Origin: Eledone cirrhosa
Lineage: Eukaryota
Assembly: GCA_964016885.1 (NCBI GenBank)
Contig: OZ024741.1
Coordinates: 165,044,001 to 165,108,000 of the forward strand
Direction of reading: 5' to 3'
DNA length: 64,000 bases
Position numbers and translations under genes: made by a program. The notes under the pieces were generated by a model. The model was not told where the DNA came from, did no database searches, and saw nothing but the letters and a program-made list of their open reading frames with translations. Positions 1 through 64,000 of the stretch are shown here, piece after piece. Positions within the stretch are counted from its first letter, which is position 1; each line of letters starts with the position of its first letter.

Positions 1-125
1 ATACAAAGAACTGGAATAGATACTGTAAGACATCTGCCAATCCACTACACTGAGCAAGTGGTTTATTTATTGACACCAAATAGATGAATGGTAAAGTTGA
101 TGCCAACAGGATTTAAATGCAGAGT

Positions 126-566
126 CAAGGCCAGATTTAATGGCGGTGCAAAGGGGGCAATTATCCTGGGCCCCCCACAGCTTGGTAAATGACAACTGTA
201 GAAATTTCTTTGTGCTTTCTGCTAGGCTTTTTAGTTTTATCCCTTTGACAGCAAAAATTATGTTTAACAAAAACATCAGATTGTTATCAGAACAATAGTC
301 TAATAAAAAGTATTTGCTGGTATCGCAAAAGTAATGCACCTAGTAAACACTCTAAAGTGGTTATGTTAAGAAGGGCATCCAACTATAGAAACCATGAGTA
401 ATATGTAATGTATGAGCAAAATGAGGTCATTCCAATATGTCTGGTCTCAGACTGTGGTAACTCGTCCAACACATGCCAATGATGAAAGTGGATGTAATTC
501 TTTTTGTGTATGAGGGATTCCAAAACCTGAAGTGTCCCAGGCTCCTGAGGTCTAAATCCAGCCCTG
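126..566. mobile_element. hAT-like MITE with an internal RTE-tail/SINE insertion (~335-500)
   Basis: Imperfect TIRs caaggccagattta / taaatccagccctg; flanking 8-mers tgcagagt and ctcagagt (6/8 match) fit a decayed 8-bp TSD. The internal segment has the aagggcatccaactatagaaacc motif seen in the RTE 3'UTR at ~17975. Confidence 0.55.
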
Positions 567-899
567 CTCAGAGTGCAAAGAATCAGAATAAATACAAGAC
601 ATTCTATCCAATGCTCTCATGACTGTGCCAATTTGTCATCTTCACACAAATATTTCTTTCTATATATATTATGATCCATTTGTGACATAATCTCATAGAC
701 GTTCATCTTTTCGAATTCATATTTTAAGTACTTCGAATTTAAATATTACTATGGTTAACTTTGCTTTTTATCCTTTTGGGGTTGGTAAAATAAAGTACCA
801 GTCCAAGGTGGTGGACTGGAAAGAATGTTAGAGCATCATGTGACATACATTGCAGTACTGTTCTGGCACTTTATGTCTCAAGTTGAAAATATTACTGTG

Positions 900-1680
900 A
901 CTATTTGGGTGGTAGAATTAATCCATTATACAGGTTAACACCCTTTAGATGCCTTTAGCAATCTCTATTCTATTACAAGTATTTTGACCAGGTCTCCAAT
1001 TTTAGGATACCCTTAGCCCCCCCCCCCCCCACCAGTCATAGAGACACTGAAAAGGGTCATAGGATGAGCATTGTCTTTGCTTCCCTGGCCAATCATTGAA
1101 AAAACATTTTCCAAAGTTAAATTGAAACTTGTTTTCCATCTCAGCTCATCAGAAAGTTACCTCTTTTCTATACGACGACTCATCCACTTATGATTTCAAG
1201 ATCAGTTAAGCCACAGTTTTTAATAATATTAGTCTGATTTATTTTAACAACAGAAGGGGAAAAAGTCATCAATTTATCGACATACTGAGATGTTTTAACA
1301 CATCCAGACTTACTTCATCAATAGACTGCAGCAAAAACATTTCAGGCTTAGATCAAAGTAATATCATTTCTCTTTTGAAAACAAACTTGGCTGATTGTTG
1401 ACTTGTATACACACTGCCAACTGCCATAGACAAATATATATTCATCAGAAAAGATCTATTAGATACATGAAGGATGTGTTCATATAATTCCTATGATCCC
1501 ACAAAAGAAATAGATCAAAGCAAACAGCAGACTTTCCCTCCATTAATATTCTGCAACAAGAACCTAAGACAGTTAACAGCAAGTGTACAACAGAATGGTG
1601 TAGCATCAATATTTGCTCACAATAGCTTCCTGTGTACAAACCAATCAATAGAGAGTAGTTCTTACTTGATCTCAACACCA
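900..1680 (-). pseudogene. Possible highly decayed CRE-clade non-LTR reverse transcriptase remnant
   Basis: Minus-strand fragments ILMEGKSAV..FFCG and AVGSVY..SAK resemble the CRE RT motifs LLxGxxP..FFG and RPIAVGxxxRRLxAK. Many stops and frameshifts. Confidence 0.3.
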
Positions 1681-1805
1681 TATTTCATTGCACGTATAAT
1701 GCAAAATAGGAAAGTAGGTACACATAAACAGTTTGTGTTTTGTATTTACAAGTAAAGTTTCAAGGAAAACTCTCAGCAGCATTATTATTATTATTATTAT
1801 TATTA

Positions 1806-2870
1806 GGGCGGTGGATTGGCAGTATCGGTAGAAGATCAGACACCATGCTTTGACACATAGAGTTACGGCCCTTGCCATTCTGAGTTCAAATCCCGCCAAG
1901 GTTAACTTTGTCTTTCATCCTTACGGGGATCGATAACATAAAGTACCAGTAATGCACTGGGTAGTTGCTGGCCTTGTGCCAAAAGTAGAAACAATTATTA
2001 TTATTATTGAGGGTTGCAGATTGGCAGTATCAGTAGAGTGTTGGACAACATACTTTACAGCATAGAGTTACGGCCTTTTACGTTCTAAGTTCACCTCCTG
2101 CTGAGGTTAACTTTGTCTTTCATCTTTATGGGGTCGATAAAATAAAGTACCAGTAATGCACTGGGATAATTGCTGGCCTTGTGTCAAAGGTAGAAACAGT
2201 TATTATTATTATTAATATTATTATTGAGGGTAGTGGACTGACTGTTTAAGGTCAACTTTGCTGGTATCAATAAAAAAAGTACTAGTGAAGTACTAAGGCT
2301 TATGTACTTCACCATTCCCTTCCCAACAAATTGCTAACCTTAGAAACCATAATTATTATTTGTTCTAGCTCTAGACCGGTGGATTGGCAGCATCAGTAGA
2401 ACATCGGCACGCTGCTTCTCAGCATAGTGTTACAGTCCTTTACATTCTGAATTCAAATCCTGCCAGGGTTAGCTTTGCCTAACATCCTTACGAGGTCAAT
2501 AAAGTACCAGTAACCCACTGGGGTTGATTTAATCACCCCCCCCCTTAAAATTGCTGGCTTTGTGCCTATATCAGAAATCCTTATTTGTTCTGGCTCTGAG
2601 GCGGTGGATTAGCAGTATCGGTGGAGGGCCGGACGCCATGCTTTCCAGCATAGTTACGTCCCTTTACGATCTGAGTTCAAATCCCGCCGAGGTTGGCTTT
2701 GCCTTTCATCCTTACGGGGTCGATAAAATAAAGTACCAGTAATGCACTGGTTAATTGCTGGCCTTGTGCCTAAAGTAGAAACAATTATTTGTTCTGGCTC
2801 TTTATGTTTTGAGTTCTGAGTTCAAATCCTGTTGAGGAAAACTTTGTTTTTCATCCTTACAAGCTAGATA
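1806..2870 (+). mobile_element. Head-to-tail cluster of about five tRNA-derived SINE copies (~190 bp) with (ATT)n tails
   Basis: Copies start at ~1806, 2011, 2227 (degenerate), 2378 and 2600. Each has an A-box-like tggcagtatcgg, a B-box gagttcaaatcc, the core gcctttcatccttacggggtcgataaaataaagtaccag, and the 3' end ggccttgtgccaaaagtagaaacaatt(att)n. Confidence 0.9.
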
Positions 2871-3261
2871 GAATTAACATTTTTCAGCCAAGCTTACACA
2901 CTTTTGGCCACAGTTCCTAAGGCTCCGATTACAATCAGGCTGAAGACATGAAATTCATATTTCAGGCCTTGATACTTTTTATTTTCTCATGATCATTGTC
3001 TACCACTCGAGTATCAACTTATTATTGTTGCTGTGGTTGTTGTTAATATTATTATAAACCTCAGTAAAGCTATGGAGAAGGAGAAACAATAGTGAGTCTG
3101 TGTTTTCTCTCCAGGATTTACTGTTCTTAGTTGAATTTCCATTAATATCAACGTTACATTTGCCCCGCCAGCATCAATAATATCTGGGCTACTAACATAT
3201 TGATCTTGATGTAATCAATCACTAACACACCTTACCAGAAACTGAAAAAATATTGATAGTC

Positions 3262-3266
3262 ATATA

Positions 3267-3329
<63 letters not shown>

Positions 3330-3830
3330 TCACATACATAAATATACATATATATATACACACACACATACACATGTATAAATATACATATATATACATA
3401 TACATACATAAATAAATATACATATATACATAAATATACATATACATAAACATATATATATACATAAATATACATATATGGGCGCGAACAACACAGCTCC
3501 ATGGTGGTGAGAACAGACCTCAGATCATTGAAGCTCACGGTGGAGATGAAGAGGGACCGTGACGAGTGGAGAGATGCTGTGCTGAATAAGACCCGTCCCA
3601 CCCTTGCAAGCAGGGAAAAGCGGACGTAAAATGATGATGATGATATATATACATAAATATACATATACATATATATACATAAATATACATATACATATAT
3701 ATATATATATATATATACATAAATATATATATATATATACATACACACATACATATATATATTCATATATACATACATAAATATACATATTATAAAGAAA
3801 CCATTTTATATGTATATATATATATATATA
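3262..3830. repeat. Compound (TA)n/(TACA)n microsatellite interrupted by an RTE 3' fragment
   Basis: Directly visible dinucleotide runs. Confidence 0.95.
3480..3645 (+). mobile_element. RTE LINE 3' terminal fragment
   Basis: Translates as [32 protein letters not shown] (RTE C-terminal DRxxWR motif), followed by aagcggacgtaaaa(tga)n. The same terminal ~35 bp recurs at ~34830, ~50188 and ~50595. Confidence 0.8.
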
Positions 3831-4103
3831 TTCATAAAGAAGAAATTAAAAGATGGTTAAGAGTTCCATATATTTTATTATGCGCATTTTGAATACAAAA
3901 TCACCCTGAGACAAAAATTGTGTTCTCATCAGATAAAATAAGGTAACATGATATGAGGCATAATAGCACTTGTTTACAGGAAAGTGTTAAGTCAACATAT
4001 GATATTATAGTAAGAAATAGATAGGAAACTAGAAGTAAAGGAAAGAAGAGGAGAAAAAGGAAATGGAAAGAGGAAGAAAGTAAAAAAAAGAAGAAAAAAA
4101 GGA

Positions 4104-4136
<33 letters not shown>

Positions 4137-4407
4137 GCGAGAGAGAGAGAGAGAGACTTTTGATCAGGAATGCTGTCAAATATATATTCATATATACATA
4201 AATATATATATTCATATATACATAAATATATTCATATATACATAAATATACACACATATATATATAAATGACCAAATATGTGGGTCGTGTCCCATGTACA
4301 TCATTACTCATCCTATTTTTCCATTCAGGGGTTTTTTTAAATTCCAACTAACAGACTAATTCTATTTAGTCAAATACGGCATAAAAACATGTTACTACCT
4401 AATTTTC

Positions 4408-5448
4408 ATGGTGGAAAAGGTCAGAAAGGAATTGGAAGATTCCGGATTCAACTACGAAGCAACATCAGAGAGGAAAACACATGATCGACGATCTGACGCC
4501 TTCAGAACGCCTGGGTTCATCACTGAAGTTCAGGATATCATCAACAATGAACCTAGTAAGTCGATGCGTGCCATTGCAAGGGAGAAAGGCGTGGATGAAA
4601 AGATCATTAGGCTGGTGGTACATGGAGACATTCGCTACGTTTCATACAAGATGAGGAAAGAACAATTTCTGTCAAAGGCGATGCAAGAAAAGCGACTGAA
4701 GCACGCAAAGAAGCTGATCAACAAGTTGAAACACCCACTGGAGCCAGACATGCTGTGGTTTTTCTCCGACGAGGAAAACTTCTGCCAAGACCAGAAGATC
4801 AACTCCCAGAACAACAGGTGGCTCGCTGTCTCATCCAAAGACGTGCCAAGAGTCATGCAGACAAAGTTTCCAGTGACATCATTGGTCTTAGGTGTCATCA
4901 GCAGTCAAGGTGACGTCATGCCACCTCACTTCTTCCCTGAGGGCCTCAATCTGAACACCGATGGCTACATCCACGTTCTGAGTGCGGTAGTAAAGCCCTG
5001 GATCGACCATGTAGCTGCAGGTAGTCCGTACGTGTGGCAGCAAGACTCAGCGCCCTGCCATACCAGCCGAAAGACCCAAGCCTGGCTGTCAGAGAACTTC
5101 GTCGACCATACTTCACCTGGCATCTGGCCTACCAGCTCGCCTGACTGCACCCCTAAACTTCTTTGTGCGGGGCACAATGGAACGAGACACCAACAGATCT
5201 AGCTGCAATACGAAAGATGATCTGAAGGCCAGGATCACAATTGCCTAAGTCGGAGACAGTAAAGAAGGCCTTTAGCCGGTTCTGAGGCCGTCATCAAAGT
5301 CAATGGCAGGTTCATCGAGTGATATCGAAAGAACAAGTCATGAAGACAAACTGACCCAAGTTTGATAAATATATCTTAAAAAATAAAACTACTGTGTTAT
5401 TTTTTCCTAGACAGTAATCTTGCAAACAAATATTGTCCGCACCATGTA
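4408..5448 (+). pseudogene. Tc1/mariner superfamily transposase, DD37D (maT/Bmmar1-like); 5'-truncated and frameshifted
   Basis: ORF 4408-5202 has WFFSDEENF, WQQDSAPCH and WPTSSPDC. A 1-bp loss near 5150 shifts the frame; the continuation reads PLNFFVRGTMERDTN, placing the third catalytic position 37 residues after the second D, with D changed to N. Probable right terminus ...gtccgcaccatg|TA at 5446-5448. N-terminal HTH and left TIR not seen. Confidence 0.85.
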
Positions 5449-6655
5449 TATACAAAAATACATATTCACATTTGTGGTGTCAAACAAAGAAATCAAAGGA
5501 GCATTGAACACAAATTAAGAGTGGGGTTTACAAATAAATTGATCATCTGACAAATATTTACAGAGTTACTATGTATGCATGAAATCCTGGATCTTGTAAA
5601 AATGTACTCGCTGTAAATTACATAATAAATAATATTCTCTGTTGGAGTAGTTGGATTGAACAAATGTTTTGAACATTTGTGTACTCTTCTCTTGATATGT
5701 TTTATTACACTTCTAGCATGATACACCTGTCATGCATATGTATAATCTGGACTGCATCCTTATATCTAAGATCAAAACTTCTCTCCCTAACATGAGGAAA
5801 TCTAAATGGCCCCTTCTTCTCTCAGCACTGGCTTTTCTTTTCTCCTAGTTCTATATTAGACTCACCACCACAAATAAATTTATGTGACCTTCAGATCGGT
5901 CACTCCTCTGTCTTTTCACCTGATTCTATCATAGACTCACTAATACAAATAAACTTAAATGACCCTCTTTCAGATCTGTCAGCCCTCTGATTGTACTACA
6001 GTAAACTTTCTGGTTCCACACCATTCTTACTAAATTTACACCACACAAATCCCTCTTGCTTTTTCAACCCCTTTATATCTTTCTAGAAGCTTAGAATGAA
6101 ACCTCAACCCATTTATTCTTCTTCACAACTGATACCCTCTACAACTCTGATTAAACCAAGGTTTTCACTTCCACAATTAAAGCACAAATCTTGTTAATCA
6201 TAAATCGCATAGAGCATAAATCTTGTTAATCATCCCAGTTACACCTACTTCTGATATGCCTAGACTAAGGATACAAACTACTGGAAACTATCCATCAATA
6301 ACCAAGAAGGTTGATATGGCTATTCTAGGTGGGCCTCAGATTAAAGGGATTCGACCTTTTTCTCATGCTAAATGGTATGAAGCAAATAATTCTAGAAATA
6401 AAACAAATATATCATCATCATTATTATTGAACCTCCATTTAACCTGGTAGCAGGAGTTGGACATTTCATCACTGACCAGTCAGTGCTCAAGTGGAGCTAC
6501 TGATCTCTCTGATCAGATGAGCTACAGATCTTACTCATATATGACCCTGCATACTACTAAGTTCATTTTATCATAGCACCAATATGATGAATCCTCCCAA
6601 CACTTTGCATGGCAGGTTTTCTTTTCTATGGCTCGATGACCTTCGTATCACCTAT

Positions 6656-7188
6656 ATCATATCATCATCATCATCATCATCAACGTTTAACGTCCGTGTT
6701 CCACGCTTGCATGGGTTTGGACGGGGGTTTTCCCACTTGAGGCAAGAGTGTTTGTCTTGCTCGCATAGGACTATCTGGCGGGTTTTCTACAGCTGGATGC
6801 CCTTCCTAACACCAACCACATTTACAGTGTGGGGCTGGGAGGTTTTTACCGTGCTGCCTACACAACCACATTACAGCGTGGACTGTGTCTACACGATCTC
6901 ATTTGTTTCGGGATGGATGTTGTGGCACCAACATAACTTTACATTGAAGGAGCGGTGTGGATGGGGTGGTGTATTTTGTTAGAGATGCCTACTGGCTGTA
7001 GTAGGTTTTACTTTGTATTTAGGTAAGGCGGGTCTTCTCTATTACTGAGTACCGCCAAAGGTCTCGGTCCAGTGACATTGTCTTGGAGAGGTGTAAGTGT
7101 GTGAGGTCAGAATTTATCAGCTCGTCCCAGGTTTTTCTGGGTCTGCCTACTCCGTAGCTACCATCTATCTTTATTGCCCTGCACTTTT
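6656..7188 (-). mobile_element. 3' fragment of the RTE LINE family seen at 16224-18120
   Basis: Minus strand KCRAIKIDGSYGVGRPRKTWDELINSDLTHLHLSKTMSLDRDLWRY is nearly identical to the end of ORF 16356-17762, followed by the same 3'UTR and (GAT)n tail. A 28-bp insertion lies at ~6997-7024. Confidence 0.92.
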
Positions 7189-7245
7189 GATATATATATA
7201 TATATATATAGTTAAAAGAATAGAGGTGTAACACACAAGTTATTA

Positions 7246-7644
7246 TATATTGGTAAACGGAATAGAAAATGCTGACAAATTGTTCACAGTTGAAAAATGG
7301 TTTAATTAGGAATAAAAGAGTATTAGTGATTGTATGGGTTAGTATTCAGTTGTGGTTTTAAGTTTTTAAGTTTTTACCGGTTGCGCATTTCTAAATGCTT
7401 TTCAAAAATAATTTTGAGATAGAGTGTCCGTGTTGTTTGCTCTGATCAGAGCAAACAGCACGGACACTCTATCTCAAAATTATTTTTGAAAAGCATTTAG
7501 AAATGCGCAACCGGTAAAAACTTAAAAACTTAAAACCACAACTGAATACTAACCCATACAATCACTAATACTCTTTTATTCCTAATTAAACCATTTTTCA
7601 ACTGTGAACAATTTGTCAGCATTTTCTATTCCGTTTACCAATAT

Positions 7645-7645
<1 letters not shown>
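7246..7645. repeat. Spacer-less 400-bp palindrome (200-bp arms)
   Basis: Centre tctga|tcaga at 7445/7446. The arms are reverse complements with one mismatch found by eye (gtgttgtttgc vs gcaaacagcac). Flanked by (TA)n. Confidence 0.95.
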
Positions 7646-7679
<34 letters not shown>

Positions 7680-7896
7680 AATAAGATACATGCACAGATA
7701 CATAAATACATATGTGTGTGTGTGAAGTCCAGCCTTGAGCAGTTTTACTCAATGACCAAACGAATTAAAATAATCAGAAGAATTAAAATAATCATTTAAT
7801 CAGAGCTATTTATAAATTATCAATGCGAGGAAAGAATAGACAAAGAATTACCTACTTTTTTCTTTATACATATATATACAGAGAGAGAGAAAAAGT

Positions 7897-8137
7897 TGAT
7901 ACATATTTCAATGGCGATCATGGTCACTTAATTATTTACCCATTCTTGTGATCACATCAGACAGTGACATTAAGTAAAAGGAAACATTTCCAAGGCAGTC
8001 CTAGATGCAAGGGAACGGACAACAAATTATGTTTTTGTTAGGATTGCCCGTTCCCTTGTGAGCTTCTGGCTGGCTGATAAAATCACGAGAATAGTTAAAT
8101 AATTAAGTGACCATGATAGTCATTGAAATATGTATCA
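7897..8137. repeat. Imperfect inverted repeat (~60-70-bp arms) with an inner hairpin
   Basis: tgatacatatttcaatggcgatcatggtcacttaattattt pairs with aaataattaagtgaccatgatagtcattgaaatatgtatca; inner stem caagggaacggacaa / ttgcccgttcccttg. Confidence 0.85.
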
Positions 8138-8274
8138 TAGCTTTATTGATAAAGGACTCTTTAACATCTACAACTTCAGTTTCCTCATTCTAATTATACT
8201 CTGTTATTCTGGCTTCGAAGAAGTAACATGACATTGAGTGCTTGAATTGAATTACATCAATGTCTAACGTATAA

Positions 8275-8276
<2 letters not shown>

Positions 8277-8349
<73 letters not shown>

Positions 8350-8410
8350 CGTGCGTGCGTGTGTGTGTGAGTGTGTGTGTACATACATAATACATGTGTG
8401 TGTGTGTGTA
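8277..8410. repeat. (TG)n/(TGCG)n microsatellite
   Basis: Directly visible. Confidence 0.95.
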
Positions 8411-10114
8411 TATATACATACACACATACATATATATATACATACATATATATCCACTAGAACACCCAATAGCCTTGATAAACAATATTTTGAAATGCAA
8501 TGGATATTAATATGCTTGGCATAAGCCCTGCTAGATAATGGTCGACTACCACCTGCTTTTAGCACCAAGTTTTAATAATCCAAACTGAAAATCTCAAAAG
8601 GTTTTATATTCCCTATAAAAGAAAGAAAGCAAGAAAAAAGAGAAAAAAGAATTTTGTCTATTTGAAATTGATCATATTTTCTTGCTGGAAAAATATCAAA
8701 GTTAAATTGCACAGCCAATGCCAGGTGTGTTACAAATGTAAAGCCAAAACAGCAGAATTCTTCATATACCAAACATATAATGGTATCAAATTCCAACTGT
8801 AAATAACATCATCATTTTCTCCCAGAACGAAGTCATGCATCACTTTATTTCTCAGAATTCCAGGAGATAGAATGGAAAAACAAAGTACACAGACAGCAAT
8901 GCTCAAAATATAGAACTGCATCCATGTGGAATTAAAATGAACCATTCTTCTTCTTACATTTTTCACATGCTCCCTTCCTCTTTATTTTCTCTGTCTTACT
9001 AAAACTTTAGGAAATATTCTTAGAGAATAGAACATATATAAACAAAATATTAAGTTTGGATTGAATAGATAAATGTATATACATACACACACACAAGCTG
9101 GCTGGCAATATGTCCTAATACAAAAGACCTATCTGTTAGTACAAGCATTGTGACACTAAAGTAAATAGGGTGAGAAACTGGAGACTACAGTGTTGGTGAT
9201 TGATCAAAGACAATATGAGGTTTGAGAGGCTTCTTCAGTTAGGACAAGCATGTGACAATCTCTCTTGTGCAGGTGCCTCGGTAAATTACACCCACTCTAT
9301 TCTGTAAAGTGTTAATGTTGATTCCACAATAAAATACACCCATTCCACTCTGTAAAGTGGTAGTATTGGTGCCATAATAAAAGAATCTGTTCAATCCATG
9401 ACAGCATGGAAACAGATGTAAAATGATGATAACCATAATCATTATCATCATTCAAAGGACAATAAATGAACAAAGGGTGTAACAAAGCAAACATGTTTTG
9501 CTTTTAGAAGAAAAAAAGGAACAAACAGTAGGCAGTAAATTGGAGTCAATAGAACATAGTACAACAATTCAAATTCCACCAAGATCAACTTTGCCTTTTA
9601 TTTTTTGGAGTCGATAACATGAAGTACCAGTCCTGGATAGAATAGTTAGAGCTTTTTGGATGAGATGCTTTTAGGTATTTCTTCCAGCTCTTTGTGTGCT
9701 GGGTTCCAATCCTGATATGGCCTTACATAAGACTGCATTAGCAAAGCATTCTTAAAAAATGCAAAATAACCCTATAACTGCATTAAAAAATGAAGCAAAT
9801 TTTCACAATGATTTGTCAATTAGTAAAGATACTATAAACATTTGACTTAATAGACCAGATTTTAGATATTTTCCTCTAAATAATTACAGCATATACAGGA
9901 TATTAAATGTTAATCGATCATCCAGTTTACCACTACTACCTGATGTTTAGGTATCTTTAGCAGAGTTCACTCTGTAGCAAGTATTTGAATCAGATCCCTT
10001 GTTTGGTGATACATCTTTCTCTCCTTAGCTCCTACCAGTCTCAGTGTTTGCGAAAAGGGGTGATAAATATTTGTTATTCCCTCTCTGAGTAAGCATCATC
10101 ACCACCAACATCCT

Positions 10115-10454
10115 TTAACCCTTTAGCATTTAAACCGGCCATATCGAGCCAGAATTCTCTCACCTCTTTCTGTTCAAACTGGCAGTAACTGGTCACTCAT
10201 ACTGCTGTTAAGGTATTGTTCTCAAAATAAATAATATAAAAATCTCATAGATTTAATATTATGTGAGATAATAATTGTTTCTACTTTAGGCACAAGGCCA
10301 GCAATTACCCAGTACATTACTGGTACTTTATTTTATCGACCCCGTAAGGATGAAAGGCAAAGTTAACCTATGTGAGATAATAATGTGAGGTAAAGACTTT
10401 ACCATGAAAATACAATAGTATATATATAGAGTAATGTAAATGCTAAAGGGTTAA
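10115..10454 (+). mobile_element. piggyBac-like MITE (family A) with a nested 5'-truncated SINE
   Basis: TTAA|ccctttagcattta ... taaatgctaaaggg|TTAA. An antisense SINE 3' part at 10276-10368 is flanked by the 16-bp duplication tatgtgagataataat (10260-10275 and 10369-10384). Confidence 0.9.
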
Positions 10455-12235
10455 TGTTCATCTTTCCTCAAGCAAGTATTGGATGTGTCACCACAGACGA
10501 AGTCAGTAATCAAGTGGAGCTACTGACCTCTCAGATGGGCAGGGGACACATCTCACTTACATACATTTCCATGTTCTAGGGAGGCTGTCATGACTTTGAC
10601 ACAACTAAAGAGCCCTCACAACTCTTCCTATCACCAAACCTTCTATGGAGTGTACTGGGTGCATTTATCATGTATATCACCAACATTGCCATAGAAAACA
10701 AAGGACACAAGAAAGTAAAACAAATAATAAAACAAAATAATAATATAGTTGGCTAGGAGTTGGAAAAGTAAATTATAGGGTTAGAGTGAAGGTGAGAGGG
10801 ACAGCTCTGGGTTCCAGTAGTAACAGCTACTTTGTTATATCAAATGTAGAAGTAACAGAACAATGGAGTATTGATACACACATAAATGCAAGCACATAAT
10901 TAACTACTGTACACAAGCATGTAGCTAATAGTGTGCAGCAGTTAATAGTCACTGAGATCAATAGATTGTCAAAGAAACATTGAGAAAACAAAACAAACCT
11001 CACATTTCTATACAAATATATGTTGTATGTGTATGAACTGATGTATTTGTGTGTATATAAAAGTGCGTGTGTATATAAAAGTGTGTGAATGTGTATGTAT
11101 AAATGTGTGTGTGTGTATATGTATATATATATATATATATAAATGTACGTATGTATGTGTATGTGTGTGTGTTTTGGGGGGAAGATGAAGTCATGTTTTA
11201 TTGTTGTTGGTGATTTTGTTATTTCCTATTCACCAGTGTAGAGAAATTTCTGTGTTGTAAGATGTGGGTTGAGCCATTTAAGGCAGGGAACAGAGGGAAG
11301 GATGTGGTGGTGGTGGTAGTGGTGGTATTGGTGGTGGTGGTGGTAGTAATAGTAGTAGTAGTAGTAGTAGTAGCAGAGCAGCAGTAGTACTAACATTGGA
11401 ACGCCTTTAGATTTGATGATGAATTTTCCTGTTATTTCAACAGCAGAACTAGCTACTCATGACAATGTGAGCAAGTGCCTGCCTGAGCATTCAACAGGCA
11501 TGTGCATCCTTAATATAGTTCTCAGGGAGATCCAGCATAAAACATTGTGTGACAAGAATAGCTCAGCTCATTGAATCAAAAGTTCAAATCATTTTTGCCA
11601 GCTAAGTGGACTAGAGTAATGTGAAATAAAATGTCTTGCTCAAGAACACAATGCACCACTGGTAATCAAACTCATAGCCTTATGATCATGATCCAGACAC
11701 CCTAACCCCTAAGCCATGTGCTTTCACTAAGTAATGTGTGTGTGTGGGATGGGTGGTGAGAGTGTGTGTTTGTTTACTGGCTCATTCACATACAAACCTG
11801 ATTACATTTCACAGTTGGCAGTATTATGGATTTTCGTTGCTTGTTTTTTCTGTTTCCTTATATTCATGTCTGTAGTGTTTGTGTTTACATGCATGTCTGT
11901 GTGTGTATACATGTGTGTGCATGCATGTATGAGAGAAAGAGAGTGAGATAGTATGGAACACACCAACACTAGCATTACTGTGTCTTCAAACTGAAGCATG
12001 ATACCATTAACTCTTGAAGCAGATTTAGAGGTTAGTGCAGGGAAGAGAAGACATCGATTGATCTATTGAAAGCCTAGATATATATCTCTGTTGTTTGTTT
12101 AAATATGTATAATGATCCTCTGTCTTGTCCAATACAATACTCAACATGCTTGTGGATCTCGTACAAAGTATCTAGTCTTATATATATATATCATCATCAC
12201 TGTTTTATGTCCATTCTTCCACGTTAGCATACATA

Positions 12236-12354
<119 letters not shown>

Positions 12355-12689
12355 CTGTATGAAAGCATCATCGTTTAATGTCTGTTTTCCCTCTACAATA
12401 TATATATATGTATATATAATATTTCCACCTCAAACTGCAACTTCAAAAATGTCAGCCTCAATACTGTTATTGTCAACTTTAATTTCATTGTTATAGTAAG
12501 ATGGAGAAATTCTTTTCCTTTTTTATTACGCAGTGTGAAGCACTGGCATCATTGCTTACTTCTCACAGAATTGTAAAATAATGCAGCCAAAGTTTTGTAA
12601 AGAATTACAAGTTTTGTTTAAAAAAACTGCCACACTATATTACCATAAATATATACATACAAAGTCCCTACTGTGTCCTGATCCAGTGC

Positions 12690-13020
12690 CTCAACAACAA
12701 AAGCACTCAGTCCATCCTGTAAGGTGGTCATGCTGGTGACCGGGCAAAAAGTACCTAGTCCACCATGTAAGGTGGTCGTGTTGGTGACATGATAATAATC
12801 GCCCAGTTCACCCTGTAAGGTGGTCGTTTCAGTGCCACGATAAAATTCACCCAGTCCACACTGTAACATGCTTGGCATTAAGAAGGACAGCCAGCCATAG
12901 AAACCAAGCAAAATACAGATTTGCATGAGCGTAACATGGTCTCTAGTCCTAACTTGTCTGATAACATGACAACCCATGCAAGCATGGAAAATGGACGTTA
13001 GATAATGATGATGATGATTA
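12690..13020 (+). mobile_element. Non-autonomous element related to the RTE 3'UTR, with ~39-bp internal subrepeats
   Basis: Repeated (a)gtccac..tgtaaggtggtc units, then acccatgcaagcatggaaaatggacgttag(atg)n, matching the LINE 3'UTR at 17763-18120. Similar copies at ~9270-9450, ~15205-15450, ~18530-18870 and ~32810-32980. Confidence 0.7.
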
Positions 13021-13430
13021 CATTTACATAAAGCTACATACACCACGCGATATATGACATAACAAAGGCAAAAATGTATAACATCAGTTAAAACTTTGAT
13101 TCCTTACTCAGATTTCTTAACTCTCTCAAGATATGCCTTCTGGAGAAGCTTGTACAAACATATTCAGTAAATAATGTAAACCTAGTGTTTATTCACGTAG
13201 TTTCATATATCACTAACTGACCACAGCTGTGTTGAATGGAAAACACATTTACACCCACATATATAGGTACAAGCATGGTTGTGTGATTAAGGAGTACACA
13301 TTGAAAGCATTTGGTTTAGGGTTCAGTCCCAATATATATCTTTTATTATATCTTTGGGTTGACTGATGCTTTATAAGTGAAATTTGATAAACAGAAACTG
13401 TGTGAAAGTCATATATATATATATATATAT

Positions 13431-13625
13431 ATAGGAAAATAGTCAGGACCCCAACAGCTGAGCTCTGGCCATTTCGACAGCTAGATCTGATCAGTTCGGA
13501 TCTAAACAGCCGGAGCTCAGCGGTCGGGGGTCCTGACCATTTTCCTATTACCCACTCTACTACCCTAAGTATCGAGTACTCTGGTGCGTTATGGTCCACC
13601 TGGCTTCTTACCACACTTTTTTTGT
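13431..13625 (+). mobile_element. Hairpin-plus-tail repeat family, copy 1
   Basis: Fold-back 13431-13548 (ataggaaaatagtcaggacccc / ggggtcctgaccattttcctat) plus a ~75-bp tail tacccactctactaccctaagtatcgagtact that is shared with 37002-37205. Embedded in (TA)n. Confidence 0.8.
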
Positions 13626-13656
<31 letters not shown>

Positions 13657-14760
13657 TAAACATTAATTAGTCACGGCATGTGTGTGTATATATATATATA
13701 TACACTCACACACACACATGCATGTATGTATGTATGTAAATGCATAGGTGTGTGTCTGAGCCCATCTGTATCTGTATTTACCTACATCACATGACTTAGC
13801 AGTTCAAACCAACACCATATGATTGTAAAACAAACTTCCTGACGACATAACCATACCTATACATAATATTGCTTTCTGTACAGGCACAAGGCCAGAGGTT
13901 TGTAGGGTGTGACATTCACTCACAGTATTTGACTGGTACTTTATTTTATCATTATCAACCTCAGAAGAATGCAAAGCAAAGTTAACATTATTGAGATTTG
14001 AAATGAAAATGTTGGAAAATATGCAGCATGGCATTTTGTCTGAAGCTTGAACACTTTTGTTTGAAGCTTTAATAGTATTGATTTCTCACATAGACACAAA
14101 ACCTCAAGTTTAGGAGAAGGTAACAGTCAATTATATTTGAACCTGGTACTTGAGATGCAAAGCTCACTTTAGTGGAATTTGAACTCAAAACACAGAGAGA
14201 TGATGTGATGTTGACTTCTTTATTTGTCCCAATAAATTGTAGTGTTTATACCAATCAGTCTCAGGAATCAGTAATGTAATCCATTTCTCTCAGTATATAT
14301 ATTTCAAACTCTGACTGTAATGACTGCACATTCATAAGTATAGCATAAGAACAAGGAGCTGTTGATGTTTTGATGCTAATTACTTGCAGTGAAGCAATTA
14401 GGTTGCTAATGAAACAGAAAAAAAAAAAAAAAACTGATTAAGTTAGCCACATAAAAAGAACCATAAAATGAAGTGAAGATGTGTCAGTTGACGACCCATA
14501 AAAGTAGACCATTAAATGCCAATGTGATGAAGTGCTGACTCCCATTCACAGTTTACTGATTCTGTTTCATAGTAGTTTCTTATATACATCAAACCATAAC
14601 CTAATATTGATTTATTTTAATTAGGCAGCATCAGATTTATTTTTTTTATATAGGTCAGCAGAAATATGGTGGAGTTACATACATACAATATTCCATTGAT
14701 TGTAGTAGAATATTTTGTTTGTTTTACATTAGAACAAGATCAAAGTCATGAACTTATCTG

Positions 14761-15017
14761 TTAACCCTTTTTGATACTAAACTGCTTCAAACTGTTTCTC
14801 ATTCTATGCTACAAAAGCATTTATATTTATCTAAAATCTTTCCATCATAATTTTATGAAGGGATCTTTATTAAGTTATGTTCTAAACATAACTTATACTC
14901 AATAATGTGGAAAGTTAGTTATATTATTTGATTTTTCCAAAGATTTGATTATTTTCAAAGTTATTTGAAAATGATATGCAGTGCCTTTCTTTAGAAATAC
15001 AGGAATGGATGGTTTAA
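14761..15017 (+). mobile_element. Older TTAA/CCC-terminated MITE (family B)
   Basis: Starts ttaacccttttgatac; similar to 45056-45240 (+) and ~44500-44840 (-). Termini are degenerate. Confidence 0.45.
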
Positions 15018-15529
15018 TATAAGTATAACAACACTTTGTAAATTATAAACCTCATTAAGAAAAGTAACAAATGTAAGCATATTTTGTTATTCTCTTTATA
15101 CTTATCCATTATTAAATATCTATTTCCTATGTCTAGTCAGGCATGGGAAATAGATATTGAATGATTATGATACTGTAGTCTTCTCTGCCTTCTATATCCC
15201 TGACAAACCTTTCTTGTCCAACCCATACATGCATGGAAAGCCAGATATGTTCCACACCATATCTCCCACAGTGCTGGTGCCATGACAAGAAGTATCTGGC
15301 CAACCCTGTATGGTGGTAGTGCTAGTACCACAAAAAAAGCACCCAGACCATCTTGTAAAGTGGCAGTGGTGCACACAAAAAAAAAAGCTCTCAGAACATG
15401 TAATGTGGTTAGTATTAGGGAAGTTATCCAGCCTCAGAAAACCATGCAAGTATGGGAAATAGAAATAGAAAGTTGCATATTTTGAATTAGTCAAAATAGG
15501 CAAGACTCCTAAACCTGGCCCCATAAAAA

Positions 15530-15760
15530 AGGCATGTTGTCTAGTGGTTATTCCTGGACCAGGTCACCCATTGTGACCTTGAGCAAAGAACTTCATTTCA
15601 CATTACACCAGTCTTCTCAATAGAAAAATGAATTCTAGGAGCAACAGGAGTTGGGGTTTAACTTATAATACATTGGGGTCCTGGGAGTCTTGTACTCCCA
15701 GTTTTAACAGAACATGAAACTGGTATAGGTTCCATTCTGATGAGCCACGAGGCTCAAGAA
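15530..15760 (+). mobile_element. Decayed second SINE family (CORE/Deu-like)
   Basis: gtctagtggtta head, gtgaccttgagcaa..cttcatttcacatt core, gaaactgg..ctgatgagcc 3' end. Antisense relatives at ~11560-11725 and ~51215-51315. Confidence 0.5.
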
Positions 15761-16223
15761 AGTTTTTAACTGTAGAAAAATGTCTTTAACTGCACAAAAA
15801 GACTTTAATGGCTCAAGAAAGACTTTAACTGGACAACAATATAAGCTAATAATTATCAAACGACAATAAAATCTCTCTTGACATGAGAGAAAACATCAGA
15901 AATATTCTCAGTGGAGTGTGTAATGAATGGCTCAATATGAGATCTTCACCCAAACAATACAACCACCACCACCACCACCACCACCACCACCACCACCAAC
16001 AGCAACCACAACAGGATTTTTTGTTTGTCATTAGTAATACAATATTAGTAAAAGGAAAAAAAAGACAAGTATTGCAAATGGCTGCAACAAACTCTACTAA
16101 AAGCCAAAGATAGCCTTTTTCTCAATATCTCTTTACTAAACACTACCTGGAATATGACGTATGGTTATGAGATGTAAAACCTGTCTTGTCAAGAGGATTT
16201 GATACCATATACAATATATATAT

Positions 16224-17762
16224 ATTAACCAAGTCGTACAGAATGGGGTTGTTCCGAAGGACTGGCATAGCAGCATCATCGTTAACTGTTATAAGGGTAA
16301 AGGAGACGCCCTAGATAGGAGTAACTATAGAGGCATTAAATTAATCGACCAGGTCATGAAGGTCACGGAAAAAGTAATAGCGCAACTAATCAGAGAGAGA
16401 ATTGACCTAGATGAAATGCAGTTCGGGTTTGTGTCAGGCAAAAGCACCACAGACGCTCTTTTCATAGTACGACAACTACAGGAGAAGTACCTAGCTAAAG
16501 GTAAACCCCTCTACTTAGCTTTTGTCGACCTGGAGAAAGCCTTCGACAGAGTCCCCCGCTCCATTATCTGGTGGGCTCTTAGAAAACTAGGCGTTGACGA
16601 ATGGCTTGTGAGGGCTATACAAGCCATGTATAAAGAAACAGTCAGTAAGGTTAGAATTAACAACGAATATAGTGAAGAGTTTAGCGTAAAAGTTGGCGTC
16701 CATCAGGGCTCCGTTCTCAGCCCCCTACTATTTATTATTGCCCTTCAGGCTATAACAGAGGAGTTCAAGACAGGCTGCCCATGGGAACTCCTATACGCAG
16801 ACGACCTGACACTCATAGCGGAATCAATGGCCGAGCTAGAGAAGAAATTCCAAACATGGAAGCACGGCCTAGAGTCAAAAGGACTTAAAATTAACCTGGC
16901 TAAGACCAAAGTTCTAGTTTGTAGGAAAGAAAACAAGGCGGCGGTCCCTTCTGGGAAATGGTCGTGCTCGGTGTGTAGGAAAGGCGTAGGTAGAAACTCC
17001 ATTTTATGTCCTAAATGCAAAGTATGGGTGCATAAAAGATGTAGTGGGATCACAGGTAAGCTAACTAAGAACATAGATTTTACATGTGGCCGGTGTTCTG
17101 GTGCAATAAGTAGCAGCAAGTGCCCACAAAATACTAGCTCTTTCAATTGCGCAGAGGGTTCTATAGAAATAGTGGACAGCTTCCGTTACCTGGGCAATAA
17201 AATCAGCAGTGGGGGAGGGTGCTCTGAAAGTACTGTAGCTAGAGTCAGAACTGGTTGGAAAAAGTTCAGAGAGCTTATACCACTATTAGCTGCTAAAGGG
17301 TTCTCCCTAAAAATGAAAGGCAGGTTGTACGATGCCTGCATACGAACAGCAATGTTGCATGGTAGTGAGACCTGGGCATTGTGTGCAGAGGATATACGCA
17401 GACTAGAGAGGAACGAAGCTTGCATGCTCCGCTGGATGTGTAACAGTAATATACGTGAACGGCAAAGCATAAACGAACTAAGGAAAAAATTAGAGATAAG
17501 AGGGATCAGATGTTGTTTACTCGAGAGAAGGCTGCGTTGGTATGGACACGTGATGCGCATGAAAGTCGACAGCTGTATAACAAAGTGCAGGGCAATAAAG
17601 ATAGACGGTGGCCACGGAATAGGCAGACCTAGAAAAACATGGGATGAGCTGATAAACTCCGACCTCACACACTTACACCTCTCCAAGACAATGTCACTGG
17701 ACCGAGACCTTTGGCGGTACTCAGTAACAGAGAAGACCCGCCTTGCCAGTAGGCATCTCTAA
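16224..17762 (+). CDS. RTE LINE ORF (partial): reverse transcriptase with an inserted PHD-type zinc finger
   Basis: The frame is open 44 codons upstream of the 16356 ATG (PKDWHSSIIVNCYKGKGD..NYRGIKL). Motifs QFGF, FVDLEKAFD, GVHQGSVLSP, LLYADD, FRYLG, RLRWYGHV, GRPRKTW and DRDLWR. C4HC3 finger at 16965-17096. The endonuclease domain was lost by truncation. Confidence 0.92.
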   Translation: MNQVVQNGVVPKDWHSSIIVNCYKGKGDALDRSNYRGIKLIDQVMKVTEKVIAQLIRERIDLDEMQFGFVSGKSTTDALFIVRQLQEKYLAKGKPLYLAFVDLEKAFDRVPRSIIWWALRKLGVDEWLVRAIQAMYKETVSKVRINNEYSEEFSVKVGVHQGSVLSPLLFIIALQAITEEFKTGCPWELLYADDLTLIAESMAELEKKFQTWKHGLESKGLKINLAKTKVLVCRKENKAAVPSGKWSCSVCRKGVGRNSILCPKCKVWVHKRCSGITGKLTKNIDFTCGRCSGAISSSKCPQNTSSFNCAEGSIEIVDSFRYLGNKISSGGGCSESTVARVRTGWKKFRELIPLLAAKGFSLKMKGRLYDACIRTAMLHGSETWALCAEDIRRLERNEACMLRWMCNSNIRERQSINELRKKLEIRGIRCCLLERRLRWYGHVMRMKVDSCITKCRAIKIDGGHGIGRPRKTWDELINSDLTHLHLSKTMSLDRDLWRYSVTEKTRLASRHL

Positions 17763-18120
17763 CAAAATACACCCCGTCCCGCCACCACCCCCACCCCATC
17801 CACACCACCCCGTTCTATGTAAAGTTATGTTGGTGCCGCGCCATCCAGGCCGAAACAAATGAGATCGTGTAGGTGTCACGACAAAAAACACACAGTCCAC
17901 GCTGTAATGTGGCCGTGTAGGCAACACGGTAAAAACCTCCCAGACCCACACTGTAAATGTGGTTGGTGTTAGGAAGGGCATCCAACTGTAGAAAACCTGC
18001 CAGACAGTCCTATGCAAGCAAGACAATCACTCTTGCCTCAAGTGGGACTACCCCCGTCCAAACCCATGCAAGCGTGGAACACGGACGTTAAACGTTGATG
18101 ATGATGATGATGATGATGAT
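16224..18120 (+). mobile_element. 5'-truncated RTE-clade LINE with (GAT)n tail, inserted in (TA)n
   Basis: Uninterrupted RT frame, a 3'UTR at 17763-18097 ending acggacgttaaacgtt(gat)n, and (TA)n on both flanks. Confidence 0.95.
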
Positions 18121-19553
18121 ATATATATATATATATAAATATATATAATACACACACACATACATAAGTTGTTGATAGGTTTGCAGTGTAGGTGATGTAA
18201 TTAACAAATTAACAGTAGAGAAGGTTGCTCAAAGAATAAAGTAGCTAGAATAAGAACAAGATAGAAAATGTTCAAAGAGTTACAACCTCTGTTGACAAAA
18301 GTCTTCTCTCTATCAATGAAAGGCCAGATGTATGATGCCCGCATGGGAAGTGTGGCATTCTATGGCAATGCAGGCAGAGAATATGTGAAGCGAGGAGAGA
18401 AATGAAGTGATCATGCTTTGACGGATGTGTTAAAAAAGACCTATCCAAGCCATACAAGCATGGAAAAGCAGATGTAAAATAATGATACAGATCATTATGA
18501 TATATGTTTTTTTTTTAATGACAACAACATGTATTTGTAGTGTTGGTGCCATGATAAAGCACCCAGTCCACCCTGTAAGAAAGTAATGCTAGTGCAATGA
18601 AAAATGATCTTAGTACATGCTGTAAAATGGTTGACATTATGAAGGGTACTTGGCAGTAGAAACCATGCTCCCAGTACACACTGTAAAATGGTTGACATTA
18701 GGAAGGGCATCTAGCCACAGAAACCATGCTCCCAGTACACTAAACCAAAAACAGAACATATGAGCAAGACAGATCACCTGACCTGTTTAGCCTCAGGATG
18801 TAACAAACTATCAAACTCACGCAAACATGGAAGATAGATATTAAATGGTAACGATGATGATGATGATGATATGTATTATTTATTTAATGATCCTAGTGAA
18901 TTTAACTCCCAATCTTGGGTAAACCTAAAGCTATGGTAAATGACACTTGTTTAAGATGCCATGCAGTGGAATTAAACCAGGAATATATGATAGTGAAGCA
19001 AACTTCTTAAACATTCAGCCATGATGTACCCACTTACTACAAGGAGACTGTTAGATGCAATATTCATTGTATATTGATTAATCATTGATCACAATATTAT
19101 CTCCAAAGCAAGAGTATAACTGTAATTGTGGTTACCTCTGAAAGAGTGAAAGGGAAAATAGTGTGTGTGTGTGTGTGTGAGTGTGCTCACATACTGAAGT
19201 AGCTGACATCTTGCATGCTTTCCACTCATCAAAGGAAATGGTCCCATTATTGTTGAGAGGAAGAGTAATAATGGTAGCAATGTGGTTCATTACACTGCAC
19301 CAGTATGTATCAAACACAATGGCCACTTATAATATATAAATGGAAGACACTTGTTTATTCACAGCTACCTTTAATACACTTAGATGATTCTAATTACGAT
19401 GATGATTATATCAATAGATTTGTTAATTTCCATTATATTCTATTGATTCAGGGATTGTAGAACATGATCATGAATTGCTACACTGTAGAACAAAAACAAT
19501 ACAAATATGAATATTAACTGTTAAAGTTGTAGTATAATACAATTTAAGACTAT

Positions 19554-19755
19554 TTAACCCTTTCGCATTTAAACCAGCTATATCCGGCCAGAATTCTCTC
19601 ACCTCTTTCTGTTCAAACCAGTTGTAACTGGCTGCACATACTGATGAGAAGGTATTGTTCTAAAAAAAAAAAAAAAATTCTCATTGATTCAATATTGTGT
19701 GAAATAATTATGTGAAGTAAAGCTTTTACCATGAAAATACAATAGTAAATATAAA
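19554..19755 (+). mobile_element. piggyBac-like MITE family A, right end missing
   Basis: TTAA|ccctttcgcatttaaaccagc..gaattctctcacctctttctgttcaaacc; ends where the LINE fragment begins. Confidence 0.85.
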
Positions 19756-19756
19756 A

Positions 19757-20061
19757 AATGTCCCTCAAAAGCCTCAACATCAATCCCAGTGGCCGAGAAT
19801 CAGTTGCCCTGGATTGCCCAACCTGGCAAAAAAAAAAAAAATCTTTGAAAGAGCATTTGCCACAGAAACCAGATGCATCACAGTATGCCCTCCATGCACA
19901 AGATGTGGGCCACATCTACTTCCACTATAGCACTTATCCATAACACTCACTTGTGGGCATGGCTTTCCAGGCCTGGATTGCATTCTAGACCCAGAGCAAA
20001 AGATCCTCCCTGCAACATTGAAATCATGATCCTCTTCGAATCAGAAGAATGAACAACAACA
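19757..20061 (+). mobile_element. Decayed RTE-BovB-like LINE 3' end
   Basis: SLKSLNINPSGRESVALDCPTW resembles LKxxxIxxxxWExxAxDRxxW. Terminal atgatcctcttcgaatcagaagaatgaacaacaac. Confidence 0.55.
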
Positions 20062-20074
20062 GTATGATTCAAAT

Positions 20075-23000
20075 GATAGCTGTTATAAAAGTAGTTGAAA
20101 TATAATAACTGTGATAGGAGCAGGATAAGTATAACCATTAACTGTTATAGGAACGGTAGGAACAAGACTAATAACTGCTATAGGAGTAGGATAAATGTAA
20201 CTTAACCGTTATCAGAACAGTAGGAATGAGATTAATAACTGTTATAGAAGCAGGATAAATATAACTGCTAACTGTTATAGGAACAGTAGGAACGAGACTA
20301 ATAACTGTTATAGGAACAGTAGGAACAAGACTAATAACTGTTATAGGAACAGTAGGAACAAGACTAATAACTGTTATAGGAAAAGTAGGAACACGACTAA
20401 TAACTGTTATAGGAACAGTAGGAACACGACTAATAACTGTTATAGGAACAGTAGGAACACAACTAATAACTGTTATAGGAACAGTAGGAACAAGACTAAT
20501 AACTGTTATAGGAACAGGATGAATATAACTGGTAACTGTTATATGAACAGTAGGAACACGACTAATAACTGTTATAGGAACAGTAGGAACAAGACTAATA
20601 ACTGTTATAGGAACAGTAGGAACAAGACTAATAACTGTTATAGGAACAGTAGGAACAAGACTAATAACTGTTATAGGAACAGTAGGAACAAGACTAATAA
20701 CAGTTATAGGAACAGTAGGAACAAGACTAATAACTGTTATAGGAACAGTAGGAACAAGACTAATAACTGTTATAGGAACAGTAGGAACAAGACTAATAAC
20801 TGTTATAGGAACAGTAGGAACAAGACTAATAACTGTTATAGGAACAGTAGGAACACGACTAATAACTGTTATAGGAACAGTAGGAACAAGACTAACTGTT
20901 ATAGGAACATTAGGAACAAGACTAATAACTGTTATAGGAACAGTAGGAACAAGACTAATAACTGTTATAGGAACAGTAGGAACAAGACTAATAACTGTTA
21001 TAGGAACATTAGGAACAAGACTAATAACTGTTATAGGAACAGTAGGAACACGACTAATAACTGTTATAGGAACAGTAGGAACACGGCTAATAACTGTTAT
21101 AGGAACAGTAGGAACACGACTACTAACTGTTATAGGAACAGTAGGAACAAGACTAATAACTGTTATAGGAACAGTAGGAACAAGACTAATAACTGTTATA
21201 GGAACAGGATGAATATAACTGCTAACTGTTATAGGAGCAGTAGGAACACGACTAATAACTGTTATAGGAACAGTAGGAACAAGACTAATAACTGTTATAG
21301 GAACAGTAGGAACAAGACTAATAACTGTTATAGGAACAGTAGGAACAAGACTAATAACTATTATAGGAATAGTAGGAACAAGACTAACTGTTAAAGGAAC
21401 AGTAGGAACACGACTAATAACTGTTATAGGAACAGTAGGAACACGACTAATAACTGTTATAGGAACAGTAGGAACAAGACTAATAACTGTTATAGGAACA
21501 TTAGGAACAAGACTAATAACTGTTATAGGAACAGTAGGAACACGACTAATAACTGTTATAGGAACAGTAGGAACACGACTAATAACTGTTATAGGAAAAG
21601 TAGGAACAAGACTAATAACTGTTATAGGAACAGTAGGAACAAGACTAATAACTGTTATAGGAACATTAGGAACAAGACTAATAACTGTTATAGGAACAGT
21701 AGGAACACGACTAATAACTGTTATAGGAACAGTAGGAACACGGCTAATAACTGTTATAGGAACAGTAGGAACACGACTACTAACTGTTATAGGAACAGTA
21801 GGAACAAGACTAATAACTGTTATAGGAACAGTAGGAACAAGACTAATAACTGTTATAGGAACAGGATGAATATAACTGCTAACTGTTATAGGAGCAGTAG
21901 GAACACGACTAATAACTGTTATAGGAACAGTAGGAACAAGACTAATAACTGTTATAGGAACAGTAGGAACAAGACTAATAACTGTTATAGGAACAGTAGG
22001 AACAAGACTAATAACTATTATAGGAATAGTAGGAACAAGACTAACTGTTAAAGGAACAGTAGGAACACGACTAATAACTGTTATAGGAACAGTAGGAACA
22101 CGACTAATAACTGTTATAGGAACAGTAGGAACAAGACTAATAACTGTTATAGGAACATTAGGAACAAGACTAATAACTGTTATAGGAACAGTAGGAACAC
22201 GACTAATAACTGTTATAGGAACAGTAGGAACACGACTAATAACTGTTATAGGAAAAGTAGGAACAAGACTAATAACTGTTATAGGAACAGTAGGAACAAG
22301 ACTAATAACTGTTATAGGAACAGTAGGAACACGACTAATAACTGTTATAGGAACAGTAGGAACAAGACTAATAACTGTTATAGGAAAAGTAGGAACAAGA
22401 CTGATAACTGTTATAGGAACAGTAGGAACACGACTAATAACTATTATAGGAACAGTAGGAACAAGACTAATAACTGTTATAGGAACAGTAGGAACAAGAC
22501 TAATAACTGTTATAGGAACAGTAGGAACACCACTAATAACTGTTATAGGAACAGTAGGAACAAGACTAATAACTGTTATAGGAACAGTAGGAACAAGACT
22601 AATAACTGTTATAGGAACAAGACTAATAACTGTTATAGGAACAGTAGGAACAAGACTAATAACTGTTATAGGAACAGTAGGAACACGACTAATAACTGTT
22701 ATAGGAACAGTAGGAACGAGACTAATATCTGTTATAGGAACAGTAGGAACAAGACTAATAACTGTTATAGGAAAAGTAGGAACAAGACTAATAACTGTTA
22801 TAGGAACAGTAGGAACAAGACTAATAACTGTTATAGGAACAGTAGGAACAAGACTAATAACTGTTATAGGAACAGTAGGAACACGACTAATAACTGTTAT
22901 AGGAACAGTAGGAACAAGACTAATAACTGTTATAGGAACAGTAGGAACAAGACTAATAACTGTTATAGGAACAGTAGGAACAAGACTAATAACTGTTATA

Positions 23001-26000
23001 GGAACAGTAGGAACAAGACTAATAACTGTTATAGGAACAAGACTAATAACTGTTATAGGAACAGTAGTAACAAGACTAATAACTGTTATAGGAACAGTAG
23101 GAACACGACTAATAACTGTTATAGGAACAGTAGGAACGAGACTAATAACTGTTATAGGAACAGTAGGAACACGACTAATAACTATTATAGGAACAGTAGG
23201 AACAAGACTAATAACTGTTATAGGAACAGTAGGAACAAGACTAATAACTGTTATAGGAACAGTAGGAACACGACTAATAACTGTTATAGGAACAGTAGGA
23301 ACAAGACTAATAACTGTTATAGGAACAGTAGGAACAAGACTAATAACTTTTATAGGAACAGTAGGAACAAGACTAATAACGGTTATAGGAACAGGATGAA
23401 TATAACTGCTAACTGTTATAGGAACAATAGGAACACGACTAATAACTGTTATAGGAACAGTAGGAACAAGACTAATAACTGTTATAGGAACAGTAGGAAC
23501 AAGACTAATAACTGTTATAGGAACAGTAGGAACAAGACTAATAACTATTATAGGAATAGTAGGAACAAGACTAACTGTTAAAGGAACAGTAGGAACACGA
23601 CTAATAACTGTTATAGGAACAGTAGGAACACGACTAATAACTGTTATAGGAACAGTAGGAACAAGACTAATAACTGTTATAGGAACATTAGGAACAAGAC
23701 TAATAACTGTTATAGGAACAGTAGGAACACGACTAATAACTGTTATAGGAACAGTAGGAACACGACTAATAACTGTTATAGGAAAAGTAGGAACAAGACT
23801 AATAACTGTTATAGGAACAGTAGGAACACGACTAATAACTGTTATAGGAACAGTAGGAACAAGACTAATAACTGTTATAGGAAAAGTAGGAACAAGACTG
23901 ATAACTGTTATAGGAACAGTAGGAACACGACTAATAACTATTATAGGAACAGTAGGAACAAGACTAATAACTGTTATAGGAACAGTAGGAAGAAGACTAA
24001 TAACTGTTATAGGAACAGTAGGAACACGACTAATAACTGTTATAGGAACAGTAGGAACAAGACTAATAACTGTTATAGGAACAGTAGGAACAAGACTAAT
24101 AACTGTTATAGGAACAGTAGGAACAAGACTAATAACTGTTATAGGAACAGTAGGAACAAGACTAATAACTGTTATAGGAACAGTAGGAACGAGACTAATA
24201 ACTGTTATAGGAACAGTAGGAACGAGACTAATAACTGTTATAGGAAAAGTAGGAACAAGACTAATAACTGTTATAGGAACAGTAGGAACTAGACTAATAA
24301 CTGTTATAGGAACAGTAGGAACAAGACTAATAACTGTTATAGGAACAGTAGGAACAAGACTAATAACTGTTATAGGAACAGTAGGAACACGACTAATAAC
24401 TGTTATAGGAACAGTAGGAACAAGACTAATAACTGTTATAGGAACAGTAGGAACAAGACTAATAACTGTTATAGGAACAAGACTAATAACTGTTATAGGA
24501 ACAGTAGTAACAAGACTAATAACTGTTATAGGAACAGTAGGAACCCGACTAATAACTGTTATAGGAACAGTAGGAACGAGACTAATAACTGTTATAGGAA
24601 CAGTAGGAACACGACTAATAACTATTATAGGAACAGTAGGAACAAGACTAATAACTGTTATAGGAACAGTAGGAACAAGACTAATAACTGTTATAGGAAC
24701 AGTAGGAACACGACTAATAACTGTTATAGGAACAGTAGGAACAAGACTAATAGCTGTTATAGGAACAGTAGGAACACGACTAATAACTGTTATAGGAACA
24801 GTAGGAACAAGACTAATAACTGTTATAGGAACAGTAGGAACAAGACTAATAACTGTTATAGGAACAGTAGGAACAAGACTAATAACTGTTATAGGAACAG
24901 TAGGAACAAGACTAATAACTGTTATAGGAACAGTAGGAACAAGACTAATAACTGTTATAGGAACAAGACTAATAACTGTTATAGGAACAGTAGGAACAAG
25001 ACTAATAACTGTTATAGGAACAGTAGGAACAAGACTAATAACTGTTATAGGAACAGTAGGAACACGACTAATAACTGTTATAGGAACAGTAGGAACACGA
25101 CTAATAACTGTTATAGGAACAGTAGGAACAAGACTAATAACTGTTATAGGAACAGTAGGAACAAGACTAATAACTGTTATAGGAACAGTAGGAACAAGAC
25201 TAATAACTGTTATAGGAACAGTAGGAACAAGACTAATAACTATTATAGGAATAGTAGGAACAAGACTAACTGTTAAAGGAACAGTAGGAACACGACTAAT
25301 AACTGTTATAGGAACAGTAGGAACACGACTAATAACTGTTATAGGAACAGTAGGAACAAGACTAATAACTGTTATAGGAACATTAGGAACAAGACTAATA
25401 ACTGTTATAGGAACAGTAGGAACACGACTAATAACTGTTATATGAACAGTAGGAACACGACTAATAACTGTTATAGGAAAAGTAGGAACAAGACTAATAA
25501 CTGTTATAGGAACAGTAGGAACACGACTAATAACTGTTATAGGAACAGTAGGAACAAGACTAATAACTGTTATAGGAAAAGTAGGAACAAGACTGATAAC
25601 TGTTATAGGAACAGTAGGAACACGACTAATAACTATTATAGGAACAGTAGGAACAAGACTAATAACTGTTATAGGAACAGTAGGAACAAGACTAATAACT
25701 GTTATAGGAACAGTAGGAACACGACTAATAACTGTTATAGGAACAGTAGGAACAAGACTAATAACTGTTATAGGAACAGTAGGAACAAGACTAATAACTG
25801 TTATAGGAACAGTAGGAACAAGACTAATAACTGTTATAGGAACAGTAGGAACAAGACTAATAACTGTTATAGGAACAGTAGGAACAAGACTAATATCTGT
25901 TATAGGAACAGTAGGAACGAGACTAATAACTGTTATAGGAACAGTAGGAACAAGACTAATAACTGTTATAGGAACAGTAGGAACAAGACTAATAACTGTT

Positions 26001-29000
26001 ATAGGAACAGTAGGAACAAGACTAATAACTGTTATAGGAACAGTAGGAACAAGACTAATAACTGTTATAGGAACAGTAGGAACAAGACTAATAACTGTTA
26101 TAGGAACAGTAGGAACACGACTAATAACTGTTATAGGAACAGTAGGAACAAGACTAATAACTGTTATAGGAACAGTAGGAACAAGACTAATAACTGTTAT
26201 AGGAACAGTAGGAACAAGACTAATAACTGTTATAGGAACAGTAGGAACAAGACTAATAACTGTTATAGGAACAAGACTAATAACTGTTATAGGAACAGTA
26301 GTAACAAGACTAATAACTGTTATAGGAACAGTAGGAACACGACTAATAACTGTTATAGGAACAGTAGGAACGAGACTAATAACTGTTATAGGAACAGTAG
26401 GAACACGACTAATAACTATTATAGGAACAGTAGGAACAAGACTAATAACTGTTATAGGAACAGTAGGAACAAGACTAATAACTGTTATAGGAACAGTAGG
26501 AACACGACTAATAAATGTTATAGGAACAGTAGGAACAAGACTAATAACTGTTATAGGAACAGTAGGAACACGACTAATAACTGTTATAGGAACAGTAGGA
26601 ACAAGACTAATAACTGTTATAGGAACAGTAGGAACAAGACTAATAACTGTTATAGGAACAGTAGGAACAAGACTAATAACTGTTATAGGAACAGTAGAAA
26701 CAAGACTAATAACTGTTATAGGAACAGTAGGAACACAACTAATAACTGTTATAGGAACAGTAGGAACAAGACTAATAACTGTTATAGGACCAGTAGGAAC
26801 AAGACTAATAACTGTTATAGGAACAGTAGGAACAAGACTAATAACTGTTATAGGAACAGTAGGAACACGACTAATAACTGTTATAGGAATAGTAGGAAGA
26901 AGACTAATAACTGTTATAGGAACAGTAGGAACAAGACTAATAACTGTTATAGGAACAGTAGGAACAAGACTAATAACTGTTATAGGAACAGTAGGAACAA
27001 GACTAATAACTGTTATAGGAACAGTAGGAACACGACTAATAACTGTTATAGGAACAGTAGAAACAAGACTAATAACTGTTATAGGAACAGTAGGAACACG
27101 ACTAATAACTGTTATAGGAACAGTAGGAACAAGACTAATAACTGTTATAGGAACAGTAGGAACAAGACTAATAACTGTTATAGGAACAGTAGGAACAAGA
27201 CTAATAACTGTTATAGGAACAGTAGGAACAAGACTAATAACTGTTATAGGAACAGTAGGAACAAGACTAATAACTATTATAGGAATAGTAGGAACAAGTC
27301 TAACTGTTAAAGGAACAGTAGGAACACGACTAATAACTGTTATAGGAACAGTAGGAACACGACTAATAACTGTTATAGGAACAGTAGGAACAAGACTAAT
27401 AACTGTTATAGGAACAGTAGGAACATGACTAATAACTGTTATAGGAACATTAGGAACAAGACTAATAACTGTTATAGGAACAGTAGGAACACGACTAATA
27501 ACTGTTATAGGAACAGTAGGAACGAGACTAATAACTGTTATAGGAACAGTAGGAACAAGACTAATAACTGTTATAGGGAAAGTAGGAACAAGACTAATAA
27601 CTGTTATAGGAACAGTAGGAACAAGACTAATAACTGTTATAGGAACAGTAGGAACAAGACTAATAACTGTTATAGGAACAGTAGGAACAAGACTAATAAC
27701 TGTTATAGGAACAGTAGGAACAAGACTAATAACTGTTATAGGAACAGTAGGAACACGACTAATAACTGTTATAGGAACAGTAGGAACAAGACTAATAACT
27801 GTTGTAGGAACAAGACTAATAACTGTTATAGGAACAGTAGGAACAAGACTAATAACTGTTATAGGAACAGTAGGAACAAGACTAATAACTGTTATAGGAA
27901 CAAGACTAATAACTGTTATAGGAACAGTAGGAACAAGACTAATAACTGTTATAGGAACAGTAGGAACACGACTAATAACTATTATAGGAACAGTAGGAAC
28001 AAGACTAATAACTGTTATAGGAACAGTAGGAACAAGACTAATAACTGTTATAGGAACAGTAGGAACACGACTAATAACTGTTATAGGAACAGTAGGAACA
28101 AGACTAATAACTGTTATAGGAACAGTAGGAGCACGACTAATAACTGTTATAGGAACAGTAGGAACAAGACTAATAACTGTTATAGGAACAGTAGGAACAA
28201 GACTAATAACTGTTATAGGAACAGTAGGAACACGACTAATAACTGTTATAGGAACAAGACTAATAACTGTTATAGGAACAGTAGGAACAAGACTAATAAC
28301 TGTCATAGGAACAGTAGGAACAAGACTAATAACTGTTATAGGAACAGTAGGAACAAGACTAATAACTGTTATAGGAACAGTAGGATCAAGACTAATAACT
28401 ATTATAAGAACAGTAGGAACAAGACTAATAACTGTTATAGGAACAGTAGGAACACGACTAATAACTGTTATAGGAACAGTAGGAACAAGACTAATAACTG
28501 TTATAGGAACAGTAGGAACAAGACTAATAACTGTTATAGGAACAGTAGGAACAAGACTAATAACTGTTATAGGAACAGTAGGAACAAGACTAATAACTGT
28601 TATAGGAACAGTAGGAACACGACTAATAACTGTTATAGGAACAGTAGGAACAAGACTAATAACTGTTATAGGAACAGTAGGAACAAGACTAATAACTGTT
28701 ATAGGAACAGTAGGAACAAAACTAATAACTATTATAGGAATAGTAGGAACAAGACTAACTGTTAAAGGAACAGTAGGAACACGACTAATAACTGTTATAG
28801 GAACAGTAGGAACACGACTAATAACTGTTATAGGAACAGTAGGAACAAGACCTTATAACTGTTATAGGAACATTAGGAACAAGACTAATAACTGTTATAG
28901 GAACAGTAGGAACACGACTAATAACTGTTATAGGAACAGTAGGAACACGACTAATAACTGTTATAGGAACAGTAGGAACACGACTAATAACTGTTATAGG

Positions 29001-31500
29001 AACAGTAGGAACACGACTAATAACTGTTATAGGAACAGTAGGAACACGACTAATAACTGTTATAGGAACAGTAGGAACACGACTAATAACTGTTATAGAA
29101 ACAGTAGGAACACGGCTAATAACTGTTATAGGAACAGTAGGAACACGACTAATAACTGTTATAGGAACAGTAGGAACAAGACTAATAACTGTTATAGGAA
29201 CAGTAGGAACAAGACTAATAACTGTTATAGGAACAGGATGAATATAACTGCTAACTGTTATAGGAACAGTAGGAACACGACTAATAACTGTTATAGGAAC
29301 AGTAGGAACAAGACTAATAACTGTTATAGGAACAGTAGGAACAAGACTAATAACTGTTATAGGAACAGTAGGAACAAGACTAATAACTATTATAGGAATA
29401 GTAGGAACAAGACTAACTGTTAAAGGAACAGTAGGAACACGACTAATAACTGTTATAGGAACAGTAGGAACAAGACTAATAACTGTTATAGGAAAAGTAG
29501 GAACAAGACTAATAACTGTTATAGGAACAGTAGGAACACGACTAATAACTATTATAGGAACAGTAGGAACAAGACTAATAACTGTTATAGGAACAGTAGG
29601 AACAAGACTAATAACTGTTATAGGAACAGTAGGAACAAGACTAATAACTGTTATAGGAACAGTAGGAACACGACTAATAACTGTTATAGGAACAGTAGGA
29701 ACAAGACTAATAACTGTTATAGGAACAGTAGGAACAAGACTAATAACTGTTATAGGAACAGTAGGAACAAGACTAATAACTGTTATAGGAACAGTAGGAA
29801 CAAGACTAATAACTGTTATAGGAACAGTAGGAACAAGACTAATAACTGTTATAGGAACAGTAGGAACAAGACTAATAACTGTTATAGGAACAGTAGGAAC
29901 ACGACTAATAACTGTTATAGGAACAGTAGGAACGAGACTAATAACTGTTATAGGAACAGTAGGAACAAGACTAATAACTGTTATAGGAAAAGTAGGAACC
30001 AGACTAATAACTGTTATAGGAACAGTAGGAACCAGACTAATAACTGTTATAGGAACAGTAGGAACAAGACTAATAACTGTTATAGGAAAGTAGGAACAAG
30101 ACTAATAACCGTTATAGGAACAGTAGGAACAAGACTAATAACTGTTATAGGAACAGTAGGAACACGACTAATAACTGTTATAGGAACAGTAGGAACAAGA
30201 CTAATAACTGTTATAGGAACAGTAGGAACAAGACTAATAACTGTTATAGGAACAGTAGGAACAAGACTAATAACTGTTATATGAACAGTAGGAACACGAC
30301 TAATAACTGTTATAGGAACAGTAGGAACGAGACTAATAACTGTATAGGAACAGTAGGAACACGACTAATAACTATTATAGGAACAGTAGGAACAAGACTA
30401 ATAACTGTTATAGGAACAGTAGGAACAAGACTAATAACTGTTATAGGAACAGTAGGAACACGACTAATAACTGTTATAGGAACAGTAGGAACAAGACTAA
30501 TAACTCTTATAGGAACAGTAGGAACAAGACTAATAACTGTTATAGGAACAGTAGGAACACGACTAATAACTGTTATAGGAACAGTAGGAACAAGACTAAT
30601 AACTGTTATAGGAACAGTAGGAACAAGACTAATAACTGTTATAGGAACAGTAGGAACAAGACTAATAACTGTTATAGGAACAGTAGGAACAAGACTAATA
30701 ACTGTTATAGGAACAGTAGGAACAAGACTAATAACTGTTATAGGAACAGTAGAAACAAGACTAATAACTGTTATAGGAACAGTAGGAACACAACTAATAA
30801 CTGTTATAGGAACAGTAGGAACAAGACTAATAACTGTTATAGGAACAGTAGGAACAAGACTAATAACTGTTATAGGAACAGTAGGAACAAGACTAATAAC
30901 TGTTATAGGAACAGTAGAAACACGACTAATAACTGTTATAGGAACAGTAGGAACAAGACTAATAACTGTTATAGGAACAGTAGGAACAAGACTAATAACT
31001 GTTATAGGAACAGTAGGAACAAGACTAATAACTGTTATAGGAACAGTAGGAACAAGACTAATAACTGTTATAGGAACAGTAGGAACAAGACTAATAACTG
31101 TTATAGGAACAGTAGGAACACGACTAATAACTGTTATAGGAACAGTAGGAACAAGACTAATAACTGTTATAGGAACAGTAGGAACAAGACTAATAACTGT
31201 TATAGGAACAGTAGGAACAAGACTAATAACTGTTATAGGAACAGTAGGAACAAGACTAATAACTGTTATAGGAACAGTAGGAACAAGACTAATAACTGTT
31301 ATAGGAACAGTAGGAACAAGACTAATAACTGTTATAGGAACAGTAGGAACAAGACTAATAACTGTTATAGGAACAGTAGGAACACGACTAATAACTGTTA
31401 TAGGAACAGGATGAATATAACCGTTAACTGTTATAGGAGCATGATGACTATAATAACTGTTATAGGAACAGTAACAATGCAATTGACAACTGTTATAGGT
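20075..31500. repeat. 33-bp minisatellite, ~340 units, consensus ATAACTGTTATAGGAACAGTAGGAACAAGACTA
   Basis: Directly visible, with 30-bp and 24-bp variants and diverged units at both edges. It generates the VPTVPITVISL, NNCYRNSRNKT and ITVIGTVGTRL ORFs. Confidence 0.98.
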
Positions 31501-31619
31501 AAAAAAGTTAAAGGGGACTTAATTCTTGATGGAGTCGTGGCGATACCATCTTGACACATTTTAAATTTGGCGGAGCTTCAGAACACAGCTGATTTCTTTG
31601 AGAGAGAGTGTGTGTAGCA

Positions 31620-31654
<35 letters not shown>

Positions 31655-32025
31655 TGCACGAGTGTGTGTGTGAGAGAGAGAGAGCATGAGTGTGTGTGAG
31701 AGAGAGAGAGAGAGAGAATCAAACCTAGTATTGGTATGGTAGTTTATTTATCAACCTTGAAGGGATGAAAGACAATGTTAACTGTGGCAGTATTTGAACT
31801 CAGAGTACAGTTGCTGGAACAAATACTGAGACATTTTTAATCTGACAGCCTAAGGACTCTGCTAATCCCCTGCCATACTGTTACAGAAGCTGTATAAATA
31901 GGTGTGACAACTGTTATAGGGTAAGATACAGTGTATTACTAGATATATCACAGATATATCAATGAAAACAAGTTCTAAACGAAATGAGAGAGATTGCTAT
32001 CAATATATTATTATTATTATTATAA

Positions 32026-32420
32026 GGGCGGTGGATTGGCAGTATCAGTAGAGGGTCGGGCGCCATGCTTTGAAGCATAGAGTTACCTCCCTTTATGATC
32101 TGAGTTCAAATCCTGCCGAAGTTAACTTTGCCTTTCATCCTTACGGGGTCGATAAAATAAAGTACCAGTAATGTACTGGGATAATTGCTGGCCTGGTGCC
32201 AAAAGTAGAAACAATTATTATTATTAGGACGGTGGATTGGCAGTATCGGTAGAGGGTCGGATGCCATTCTTTGACGCATAGAGTTTCGGCCCTTGCTATT
32301 CTGAGTTCAAATCCCGCCGAGGTTAACTTTGTCTTTCATCCTTATGGGGTCGATAAAATAAAGTACCAGTAAAGCACTGGGTAATTGCTGGCCTTGTGCC
32401 AAACGTAGAAACAATTATTT
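32026..32420 (+). mobile_element. Two head-to-tail tRNA-derived SINEs
   Basis: Same family as 1806-2870. Copies at 32026 and 32227 are separated by an (ATT)n tail. Confidence 0.92.
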
Positions 32421-32433
32421 TATTCTTTCAACT

Positions 32434-32641
32434 TTAACCATTTAGCATTTAAACCGGCCATATCCGACCAGAATTCTCTCACTTCTTTCTGTTCAAACCG
32501 ACTGTAACTGGCTGCTCATATTGATGTTAAGGTATTGTTCTCAAAATGAATAATATCAAAATCTTGATATTATGTGAGGTAAAGCCTTTACCATGAAAAT
32601 ATAATAGTAAATATAGAATAATGTAAATGCTAACGGGTTAA
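32434..32641 (+). mobile_element. piggyBac-like MITE family A
   Basis: TTAA|ccatttagcattt ... aaatgctaacggg|TTAA. Confidence 0.9.
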
Positions 32642-32978
32642 ACATAGTCCCATTATATATGGTGGTATTAGCTGTTTGAACTCCAAGTTTTTATTCTCAT
32701 TGACAAACTAATTTTGATAACTGTTCCAGTTTATTGTAAAACTGCAGAAAAATATATACATATATATAAAAAATCAAAATGATTCTTTGGGTGTGTCAAA
32801 AACATGACAACTTCCCTAGAGCTGGTGCCATGATAACATGCACCTGGTACAGTCTACATAGTGTTTAAATGTATGTAAGCAAGATGTAGCTTCTAGCCCA
32901 TCTTAGAAGTCAGGGACATTGGTTACTGATTAGGTCTGTGGCAACACCATCAACTCTTGCTAGCAGGGAAAATGAACA

Positions 32979-33192
32979 TTAATCCTTTAGCTTTTAAACC
33001 GAGAATTTGACCAGAATTTTCTCACCTCTTTCTGTTCAAACTCTCTGTAACTGACCACTCATACTTATGTTAGGGTATTATTCTCAAAATGAATAATATC
33101 AAAATCTTGTAGATTCGATATCATGTGAGATAAAGCCTTTATCGTGAAAATACAATAATATATATAGAGTAATGTAAACGCTAAAGGGTTAA
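32979..33192 (+). mobile_element. piggyBac-like MITE family A
   Basis: TTAA|tcctttagctttt ... aaacgctaaaggg|TTAA; internal sequence matches the other copies. Confidence 0.88.
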
Positions 33193-34892
33193 ATGATGAG
33201 GATGGTGATGAAATAAAACAAAAACGAACAAAAAGATACAAAATAATCTAACAAAAAAGATATAACAGTTTCAACTAGAAATTCACCATTTTCTCTTTTT
33301 CCTTTCTTCTTTTCCTTTAAAGACAGGAATATCCATCAAACGTAAATAGAAGCAAAAAAAAAAAAAAGTTTGGGCAATAATCGAAAATGTTACTTAAAAC
33401 TAAAAGCGCCCCAAGTATTTAATAAAACTGTCATGTCAGATGAGCTTGGTTAAGTCCAAAAAATGAAACTTCATATCATGTTTAATTTAAATATTTCTAT
33501 TGAATCTTATCTACAATAACTGACTTGGTCAATTGATTCTTATGTCTTCTTTTTCGTTAGTTGTTTTAGTTCTTTGTTCTTTGACTGATAGAATCTAAAC
33601 TAATAAGTCAAATAGATATCCTTGCCATTTATATTAATGTACCCCCCCCCCCCTCTCTCCACCACCCCTGTAATATCTCTTTTGCATAAATCAATCAATA
33701 GCTAATATATTTAAAGGTTCATATTTGAAATCAATATGAAAGACAAAACAAAATAATAATGATATAAAAAGGACAAAAACTATGACTTGCAGAAGTAAAA
33801 TAAATGTAACATGTTTATACTGTAAATAGAAGCAAGAAATAAATAAATATAAAGCTTAAGAAAATAATGTTTATTTCAAGTAATGATCATGTCAGCAAAT
33901 TTCTGATCTATGTGTCTCTGAAGATGTATTTATAATTCACTGATTTCACAGGAAGATTAGAGATATAGCCATAGAGAACAGTGGTAAACATTGACATTGT
34001 TCTAGACTCTCCATAGCAGATGATATTCTGAGTGGCTGTTGGTTAAAAGCTGTTTATGAGAAGACATTAGGAAGCTTTTTTTTTTTCCCAGATGTAACAT
34101 GTATCTGTTAAGTCAATTCCTTGCCCCCCCCCCCCCCAAAAAAAAACCCCAAAAGAAATACTGCAGCATGCATACGTACATACATACATGCATACACACA
34201 CACACATATACATGCATGATGACAGATAGTCGTGGTTTCTTGCTCTATTTTTTAATTCATATGTATCACATTCGCAACAATGCAGCACGCCATTTTTCAT
34301 ACACACACATATACTTACATACATACATACACACACACAAACATACATACATACATGAATGCACACACACACAGATATACATACATACATACATACATAC
34401 ATGCATGCACACATACACACACACACACGTACATACATAAATACATACATACATAATCATCAGCATTTTCCCAACTTCTTTTTCCATGATGGAATGGAAT
34501 GGATTGGATGAGATGTTTTGAAGCAGTGAGCTATAGCTAGTTGCTATTCCAGATGCTAATCCTTAATATATGTGGCGTTAAGATGGTGGTGGTGATGATG
34601 GTATATATATATATATATATTCATGTGTGTGCGTGTGTGTAAATATATATATGTATGCTGCGAGGCAAGTTGTGTCAGGTGACCGTGTCTCGCTCAAATA
34701 GGGGTGTTTCTGGCTGCTTTTCTATGGATGGATGCCAACCACATTTACAGTGTATATATATATCATCATCATCATCATCATTTAACGTCCATCTTCCACG
34801 CTAGCATGGGTCTGATATATATATATAGTTCCCGTCCCACCCTTGCAAGCAGGGAAAAGCGGACGTAAAATGATGATGATGATATATACATA

Positions 34893-35610
34893 TGTCGGGT
34901 CACTCTTGAGTGCTATTGGTAACATGTAACCCAGTACAACTTGTCGCATGGTCGGGTCGTCGGCGACTAAACCGGCAACCCCACCAAGTTTACTTGGTGA
35001 GGAGGGTGATTGGACACCCTGCAGGACAAAAAACAAAACCTGACAAAGGGCGGAAGAACTCATAAGAGTCAACGGCCATCCAAAAGTGTGTAAATATGTA
35101 TATACACATGTATATAAATATAAATATGTATATACAGATGTACATATGTATGTATATATATATGTATATACAGATGTACATATGTATATGTATATGTATA
35201 TACAGATGTACATATGTATGTATATGTATATACAGATATACATATGTATGTATATGTATATTTGTATATGCATAGGTGCATGTGTATGAGCAGGGACATA
35301 GAAATAGTTGGGCTGGACACCCGATCACACGGTTAAACCACTTTGTCAGGGCATTCTTCCAGGAGAAGGCAACTCAGGAAACTGGGATAACTCCGATATA
35401 AAACCTGCAGCTCAGTAGTTACCGATGATGTTGATCTTTTCTTCTTTTCGGGTTATTGCTTCTGTCGCTCAGAGAGTGGGATTGGCTCAGTGCACAGTCT
35501 TTCCTCACTTTAAAAATTATGTTCACGCACAGCATTACATGATAGAATTAATTAATAATTATTAATAATGGTATAACGTGCAATAGCCATACTCGATAAC
35601 GAGGGGGCAG
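34893..35610 (+). mobile_element. Two GC-richer repeat fragments (34893-35085 and 35290-35610), possibly RTE 5'UTR-derived, split by a microsatellite
   Basis: Composition shift inside (TA)n/(TATG)n. The motifs ggttaaaccact..ccaggagaaggcaactc and cctcactttaaaaa resemble RTE 5' regions as I remember them. Confidence 0.3.
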
Positions 35611-35921
35611 CCATTATATATATATATCACTACATCACACAAAACAGCTACATGTTAACAAACAACACAAACAAAATTAAGAAAGACAAGAGAAAGAAAA
35701 CCTGAATTCCATTAACTCTTAACTTTCTGTACTAGATGAAACCACATTAGTAAGACATGTGTAAAGTACGGAACAGCACATTGTTTGCATCACATTAGAA
35801 ATTTATGTATTTACTCCAATATTGCAAAATGTTCACAATGATCGATCAAGTAGTAAATACACTATAAACATTTAAATCAAATCTGTTTTTTAGATATTTT
35901 CTACTAAAATATTGCAAGACA

Positions 35922-36343
35922 TTAACCCTTTAGCATTTAAAGCAGCTGTATCCGGTTAGAATTCTATAACATCTTTCTGTTGAAACCAGCTGTAACTGGC
36001 CAATCATACTTATGTTAAAGTATTGTTTTCAACATAAATAATATCAAAATTTCATAGATTTAATATAATTGTTTACATTAATATAATTGTCTACATTTGG
36101 CACAAGGTCAGCAATTATCCCAGTGTATTACTGGTGCTTTATTTTATCGACCCCGTAAGGATGAAAGGCAAAGTTAATCTCGGCGGGATTTGAACTCAGA
36201 CCATAAAAGGACGTAACTATTTGCTGCAAAGCATGGCATCTGACCCTCTACCGATACTGCCAGTGGGATAATTATGTAAGGTAAAACCTTTACCGCGAAA
36301 ATACAGAAGTATATATAGAGTAATGTAAATGCTACAGGGTTAA
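35922..36343 (+). mobile_element. piggyBac-like MITE family A with a nested near-full-length antisense SINE (~36085-36262)
   Basis: TTAA|ccctttagcattt ... aaatgctacaggg|TTAA. The SINE interrupts the same internal region as in the 10115 copy. Confidence 0.88.
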
Positions 36344-36512
36344 GGGCTAATAAAATGGAATATAAGCCTGTGATTGTCCGTTATTTTACATATTTTCTTA
36401 CTGAGGTCTAAAATATGATGTAGTATAAAGTTATCTACCGTAAAGGACCATAACTCTATGCTGCAAAGCATGGCGTCCAATCCTCTACCGATACTGCCAA
36501 TCCACCGCCCTC

Positions 36513-36547
<35 letters not shown>

Positions 36548-36549
36548 AT

Positions 36550-36965
36550 AATAATAAAATAATAATGAAATTATGGTGTACAGTGCTCAGGTGCATTACA
36601 GTACATAGAATAATGTACAAATGTCAGGATAGTTAACAGTGTATGAGTCATGATATACATGTGTGCATAGGTATAGTGGGGTGTATCAGGTGTAGTGTTG
36701 GTGAATTTCAGGAAGCATGGAGGTTTTAAAGGATGCACTGTCTAGGCAGCTAACAACTGATGCAGGTAGTTTGTACCATGCTTCCGCAACTCTGAGCATG
36801 AAAAAATGTTTCTGAAAGTCATGGGAGCTGTGCTGTTTTCTGACTTTGTAGGCATGCCCACGTGTGTTAGACACATGGAAATCAAAAATGAGCTCAGGGG
36901 TGTTGTTGGTAATATGGTTAATAATTTTGTGGGTGTTTACCAAGTCAGATATAGTCCTGTAAAAG
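36550..36965 (-). mobile_element. CR1-clade LINE 3' fragment
   Basis: Minus strand DLVNTHKII..SNTRGHAYKV..KHFFMLRVAEAWYKLPASVV..SFK, the typical CR1 C-terminus, followed by a 3'UTR and (ATT)n. Confidence 0.85.
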
Positions 36966-37001
36966 TCATATATATGAGTGTGTGTGGATATACATATATA
37001 T

Positions 37002-37205
37002 ATAGGAACGAGTAGGACCCCAACAGCTGAGCTCAAGCCGTTTCGACGGCTAATTCTGGACTATTTTTAGTCCAAATTAGCCTTCAAAACGGCTTGAGCT
37101 CAGCCGTCGGGGTCCTACTCGTTCCTATTACCCACTCTACTACCCTAAGTATTGAGTACTTTAGTGCGTTATGGTCCATCTGGTTCCTTACCATATTTCC
37201 TTCGT
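37002..37205 (+). mobile_element. Hairpin-plus-tail repeat family, copy 2
   Basis: Fold-back 37002-37128 (ataggaacgagtaggacccc / ggggtcctactcgttcctat) with the same tail as 13549-13625. A degenerate antisense third copy lies at ~49580-49680. Confidence 0.8.
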
Positions 37206-37210
37206 TATAT

Positions 37211-37443
37211 ATATTGAAAGAGTGAAGAATAACATGGCCAACAGTACAAAAAATGGTTTTATTTACAGTATTAACAATTGTTTCACTGATTAAGTTGTCT
37301 AAAAATTGCTGAACACTTGAAGCTGTGCCACTCAATTTTAAATACGATGTTAGCTTAACCAGATCATCAGAAAGGACTGTTAATACTGTAAATAAAACCC
37401 TTTTTTGTACTGTTGACCATGTTATTCTTCACTCTTTCAATAT
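37211..37443 (-). ncRNA. Inverted repeat (~66-bp arms) enclosing a damaged hammerhead ribozyme core
   Basis: Minus strand: CUGAUGA (37370-37364), stem II cugguuaag/cuuaaucag with a long loop, GAAA (37284-37281), palindromic CAAUUG, then UU. Proximal stem I is disrupted. Confidence 0.5.
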
Positions 37444-38404
37444 TATTACTCCAAGATAAACTTACATAGGAATTCAAGAGAACTCACAAACTCGCCACCT
37501 ATGGAAACCTCTTGTTGAGTCAAACAACACTGTATGCTAAAACTACCCACAATACGAAGTATTCACAACCTCTAACTGGATTACCTATAACGATCTTTTG
37601 TTATCCCTTATATATATATATATAATATATATATATATATATGAGTGCGTGTGTCTGGGAGAAGGTGCTGGATTAAATGTTTGAATCAGGGGTTCCCAAA
37701 CTTCATTTGTGTCATCTTCCACTTTAACATGGAAAAATTTACCACTGCCCACCCGTATATTAAATATTCAAAACTACTTGAAAAACGTTCGGTATAAGTT
37801 ACTGGTTTGTTATTTCCATTTAACCTCCTGCTTTAAAAAATTTTTTTTTTTTATTATATAGGTTCTTTGAATATCACCTTTGAATATTTTAGGGGTTAGT
37901 ATATGTTTAAATACCTTCTTAATACTCAAAATGATAACAGTATTTTAGGGTAAAAGCTTGTGTGGGGTGATCACATAGTGATGACTGCAATTTAGAATAA
38001 AAGCTTTATGTATGATGATTGGAGACTAATACACACTCACACATATACACATACAGCACATTCATACATATACACATACAGCACATTCATACATATACAC
38101 ATCCGCGCATATACATGACTGCATAAGTCATTTTCTTACCTCTGTACACGCAAGTCACACATATATATAAACAAGCACACAAACATGATCTTGCATACAT
38201 CTACAAACACAAATACAAATACAAAACACGCACACACACACAAACATGCATGCACATACACATACAACCATTGGAGAGTTAAAACTTTTTTTAATTAAAT
38301 CTATTTTTGTAAATCTTTTAACAACGAATGAAATTTAATGTATGTATGTATATATATATATATACATGGATATGTATACATATATTAACTATCAATAAAT
38401 GTTA

Positions 38405-38458
<54 letters not shown>

Positions 38459-38568
38459 AGTGTGTGTGTGTGCGTGTGGCTGCACGTTTATGCATGTATT
38501 TGTGTATATAAGTATGGATGGATGTATCACTGTATGTGTACGCTTATATGTGCATATGTGTCTGCTTA

Positions 38569-38622
<54 letters not shown>

Positions 38623-38753
38623 GGAGTTGTATTTAATTTGTTGGAATTCCGACAAACATATATGTTTATAACTGATATAGAGCACTCAACAAGTTACTGG
38701 AGTAAATATTCCAAGATAATAATAAATGGAAACTATATTTATAAAACCATATT

Positions 38754-38818
38754 TATTTTATTATATATATTTCAAGGGCGACCAAGCAAATATTGGTGCG
38801 CTTTCATCAGATAAAATA
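38754..38818 (-). ncRNA. Minimal type I hammerhead ribozyme (mirror copy)
   Basis: Reverse complement reads UAUUUUAU CUGAUGA aagcgcaccaauauuugcuuggucgcccuu GAAA UAUAUA UA AUAAAAUA. Confidence 0.8.
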
Positions 38819-39695
38819 CAAAATTTGTTTTATAAATAATGACATACCCATGGAAATCACACCTTAACGGTCCAAAGATTCGTTGGATAGTGGAGACTTA
38901 TTAGGGATAATACAAAGTTATGTGTGAATATGCAAATGAATTTATGAAAAATTGAAAAAACAACCATTTATTTAAATTACGCTGGGGGAGGATGAGAAGA
39001 AAGAGAGAGCGAATAAATATTTTTAAGTATTTTAGAATAATTTTAAACATTTTAAATAGTTTATTTTTTAAAAAGGTTTTTTTGGAGTATCTTTTGAGAT
39101 TCTTAAAAATTTTTTAAAAACTTTTTCCAGAAATTTTTTCCAGAACTTTTAATAATTTTTATATTATTTACTTTTTAATATTTTCTAATATTTTTACATT
39201 TTTAATATTTTTTAATATTTCTTAATATTTTTGTAATATAACCAATAACTAATTCTGGCTAAATATATCTTTCAAAACTTATATCTTCGTCAAAATGGTC
39301 TCATACTAACTAATAAATAAACAAAATTGGGATTTTCACTATCTTCCCAATTTAAAATATTTAAAATATTAGAAACATATAAATATTCATATTAACTCAG
39401 TTAATTTAATTACTTACACTAAATATAAATATAAACCAGTATCTCTCATAAATTATTAAAATAATTATCTATAACAGAATATACCTATATATCCACTCAC
39501 ATATCCTCTATTCATATATCTATTCTTCTATCTGTAATTTTCATTTATTTTCTACTTATCAATTTATTTTTCAATATATATTATTATATTTTCAATATAT
39601 ATTCTTATATATATATTTACTTTTTCTATATGTCTATTTTTTTTCTATATATATATTTTTCTTTTTACCTATAAAACTTAATATTATATTGTATT

Positions 39696-39880
39696 TGGAT
39701 TGGCAGTATTGGGAGAAGGTCGGACGCCATGCTTTGACGTATAGAGTTACGGCCCTTGCCATTCTGAGTTCAAATCCCGCCAAGGTTAACTTTCCCTTTA
39801 ATCCTTACGGGGTCGATAAAATAAAGTACCAGTAATGCACTGAGTTATTGCTGGCCTTGTGCCTAACGTAGAAACAATTA
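39696..39880 (+). mobile_element. tRNA-derived SINE inserted in the spacer of the inverted element
   Basis: Same A box, B box, core and 3' end as the 1806 copy. Confidence 0.9.
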
Positions 39881-40233
39881 TATTAGAATTCTAACAACAA
39901 AATAATTACTAAATATATGTAACTCTAATATAAATTTAAGACTTATTTACGTTATATGAGTTCATCCTCTGTTAAATTTCTCTCTTCTCTCTATTTTTTT
40001 ATATATCTCATAACAATAATTTTTTTCGCTCTCTCTTTCTTCTCATCCTCCCCCAGCGTAATTTAAATAAACGGTTGTTTTTTAAATTTTTTAAATTTTT
40101 AAATTTTTCATAAATTCATTTGCATATTCACACATAACTCTGTATTACCCCTAAGTCTCCACTATCCAGCGAATGTTCGGACCGTTAAGGTGTCATTTCC
40201 ATGGGTATGTCATTATTTATAAAACAAATTTTG

Positions 40234-40298
40234 TATTTTATCTGATGAAAGCGCACCAAGATTTGCTTGGTCGCCCTTGAAATATATATAATAAAATA
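40234..40298 (+). ncRNA. Minimal type I hammerhead ribozyme
   Basis: Stem I tattttat (40234-41) / ataaaata (40291-98) is a perfect 8 bp. Core CTGATGA at 40242-48; stem II aagcgcaccaag-atttg-cttggtcgccctt; GAAA at 40279-82; palindromic TATATA stem III; UA with predicted cleavage after 40290. Confidence 0.82.
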
Positions 40299-40339
40299 AA
40301 TATGGTTTTATAAATATAGTTTCCATTTATTATTATCTT

Positions 40340-40398
<59 letters not shown>

Positions 40399-40724
40399 AT
40401 GTATGCATGCATGTGTGTGTGTGTGTATATATGCATAAGTGTGTATGTATATACACTTATGACAATACATGCTCTTACATACACATAGAAACATATACCC
40501 CCATACAAACTATTACATACATCACAATCAAGGTGCCAACCAATACACAAACATGTTAATTTGTGGAATGGATAACATCAAAGAATTCCTCAGTTCCAAT
40601 TCACTTAAAAGGCAATTTCACTTCTCTTCTTTCAATCACATTTTTTTTTAATATTATATTTTAACATTTTTTCCTCCTTCTCCTTCCCTTCCTCCTCCTG
40701 CTATGTTGTTATTGTTTTTGCGAT

Positions 40725-40898
40725 TACTACTACTACTACTACAACTACTATCACTACTACCACTACCACCAAGACTACTACCACTATTATTACCACTACT
40801 ACCACCACCATTACTACTACTACTACTACTACTATTACAACTACTATCACTACCACCACTAGTACTACTAGCACTACTGCTTCTACAACTACCACTAC

Positions 40899-40930
<32 letters not shown>
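40725..40930. repeat. Degenerate (CTA)/(CCA)/(TTA)n trinucleotide tract
   Basis: Directly visible. Confidence 0.9.
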
Positions 40931-40934
<4 letters not shown>

Positions 40935-41057
40935 AATCCTGCCAAGGTTAACTTTGCCTTTCATCCTTACGGGGTCGATAAAATAAAGTACCAGTAATGC
41001 ACTGGGTAATTGCTGGCCTTGTGCCAAAAGTAGAAACAATTATTATTATTATTATTA
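40931..41057 (+). mobile_element. 5'-truncated tRNA-derived SINE between (ATT)n runs
   Basis: Starts inside the B box (ttcaaatcc); core and 3' end are intact. Confidence 0.9.
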
Positions 41058-41589
41058 TTTTTTCATCATCATCATTATTTAACCTCCGTTGAATATTATT
41101 ATTATTTTTCATTGCTATTTTGTTGCTAATTTAAAAATAAAAAAAAATGTTTTTCTTAATATTTGAAATGCAATTTATTTTCCTGTTCTGCAAAAATGGT
41201 TATTTAGCTTGTGGAATGGGTGATCAGCAGTCACAAAAAAAAAACAAAAACAAAAAAAAAATACAGAAAAAAAAAAAAAAAATGATGTCTAACGACAAGG
41301 TATAACTTGGAAGTATAACCAATATATCTCTCCCAGTTAACTATTCACAACACATCGATACAAGAATAAGATCACACCAATACTGTTATCAATGTAACAT
41401 GTACCACTTCACATCCAAGTGTGCATGAATGGAGTATCTCACACACACTCAACTGTTTGTATGTGTATTCATACATTTATTAACTTTCAGAATAAGTACA
41501 CTGTATCACTGCATATTGTAAGAAGCAATTAAAATGGTTGCCATCAGAAAGAGTATACTCGTGCAAAATACTGCCTCAAAAAGATGTAT

Positions 41590-41814
41590 TTAACCCTTTA
41601 GCATTTGCATTACTCTATATTTACTATTGTGTTTCGTTGTTAAAACTTTATCTCACATAATTATCTCATATATTAAATCTATGAGATTTTGATATTATTT
41701 ATTTTGAGAACAATACCTTAACATCGGTATGAGTGGTCGGTTACGGCTGATTTAAACAGAAAGAGTTGAGAGGATTCTGGCCGAATATGGCTGGTTTAAA
41801 TGCTAAAGGGTTAA
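41590..41814 (-). mobile_element. piggyBac-like MITE family A
   Basis: TTAA|ccctttagcattt ... aaatgctaaaggg|TTAA; internal sequence reversed relative to the 10115 copy. Confidence 0.9.
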
Positions 41815-42287
41815 CCCATGCCAGCATGAAAGAGCTGAGCTAAAGATAAGGATGATAATAAAAAATTTCCTAATTCACTCTAAATTCATGACATCTTTAG
41901 GTAATAGCTTATATATCATCATAATCATCATTATCATCACTCTTTAAAATCCATTTTTTCATGCTAGCATGGGTGAGACGAGCTGTACCATTGTGAGAAA
42001 GGTCAGATCAGATGACCATGACTTGCTCATAGAGAATTGACCAACTCTGCATATGTTAATTCCTTTTAAAATAAAAAAAAATGTTTTTCCCTAGCTGGTA
42101 CTGGTCATAACTTACATAGTAAACTTTATACTTGCACTGGTAATCACCTCCCTTAGCAAACCATACTCCTTTCACAGTGTTTACACTGTTAACATTTAAA
42201 TTTACTATGTAAGGTGATGTAAAACATTTATTTAACCCTTTTAGGGTCTGTAATTAAAAACCTTTTTAGAAATATCCAAAATAAAAA

Positions 42288-42425
42288 TTAACGTATGTTG
42301 ATGCCCTAAGGACAGACACTGGTCTGTTGGAGACGCAGGACATGGCAGCGATAATGAGGGACAGAGACCGCTGGAGAGAACTCGTCCATGGATCTCGGGA
42401 ATTTTACCCGCCTTAGAATAGAAGA
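42288..42425 (+). mobile_element. RTE LINE 3' terminal fragment (different subfamily)
   Basis: Translates as TYVDALRTDTGLLETQDMAAIMRDRDRWRELV. Confidence 0.7.
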
Positions 42426-42448
42426 ATTAAAAACTTTGCTTGTAATAT

Positions 42449-42492
42449 CTATCTCAGATGAGCCCCATTGGGTGAAACATGTGTAAGAGCTT
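42449..42492 (+). ncRNA. Degenerate minimal hammerhead in a probable Penelope-like terminal repeat (~42430-42710)
   Basis: tct CAGATGA gccc-catt-gggt GAAA c-atgt-g TA aga. The core has U4 changed to A, and only 3 bp of stem I remain. Confidence 0.5.
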
Positions 42493-42705
42493 TATAAAGA
42501 TATGTTTTAACAGCTTGTAACTCTTTCATTAATTATTTTGCTTATAACTGCTCTGCTTAACCTTACGTTAAATATTAACTTTCTCTAATATTTAACTCTG
42601 ATAACCCAAGCATTGAGCACTTATGCATCCGCTTTTGGCATGTAATATTCTGTATCGCACCTCTCTATACCTCTTCTTTCTATCCTCTTTTATGATACTG
42701 TAACC

Positions 42706-42765
<60 letters not shown>

Positions 42766-43844
42766 GTTTAATTCAGTCATGCTTTCATTTACTGAATACC
42801 TTAAATGAAAATGTCTCCATCATGCCTTTCAATTTCATGTTGAAAATCAATTTTTTTCTTTTCTGATCTTATGAGGTGGGAAATGATGCCAAGTGAACTC
42901 TAAATTAGAACTGGGAATGCAGAAAGACAAAACTGTTGTTGTAATATAATTGTTTTTTCTCAGGTATTCCAAGCAAGGCCATCTCATTCTCTCTTTTTTT
43001 ACTTTTAACATAATATAATGATTTAGCAAAATCATCATCGTCATCATTGTTTAACATGAATTTTTCGATGCTGGCATGGGTTGGACGAGTTATCCTGTTG
43101 TGAGCAATGCTAGGTCAGTTGACTATGTCCTGCTCATATAGAACCGATGTTTATATCTTTATGATACCTTAAATGTTTATAATATCTTTACTAGTGGACA
43201 GATAATTGGGAAAATCCACAATATTTCAGTAAAAATTTTAATTTTTAATATGATGCTGACATAATAATGCTTTGTACTTTTCAAGAATATCTTGCTATTA
43301 CAATTTATGTGGCACAGGATGTTAAAATTCAAAGCTATTCTTCTATAATTTGAGGGACATTTTGATTGTTATTTCTAGTCGACAAAGTGTTCATGTTGGC
43401 AAAACTGAAATTTACACTAACACTGCTGTTTGTGCCAATTCAGTGCCATTTCCAAATCTCTAAAAATGAAATTTAATTTTACAGTACTGTAAACTGTCCA
43501 CATATTCTAAACACACCCACACACAGATACATATAAATTCACATAGTCAAAGACTATAATAAAAACGAAATTTTAATCAAAATGAAAAATTTTAATTAAT
43601 TTTTATCGATAATTCTTTAAAACTTGTTCTAACAATGTAAAATGTTAGAAATATCCAAAATAAAAATTTACAAAACTAATTTAAAAAACAAACAAAAAAA
43701 ATTGTTCTCCCTTCTTCAAAGATAATATAATTTTTTTTATTCAATAGATTATTCAAAAATTGTTTCTAAATCAGTAAATATGCTTAAGTTATATCGAAAT
43801 ATCTTTATCTTGCAGATGTTATAGTGAGTGTGTACAGATGTAAC

Positions 43845-43899
<55 letters not shown>

Positions 43900-43925
43900 C
43901 TATAATAATAATAATAATAATAATA
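43845..43925. repeat. (ATG)n followed by (ATA)n microsatellite
   Basis: Directly visible. Confidence 0.95.
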
Positions 43926-45242
43926 AGGCAACAGAATTTAATAAGGAGAGAAAATGTTTTGTTTAAGTTTTGTGCTCCATAATAATCCTTTTTAAAAAAA
44001 AAACAAAAAACATACTTTTCAACAGATCTCTTAAGTTCTTAAGATGGACATTTAATATCACACCCACCCACTCCATCTGCCACCACACCATCATTCTAAC
44101 TGGTTTACATGCAATATGTTCCTGGATATAAAAAAAAAACAGTATAAAGCTGCTTTCATATTTTAATACTTTTTATATCTCATTTCTTTTTGTCTTGTTT
44201 TTGTTGTTCTTTAAATCTCATATCTCTTTTTCAAGAGCTCTTGTGTTTTTCAAGTATTTTACTGATAACTCTTTGATATCTTACAGATACATCCAACAAT
44301 CAAGTCTTCTTTACACATGAAAATGTTTTAAGTATTATTACATGGTTTAAATGAAGTACACGATAGAGTCAGTACACGATAGAGGTTTCACTGTGGATCT
44401 TGAAGTTTCCCAAAATATAAAGTGTGTATTAAATAACTGCAAGTTTAAATGTTTTAAACTTTTCATTACTATATTTCTAATGAAAGACACCAACTATTAT
44501 TTTTAAATAATTTTGAAGCTATTCTTTGGAACATTTCTTAAAACATATTAGTTAAGAACATAATAAAAAAAATTGGAGAGATTTAGTAATATAATCAATT
44601 TTGTCATTTTCTAGTTGGAATATAACTTATGTATAATTATGATGGAAGGCTTTTAGATAAATAAATAGTTTTGTATTGCAGAACCAGGGATAGTTTCAAG
44701 CATTCTGATATCAAAAGGATGAAGAAAAGTTGAAATAAAAATTATGATGGAAGGTTTTTTAGATAAATATAGACACTTCAAAACACATTTTTTTTAATGA
44801 CAGAATCAGAAGCAGTTTCAAGCAGTTTGGTATGAAAAATTTTAAATCTTTCAGAGAGAAAAATATATGCCTTCTGAATAGTTTTGTGTTAACAATTTAC
44901 TGATATCCCCAAATACACCTTCAAATATGAAATGCTAAGTCACTCATAACAGTTTTAAACAGAAACACCATACACCTATCTTGATATATAAGTTTATAGT
45001 ATGGCTCTTTACTAGGAAGGAACTTTAATTGCTCTAAAATGCTGGTATTATGGCATTAACCCATTTGATACCAAACTCCTTGAACCTCTCCTTTATCTAA
45101 ACACCTGCCATCATATTTTTATGTAAGAGCCTTTGTTAATTTATGTTCCAAATACCAACTTATTAATGAGAAAGTTATATTACTAAATTCCTCCAAAATC
45201 CTTCATTATTTAAAAATTATTTGAAAATCATAAACAGTATCT

Positions 45243-46063
45243 TTAACCATTTAGCCTTTACACTACTCTCATCATCATCACCGTTTTACGTCCGTTCTTC
45301 CACGCTAGCATGGGTTAGACGGGTTGTCCTGTTGTGGGCAGTGTCTGGTCGGCTGACCATGCCTTGCTCATACAGGAACTGATCTGGCTTGATTTCTACA
45401 GCTGGATACCCTTCCTAACACCAACCTCATTTACAGTGAGTGCTGGGTGCTTTTTCGTGGCGCCTACACGTCCACTTTACAGTGTGGGCTGGGTGCTTTT
45501 TTGCCGTGGCACCTCCACGACTACCTTGCAGTGGGAGGGTGTGGGGGCATATTGTCTATATGCTTCAGCTTGTACCCATGGGAGGTCGGGTACTCTGTAT
45601 TACTGCGTGACGCCAGAAGTCACGGTCGTGTGTCATTGCCTTTGAGAGGTGTAATTGGGTAAGGTCGGCTTTTATCACCTCATCCCAGGTCATCTTGGGT
45701 CTCCCCACTCCGCGGTTTCCATCAACTTCTAGTGCTCTGCACCTTTTTATGCAGCTGTCATCCTTCATACGCATCACATGTCCATACCAGCGCAACCGCC
45801 TCTCCTGCACACAGCATTTGTTTCCTCTTATGCTCAGTCTCTCTCTCAATTCATTTATGCTATATATACTATTGTATTTTCACAGTAAAGGCTTTACCTC
45901 ACTTAATTATCTCACATAATATTGAATCTATGAGATTTTAATATTATTCATGTTAAGAACAATACCTTAACATTAGTATGGGTGGCAAATTACAGCCAGT
46001 TTGAACAGAAAGAGGTGAGAGAATTATGTCCAGATTTGGCCAGTTTAAATTCTAAAGGGTTAA
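45243..46063 (-). mobile_element. piggyBac-like MITE family A split by an RTE LINE 3' fragment
   Basis: TTAA|ccatttagccttta at 45243; the MITE body resumes at ~45861 and ends aattctaaaggg|TTAA. Confidence 0.85.
45270..45860 (-). mobile_element. RTE LINE 3' fragment (sister subfamily of the 16224 element)
   Basis: ORF 45565-45849 reads ERRLRWYGHVMRMKDDSCIKRC..GRPKMTW..DRDFWR, followed by a 3'UTR and (GAT)n. The same 3'UTR recurs at ~50905-51180. Confidence 0.9.
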
Positions 46064-46945
46064 CTAGAAATATGTAAACAAAAAGATTAAATGAATATGA
46101 GATATATCATCTCCTGAACCTGAGATCTAATGATTGCAAAGTGAGCTCCTTAAACATTTGGCCATGCTACACCCACTATATAGTGACTGGTGGTATGCTA
46201 TACTGTAGAATATATCTATAGAGGTTTTTTGCCAATACAGTATGTATAGGCAGATGTAAACACTTTGCAATAGTATGTTATACAGTAAATAGCATCAATA
46301 TTTCTTCTAAATCACTCTCTTTTGATACTTCATATTAAACAAAAAAGCAAAAAGCACAAAAAAAAACCCCCAGTTATCTTGAAAACAATGAGAAGGCATC
46401 ATTGGATTATATAGTCCTAGATACACTGTGCCTGGTTAAAAAAGATAACATATCCCCTATATATCTTAGTTTTTAGAAGAGTTACACTATATTCCTGAGT
46501 GTTATTTGATTCAATTAACCCATTTGTGAGCATATTTCTAACGAAATACACTATTCCATTTACTTACTGTAGAAGTTTTAAGGGTTTACTAACATAATAA
46601 CTTCACAAAGATAGTAACCTAACATATGGTTCTTATATGAGATTAGGTTGGAATTTTTTAAATTTAAATGGAAACCCCTCAAAATGGGTGATTCTGTTCT
46701 ATAAAAGAGCTAGTTTTCACTGTGTTGGTATCAGCAAGGGTAACCAACCTCAAATCACTGACACAAAGAATCCCATCAAACCCATGCAAGAATGGAGGAA
46801 CATATGTAAAAACAATGTTTCTGCTGCTAATGATGATGATGATGCCAATAACAGTATTGGTGGTGGTGGTGATGATGATGGCATGAATTAGTCATGGTTG
46901 GAATGCCTTTGATCACAGATCTGCATGATCAAGGTTGATTTGGGA

Positions 46946-47167
46946 TTAATCCTTTAACATTTACATTACTCAATATTTACTATAGTATTTTTGTGCTAAA
47001 GGCTTTATCTTACATAATTTCTCACATATCAAATCTATAAGATTTTGATATTTATTTTGAGAATAATACCTTAACATAAGTATGAGTGGCCAGTTACAGC
47101 TGGTTTGAACAGAAAGAGGTGAGGGAATTCTAGCCAGATATGGCTGGTTTAAATGCTAAAGGGTTAA
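46946..47167 (-). mobile_element. piggyBac-like MITE family A
   Basis: TTAA|tcctttaacattt ... aaatgctaaaggg|TTAA. Confidence 0.88.
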
Positions 47168-47629
47168 ACAATGACAAGTGGGTCAATGATGTTCTTTACG
47201 GTATCTTCTTGGTCTCATTCATATAGAAAGTGTCATCCTATCCCAATATACTAACAAATATTCTGGGGATTGGATTGATTGTTTAGTCAATCCATCTCCA
47301 TTGCTCTTAGAGTCAGGGTTAAGTAGTTCACTTTACAATCACATCATTTCAGATTGCATTCTGACGTATGATGCATTGCGCTTGTATCATCTATTATAAC
47401 TTCAAACTCACTAATACCTTGAAAATAAATTTGGTAGATAGCAATTAAACTAACCCCACCAAAAATTAAGTGTAAAGTTTGTCCTAAGCCCAGATGCACA
47501 TCAAGCCTGCGCTTATCCCAGTTTCATTGGCATTAAGTCACTGAAAGCAGAAGAATCTTCCTCTGAACTGCTTGTCCATTGTAAAGTTTAACCCTCTACA
47601 GCTGTACTCATTTTCAGCTTAGTCGATTG

Positions 47630-47965
47630 GAGCAACACCCGTGGATATGCTTACAAAATCAGAAAACATTACAGCTCCCATGACTTTCAGGAACATTTTT
47701 TCATGCTCAGAGTTGCTGAAGCATGGATCAAACTACCTGCATCAGTTGTTAGCTGTTGGGACACTGCATACTTCAAAACTTCCATCAACACTACACCTGA
47801 TATTCTCCCTCCATACACATGTATACATGTGTCTGTGTGTATATCATGGCTCATACACTGTTCACTTTCCTGAGATTTGTACATTATCTATGTACTATAC
47901 CTACATCTTTGATAAGTTGTAGTGCACCTGAGCACTGTACACAGTAATTTTCATTATTACTATAA
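47630..47965 (+). mobile_element. CR1-clade LINE 3' fragment
   Basis: Matches the reverse complement of 36550-36870 (acagctcccatgactttcag..catgctcagagttgc..gtgcacctgagcactgtac). Confidence 0.85.
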
Positions 47966-49021
47966 TTTGATATTAGGAAACCAACAAAACCCAAATGAAT
48001 ATGATTAGTTATTGAGATTAGTGAACATTGTCAAACATAATGAAGACAAGCAGTGTTGGTGTAGATGATAAAATATTAGAGTGATTATGTTGTGGTATCT
48101 AAGTGGCTTGCTTTTTCTGGGGTCAAACATTCCTTTACAAACTTGTCCTTGGACTTCCAATCAAAACAAATGAATAATCAATATTAATTACAGGTGCCTG
48201 CAGCTCTATTTCAATTATTGATTTAAGTCATTTGAATTCACATTATGTAGCTAATGGCTTCAGCAAAATATGAAGCTTAGAATGTTTACCATCTTTCAAC
48301 AATGTTGTGCTCGATCAAATTATATCTATTGACAAAACTGTGGTACAAAGCAAAGGAAGCTTCCATCAAACTGAGAATGTGACATTATTGAAGTAATTTC
48401 TCTTGGGTTATGAATTGTTGTTTCTAATATATACACATATTCCAGAATTTAGAGGATGAAGGGTTAACAAATATGTAAGCGAAATGCAGTCCACAGCATA
48501 TCTGAGATGTCCATGGCTCTAATTAAGTACTGACTTGGTCTGTAATGACCTGTTTGACTCTTACTAGCAGGTAAAAGAGATTTTAAATAATAATAACGAT
48601 GATCAAAATTATGATCATGCTATTGACAATGATGATGATTCACTTCAATACTTAACAGGTAGTATATCTATCAATCCCAGAAAGATAAAAGGTAAAGTTG
48701 ACTTTAAGTGATATGAACTCAGAACAATAAAGAGACAGAATAAATAGCAGCAGGTCATTTTTCTCTAACGCTGTAATGATTCTGACCTTAAGAAAGACCT
48801 CAATAACACAATCCTGTATTATTATCATCCATAAAATGGAAGCTTCATACTAATCAAATAACTGAATATTCCTTTGATTTGATTCTTCACATGGTAAATG
48901 TTTGTCCAGGACTAGCTTAATTAGTGAGATTATCTTAACGACCTTCAACACAGGAATTCAGAACAGAGAATGCCCATAATTTATCTCCCCATACTTCCTC
49001 TCTCTTTTCCAGAACAGCAGC

Positions 49022-49275
49022 AACCTGATGAATTCAGCAATGGACCCAGGTTTTATTGCCTGACAAGTTGATGAACACAAGCTGCTTTCTGATGGGTTTG
49101 TCTTTAAGCCTATAAAGAAGGAGACTTCTGGTGTTCTGAGTCCCTGAACCACTTCCCAACATACTGTTACTGGGATGGAGCTAGTCATCCACAGGAGTGA
49201 ACACAACAGGTTGGAATGACTATTTCAATGTGTCTCCCTCGCTATCCTCCGGGGTAATGCTTTCTTTATTCTACC
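49022..49275 (+). pseudogene. CRE-clade non-LTR retrotransposon restriction-like endonuclease/C-terminal remnant
   Basis: One frame with three stops: NLMNSAMDPGFIA*QVDEHKLLSDGFVFKPIKKETSGVLSP*...RLE*LFQCVSLAILRGNAFFIL, matching the CRE pattern FxPxxxETxG...WLFQRxSxAIxRGNA. Confidence 0.65.
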
Positions 49276-49543
49276 CCCAAGAACCATGAAGTACCATCTG
49301 CATAGGGATATATATATATATATATATATATACAATAATTGTTTCTACTTTTTGGCACAAGGCCAGCAATTACCCAGTGCATTACTGGTACTTTATTTTA
49401 TCGACCCCGTAAGGATGTAAGGATGAAAAGGACGATTTGTTAAGCCTTCATTACTTTTATTGATTGATGATGCGCGTTTCACTATTGATCAGCTCAAGGT
49501 TTGATCTGTATGGCCCAATTCTGGAATCAAAAGCTCGTTGGAC

Positions 49544-49578
<35 letters not shown>

Positions 49579-49899
49579 GATAGGGTGTGGTAAAAACCAG
49601 TACTCGATACTTGGGATAGTAGAATGGCTAATGTTGAAATAGCCGGAGCTCAGTCATCGGGTCTTGAATCTTTTCATACATATATATATAGGAGATGATT
49701 AAAGTGAGTCTGAAACCTGTTCATCACCGAATGATAAAAAGGCCAATATACTAATCACATATGGAAGAATACAGAGCATAAAAATTTAATGTTACCCCCG
49801 TAACATTTAAGTTGCAATGTGCATAGACAGTAATAAAATGATTTGAAGTACCTTCTTTGGTTGTCAATTGATTTGAATTATATATATATGTGACATGGC

Positions 49900-50165
49900 A
49901 AAAAGTGCCCATGAATAAAGATATTGTGAATGCTGTGATTATATAAAGTGTTTATTCATTATGATTATTTCCATGATGACCCTTAAGCAATCCAAGATGC
50001 AGTATTTGCATTTGTTGCTGATATGGGAGCAATTTCCTCAGATGAATCTGTGTTTATGTGATATGCTGCAGGTAAAAACACGGTCTTCTTCTTGTGTGCC
50101 CAGCAAGCATATGAATCCCGAAAAGTGACATCCCAGCTCACACAGATAAAGACATTTTTTATTGA
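49900..50165 (-). pseudogene. Possible second CRE-like endonuclease remnant
   Basis: CVSWDVTFRDSYA resembles the CRE motif WDxTxxDTxA; the rest is decayed. Confidence 0.3.
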
Positions 50166-50246
50166 ACAATATATATATATATATATATGTCCCACCCTTG
50201 CAAGCAGGGAAAAGCGGACGTAAAATGATGATGATGATGATGATGA

Positions 50247-50279
<33 letters not shown>

Positions 50280-50839
50280 GTATAAAAATCAATACAATAT
50301 AATTACCTCATTACCAGAGGTAATAATAAACGACTTCATTCGTTCGTCAGACGAGGCAATATATATATATATATATATAAAAGGAAAAAAATATATTTTT
50401 CTTCCTCATAATCGTCTCTTTCTCCCTGTTTTCATTTATATATATATATATATATATATGGTCCTGTAACTCCTGATAGAGTCGTAGGGACACGGTACTG
50501 ACATATAGCATTTCTTGGGTATTTTTAAGGCTGGCGGAGCACATCCGTTTCCAGGTCTGAGTAAAACAGATTTCTTTCAGAGAAAGATAGAAAGTGTCCC
50601 ACCCTTGCAAGCAGGGAAAAGAGGACGTAAAATGATGATGATGATGATGATGAGACAGAGAGGAAATGAGAAAGAGATATAGAGGATATATCGACTGGTA
50701 CTTTTTTTTTTTATCGACTCGAAAGGATGAAAAGCCAAGTTCACTTCAGCAGGATTTGAACTCCAAGAGCAGATAGCAGAAACAAATATCATAAAACATT
50801 GTATCCAACATTCTAATGACTCAGCCAAGTCACCGTCAT

Positions 50840-50898
<59 letters not shown>

Positions 50899-50904
50899 CG
50901 TACA

Positions 50905-51180
50905 TACATCATCATCACTGTTTTATGTCCGTTCTTCCACGCTAGCATGGGTTAGACGGGTTGTCCCATTGTGGGCAGTGTCAGGTCGGCTGACCTTGTC
51001 TTGCTCATACGGGAACTGATTCTGGCTTGATTTCTACAGCTGGATGCCCTTCCTAACACCAACCTCATTTACAGTGAGTGCTGGGTGCTTTTTTTTTCCG
51101 TGGCACCTACACGTCCACTTTACAGTGTGGGCTGGGTGCTTTTTTGCCGTGGCACCTCCATGACCACTGTTGCAGTGGAA
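50905..51180 (-). mobile_element. RTE 3'UTR fragment
   Basis: Near-identical to 45270-45530. Confidence 0.85.
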
Positions 51181-51316
51181 TGATAGGGACTCCAGCCCTA
51201 TCATCTCATTTCTACAACTGGAGCAATGTGAAATAAAGTGTCTTGCTCAAGGAAACACCACATCACTCGGCCCAGGAATTGCAAGGCCAATGCTCTAACC
51301 ACTAAGCCATGTGCCT

Positions 51317-51382
<66 letters not shown>

Positions 51383-51985
51383 CATCAGAAGAGGCTCACT
51401 TTAGACATATATCTGTTTTCCTTGAAATAATTATTGTAAAGAGTCAATTGGAAGTTTATCAAGTCAGACAACCGCTACATTAATCCATAGAGCATCTGAA
51501 GAAAATAACATAATATTAAAATAAAAGACTTCACACTTGACTACAGAAAAATAACCAAACAAGACCCCTTGCATGATTTCCTGTTGATTTCTAAAAGTTC
51601 TCATTATTCATGATATATTTTACCATAGTATTTACGATAGAATTTCACCGACAGAATACATATTTTCGGTGTTCATTGACTATAGACTGGTTGATTTACT
51701 CATAGTTTATTGTTGTACTCTAGATTGACTGGTTTACTCCTTGTTCATTTACTCGACTCCTGCCAACAGCAAATCAAAACTGGCTTGGAATCCTTCCAAT
51801 ATTCTGATACTTTTCAATAGTTTCTGAATGATAGTTTGTCTATACTACATTCATTTACATATGTACATGTGTATATACATAAATACATACGTACAAACAA
51901 ATATACATACAAACATACTTATATACACATAGGCTTATATATATATATATTCATCTACATATATATATATAGACATCTCTCTCTC

Positions 51986-52042
<57 letters not shown>

Positions 52043-52256
52043 CATACAGAGAGAGGGGGGGAGAAAGAGAGACAGGGGAAATGAGAGAGGGGAGGAATAG
52101 AGAGAGAAAAGAGATAATGGATGTTAAATGATGATGTATATGCATGTTTATTTCCTGCAACTGTCAACTTCTTGTTAAAGTAGTACATTAACAGCACCAA
52201 TTTCACTGCTCTTGAAAGGTCTTCAAAGATTATTGGCACAAACCATTCCTCCAAAC

Positions 52257-52442
52257 CAGTGGTTCCCAAAGTGGGTCCTGCAGAACCGAAAGGGTTCCAC
52301 AAAGGAGTGTCTGGGGTTCCATGAAAATAGGTAGAGGAGTATATTTATATTATGACTATATAACAGTATTAGACTTTGGGGTTCCCGAAAAAGTTTCTGA
52401 ACCAAAAAGGGTTCCATGTTTGAAAAAGTTTGGGAAACCCTG
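52257..52442. mobile_element. hAT (Charlie-like) MITE
   Basis: TIRs cagtggttcccaaa / tttgggaaaccctg; flanking 8-mers ctccaaac and ctgcagac (6/8 match). Confidence 0.8.
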
Positions 52443-52919
52443 CTGCAGACCAACAAATAAAATACTCTACATCCCTTTTATTACCGCAAGTTTAGAGAAG
52501 TTGTACTTTCCTAGTATTGCCAATCAAATACTCAGGCGAAGAGAAGGGCATTGTCTTTATATTGGCACAAAACAACATGGTGGGCAGGTACTGCCCTTAT
52601 GTTGGCACAGAATCACACAGATCTGGCTACCTCCATTATAATGGTACATTATCTCCTGACACTAGCACCAGAAAGGTTGCCATGGCCCCAGCAAGAGTAA
52701 ACATTCTTCACTACCCTATGTTGTTTCTGTTCATTGGAGGTAGTTGTAAATATAGCGAGTGAGAGAGAGGATAAGGGAGACAAGGTGATGTAGTAAATGA
52801 GAGAAGGTTAGGAGAGACAGGTTGAGGAGTGGAGAGAGATGGAGTGATGTGGTGAATAAAGGAAGAAGATAGGAAAATGTAATGAGTGAGAGAGGAGGGC
52901 AATGCTTGTGTTGGGGATA

Positions 52920-53350
52920 ATGGTGGTTGTGTTTGAGGTGAGGGTGGCTGTGTTTGTGGTGACGATGGTGGCTGTGGTGGAGGTGATGAGGGGGGATGTG
53001 GTGGAGGTGATGAGGCTGGCTGTGGTTGTGGTGATGAGGGTGGATGTGGTGGAGGTGATGAGGGTGGCTGTGGTTGTGGTGATGAGGGTGGCTGCGGTTG
53101 TGGTGATGACGGTGGCTGTGGTGGAGGTGATGAGGGTGGCTGTGGTTGTGGTGATGAGGGTGGATGTGGTGGAGGTGATGAGGGTGGCTGTGGTTGTGGT
53201 GATGAGAGTGGATGTGGTGGGTGGAGGTGATGAGGGTGGCTGTGGTTGTGGTGATGAGGGTGGCTGCGGTTGTGGTGATGAGGGTGGCTGTGGTTGTGGT
53301 GATGAGGGTGGATGTGGTGGAGGTGATGAGGGAGGCTGTGGTTGTGGTGA
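52920..53350. repeat. 24-bp minisatellite with alternating gtgatgagggtggctgtggttgtg and gtgatgagggtggatgtggtggag units
   Basis: Directly visible; grades into the 9-bp array. Confidence 0.9.
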
Positions 53351-53439
53351 TAGATCCAGTTTCAGTGTTGGTGGTGTTGATGTTGATAGTTGTGGTAGTG
53401 ATGTTGATATTGGTAGTGTTGGTGATAGTAGTGATGTTG

Positions 53440-56400
53440 ATGTTGTTGGTGTTGTTGGTGTTGTTGGTGTTGGTAGTGTTGTTAGTGTTCTTAGTGTTGG
53501 TAGTGGTGTTGGTAGTGTTGTTGGTGTTGGTAGTGTTGTTGGTGTTCTTAGTGTTGGTAGTTTTGTTGGTGTTGGTAGTGTTGTTGGTGTTCTTAGTGTT
53601 GGTAGTGTTCTAAGTGTTGGTAGTGTTCTTAGTGTTGGTAGTTTTGTTGGTGTTGGTAGTGTTGTTGGTGTTCTTAGTGTTGGTAGTGTTCTAAGTGTTG
53701 GTAGTGTTCTTAGTGTTGGTAGTTTTGTTGGTGTTGGTAGTGTTGTTGGTGTTCTTAGTGTTGGTAGTGTTCTAAGTGTTGGTAGTGTTCTTAGTGTTGG
53801 TAGTTTTGTTGGTGTTGGTAGTGTTGTTGGTGTTCTTAGTGTTCTAAGTGTTGGTAGTGTTCTTAGTGTTGGTAGTGTTGTTTGTGTTGGTAGTGTTGGT
53901 AGTGTTCTTAGTGTTGGTAGTTTTGTTGGTGTTGGTAGTGTTGTTGGTGTTGGTAGTGTTGTTGGTGTTCTTAGTGTTGGTAGTGTTGTTGGTGTTGGTA
54001 GTGTTATTGGTGTTCTTAGTGTTGGTAGTGTTGTTGGTGTTCTTAGTGTTGGTAGTGTTGTTGGTGTTGGTAGTGTTGGTGGTGTTCTTAGTGTAGGTAG
54101 TGTTGTTGGTGTTGGTAGTGTTGTTAGTGTTGTTGGTGTTGGTAGTGTTGGTGGTGTTCTTAGTGTTGGTAGTGTTGTTGGTGTTCTTAGTGTTGGTAGT
54201 GTTGTTGGTGTTGGTAGTGTTGTTGGTGTTGGTAGTGTTGTTGGTGTTGGTAGTGTTGTTGGTATTGGTAGTGTTCTTAGTGTTGGTAGTGTTGGTAGTG
54301 TTGTTGGTGTTGGTAGTGTTGTTGGTGTTGGTAGTGTTCTTAGTGTTGGTAGTGTTCTTAGTGTTGGTAGTGTTCTTAGCGTTGTTTGTGTTGGTAGTGT
54401 TCTTAGTGTTGGTAGTGTTGTTGATGTTGGTAGTGTTGGTAGTGTTCTTAGTGTTGGTAGTGTTGTTGGTGTTGGTGGTGTTGGTAGTGTTGTTGGTGTT
54501 GGTAGTGTTCTTAGTGTTGGTAGTGTTGGTAGTGTTGTTGGTGTTGGTAGTGTTGGTAGTGTTGGTAGTGTTGTTGGTGTTCTTATTGTTGGTAGTGTTG
54601 TTGGTGTTCTTAGTGTTGGTAGTGTTGTTGGTGTTGGTCGTGTTGGTAGTGTTGTTGGTGTTGGTCGTGTTGGTAGTGTTGTTGGTGTTGGTAGTGTTGG
54701 TAGTGTTGTTTGTGTTGGTAGTGTTGTTGGTGTTCTTATTGTTGGTAGTGTTGTTGGTGTTCTTAGTGTTGGTAGTGTTGTTGGTGTTGGTAGTGTTGGT
54801 AGTGTTGTTGGTGGTCTTAGTGTTGGTAGTGTTGTTGGCGTTGTTAGTGTTGTTGGTGTTCTTAGTGTTGGTAGTGTTGTTTGTGTTGGTAGTGTTGTTG
54901 GTGTTGGTAGTGTTGTTGGTGTTGGTAGTGTTGTTGGTGTTGGTAGTGTTGTTGGTGTTGGTAGTGTTGTTGGTGTTCTTAGTGTTGGTAGTGTTGTTGG
55001 TGTTGCTAGTGTTGTTGGTGTTGGTAGTGTTGTTGGTGTTGGTAGTGTTGTTGGTGTTGGTAGTGTTGTTGGTGTTGTTGGTGTTGGTAGTGTTGTTGGT
55101 GTTCTTAGTGTTGGTAGTGTTGTTGGTGTTCTTAGTGTTGGTAGTGTTGTTGGTGTTGGTAGTGTTGGTAGTGTTGTTGGTGGTCTTAGTGTTGGTAGTG
55201 TTGTTGGTGTTGTTAGTGTTGTTGGTGGTCTTAGTGTTGGTAGTGTTGTTGGTGTTGGTAGTGTTGTTGGTGTTCTTATTGTTGGTAGTGTTGTTGGTGT
55301 TGGTAGTGTTGTTGGTGTTGTTAGTGTTGGTAGTGTTGTTGGTGTTGGTAGTGTTGTTGGTGGTCTTAGTGTTGGTAGTGTTGTTGGTGTTCTTAGTGTT
55401 GGTAGTGTTGTTGGTGTTGGTAGTGTTGTTGGTGTTGTTAGTGTTGGTAGTGTTGTTGGTGTTGGTAGTGTTGTTGGTGATCTTAGTGTTGGTAGTGTTG
55501 TTGGTGTTGGTAGTGTTGTTGGTGTTCTTATTGTTGGTAGTGTCATTGGTGTTGGTAGTGTTGTTGGTGTTCTTAGTGTTGGTAGTGTTGTTGGTGTTCT
55601 TAGTGTTGGTAGTGTTGTTGGTGTTGGTAGTGTTGTTGGTGTTGTTGGTGTTGGTAGTGTTGTTGGTGTTGGTAGTGTTGTTGGTGATCTTAGTGTTGGT
55701 AGTGTTGTTGGTGTTGGTAGTGTTGTTGGTGTTGGTAGTGTTGTTGGTGTTGGTAGTGTTGTTGGTGTTGTTGGTGTTGTTAGTGTTGTTAGTGTTGTTG
55801 GTGTTGTTAGTGTTGGTAGTGTTGTTGGTGTTGGTAGTGTTCTTAGTGTTGGTAGTGTTGTTGGTGTTGGTGGTGTTGGTAGTGTTGTTGGTGTTGGTAG
55901 TGTTGTTGGTGGTCTTAGTGTTGGTAGTGTTGTTGGTGTTCTTAGTGTTGGTAGTGTTGTTGGTGTTGGTAGTGTTGGTAGTGTTGTTGGTGTTGGTAGT
56001 GTTGTTGGTGTTGTTAGTGTTGGTAGTGTTGTTGGTGTTGGTAGTGTTGTTGGTGTTGGTAGTGTTGTTGGTGTTCTTATTGTTGGTAGTGTCATTGGTG
56101 TTGGTAGTGTTGTTGGTGTTCTTAGTGTTGGTAGTGTTGTTGGTGTTCTTAGTGTTGGTAGTGTTGTTGGTGTTGGTAGTGTTGTTGGTGTTGTTGGTGT
56201 TGGTAGTGTTGTTGGTGTTGGTAGTGTTGTTGGTGATCTTAGTGTTGGTAGTGTTGTTGGTGTTGGTAGTGTTGTTGGTGTTGGTAGTGTTGTTGGTGTT
56301 GGTAGTGTTGTTGGTGTTGTTGGTGTTGTTAGTGTTGGTAGTGTTGTTGGTGTTGTTAGTGTTGGTAGTGTTGTTGGTGTTGGTAGTGTTCTTAGTGTTG

Positions 56401-59400
56401 GTAGTGTTGTTGGTGTTGGTGGTGTTGGTAGTGTTGTTGGTGTTGGTAGTGTTGGTGGTGTTCTTAGTGTTGGTGGTGTTGGTAGTATTGTTGGTGTTGG
56501 TAGTGTTCTTAGTGTTGGTAGTGTTGGTAGTGTTGTTGGTGTTGGTAGTGTTGGTAGTGTTGGTAGTGTTGTTGGTGTTCTTATTGTTGGTAGTGTTGTT
56601 GGTGTTCTTAGTGTTGGTAGTGTTGTTGGCGTTCTTAGTGTTGGTAGTGTTGTTGGTGTTGGTCGTGTTGGTAGTGTTGTTGGTGTTGGTAGTGTTGGTA
56701 GTGTTGTTTGTGTTGGTAGTGTTGTTGGTGTTCTTATTGTTGGTAGTGTTGTTGGTGTTCTTAGTGTTGGTAGTGTTGTTTGTGTTGGTAGTGTTGTTGG
56801 TGTTGGTAGTGTTGTTGGTGTTGGTAGTGTTGTTGGTGTTGGTAGTGTTGTTGGTGTTGGTAGTGTTGTTGGTGTTCTTAGTGTCGGTAGTGTTGTTGGT
56901 GTTGGTAGTGTTGTTGGTGGTCTTAGTGTTGGTAGTGTTGTTGGTGTTGGTAGTGTTGTTGGTGGTCTTAGTGTTGGTAGTGTTGTTGGTGTTGGTAGTG
57001 TTGTTGGTGTTCTTATTGTTGGTAGTGTTGTTGGTGGTCTTAGTGTTGGTAGTGTTGTTGGTGTTGGTAGTGTTGTTGGTGCTGGTAGTGTTGTTGGTGT
57101 TGGTAGTGTTGGTAGTGTTGTTGGTGTTGGTAGTGTTGTTGGTGTTCTTAGTGTTGGTAGTGTTGTTGGTGTTGGTAGTGTTGGTAGTGTTGTTGGTGTT
57201 GGTAGTATTGTTGGTGTTGGTAGTGTTGGTAGTGTTGTTGGTGTTCTTAGTGTTGTTGGTGTTGTTGGTGTTGGTAGTGTTGTTGGTGGTCTTAGTATTG
57301 GTAGTATTGTTGGTGTTCTTAGTGTTGGTAGTGTTGTTGGTGTTGGTAGTGTTGGTAGTGTTGTTGGTGTTGGTAGTGTTGCTGGTGTTGGCAGTGTTGG
57401 TAGTGTTGTTGGTGTTCTTAGTGTTGGTAGTGTTCTTAGTGTTGGTAGTGTTGTTGGTGTTGGTAGTGTTGGTAGTGTTGTTGGTGGTCTTAGTGTTGGT
57501 AGTGTTGTTGGTGGTCTTAGTGTTGGTAGTTTTGTTGGTGTTGGTAGTGTTGTTGGTGTTCTTAGTGTTGGTAGTGTTGTTGGTGTTGTTGGTGTTGGTA
57601 GTGTTGGTAGTGTTGTTGGTGTTGGTAGTGTTGTTGGTGTTGGTTGTGTTGGTAGTGTTGTTGGTGTTCTTAGTGTTGGTAGTGTTGTTGGTGTTGGTAG
57701 TGTTGGTAGTGTTGTTGGTGTTGGTAGTGTTGTTGGTGTTCATAGTGTTGGTAGTGTTGTTGGTGTTGGTAGTGTTGGTAGTGTTCTTAGTGTTGGTAGT
57801 GTTCTTAGTGTTGGTAGTGTTGGTGGTGGTCTTAGTGTTGGTAGTGTTGTTGGTGGTCTTAGTGTTGGTAGTGTTGTTGGTGGTCTTAGTGTTGGTAGTG
57901 TTGTTGGTGTTCTTAGTGTTGGTAGTGTTGTTGGTGTTGGTAGTGTTGTTGGTGTTCTTAGTCTTGGTAGTGTTGTTGGTGTTGTTAGTGTCGTTGGTGT
58001 TCTTAGTGTTGGTAGTGTTGTTGGTGTTGTTAGTGTCGTTGGTGTTCTTAGTCTTGGTAGTGTTGTTGGTGTTGTTAGTGTCGTTGGTGTTCTTAGTGTT
58101 GGTAGTGTTGTTGGTGTTGGTAGTGTTGTTGGTGTTGGTAGTGTTGTTGGTGTTCTTAGTGTTGGTAGTGTTGTTGGTGTTGTTAGTGTCGTTGGTGTTC
58201 TTAGTGTTGGTAGTGTTGTTGGTGTTGTTAGTGTCGTTGGTGTTCTTAGTGTTGGTAGTGTTGTTGGTGTTGGTAGTGTCGGTAGTGTTCTTAGTGTTGG
58301 TAGTGTTGTTGATGTTCTTAGTGTTGGTAGTGTTGTTGGTGCTGGTAGTGTTGGTAGTGTTGTTGGTGTTCTTAGTGTTGGTAGTGTTGTTGGTGTTGGT
58401 AGTGTTGTTGGTGTTCTTAGTGTTGTTAGTGTTGTTGGTGACGTTAGTGTTGTTGGTGTTCTTAGTGTCGTTAGTGTTGTTGGTGTTCTTAGTGTTGGTA
58501 GTGTTGTTGGTGTTGTTAGTGTCGTTGGTGTTCTTAGTGTTGGTAGTGTTGTTGGTGTTGGTAGTGTTGTTGGTGTTGGTAGTGTTGGTAGTGTTGTTGG
58601 TGTTCTTAGTGTTGGTAGTGTTGTTGGTGTTGTTAGTGTCGTTGGTGTTCTTAGTGTTGGTAGTGTTGTTGGTGTTGGTAGTGTTGTTGGTGTTCTTAGT
58701 GTTGGTAGTGTTGTTGGTGTTGGTAGTGTTGTTGGTGTTGGTAGTGTTGGTAGTGTTGTTAGTGTTGTTGGTGTTGGTAGTGTTGGTAGTTTTGTTGGTG
58801 TTGGTAGTGTTGGTAGTGTTGTTGGTGGTCTTAGTGTTGGTAGTGTTGTTGGTGTTGGTAGTGTTGGTAGTGTTGTTGGTGGTCTTAGTGTTGGTAGTGT
58901 TGTTGGTGTTGGTAGTGTTTTTGGTGTTCTTAGTGTTGGTAGTGTTGTTGGTGTTGGTAGTGTTGGTAGTGTTGGTAGTGTTGTTGGTGTTGGTAGTGTT
59001 GGTAGTGTTGGTAGTGTTGTTGGTGGTCTTAGTGTTGGTAGTGTTGTTGGTGTTGGTAGTGTTGGTAGTGTTGTTGGTGGTCTTAGTGTTGGTAGTGTTG
59101 TTGGTGGTCTTAGTGTTTTTGGTGTTCTTAGTGTTGGTAGTGTTGGTAGTGTTGTTAGTGTTGGTAGTGTTATTGGTGGTCCTAGTGTTGGTAGTGTTGT
59201 TGGTGTTGGTAGTGTTGGTAGTGTTGGTAGTGTTGTTGGTGGTCTTAGTGTTGGTAGTGTTGTTGGTGTTGGTAGTGTTGGTAGTGTTGTTGGTGTTCTT
59301 AGTGTTGGTAGTGTTGTTGGTGTTGGTAGTGTTGTTGGTGTTCTTAGTGTTGTTAGTCTTGTTGGTGTTGGTAGTGTTGTTGGTGTTCTTAGTGTTGGTA

Positions 59401-62400
59401 GTGTTGTTGGTGTTGGTAGTGTTGTTGGTGTTCTTAGTGTTGGTAGTGTTGTTGGTGTTGGTAGTGTTGTTGGTGTTCTTAGTGTTGGTAGTGTTGTTGG
59501 TGTTGGTAGTGTTGTTGGTGTTGGTAGTGTTGGTAGTGTTGTTAGTGTTGTTGGTGTTGGTAGTGTTGGTAGTTTTGTTGGTGTTGGTAGTGTTGGTAGT
59601 GTTGTTGGTGGTCTTAGTGTTGGTAGTGTTGTTGGTGTTGGTAGTGTTGGTAGTGTTGTTGGTGGTCTTAGTGTTGGTAGTGTTGTTGGTGTTGGTAGTG
59701 TTTTTTGGTGTTCTTAGTGTTGGTAGTGTTGGTAGTGTTGTTAGTGTTGGTAGTGTTGTTGGTGTTGGTAGTGTTGTTGGTGTTCTTAGTATTGGTAGTG
59801 TTGTTGGTGTTGGTAGTGTTGTTGGTGTTCTTAGTGTTGGTAGTGTTGGTAGTGTTGGTAGTGTTGTTGGTGTTGGTAGTGTTGTTGGTGTTGGTAGTGT
59901 TGGTAGTGTTGTTGGTGTTCTTAGTGTTGGTAGTGTTGTTGGTGTTGGTAGTGTTGTTGGTGTTCTTAGTGTTGGTAGTGTTGTTGGTGTTGGTAGTGTT
60001 GTTGGTGTTCTTAGTGTTGGTGGTGTTGGTAGTGTTGGTAGTGTTGTTGGTGGTCTTAGTGTTGTTAGTGTTGGTAGTGTTGTTGGTGTTGGTAGTGTTG
60101 GTAGTGTTGTTGGTGTTGGTAGTGTTTTTGGTGTTCTTAGTGTTGGTAGTGTTGGTAGTGTTGTTTGTGGTCTTAGTGTTGTTAGTGTTGGTAGTGTTGT
60201 TGGTGTTGGTAGTGTTGTTGGTGTTCTTAGTATTGGTAGTGTTGTTGGTGTTGGTAGTGTTGTTGGTGTTCTTAGTGTTGGTAGTGTTGTTGGTGTTGGT
60301 AGTGTTGGTAGTGTTGTTGGTAGTGTTGGTAGTGTTGGTAGTGTTGTTGGTGTTCTTAGTGTTGGTAGTGTTGTTGGTGTTGGTAGTGTTGTTGGTGTTC
60401 TTAGTGTTGGTAGTGTTGTTGGTGTTGGTAGTGTTGGTAGTGTTGTTGGTGTTGGTGTTGGTAGTGTTGGTAGTGTTGTTGGTGTTCTTAGTGTTGGTAG
60501 TGTTGTTGGTGTTGTTAGTGTTGTTGGTGTTCTTAGTGTTGGTAGTGTTGTTGGTGTTGGTAGTGTTGGTAGTGTTGTTGGTGGTCTTAGTGTTGTTAGT
60601 GTTGGTAGTGTTGTTGGTGTTGGTAGTGTTGGTAGTGTTGTTGGTGGTCTTAGTGTTGGTAGTGTTGTTGGTGTTCTTAGCGTTGCTAGTGTTGTTGGTG
60701 TTCTTAGTGTTGGTAGTGTTGTTGGTGTTCTTAGTGTTGTTGGTGTTGGTAGTGTTGTTAGCGTTGCTAGTGTTGTTGGTGTTGGTAGTGTTGTTGGTGG
60801 TCTTAGTGTTGGTAATGTTGTTGGTGTTCTTAGTGTTGGTAGTGTTGTTGGTGTTGATAGTGTTGTTGGTGTTGGTAGTGTTGTTGGTGTTGGTAGTGTT
60901 TTTGGTGTTGGTAGTGTTGTTGGTGTCGTTAGTGTTGGTAGTGTTATTGGTGGTCCTAGTGTTGGTAGTGTTGTTGGTGTTCTTAGTGTTGGTAGTGTTG
61001 TTGGTGTTGGTAGTGTTGTTGGTGTTCTTAGTGTTGGTAGTGTTGTTGGTGTTGGTAGTGTTGTTGGTGTTCTTAGTGTTGGTAGTGTTGTTGGTGTTGG
61101 TAGTGTTGTTGGTGTTCTTAGTGTTGGTAGTGTTGTTGGTGTTGGTAGTGTTGGTAGTGTTGTTGGTGTTGGTAGTGTTGGTAGTTTTGTTGGTGTTGGT
61201 AGTGTTGGTAGTGTTGTTGGTGGTCTTAGTGTTGGTAGTGTTGTTGGTGTTGGTAGTGTTGGTAGTGTTGTTGGTGGTCTTAGTGTTGGTAGTGTTGTTG
61301 GTGTTGGTAGTGTTTTTGGTGTTCTTAGTGTTGGTAGTGTTGTTAGTGTTGTTAGTGTTGGTAGTGTTGTTGGTGTTGGTAGTGTTGTTGGTGTTCTTAG
61401 TATTGGTAGTGTTGTTGGTGTTGGTAGTGTTGTTGGTGTTCTTAGTGTTGGTAGTGTTGGTAGTGTTGTTGGTGTTGGTAGTGTTGTTGGTGTTGGTAGT
61501 GTTGGTAGTGTTGTTGGTGTTCTTAGTGTTGGTAGTGTTGTTGGTGTTGGTAGTGTTGTTGGTGTTCTTAGTGTTGGTAGTGTTGTTGGTGTTGGTAGTG
61601 TTGGTAGTGTTGTTGGTGTTGGCAGTGTTGTTGGTGTTGGTAGTGTTGGTAGTGTTGTTGGTGTTCTTAGTGTTGGTAGTGTTGTTGGTGTTGGTAGTGT
61701 TGTTGGTGTTCTTAGTGTTGGTGGTGTTGGTAGTGTTGGTAGTGTTGTTGGTGGTCTTAGTGTTGTTAGTGTTGGTAGTGTTGTTGGTGTTGGTAGTGTT
61801 GGTAGTGTTGTTGGTGTTGGTAGTGTTTTTGGTGTTCTTAGTGTTGGTAGTGTTGGTAGTGTTGTTTGTGGTCTTAGTGTTGTTAGTGTTGGTAGTGTTG
61901 TTGGTGTTGGTAGTGTTGTTGGTGTTCTTAGTATTGGTAGTGTTGTTGGTGTTGGTAGTGTTGTTGGTGTTCTTAGTGTTGGTAGTGTTGGTAGTGTTGT
62001 TGGTGTTGGTAGTGTTGTTGGTGTTGGTAGTGTTGGTTAGTGTTGTTGGTGTTCTTAGTGTTGGTAGTGTTGTTGGTGTTGGTAGTGTTGTTGGTGTTCT
62101 TAGTGTTGGTAGTGTTGTTGGTGTTGGTAGTGTTGGTAGTGTTGTTGGTGTTGGTAGTGTTGTTGGTGTTGGTAGTGTTGGTAGTGTTGGTAGTGTTGTT
62201 GGTGTTCTTAGTGTTGGTAGTGTTGTTGGTGTTGGTAGTGTTGTTGGTGTTCTTAGTGTTGGTAGTGTTGTTGGTGTTGGTAGTGTTGTTGGTGTTCTTA
62301 GTGTTGGTAGTGTTGTTGGTGTTGGTAGTGTTGGTAGTGTTGTTGGTGTTGGTAGTGTTGTTGGTGTTGGTAGTGTTGGTAGTGTTGTTGGTGTTGGTAG

Positions 62401-64000
62401 TGTTGTTGGTGTTGGTAGTGTTGGTAGTGTTGTTGGTGTTCTTAGTGTTGGTAGTGTTGTTGGTGTTGGTAGTGTTGTTGGTGTTCTTAGTGTTGGTAGT
62501 GTTGTTGGTGTTGGTAGTGTTGGTAGTGTTGTTGGTGTTGGTAGTGTTGTTGGTGTTGGTAGTGTTGTTGGTGTTCTTAGTGTTGGTAGTGTTGTTGGTG
62601 TTGGTAGTGTTGTTGGTGTTCTTAGTGTTGGTAGTGTTGTTGGTGTTGGTAGTGTTGGTAGTGTTGTTGGTGTTGGTAGTGTTGTTGGTGTTGGTAGTGT
62701 TGTTGGTGTTCTTAGTCTTGGTAGTGTTGTTGGTGTTGTTAGTGTCGTTGGTGTTCTTAGTGTTGGTAGTGTTGTTGGTGTTGTTAGTGTCGTTGGTGTT
62801 CTTAGTCTTGGTAGTGTTGTTGGTGTTGTTAGTGTCGTTGGTGTTCTTAGTGTTGGTAGTGTTGTTGGTGTTGGTAGTGTTGTTGGTGTTGGTAGTGTTG
62901 TTGGTGTTCTTAGTGTTGGTAGTGTTGTTGGTGTTGTTAGTGTCGTTGGTGTTCTTAGTGTTGGTAGTGTTGTTGGTGTTGTTAGTGTCGTTGGTGTTCT
63001 TAGTGTTGGTAGTGTTGTTGGTGTTGGTAGTGTCGGTAGTGTTCTTAGTGTTGGTAGTGTTGTTGATGTTCTTAGTGTTGGTAGTGTTGTTGGTGCTGGT
63101 AGTGTTGGTAGTGTTGTTGGTGTTCTTAGTGTTGGTAGTGTTGTTGGTGTTGGTAGTGTTGTTGGTGTTCTTAGTGTTGTTAGTGTTGTTGGTGACGTTA
63201 GTGTTGTTGGTGTTCTTAGTGTCGTTAGTGTTGTTGGTGTTCTTAGTGTTGGTAGTGTTGTTGGTGTTGTTAGTGTCGTTGGTGTTCTTAGTGTTGGTAG
63301 TGTTGTTGGTGTTGGTAGTGTTGTTGGTGTTGGTAGTGTTGGTAGTGTTGTTGGTGTTCTTAGTGTTGGTAGTGTTGTTGGTGTTGTTAGTGTCGTTGGT
63401 GTTCTTAGTGTTGGTAGTGTTGTTGGTGTTGGTAGTGTTGTTGGTGTTCTTAGTGTTGGTAGTGTTGTTGGTGTTGGTAGTGTTGTTGGTGTTGGTAGTG
63501 TTGGTAGTGTTGTTAGTGTTGTTGGTGTTGGTAGTGTTGGTAGTTTTGTTGGTGTTGGTAGTGTTGGTAGTGTTGTTGGTGGTCTTAGTGTTGGTAGTGT
63601 TGTTGGTGTTGGTAGTGTTGGTAGTGTTGTTGGTGGTCTTAGTGTTGGTAGTGTTGTTGGTGTTGGTAGTGTTTTTGGTGTTCTTAGTGTTGGTAGTGTT
63701 GTTGGTGTTGGTAGTGTTGGTAGTGTTGGTAGTGTTGTTGGTGTTGGTAGTGTTGGTAGTGTTGGTAGTGTTGTTGGTGGTCTTAGTGTTGGTAGTGTTG
63801 TTGGTGTTGGTAGTGTTGGTAGTGTTGTTGGTGGTCTTAGTGTTGGTAGTGTTGTTGGTGGTCTTAGTGTTTTTGGTGTTCTTAGTGTTGGTAGTGTTGG
63901 TAGTGTTGTTAGTGTTGGTAGTGTTATTGGTGGTCCTAGTGTTGGTAGTGTTGTTGGTGTTGGTAGTGTTGGTAGTGTTGGTAGTGTTGTTGGTGGTCTT
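53440..64000. repeat. More than 10.5 kb of GT-rich array built from 9-bp words (gttggtagt, gttgttggt, gttcttagt, ggtcttagt, gttgttagt); runs off the window end
   Basis: Directly visible. Four of six frames stay open for kilobases; single-base insertions at ~59701 and ~62037. Confidence 0.98.

What the first reader, a model, noticed from the sequence alone, without database searches (positions are those of the whole stretch)
38621..40341. Protein-less inverted element carrying two intact, divergent minimal hammerhead ribozymes
Seen: two ~300-bp inverted arms each contain a complete type I hammerhead (8-bp stem I, CUGAUGA, long stem II, GAAA, self-complementary UAUAUA stem III, AUA cleavage triplet), one per strand and pointing outward. 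The element is bounded by (TA)n and encodes nothing. Known: Penelope-like elements carry minimal type I hammerheads with palindromic stem III in their pseudo-LTRs, cleave best as dimers, and often integrate with an inverted partial pLTR; retrozymes are non-coding hammerhead-carrying retroelements. Inference: this is a non-autonomous PLE/retrozyme-like family. A read-through transcript on either strand would carry one sense ribozyme and could also fold its arms into ~300 bp of dsRNA that hides it. The (UA)n stem III, which matches the (TA)n target, is unusual.
Basis: partly seen in the sequence, partly recalled or inferred. Interest (0 to 1): 0.75.

Follow-up and report, generated by a model that had tools for sequence, protein, structure and literature searches.

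The report
Two-armed stump of Penelope retrotransposon
The two ribozyme motifs are real, but they are the ordinary ribozyme-bearing tail end of a protein-coding Penelope-type jumping gene, inserted here as two truncated back-to-back pieces that were likely copied from one uncut RNA into both ends of a broken TA repeat; it is not a separate protein-free element.

Summary
Observation confirmed; interpretation only partly. Both type I hammerheads are there (cores at +40242 and -38810). The element is not a protein-less family. The right arm (39014-40341, interrupted by a SINE) is the 3' UTR of an ORF-bearing retrotransposon: 90% identical to a copy whose ORF stops 425 nt upstream. That ORF folds like telomerase RT and meets every listed Hydra-clade motif. 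The left arm is an inverted, 5'-truncated second copy with a 91-nt tail. Among the 40 best-scored genomic candidates none shares the inversion joint. This layout, (TA)n targeting and hammerheads on both strands are published for the Hydra clade (Penelope-13_HM). Family data add mechanism: 0 of 53 partner arms carry a tail; 36 of 134 arm 5' ends sit about 130 nt upstream of the ribozyme cut (likely transcription start), none at the cut; arms of one insertion share minority alleles seven times more than shuffled pairs. Likely: both target ends primed on one uncleaved RNA at two fixed sites. Cleavage and expression are untested. This scan noted the same pattern before on other DNA of this genome and others.

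The parts
38581..38619 (.). Left (TA)n target tract
   Evidence: 67 of 81 tail-anchored loci have 3 or more TA units within 12 nt of the tail end
38620..38710 (-). 91-nt 'tail': sequence between the two fixed 3' ends (site A, 38711; site B, 38620). In tandem copies it runs on through a short AU dinucleotide tract into the 5' UTR and ATG
   Evidence: 5 loci continue into the 5' UTR: L031, L057, L058, L060, L102
38711..39017 (-). Left arm: inverted, 5'-truncated copy of the element's 3' end (-256 to +51 relative to the cut)
38736..38838 (-). Left type I hammerhead motif (core C at 38810, predicted cut after 38762)
38891..38891 (-). Position matching the family's 5' pile-up (-130), Inr-like; likely transcription start of the pLTR (right-arm equivalent 40161)
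   Evidence: Inr-like motif in pLTRs described in PMC3846280
39014..39017 (.). Inversion joint with about 4 nt shared by both arms
   Evidence: not seen in other scored copies
39014..40341 (+). Right arm: 5'-truncated 3' UTR and end of a Hydra-clade Penelope-like element (-1093 to +51), no tail
   Evidence: 90.5% and 89.5% identical to L052, whose ORF stops 425 nt upstream of the joint
39697..39876 (+). Later SINE-like insertion (about 180 nt, ATT duplicated), absent from sister copies
   Evidence: reads skipping 39692-39877 in 2 of 3 runs
40214..40316 (+). Right type I hammerhead motif (core 40242-40248, GAAA 40279-40282, predicted cut after 40290) with extended stem I
40342..40394 (.). Right (TA)n target tract

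Best explanation
This is one dead, truncated insertion of a protein-coding Hydra-clade Penelope-like retrotransposon, made of two back-to-back copies of its hammerhead-bearing 3' end that were likely reverse-transcribed from one uncleaved RNA onto both ends of a cut (TA)n tract. Shown: family identity, anatomy, the two fixed 3' ends, tail on one arm only, the 5' pile-up, allele sharing between arms. Inferred: the element's GIY-YIG nuclease cuts (TA)n; one free end primes at site B (about 141 nt past the ribozyme cut, at an AU tract that can pair with the target), the other at site A (+51); both cDNAs run upstream through the intact hammerhead, stop early, and are joined head to head by a few shared bases. 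Most family insertions stop at -130, the likely transcription start; here both arms pass it (-256, -1093), so the template would have been the downstream pLTR of a longer-than-unit transcript. A SINE landed later. The hammerhead is a maintained family structure predicted to need a partner RNA or protein to cut; nothing shows that it cuts at this locus.
For: Right arm 90% identical to the 3' UTR of ORF-bearing L052. L058 has pLTR-tail-743-codon frame-3'UTR-hammerhead. The model of that protein (pLDDT 84.5) matches reverse transcriptases; 5 of the top 10 PDB hits are telomerase RTs. Hydra motifs are present in family copies. 692 exact matches of a 32-nt hammerhead piece, control 0; among the first 100 listed, 13 divergent pairs within 10 kb and 0 convergent (counted by hand). 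Of 81 tail-anchored loci 53 have an inverted partner; 0 of 53 partners carry a tail and 48 of 53 end at site A. Of 134 arm 5' ends, 36 fall at -135..-126 and 0 at -5..+5; binomial p about 1e-19 against a uniform spread of the 84 ends between -135 and +5. In 33 two-arm insertions the arms share 58 minority alleles in 4922 positions (1.18%) vs 0.16% in shuffled pairs, 0 of 2000 shuffles reaching it; the window's arms share 3. In vitro, a Poseidon PLE extends both strands, starts at two internal sites that bound the tail, and uses uncleaved RNA (PMC11167929).
Against: No RNA data. Allele sharing could also come from conversion between arms or from one subfamily being active at a time; the window's arms still differ at 10 sites plus 2 indels. 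The link between 'tail arm stops at -130' and 'partner is short' was not significant (0 of 10 vs 11 of 43, Fisher p=0.10), and L090 pairs a long tail arm with a partner at -134. The locus sample was picked by an exact tail match, so one tail per locus is by design. Automatic chaining has errors (L087 tail arm -151 vs -126; L031 anchored on an internal tail; a very short partner missed in L137). No fully intact ORF was seen: P0001 has changed catalytic-motif residues. Pfam gave no RT hit for family copies. PMC3846280 reads head-to-head repeats as self-priming on an antisense template.
Confidence: 0.85

Rival explanations
1. A non-autonomous, protein-free family (retrozyme or mini-PLE) that spreads as the two-arm unit or as a short -130..+141 RNA, borrowing the Hydra enzyme.
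For: Short copies dominate the family: 110 of 134 arms start downstream of -136. The window element itself encodes nothing. Non-LTR retrozymes are proposed to be PLE derivatives (bioRxiv 10.64898/2026.07.22.740005). Solo short pLTR copies keep the likely promoter and could be re-copied.
Against: Joint positions vary from copy to copy and the window's joint was in none of the other scored matches, which stop at or near query 479 of 571 (40 of 4800 candidates scored). The interior is ORF-linked 3' UTR. No head-to-tail array or circular permutation seen in 83 mapped loci.
Confidence: 0.07
2. Same Hydra element, but the inverted arm arose by fold-back self-priming or template switching of a single cDNA (or from two separate RNAs), not by priming from both target ends on one RNA.
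For: Short shared bases or overlaps at many joints; self-priming model in PMC3846280; arms are not identical.
Against: A fold-back copy would mirror the first arm's 3' end, yet 0 of 53 partners carry the tail and both arms independently stop at -130. Two unrelated RNAs would not share minority alleles above shuffled pairs, unless from one source locus.
Confidence: 0.25
3. A MITE-like DNA transposon with long terminal inverted repeats that happens to contain a hammerhead.
For: Long inverted arms, no ORF, TA target.
Against: The ends are asymmetric (91-nt tail on one side), arm length varies from tens of bases to kilobases between copies, and arms run into an RT ORF.
Confidence: 0.01

Closest known systems
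Hydra clade of Penelope-like elements (Craig et al. 2021, PMC8557442), incl. Penelope-13_HM and Hydra-1_Obim
   Same: RW(K/R), DKT, CxCX5C linker, no CCHH, CxxC and CxH around E/N, canonical 3' hammerhead, (TA)n target; Penelope-13_HM has a 5'-truncated inverted copy with the hammerhead listed on both strands.
   Different: Hammerhead sequence differs from that listed for Hydra-1_Obim (compared by eye), so likely another family; 3' UTR about 1.5 kb and unit about 3.9 kb vs under 3 kb typical; tail 91 nt vs 30-40 nt described for PLEs.
Poseidon element PAc of Anolis (Frangieh et al. 2024, PMC11167929)
   Same: Two internal RT start sites bounding the tail, AT-rich target, both strands extended, hammerhead cleavage not needed for insertion.
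   Different: PAc starts at RNA not homologous to the cut DNA and inside the ORF; here site B lies about 50 nt before the ATG at an AU tract that matches the (TA)n target.
PLE hammerheads (Cervera and de la Pena 2014, PMC4209133)
   Same: Type I motif in pLTRs, palindromic helix III, predicted dimer; dual motifs on opposite strands 100-700 bp apart reported in Schistosoma.
   Different: Their min-HHR lacks helix III and has short helix I; this one has a 6-nt palindrome, 8-bp stem I plus a 12-bp extension, and a conserved C-C mismatch in stem II.
Animal non-LTR retrozymes (bioRxiv 10.64898/2026.07.22.740005; PMC7229834 seen as search listing only)
   Same: Non-coding DNA with type I hammerheads related to PLE pLTRs.
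   Different: Retrozymes are head-to-tail tandem monomers; this is a head-to-head, ORF-derived truncation.

Membership tests
Hydra-clade PLE | Single ORF with telomerase-like RT and C-terminal GIY-YIG-type nuclease (in the family, not in this truncated copy) | tested here: met
   743-codon frame in L058; RT fold with TERT among top hits; VVY..YIG motif in 7 of 10 aligned ORF pieces. The nuclease is assigned by motif, not by a structure hit.
Hydra-clade PLE | RWK-type N-terminal motif and DKT in place of DKG | tested here: met
   RLRWR in 2 and SDKT in 4 of 10 aligned pieces, i.e. those that reach these regions intact
Hydra-clade PLE | CxCX5C linker; CCHH absent; CxxC and CxH flanking E and N | tested here: met
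   CxCX5C in 8 of 10, CxxC..E in 4 of 10, CxH in 4 of 10 pieces; one Cys only between VVY and YIG
Hydra-clade PLE | Canonical hammerhead near the 3' end | tested here: met
Hydra-clade PLE | Insertion into (TA)n | tested here: met
   67 of 81 tail ends; both window flanks
Hydra-clade PLE | Placement inside the clade in an RT tree with published Hydra sequences | not tested
   Published sequences were only read in the supplement alignment and compared by eye; no tree with them was built
EN+ PLE insertion structure | Partial tandem pLTR, inverted 5'-truncated copy, tail at one end only | tested here: met
   L058, L031, L102 tandem; 53 of 81 with inverted partner, 0 of 53 with second tail
Non-LTR retrozyme | Head-to-tail tandem monomers, each with a hammerhead | tested here: not met
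   Not in the window nor in 83 mapped loci
Non-LTR retrozyme | No link to an own ORF | tested here: not met
   Right arm is contiguous with an ORF in sister copies
Non-LTR retrozyme | Circular RNA product | not testable with these tools
   No RNA run was listed
Type I hammerhead ribozyme | Conserved core with covarying stems | tested here: met
   160 homology-picked copies: core departs 2.2% (128 close) and 2.6% (32 distant) vs loop II 16% and 55%; basal stem II keeps pairing across variants
Type I hammerhead ribozyme | Self-cleavage | not testable with these tools
   Needs in vitro assay

The most novel reading that the evidence does not exclude
The family's insertions are a genomic record of how Penelope-type elements copy themselves: a (likely dimeric) enzyme primes both ends of a cut (TA)n on one uncut RNA at two fixed sites 91 nt apart, one of them through an AU tract that pairs with the target, and most products run off the transcription start 130 nt before the ribozyme cut; the hammerhead is kept under selection yet is never cut in the RNAs that get inserted.
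Probability: 0.5. Interest if true: 0.45.

Novelty: new member of a known kind. Interest (0 to 1): 0.2.

Why it matters
As a locus it is ordinary: one of hundreds to thousands of decayed stumps of a known retrotransposon clade. The value is in the family statistics. They turn the long-noted 'inverted pLTR with optional tail' into testable predictions (two start sites used one per target strand, a start site at -130, uncleaved template) and extend in vitro results from one lizard element to a distant clade. Three paper searches showed no description of this family's hammerhead; two searches showed no paper stating the two-end priming model for PLEs, but the library lacks most subscription papers and Repbase/Dfam could not be searched.

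Tried and rejected
Rfam scan: no hammerhead family at E<=5; the motif was established by descriptor and family comparison. Pfam and PDB sequence searches on family ORFs gave no meaningful hit; one homologue hit RVT_1 below the curated cut-off (E 1.1e-05). First fold with 10 close sequences failed (pLDDT 31.5); the second with 24 diverse sequences worked. The Atlas search returned nothing usable. No RNA holder listed; three contig runs of one sample were laid: summed depth is far higher over the hammerhead-plus-tail part than over the upstream UTR, but this is no copy number and was not used as evidence. One search had a coordinate bug and was redone. Fisher test of arm-length coupling not significant. 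Search of earlier findings by sequence returned nothing. Rejected: MITE; retrozyme array; stem III as primer site; insertion ends made by ribozyme cleavage (0 of 134 ends at the cut).

Full report
1. Observation. Two inverted arms (38711-39017 and 40021-40341) align with 10 mismatches and 2 indels. A descriptor scan of both strands of the 64-kb window found 2 type I hammerheads, at +40242 and -38810. The predicted cut is after 40290 (left arm: 38762). The left edge is 38620. Rfam had no hammerhead match. Stem I extends into a further 12-bp helix beyond an internal loop.

2. What it belongs to. A search of the own genome with the arm gave 3048 candidates, 40 scored, all 92-100% identical. An exact 32-nt piece of the hammerhead has 692 matches, reversed control 0. 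In 20 fetched neighbours the match to the window runs on from 40341 back to 39014, skipping a 180-nt SINE-like insert. Further upstream these copies carry ORF pieces; a search with one piece gave 80787 candidates, 150 scored. L052 is 90.5% and 89.5% identical to the two parts of the right arm and its ORF stops 425 nt upstream of the window's joint. L058, a more distant subfamily (76% in the ORF to L052), has pLTR, tail, a 743-codon frame, 3' UTR and a second hammerhead. With 23 outside homologues (23 of the 24 found; P0014 left out) the protein folded at pLDDT 84.5 and matched reverse transcriptases, with telomerase RTs in 5 of the top 10 hits. Its motifs are those that define the Hydra clade in Craig et al. 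2021 (PMC8557442; sections 3, 11, 12, passages and supplement parts read): RW(K/R), DKT, CxCX5C, no CCHH, CxxC and CxH. That paper reports (TA)n targeting and canonical hammerheads for the clade, lists an octopus member (Hydra-1_Obim, with a different hammerhead sequence by eye) and Penelope-13_HM, which has an inverted 5'-truncated copy and the hammerhead on both strands. Cervera and de la Pena 2014 (PMC4209133; parts 1-2 of 4 read) already report dual motifs on opposite strands.

3. Is the two-arm unit a family? A search spanning the tail, left arm and joint found no other copy crossing the joint: other matches stop at or near query 479 of 571, the longest at 502 (40 of 4800 candidates scored). 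Joints vary between insertions. Among the first 100 of 692 listed hammerhead matches there are 13 divergent pairs within 10 kb and no convergent pair (hand count). So the layout recurs but each unit is made anew.

4. Insertion anatomy. All 83 exact matches of a 25-nt tail piece were mapped; 2 near-duplicate loci were dropped. Of 81, 53 have an inverted partner arm. None of the 53 has a tail; 48 end at site A (+48 to +61 from the cut, true end +51) and 5 end earlier. Of 134 arm 5' ends, 24 lie upstream of -135, 36 at -135..-126, 48 at -125..-6, 0 at -5..+5 and 26 downstream. The pile-up base sits in an Inr-like context; an Inr-like motif in pLTRs is described in PMC3846280 (passages) and an internal promoter for Penelope in PMC2377424 (abstract only). 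In 5 loci the tail runs on through a short AU tract into the 5' UTR and ATG, so site B is an internal start whose next bases match the (TA)n target. In 33 two-arm insertions with enough overlap, arms share minority alleles at 58 of 4922 positions vs 0.16% in shuffled pairs (0 of 2000 shuffles) and differ at 4.7% vs 6.7%. Caveats: sampling by tail match, some chaining errors, conversion or subfamily timing as other sources of allele sharing, and a non-significant arm-length coupling (p=0.10).

5. The ribozyme. In 160 copies picked by homology rather than by core (duplicates not fully removed), the 11 core positions depart from the majority in 2.2% (128 close copies) and 2.6% (32 distant copies) of cells, while loop II departs in 16% and 55% and distal stem II in 7% and 31%. 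The first three stem II pairs hold in all 17 variants seen twice or more, and a C-C mismatch follows in 16 of 17. Stem III is the AU palindrome in 109 of 148 descriptor hits and another palindrome in 11. The structure was therefore maintained in source elements. Among close copies the core decays like the stems, as expected for dead copies. Cleavage was not tested.

6. Mechanism. Shown: points 1-5. Inferred: the nuclease cuts (TA)n, both ends prime on one uncleaved RNA at sites A and B, both cDNAs pass through the intact hammerhead, terminate and are joined head to head. This matches the in vitro behaviour of the lizard element PAc (PMC11167929; parts 1-2 of 4 read): both strands extended, two internal starts bounding the tail, cleavage not required. 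It differs in the target-matching AU tract at site B and the longer tail. The window's arms both pass -130, so their template would be the downstream end of a longer-than-unit transcript. A read-through RNA would be predicted to fold the arms together, but there are no RNA data.

7. Verdict. A truncated, inverted insertion of a Hydra-clade Penelope-like element; probably an unlisted family of a known clade, with a published architecture. Earlier notes of this scan describe the same pattern on other DNA of this genome and of other genomes; my family assignment and the -130 pile-up were recorded before reading them, and the allele-sharing test followed a lead from one of them. Supplements of the bioRxiv preprint (part 1 of 5 of the text read) were not seen and could list related families. 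Interest 0.2.

Noticed in passing
L031, L037, L093, L123, L147, L149, L153: The same SINE-like repeat sits at about the same point of the element (the ATT-repeat tract just before site A) in 7 separate loci, suggesting a strong target preference.
   Followed up: no
L058:3801-4010, L102, L057, L031: Predicted long-range pairing joins the region just 5' of site A to the start-codon region and encloses both insertion ends; a small hairpin before site B is kept across subfamilies. Could be the enzyme's binding site or control translation.
   Followed up: partly
window 40252 and 40275: A C-C mismatch after three base pairs of stem II is kept in 16 of 17 stem II variants; candidate tertiary contact with the stem I internal loop.
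   Followed up: partly
L054, L043, L126, L131, L064, L086, L060: Other hammerhead families with different stem II and stem III sequences lie in the fetched loci, some as divergent pairs.
   Followed up: no
L042, L047, L060, L067: Nests of several subfamilies of this element inserted close together.
   Followed up: no
L058 ORF residues about 484-507 and 578-601: Two asparagine-rich, low-confidence stretches in the ORF, recalling the N-rich inserts of rotifer Penelope elements.
   Followed up: no
window 20139-31473 and 53371-63995: Two long tandem arrays (33-bp unit, 347 copies; 27-bp unit, 398 copies); the second has stop-free frames of 2275 and 2730 codons.
   Followed up: no
window 37002-37128 and 37211-37443: Two small inverted-repeat elements (54-nt and 74-nt arms, 93% complementary), MITE-like.
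   Followed up: no
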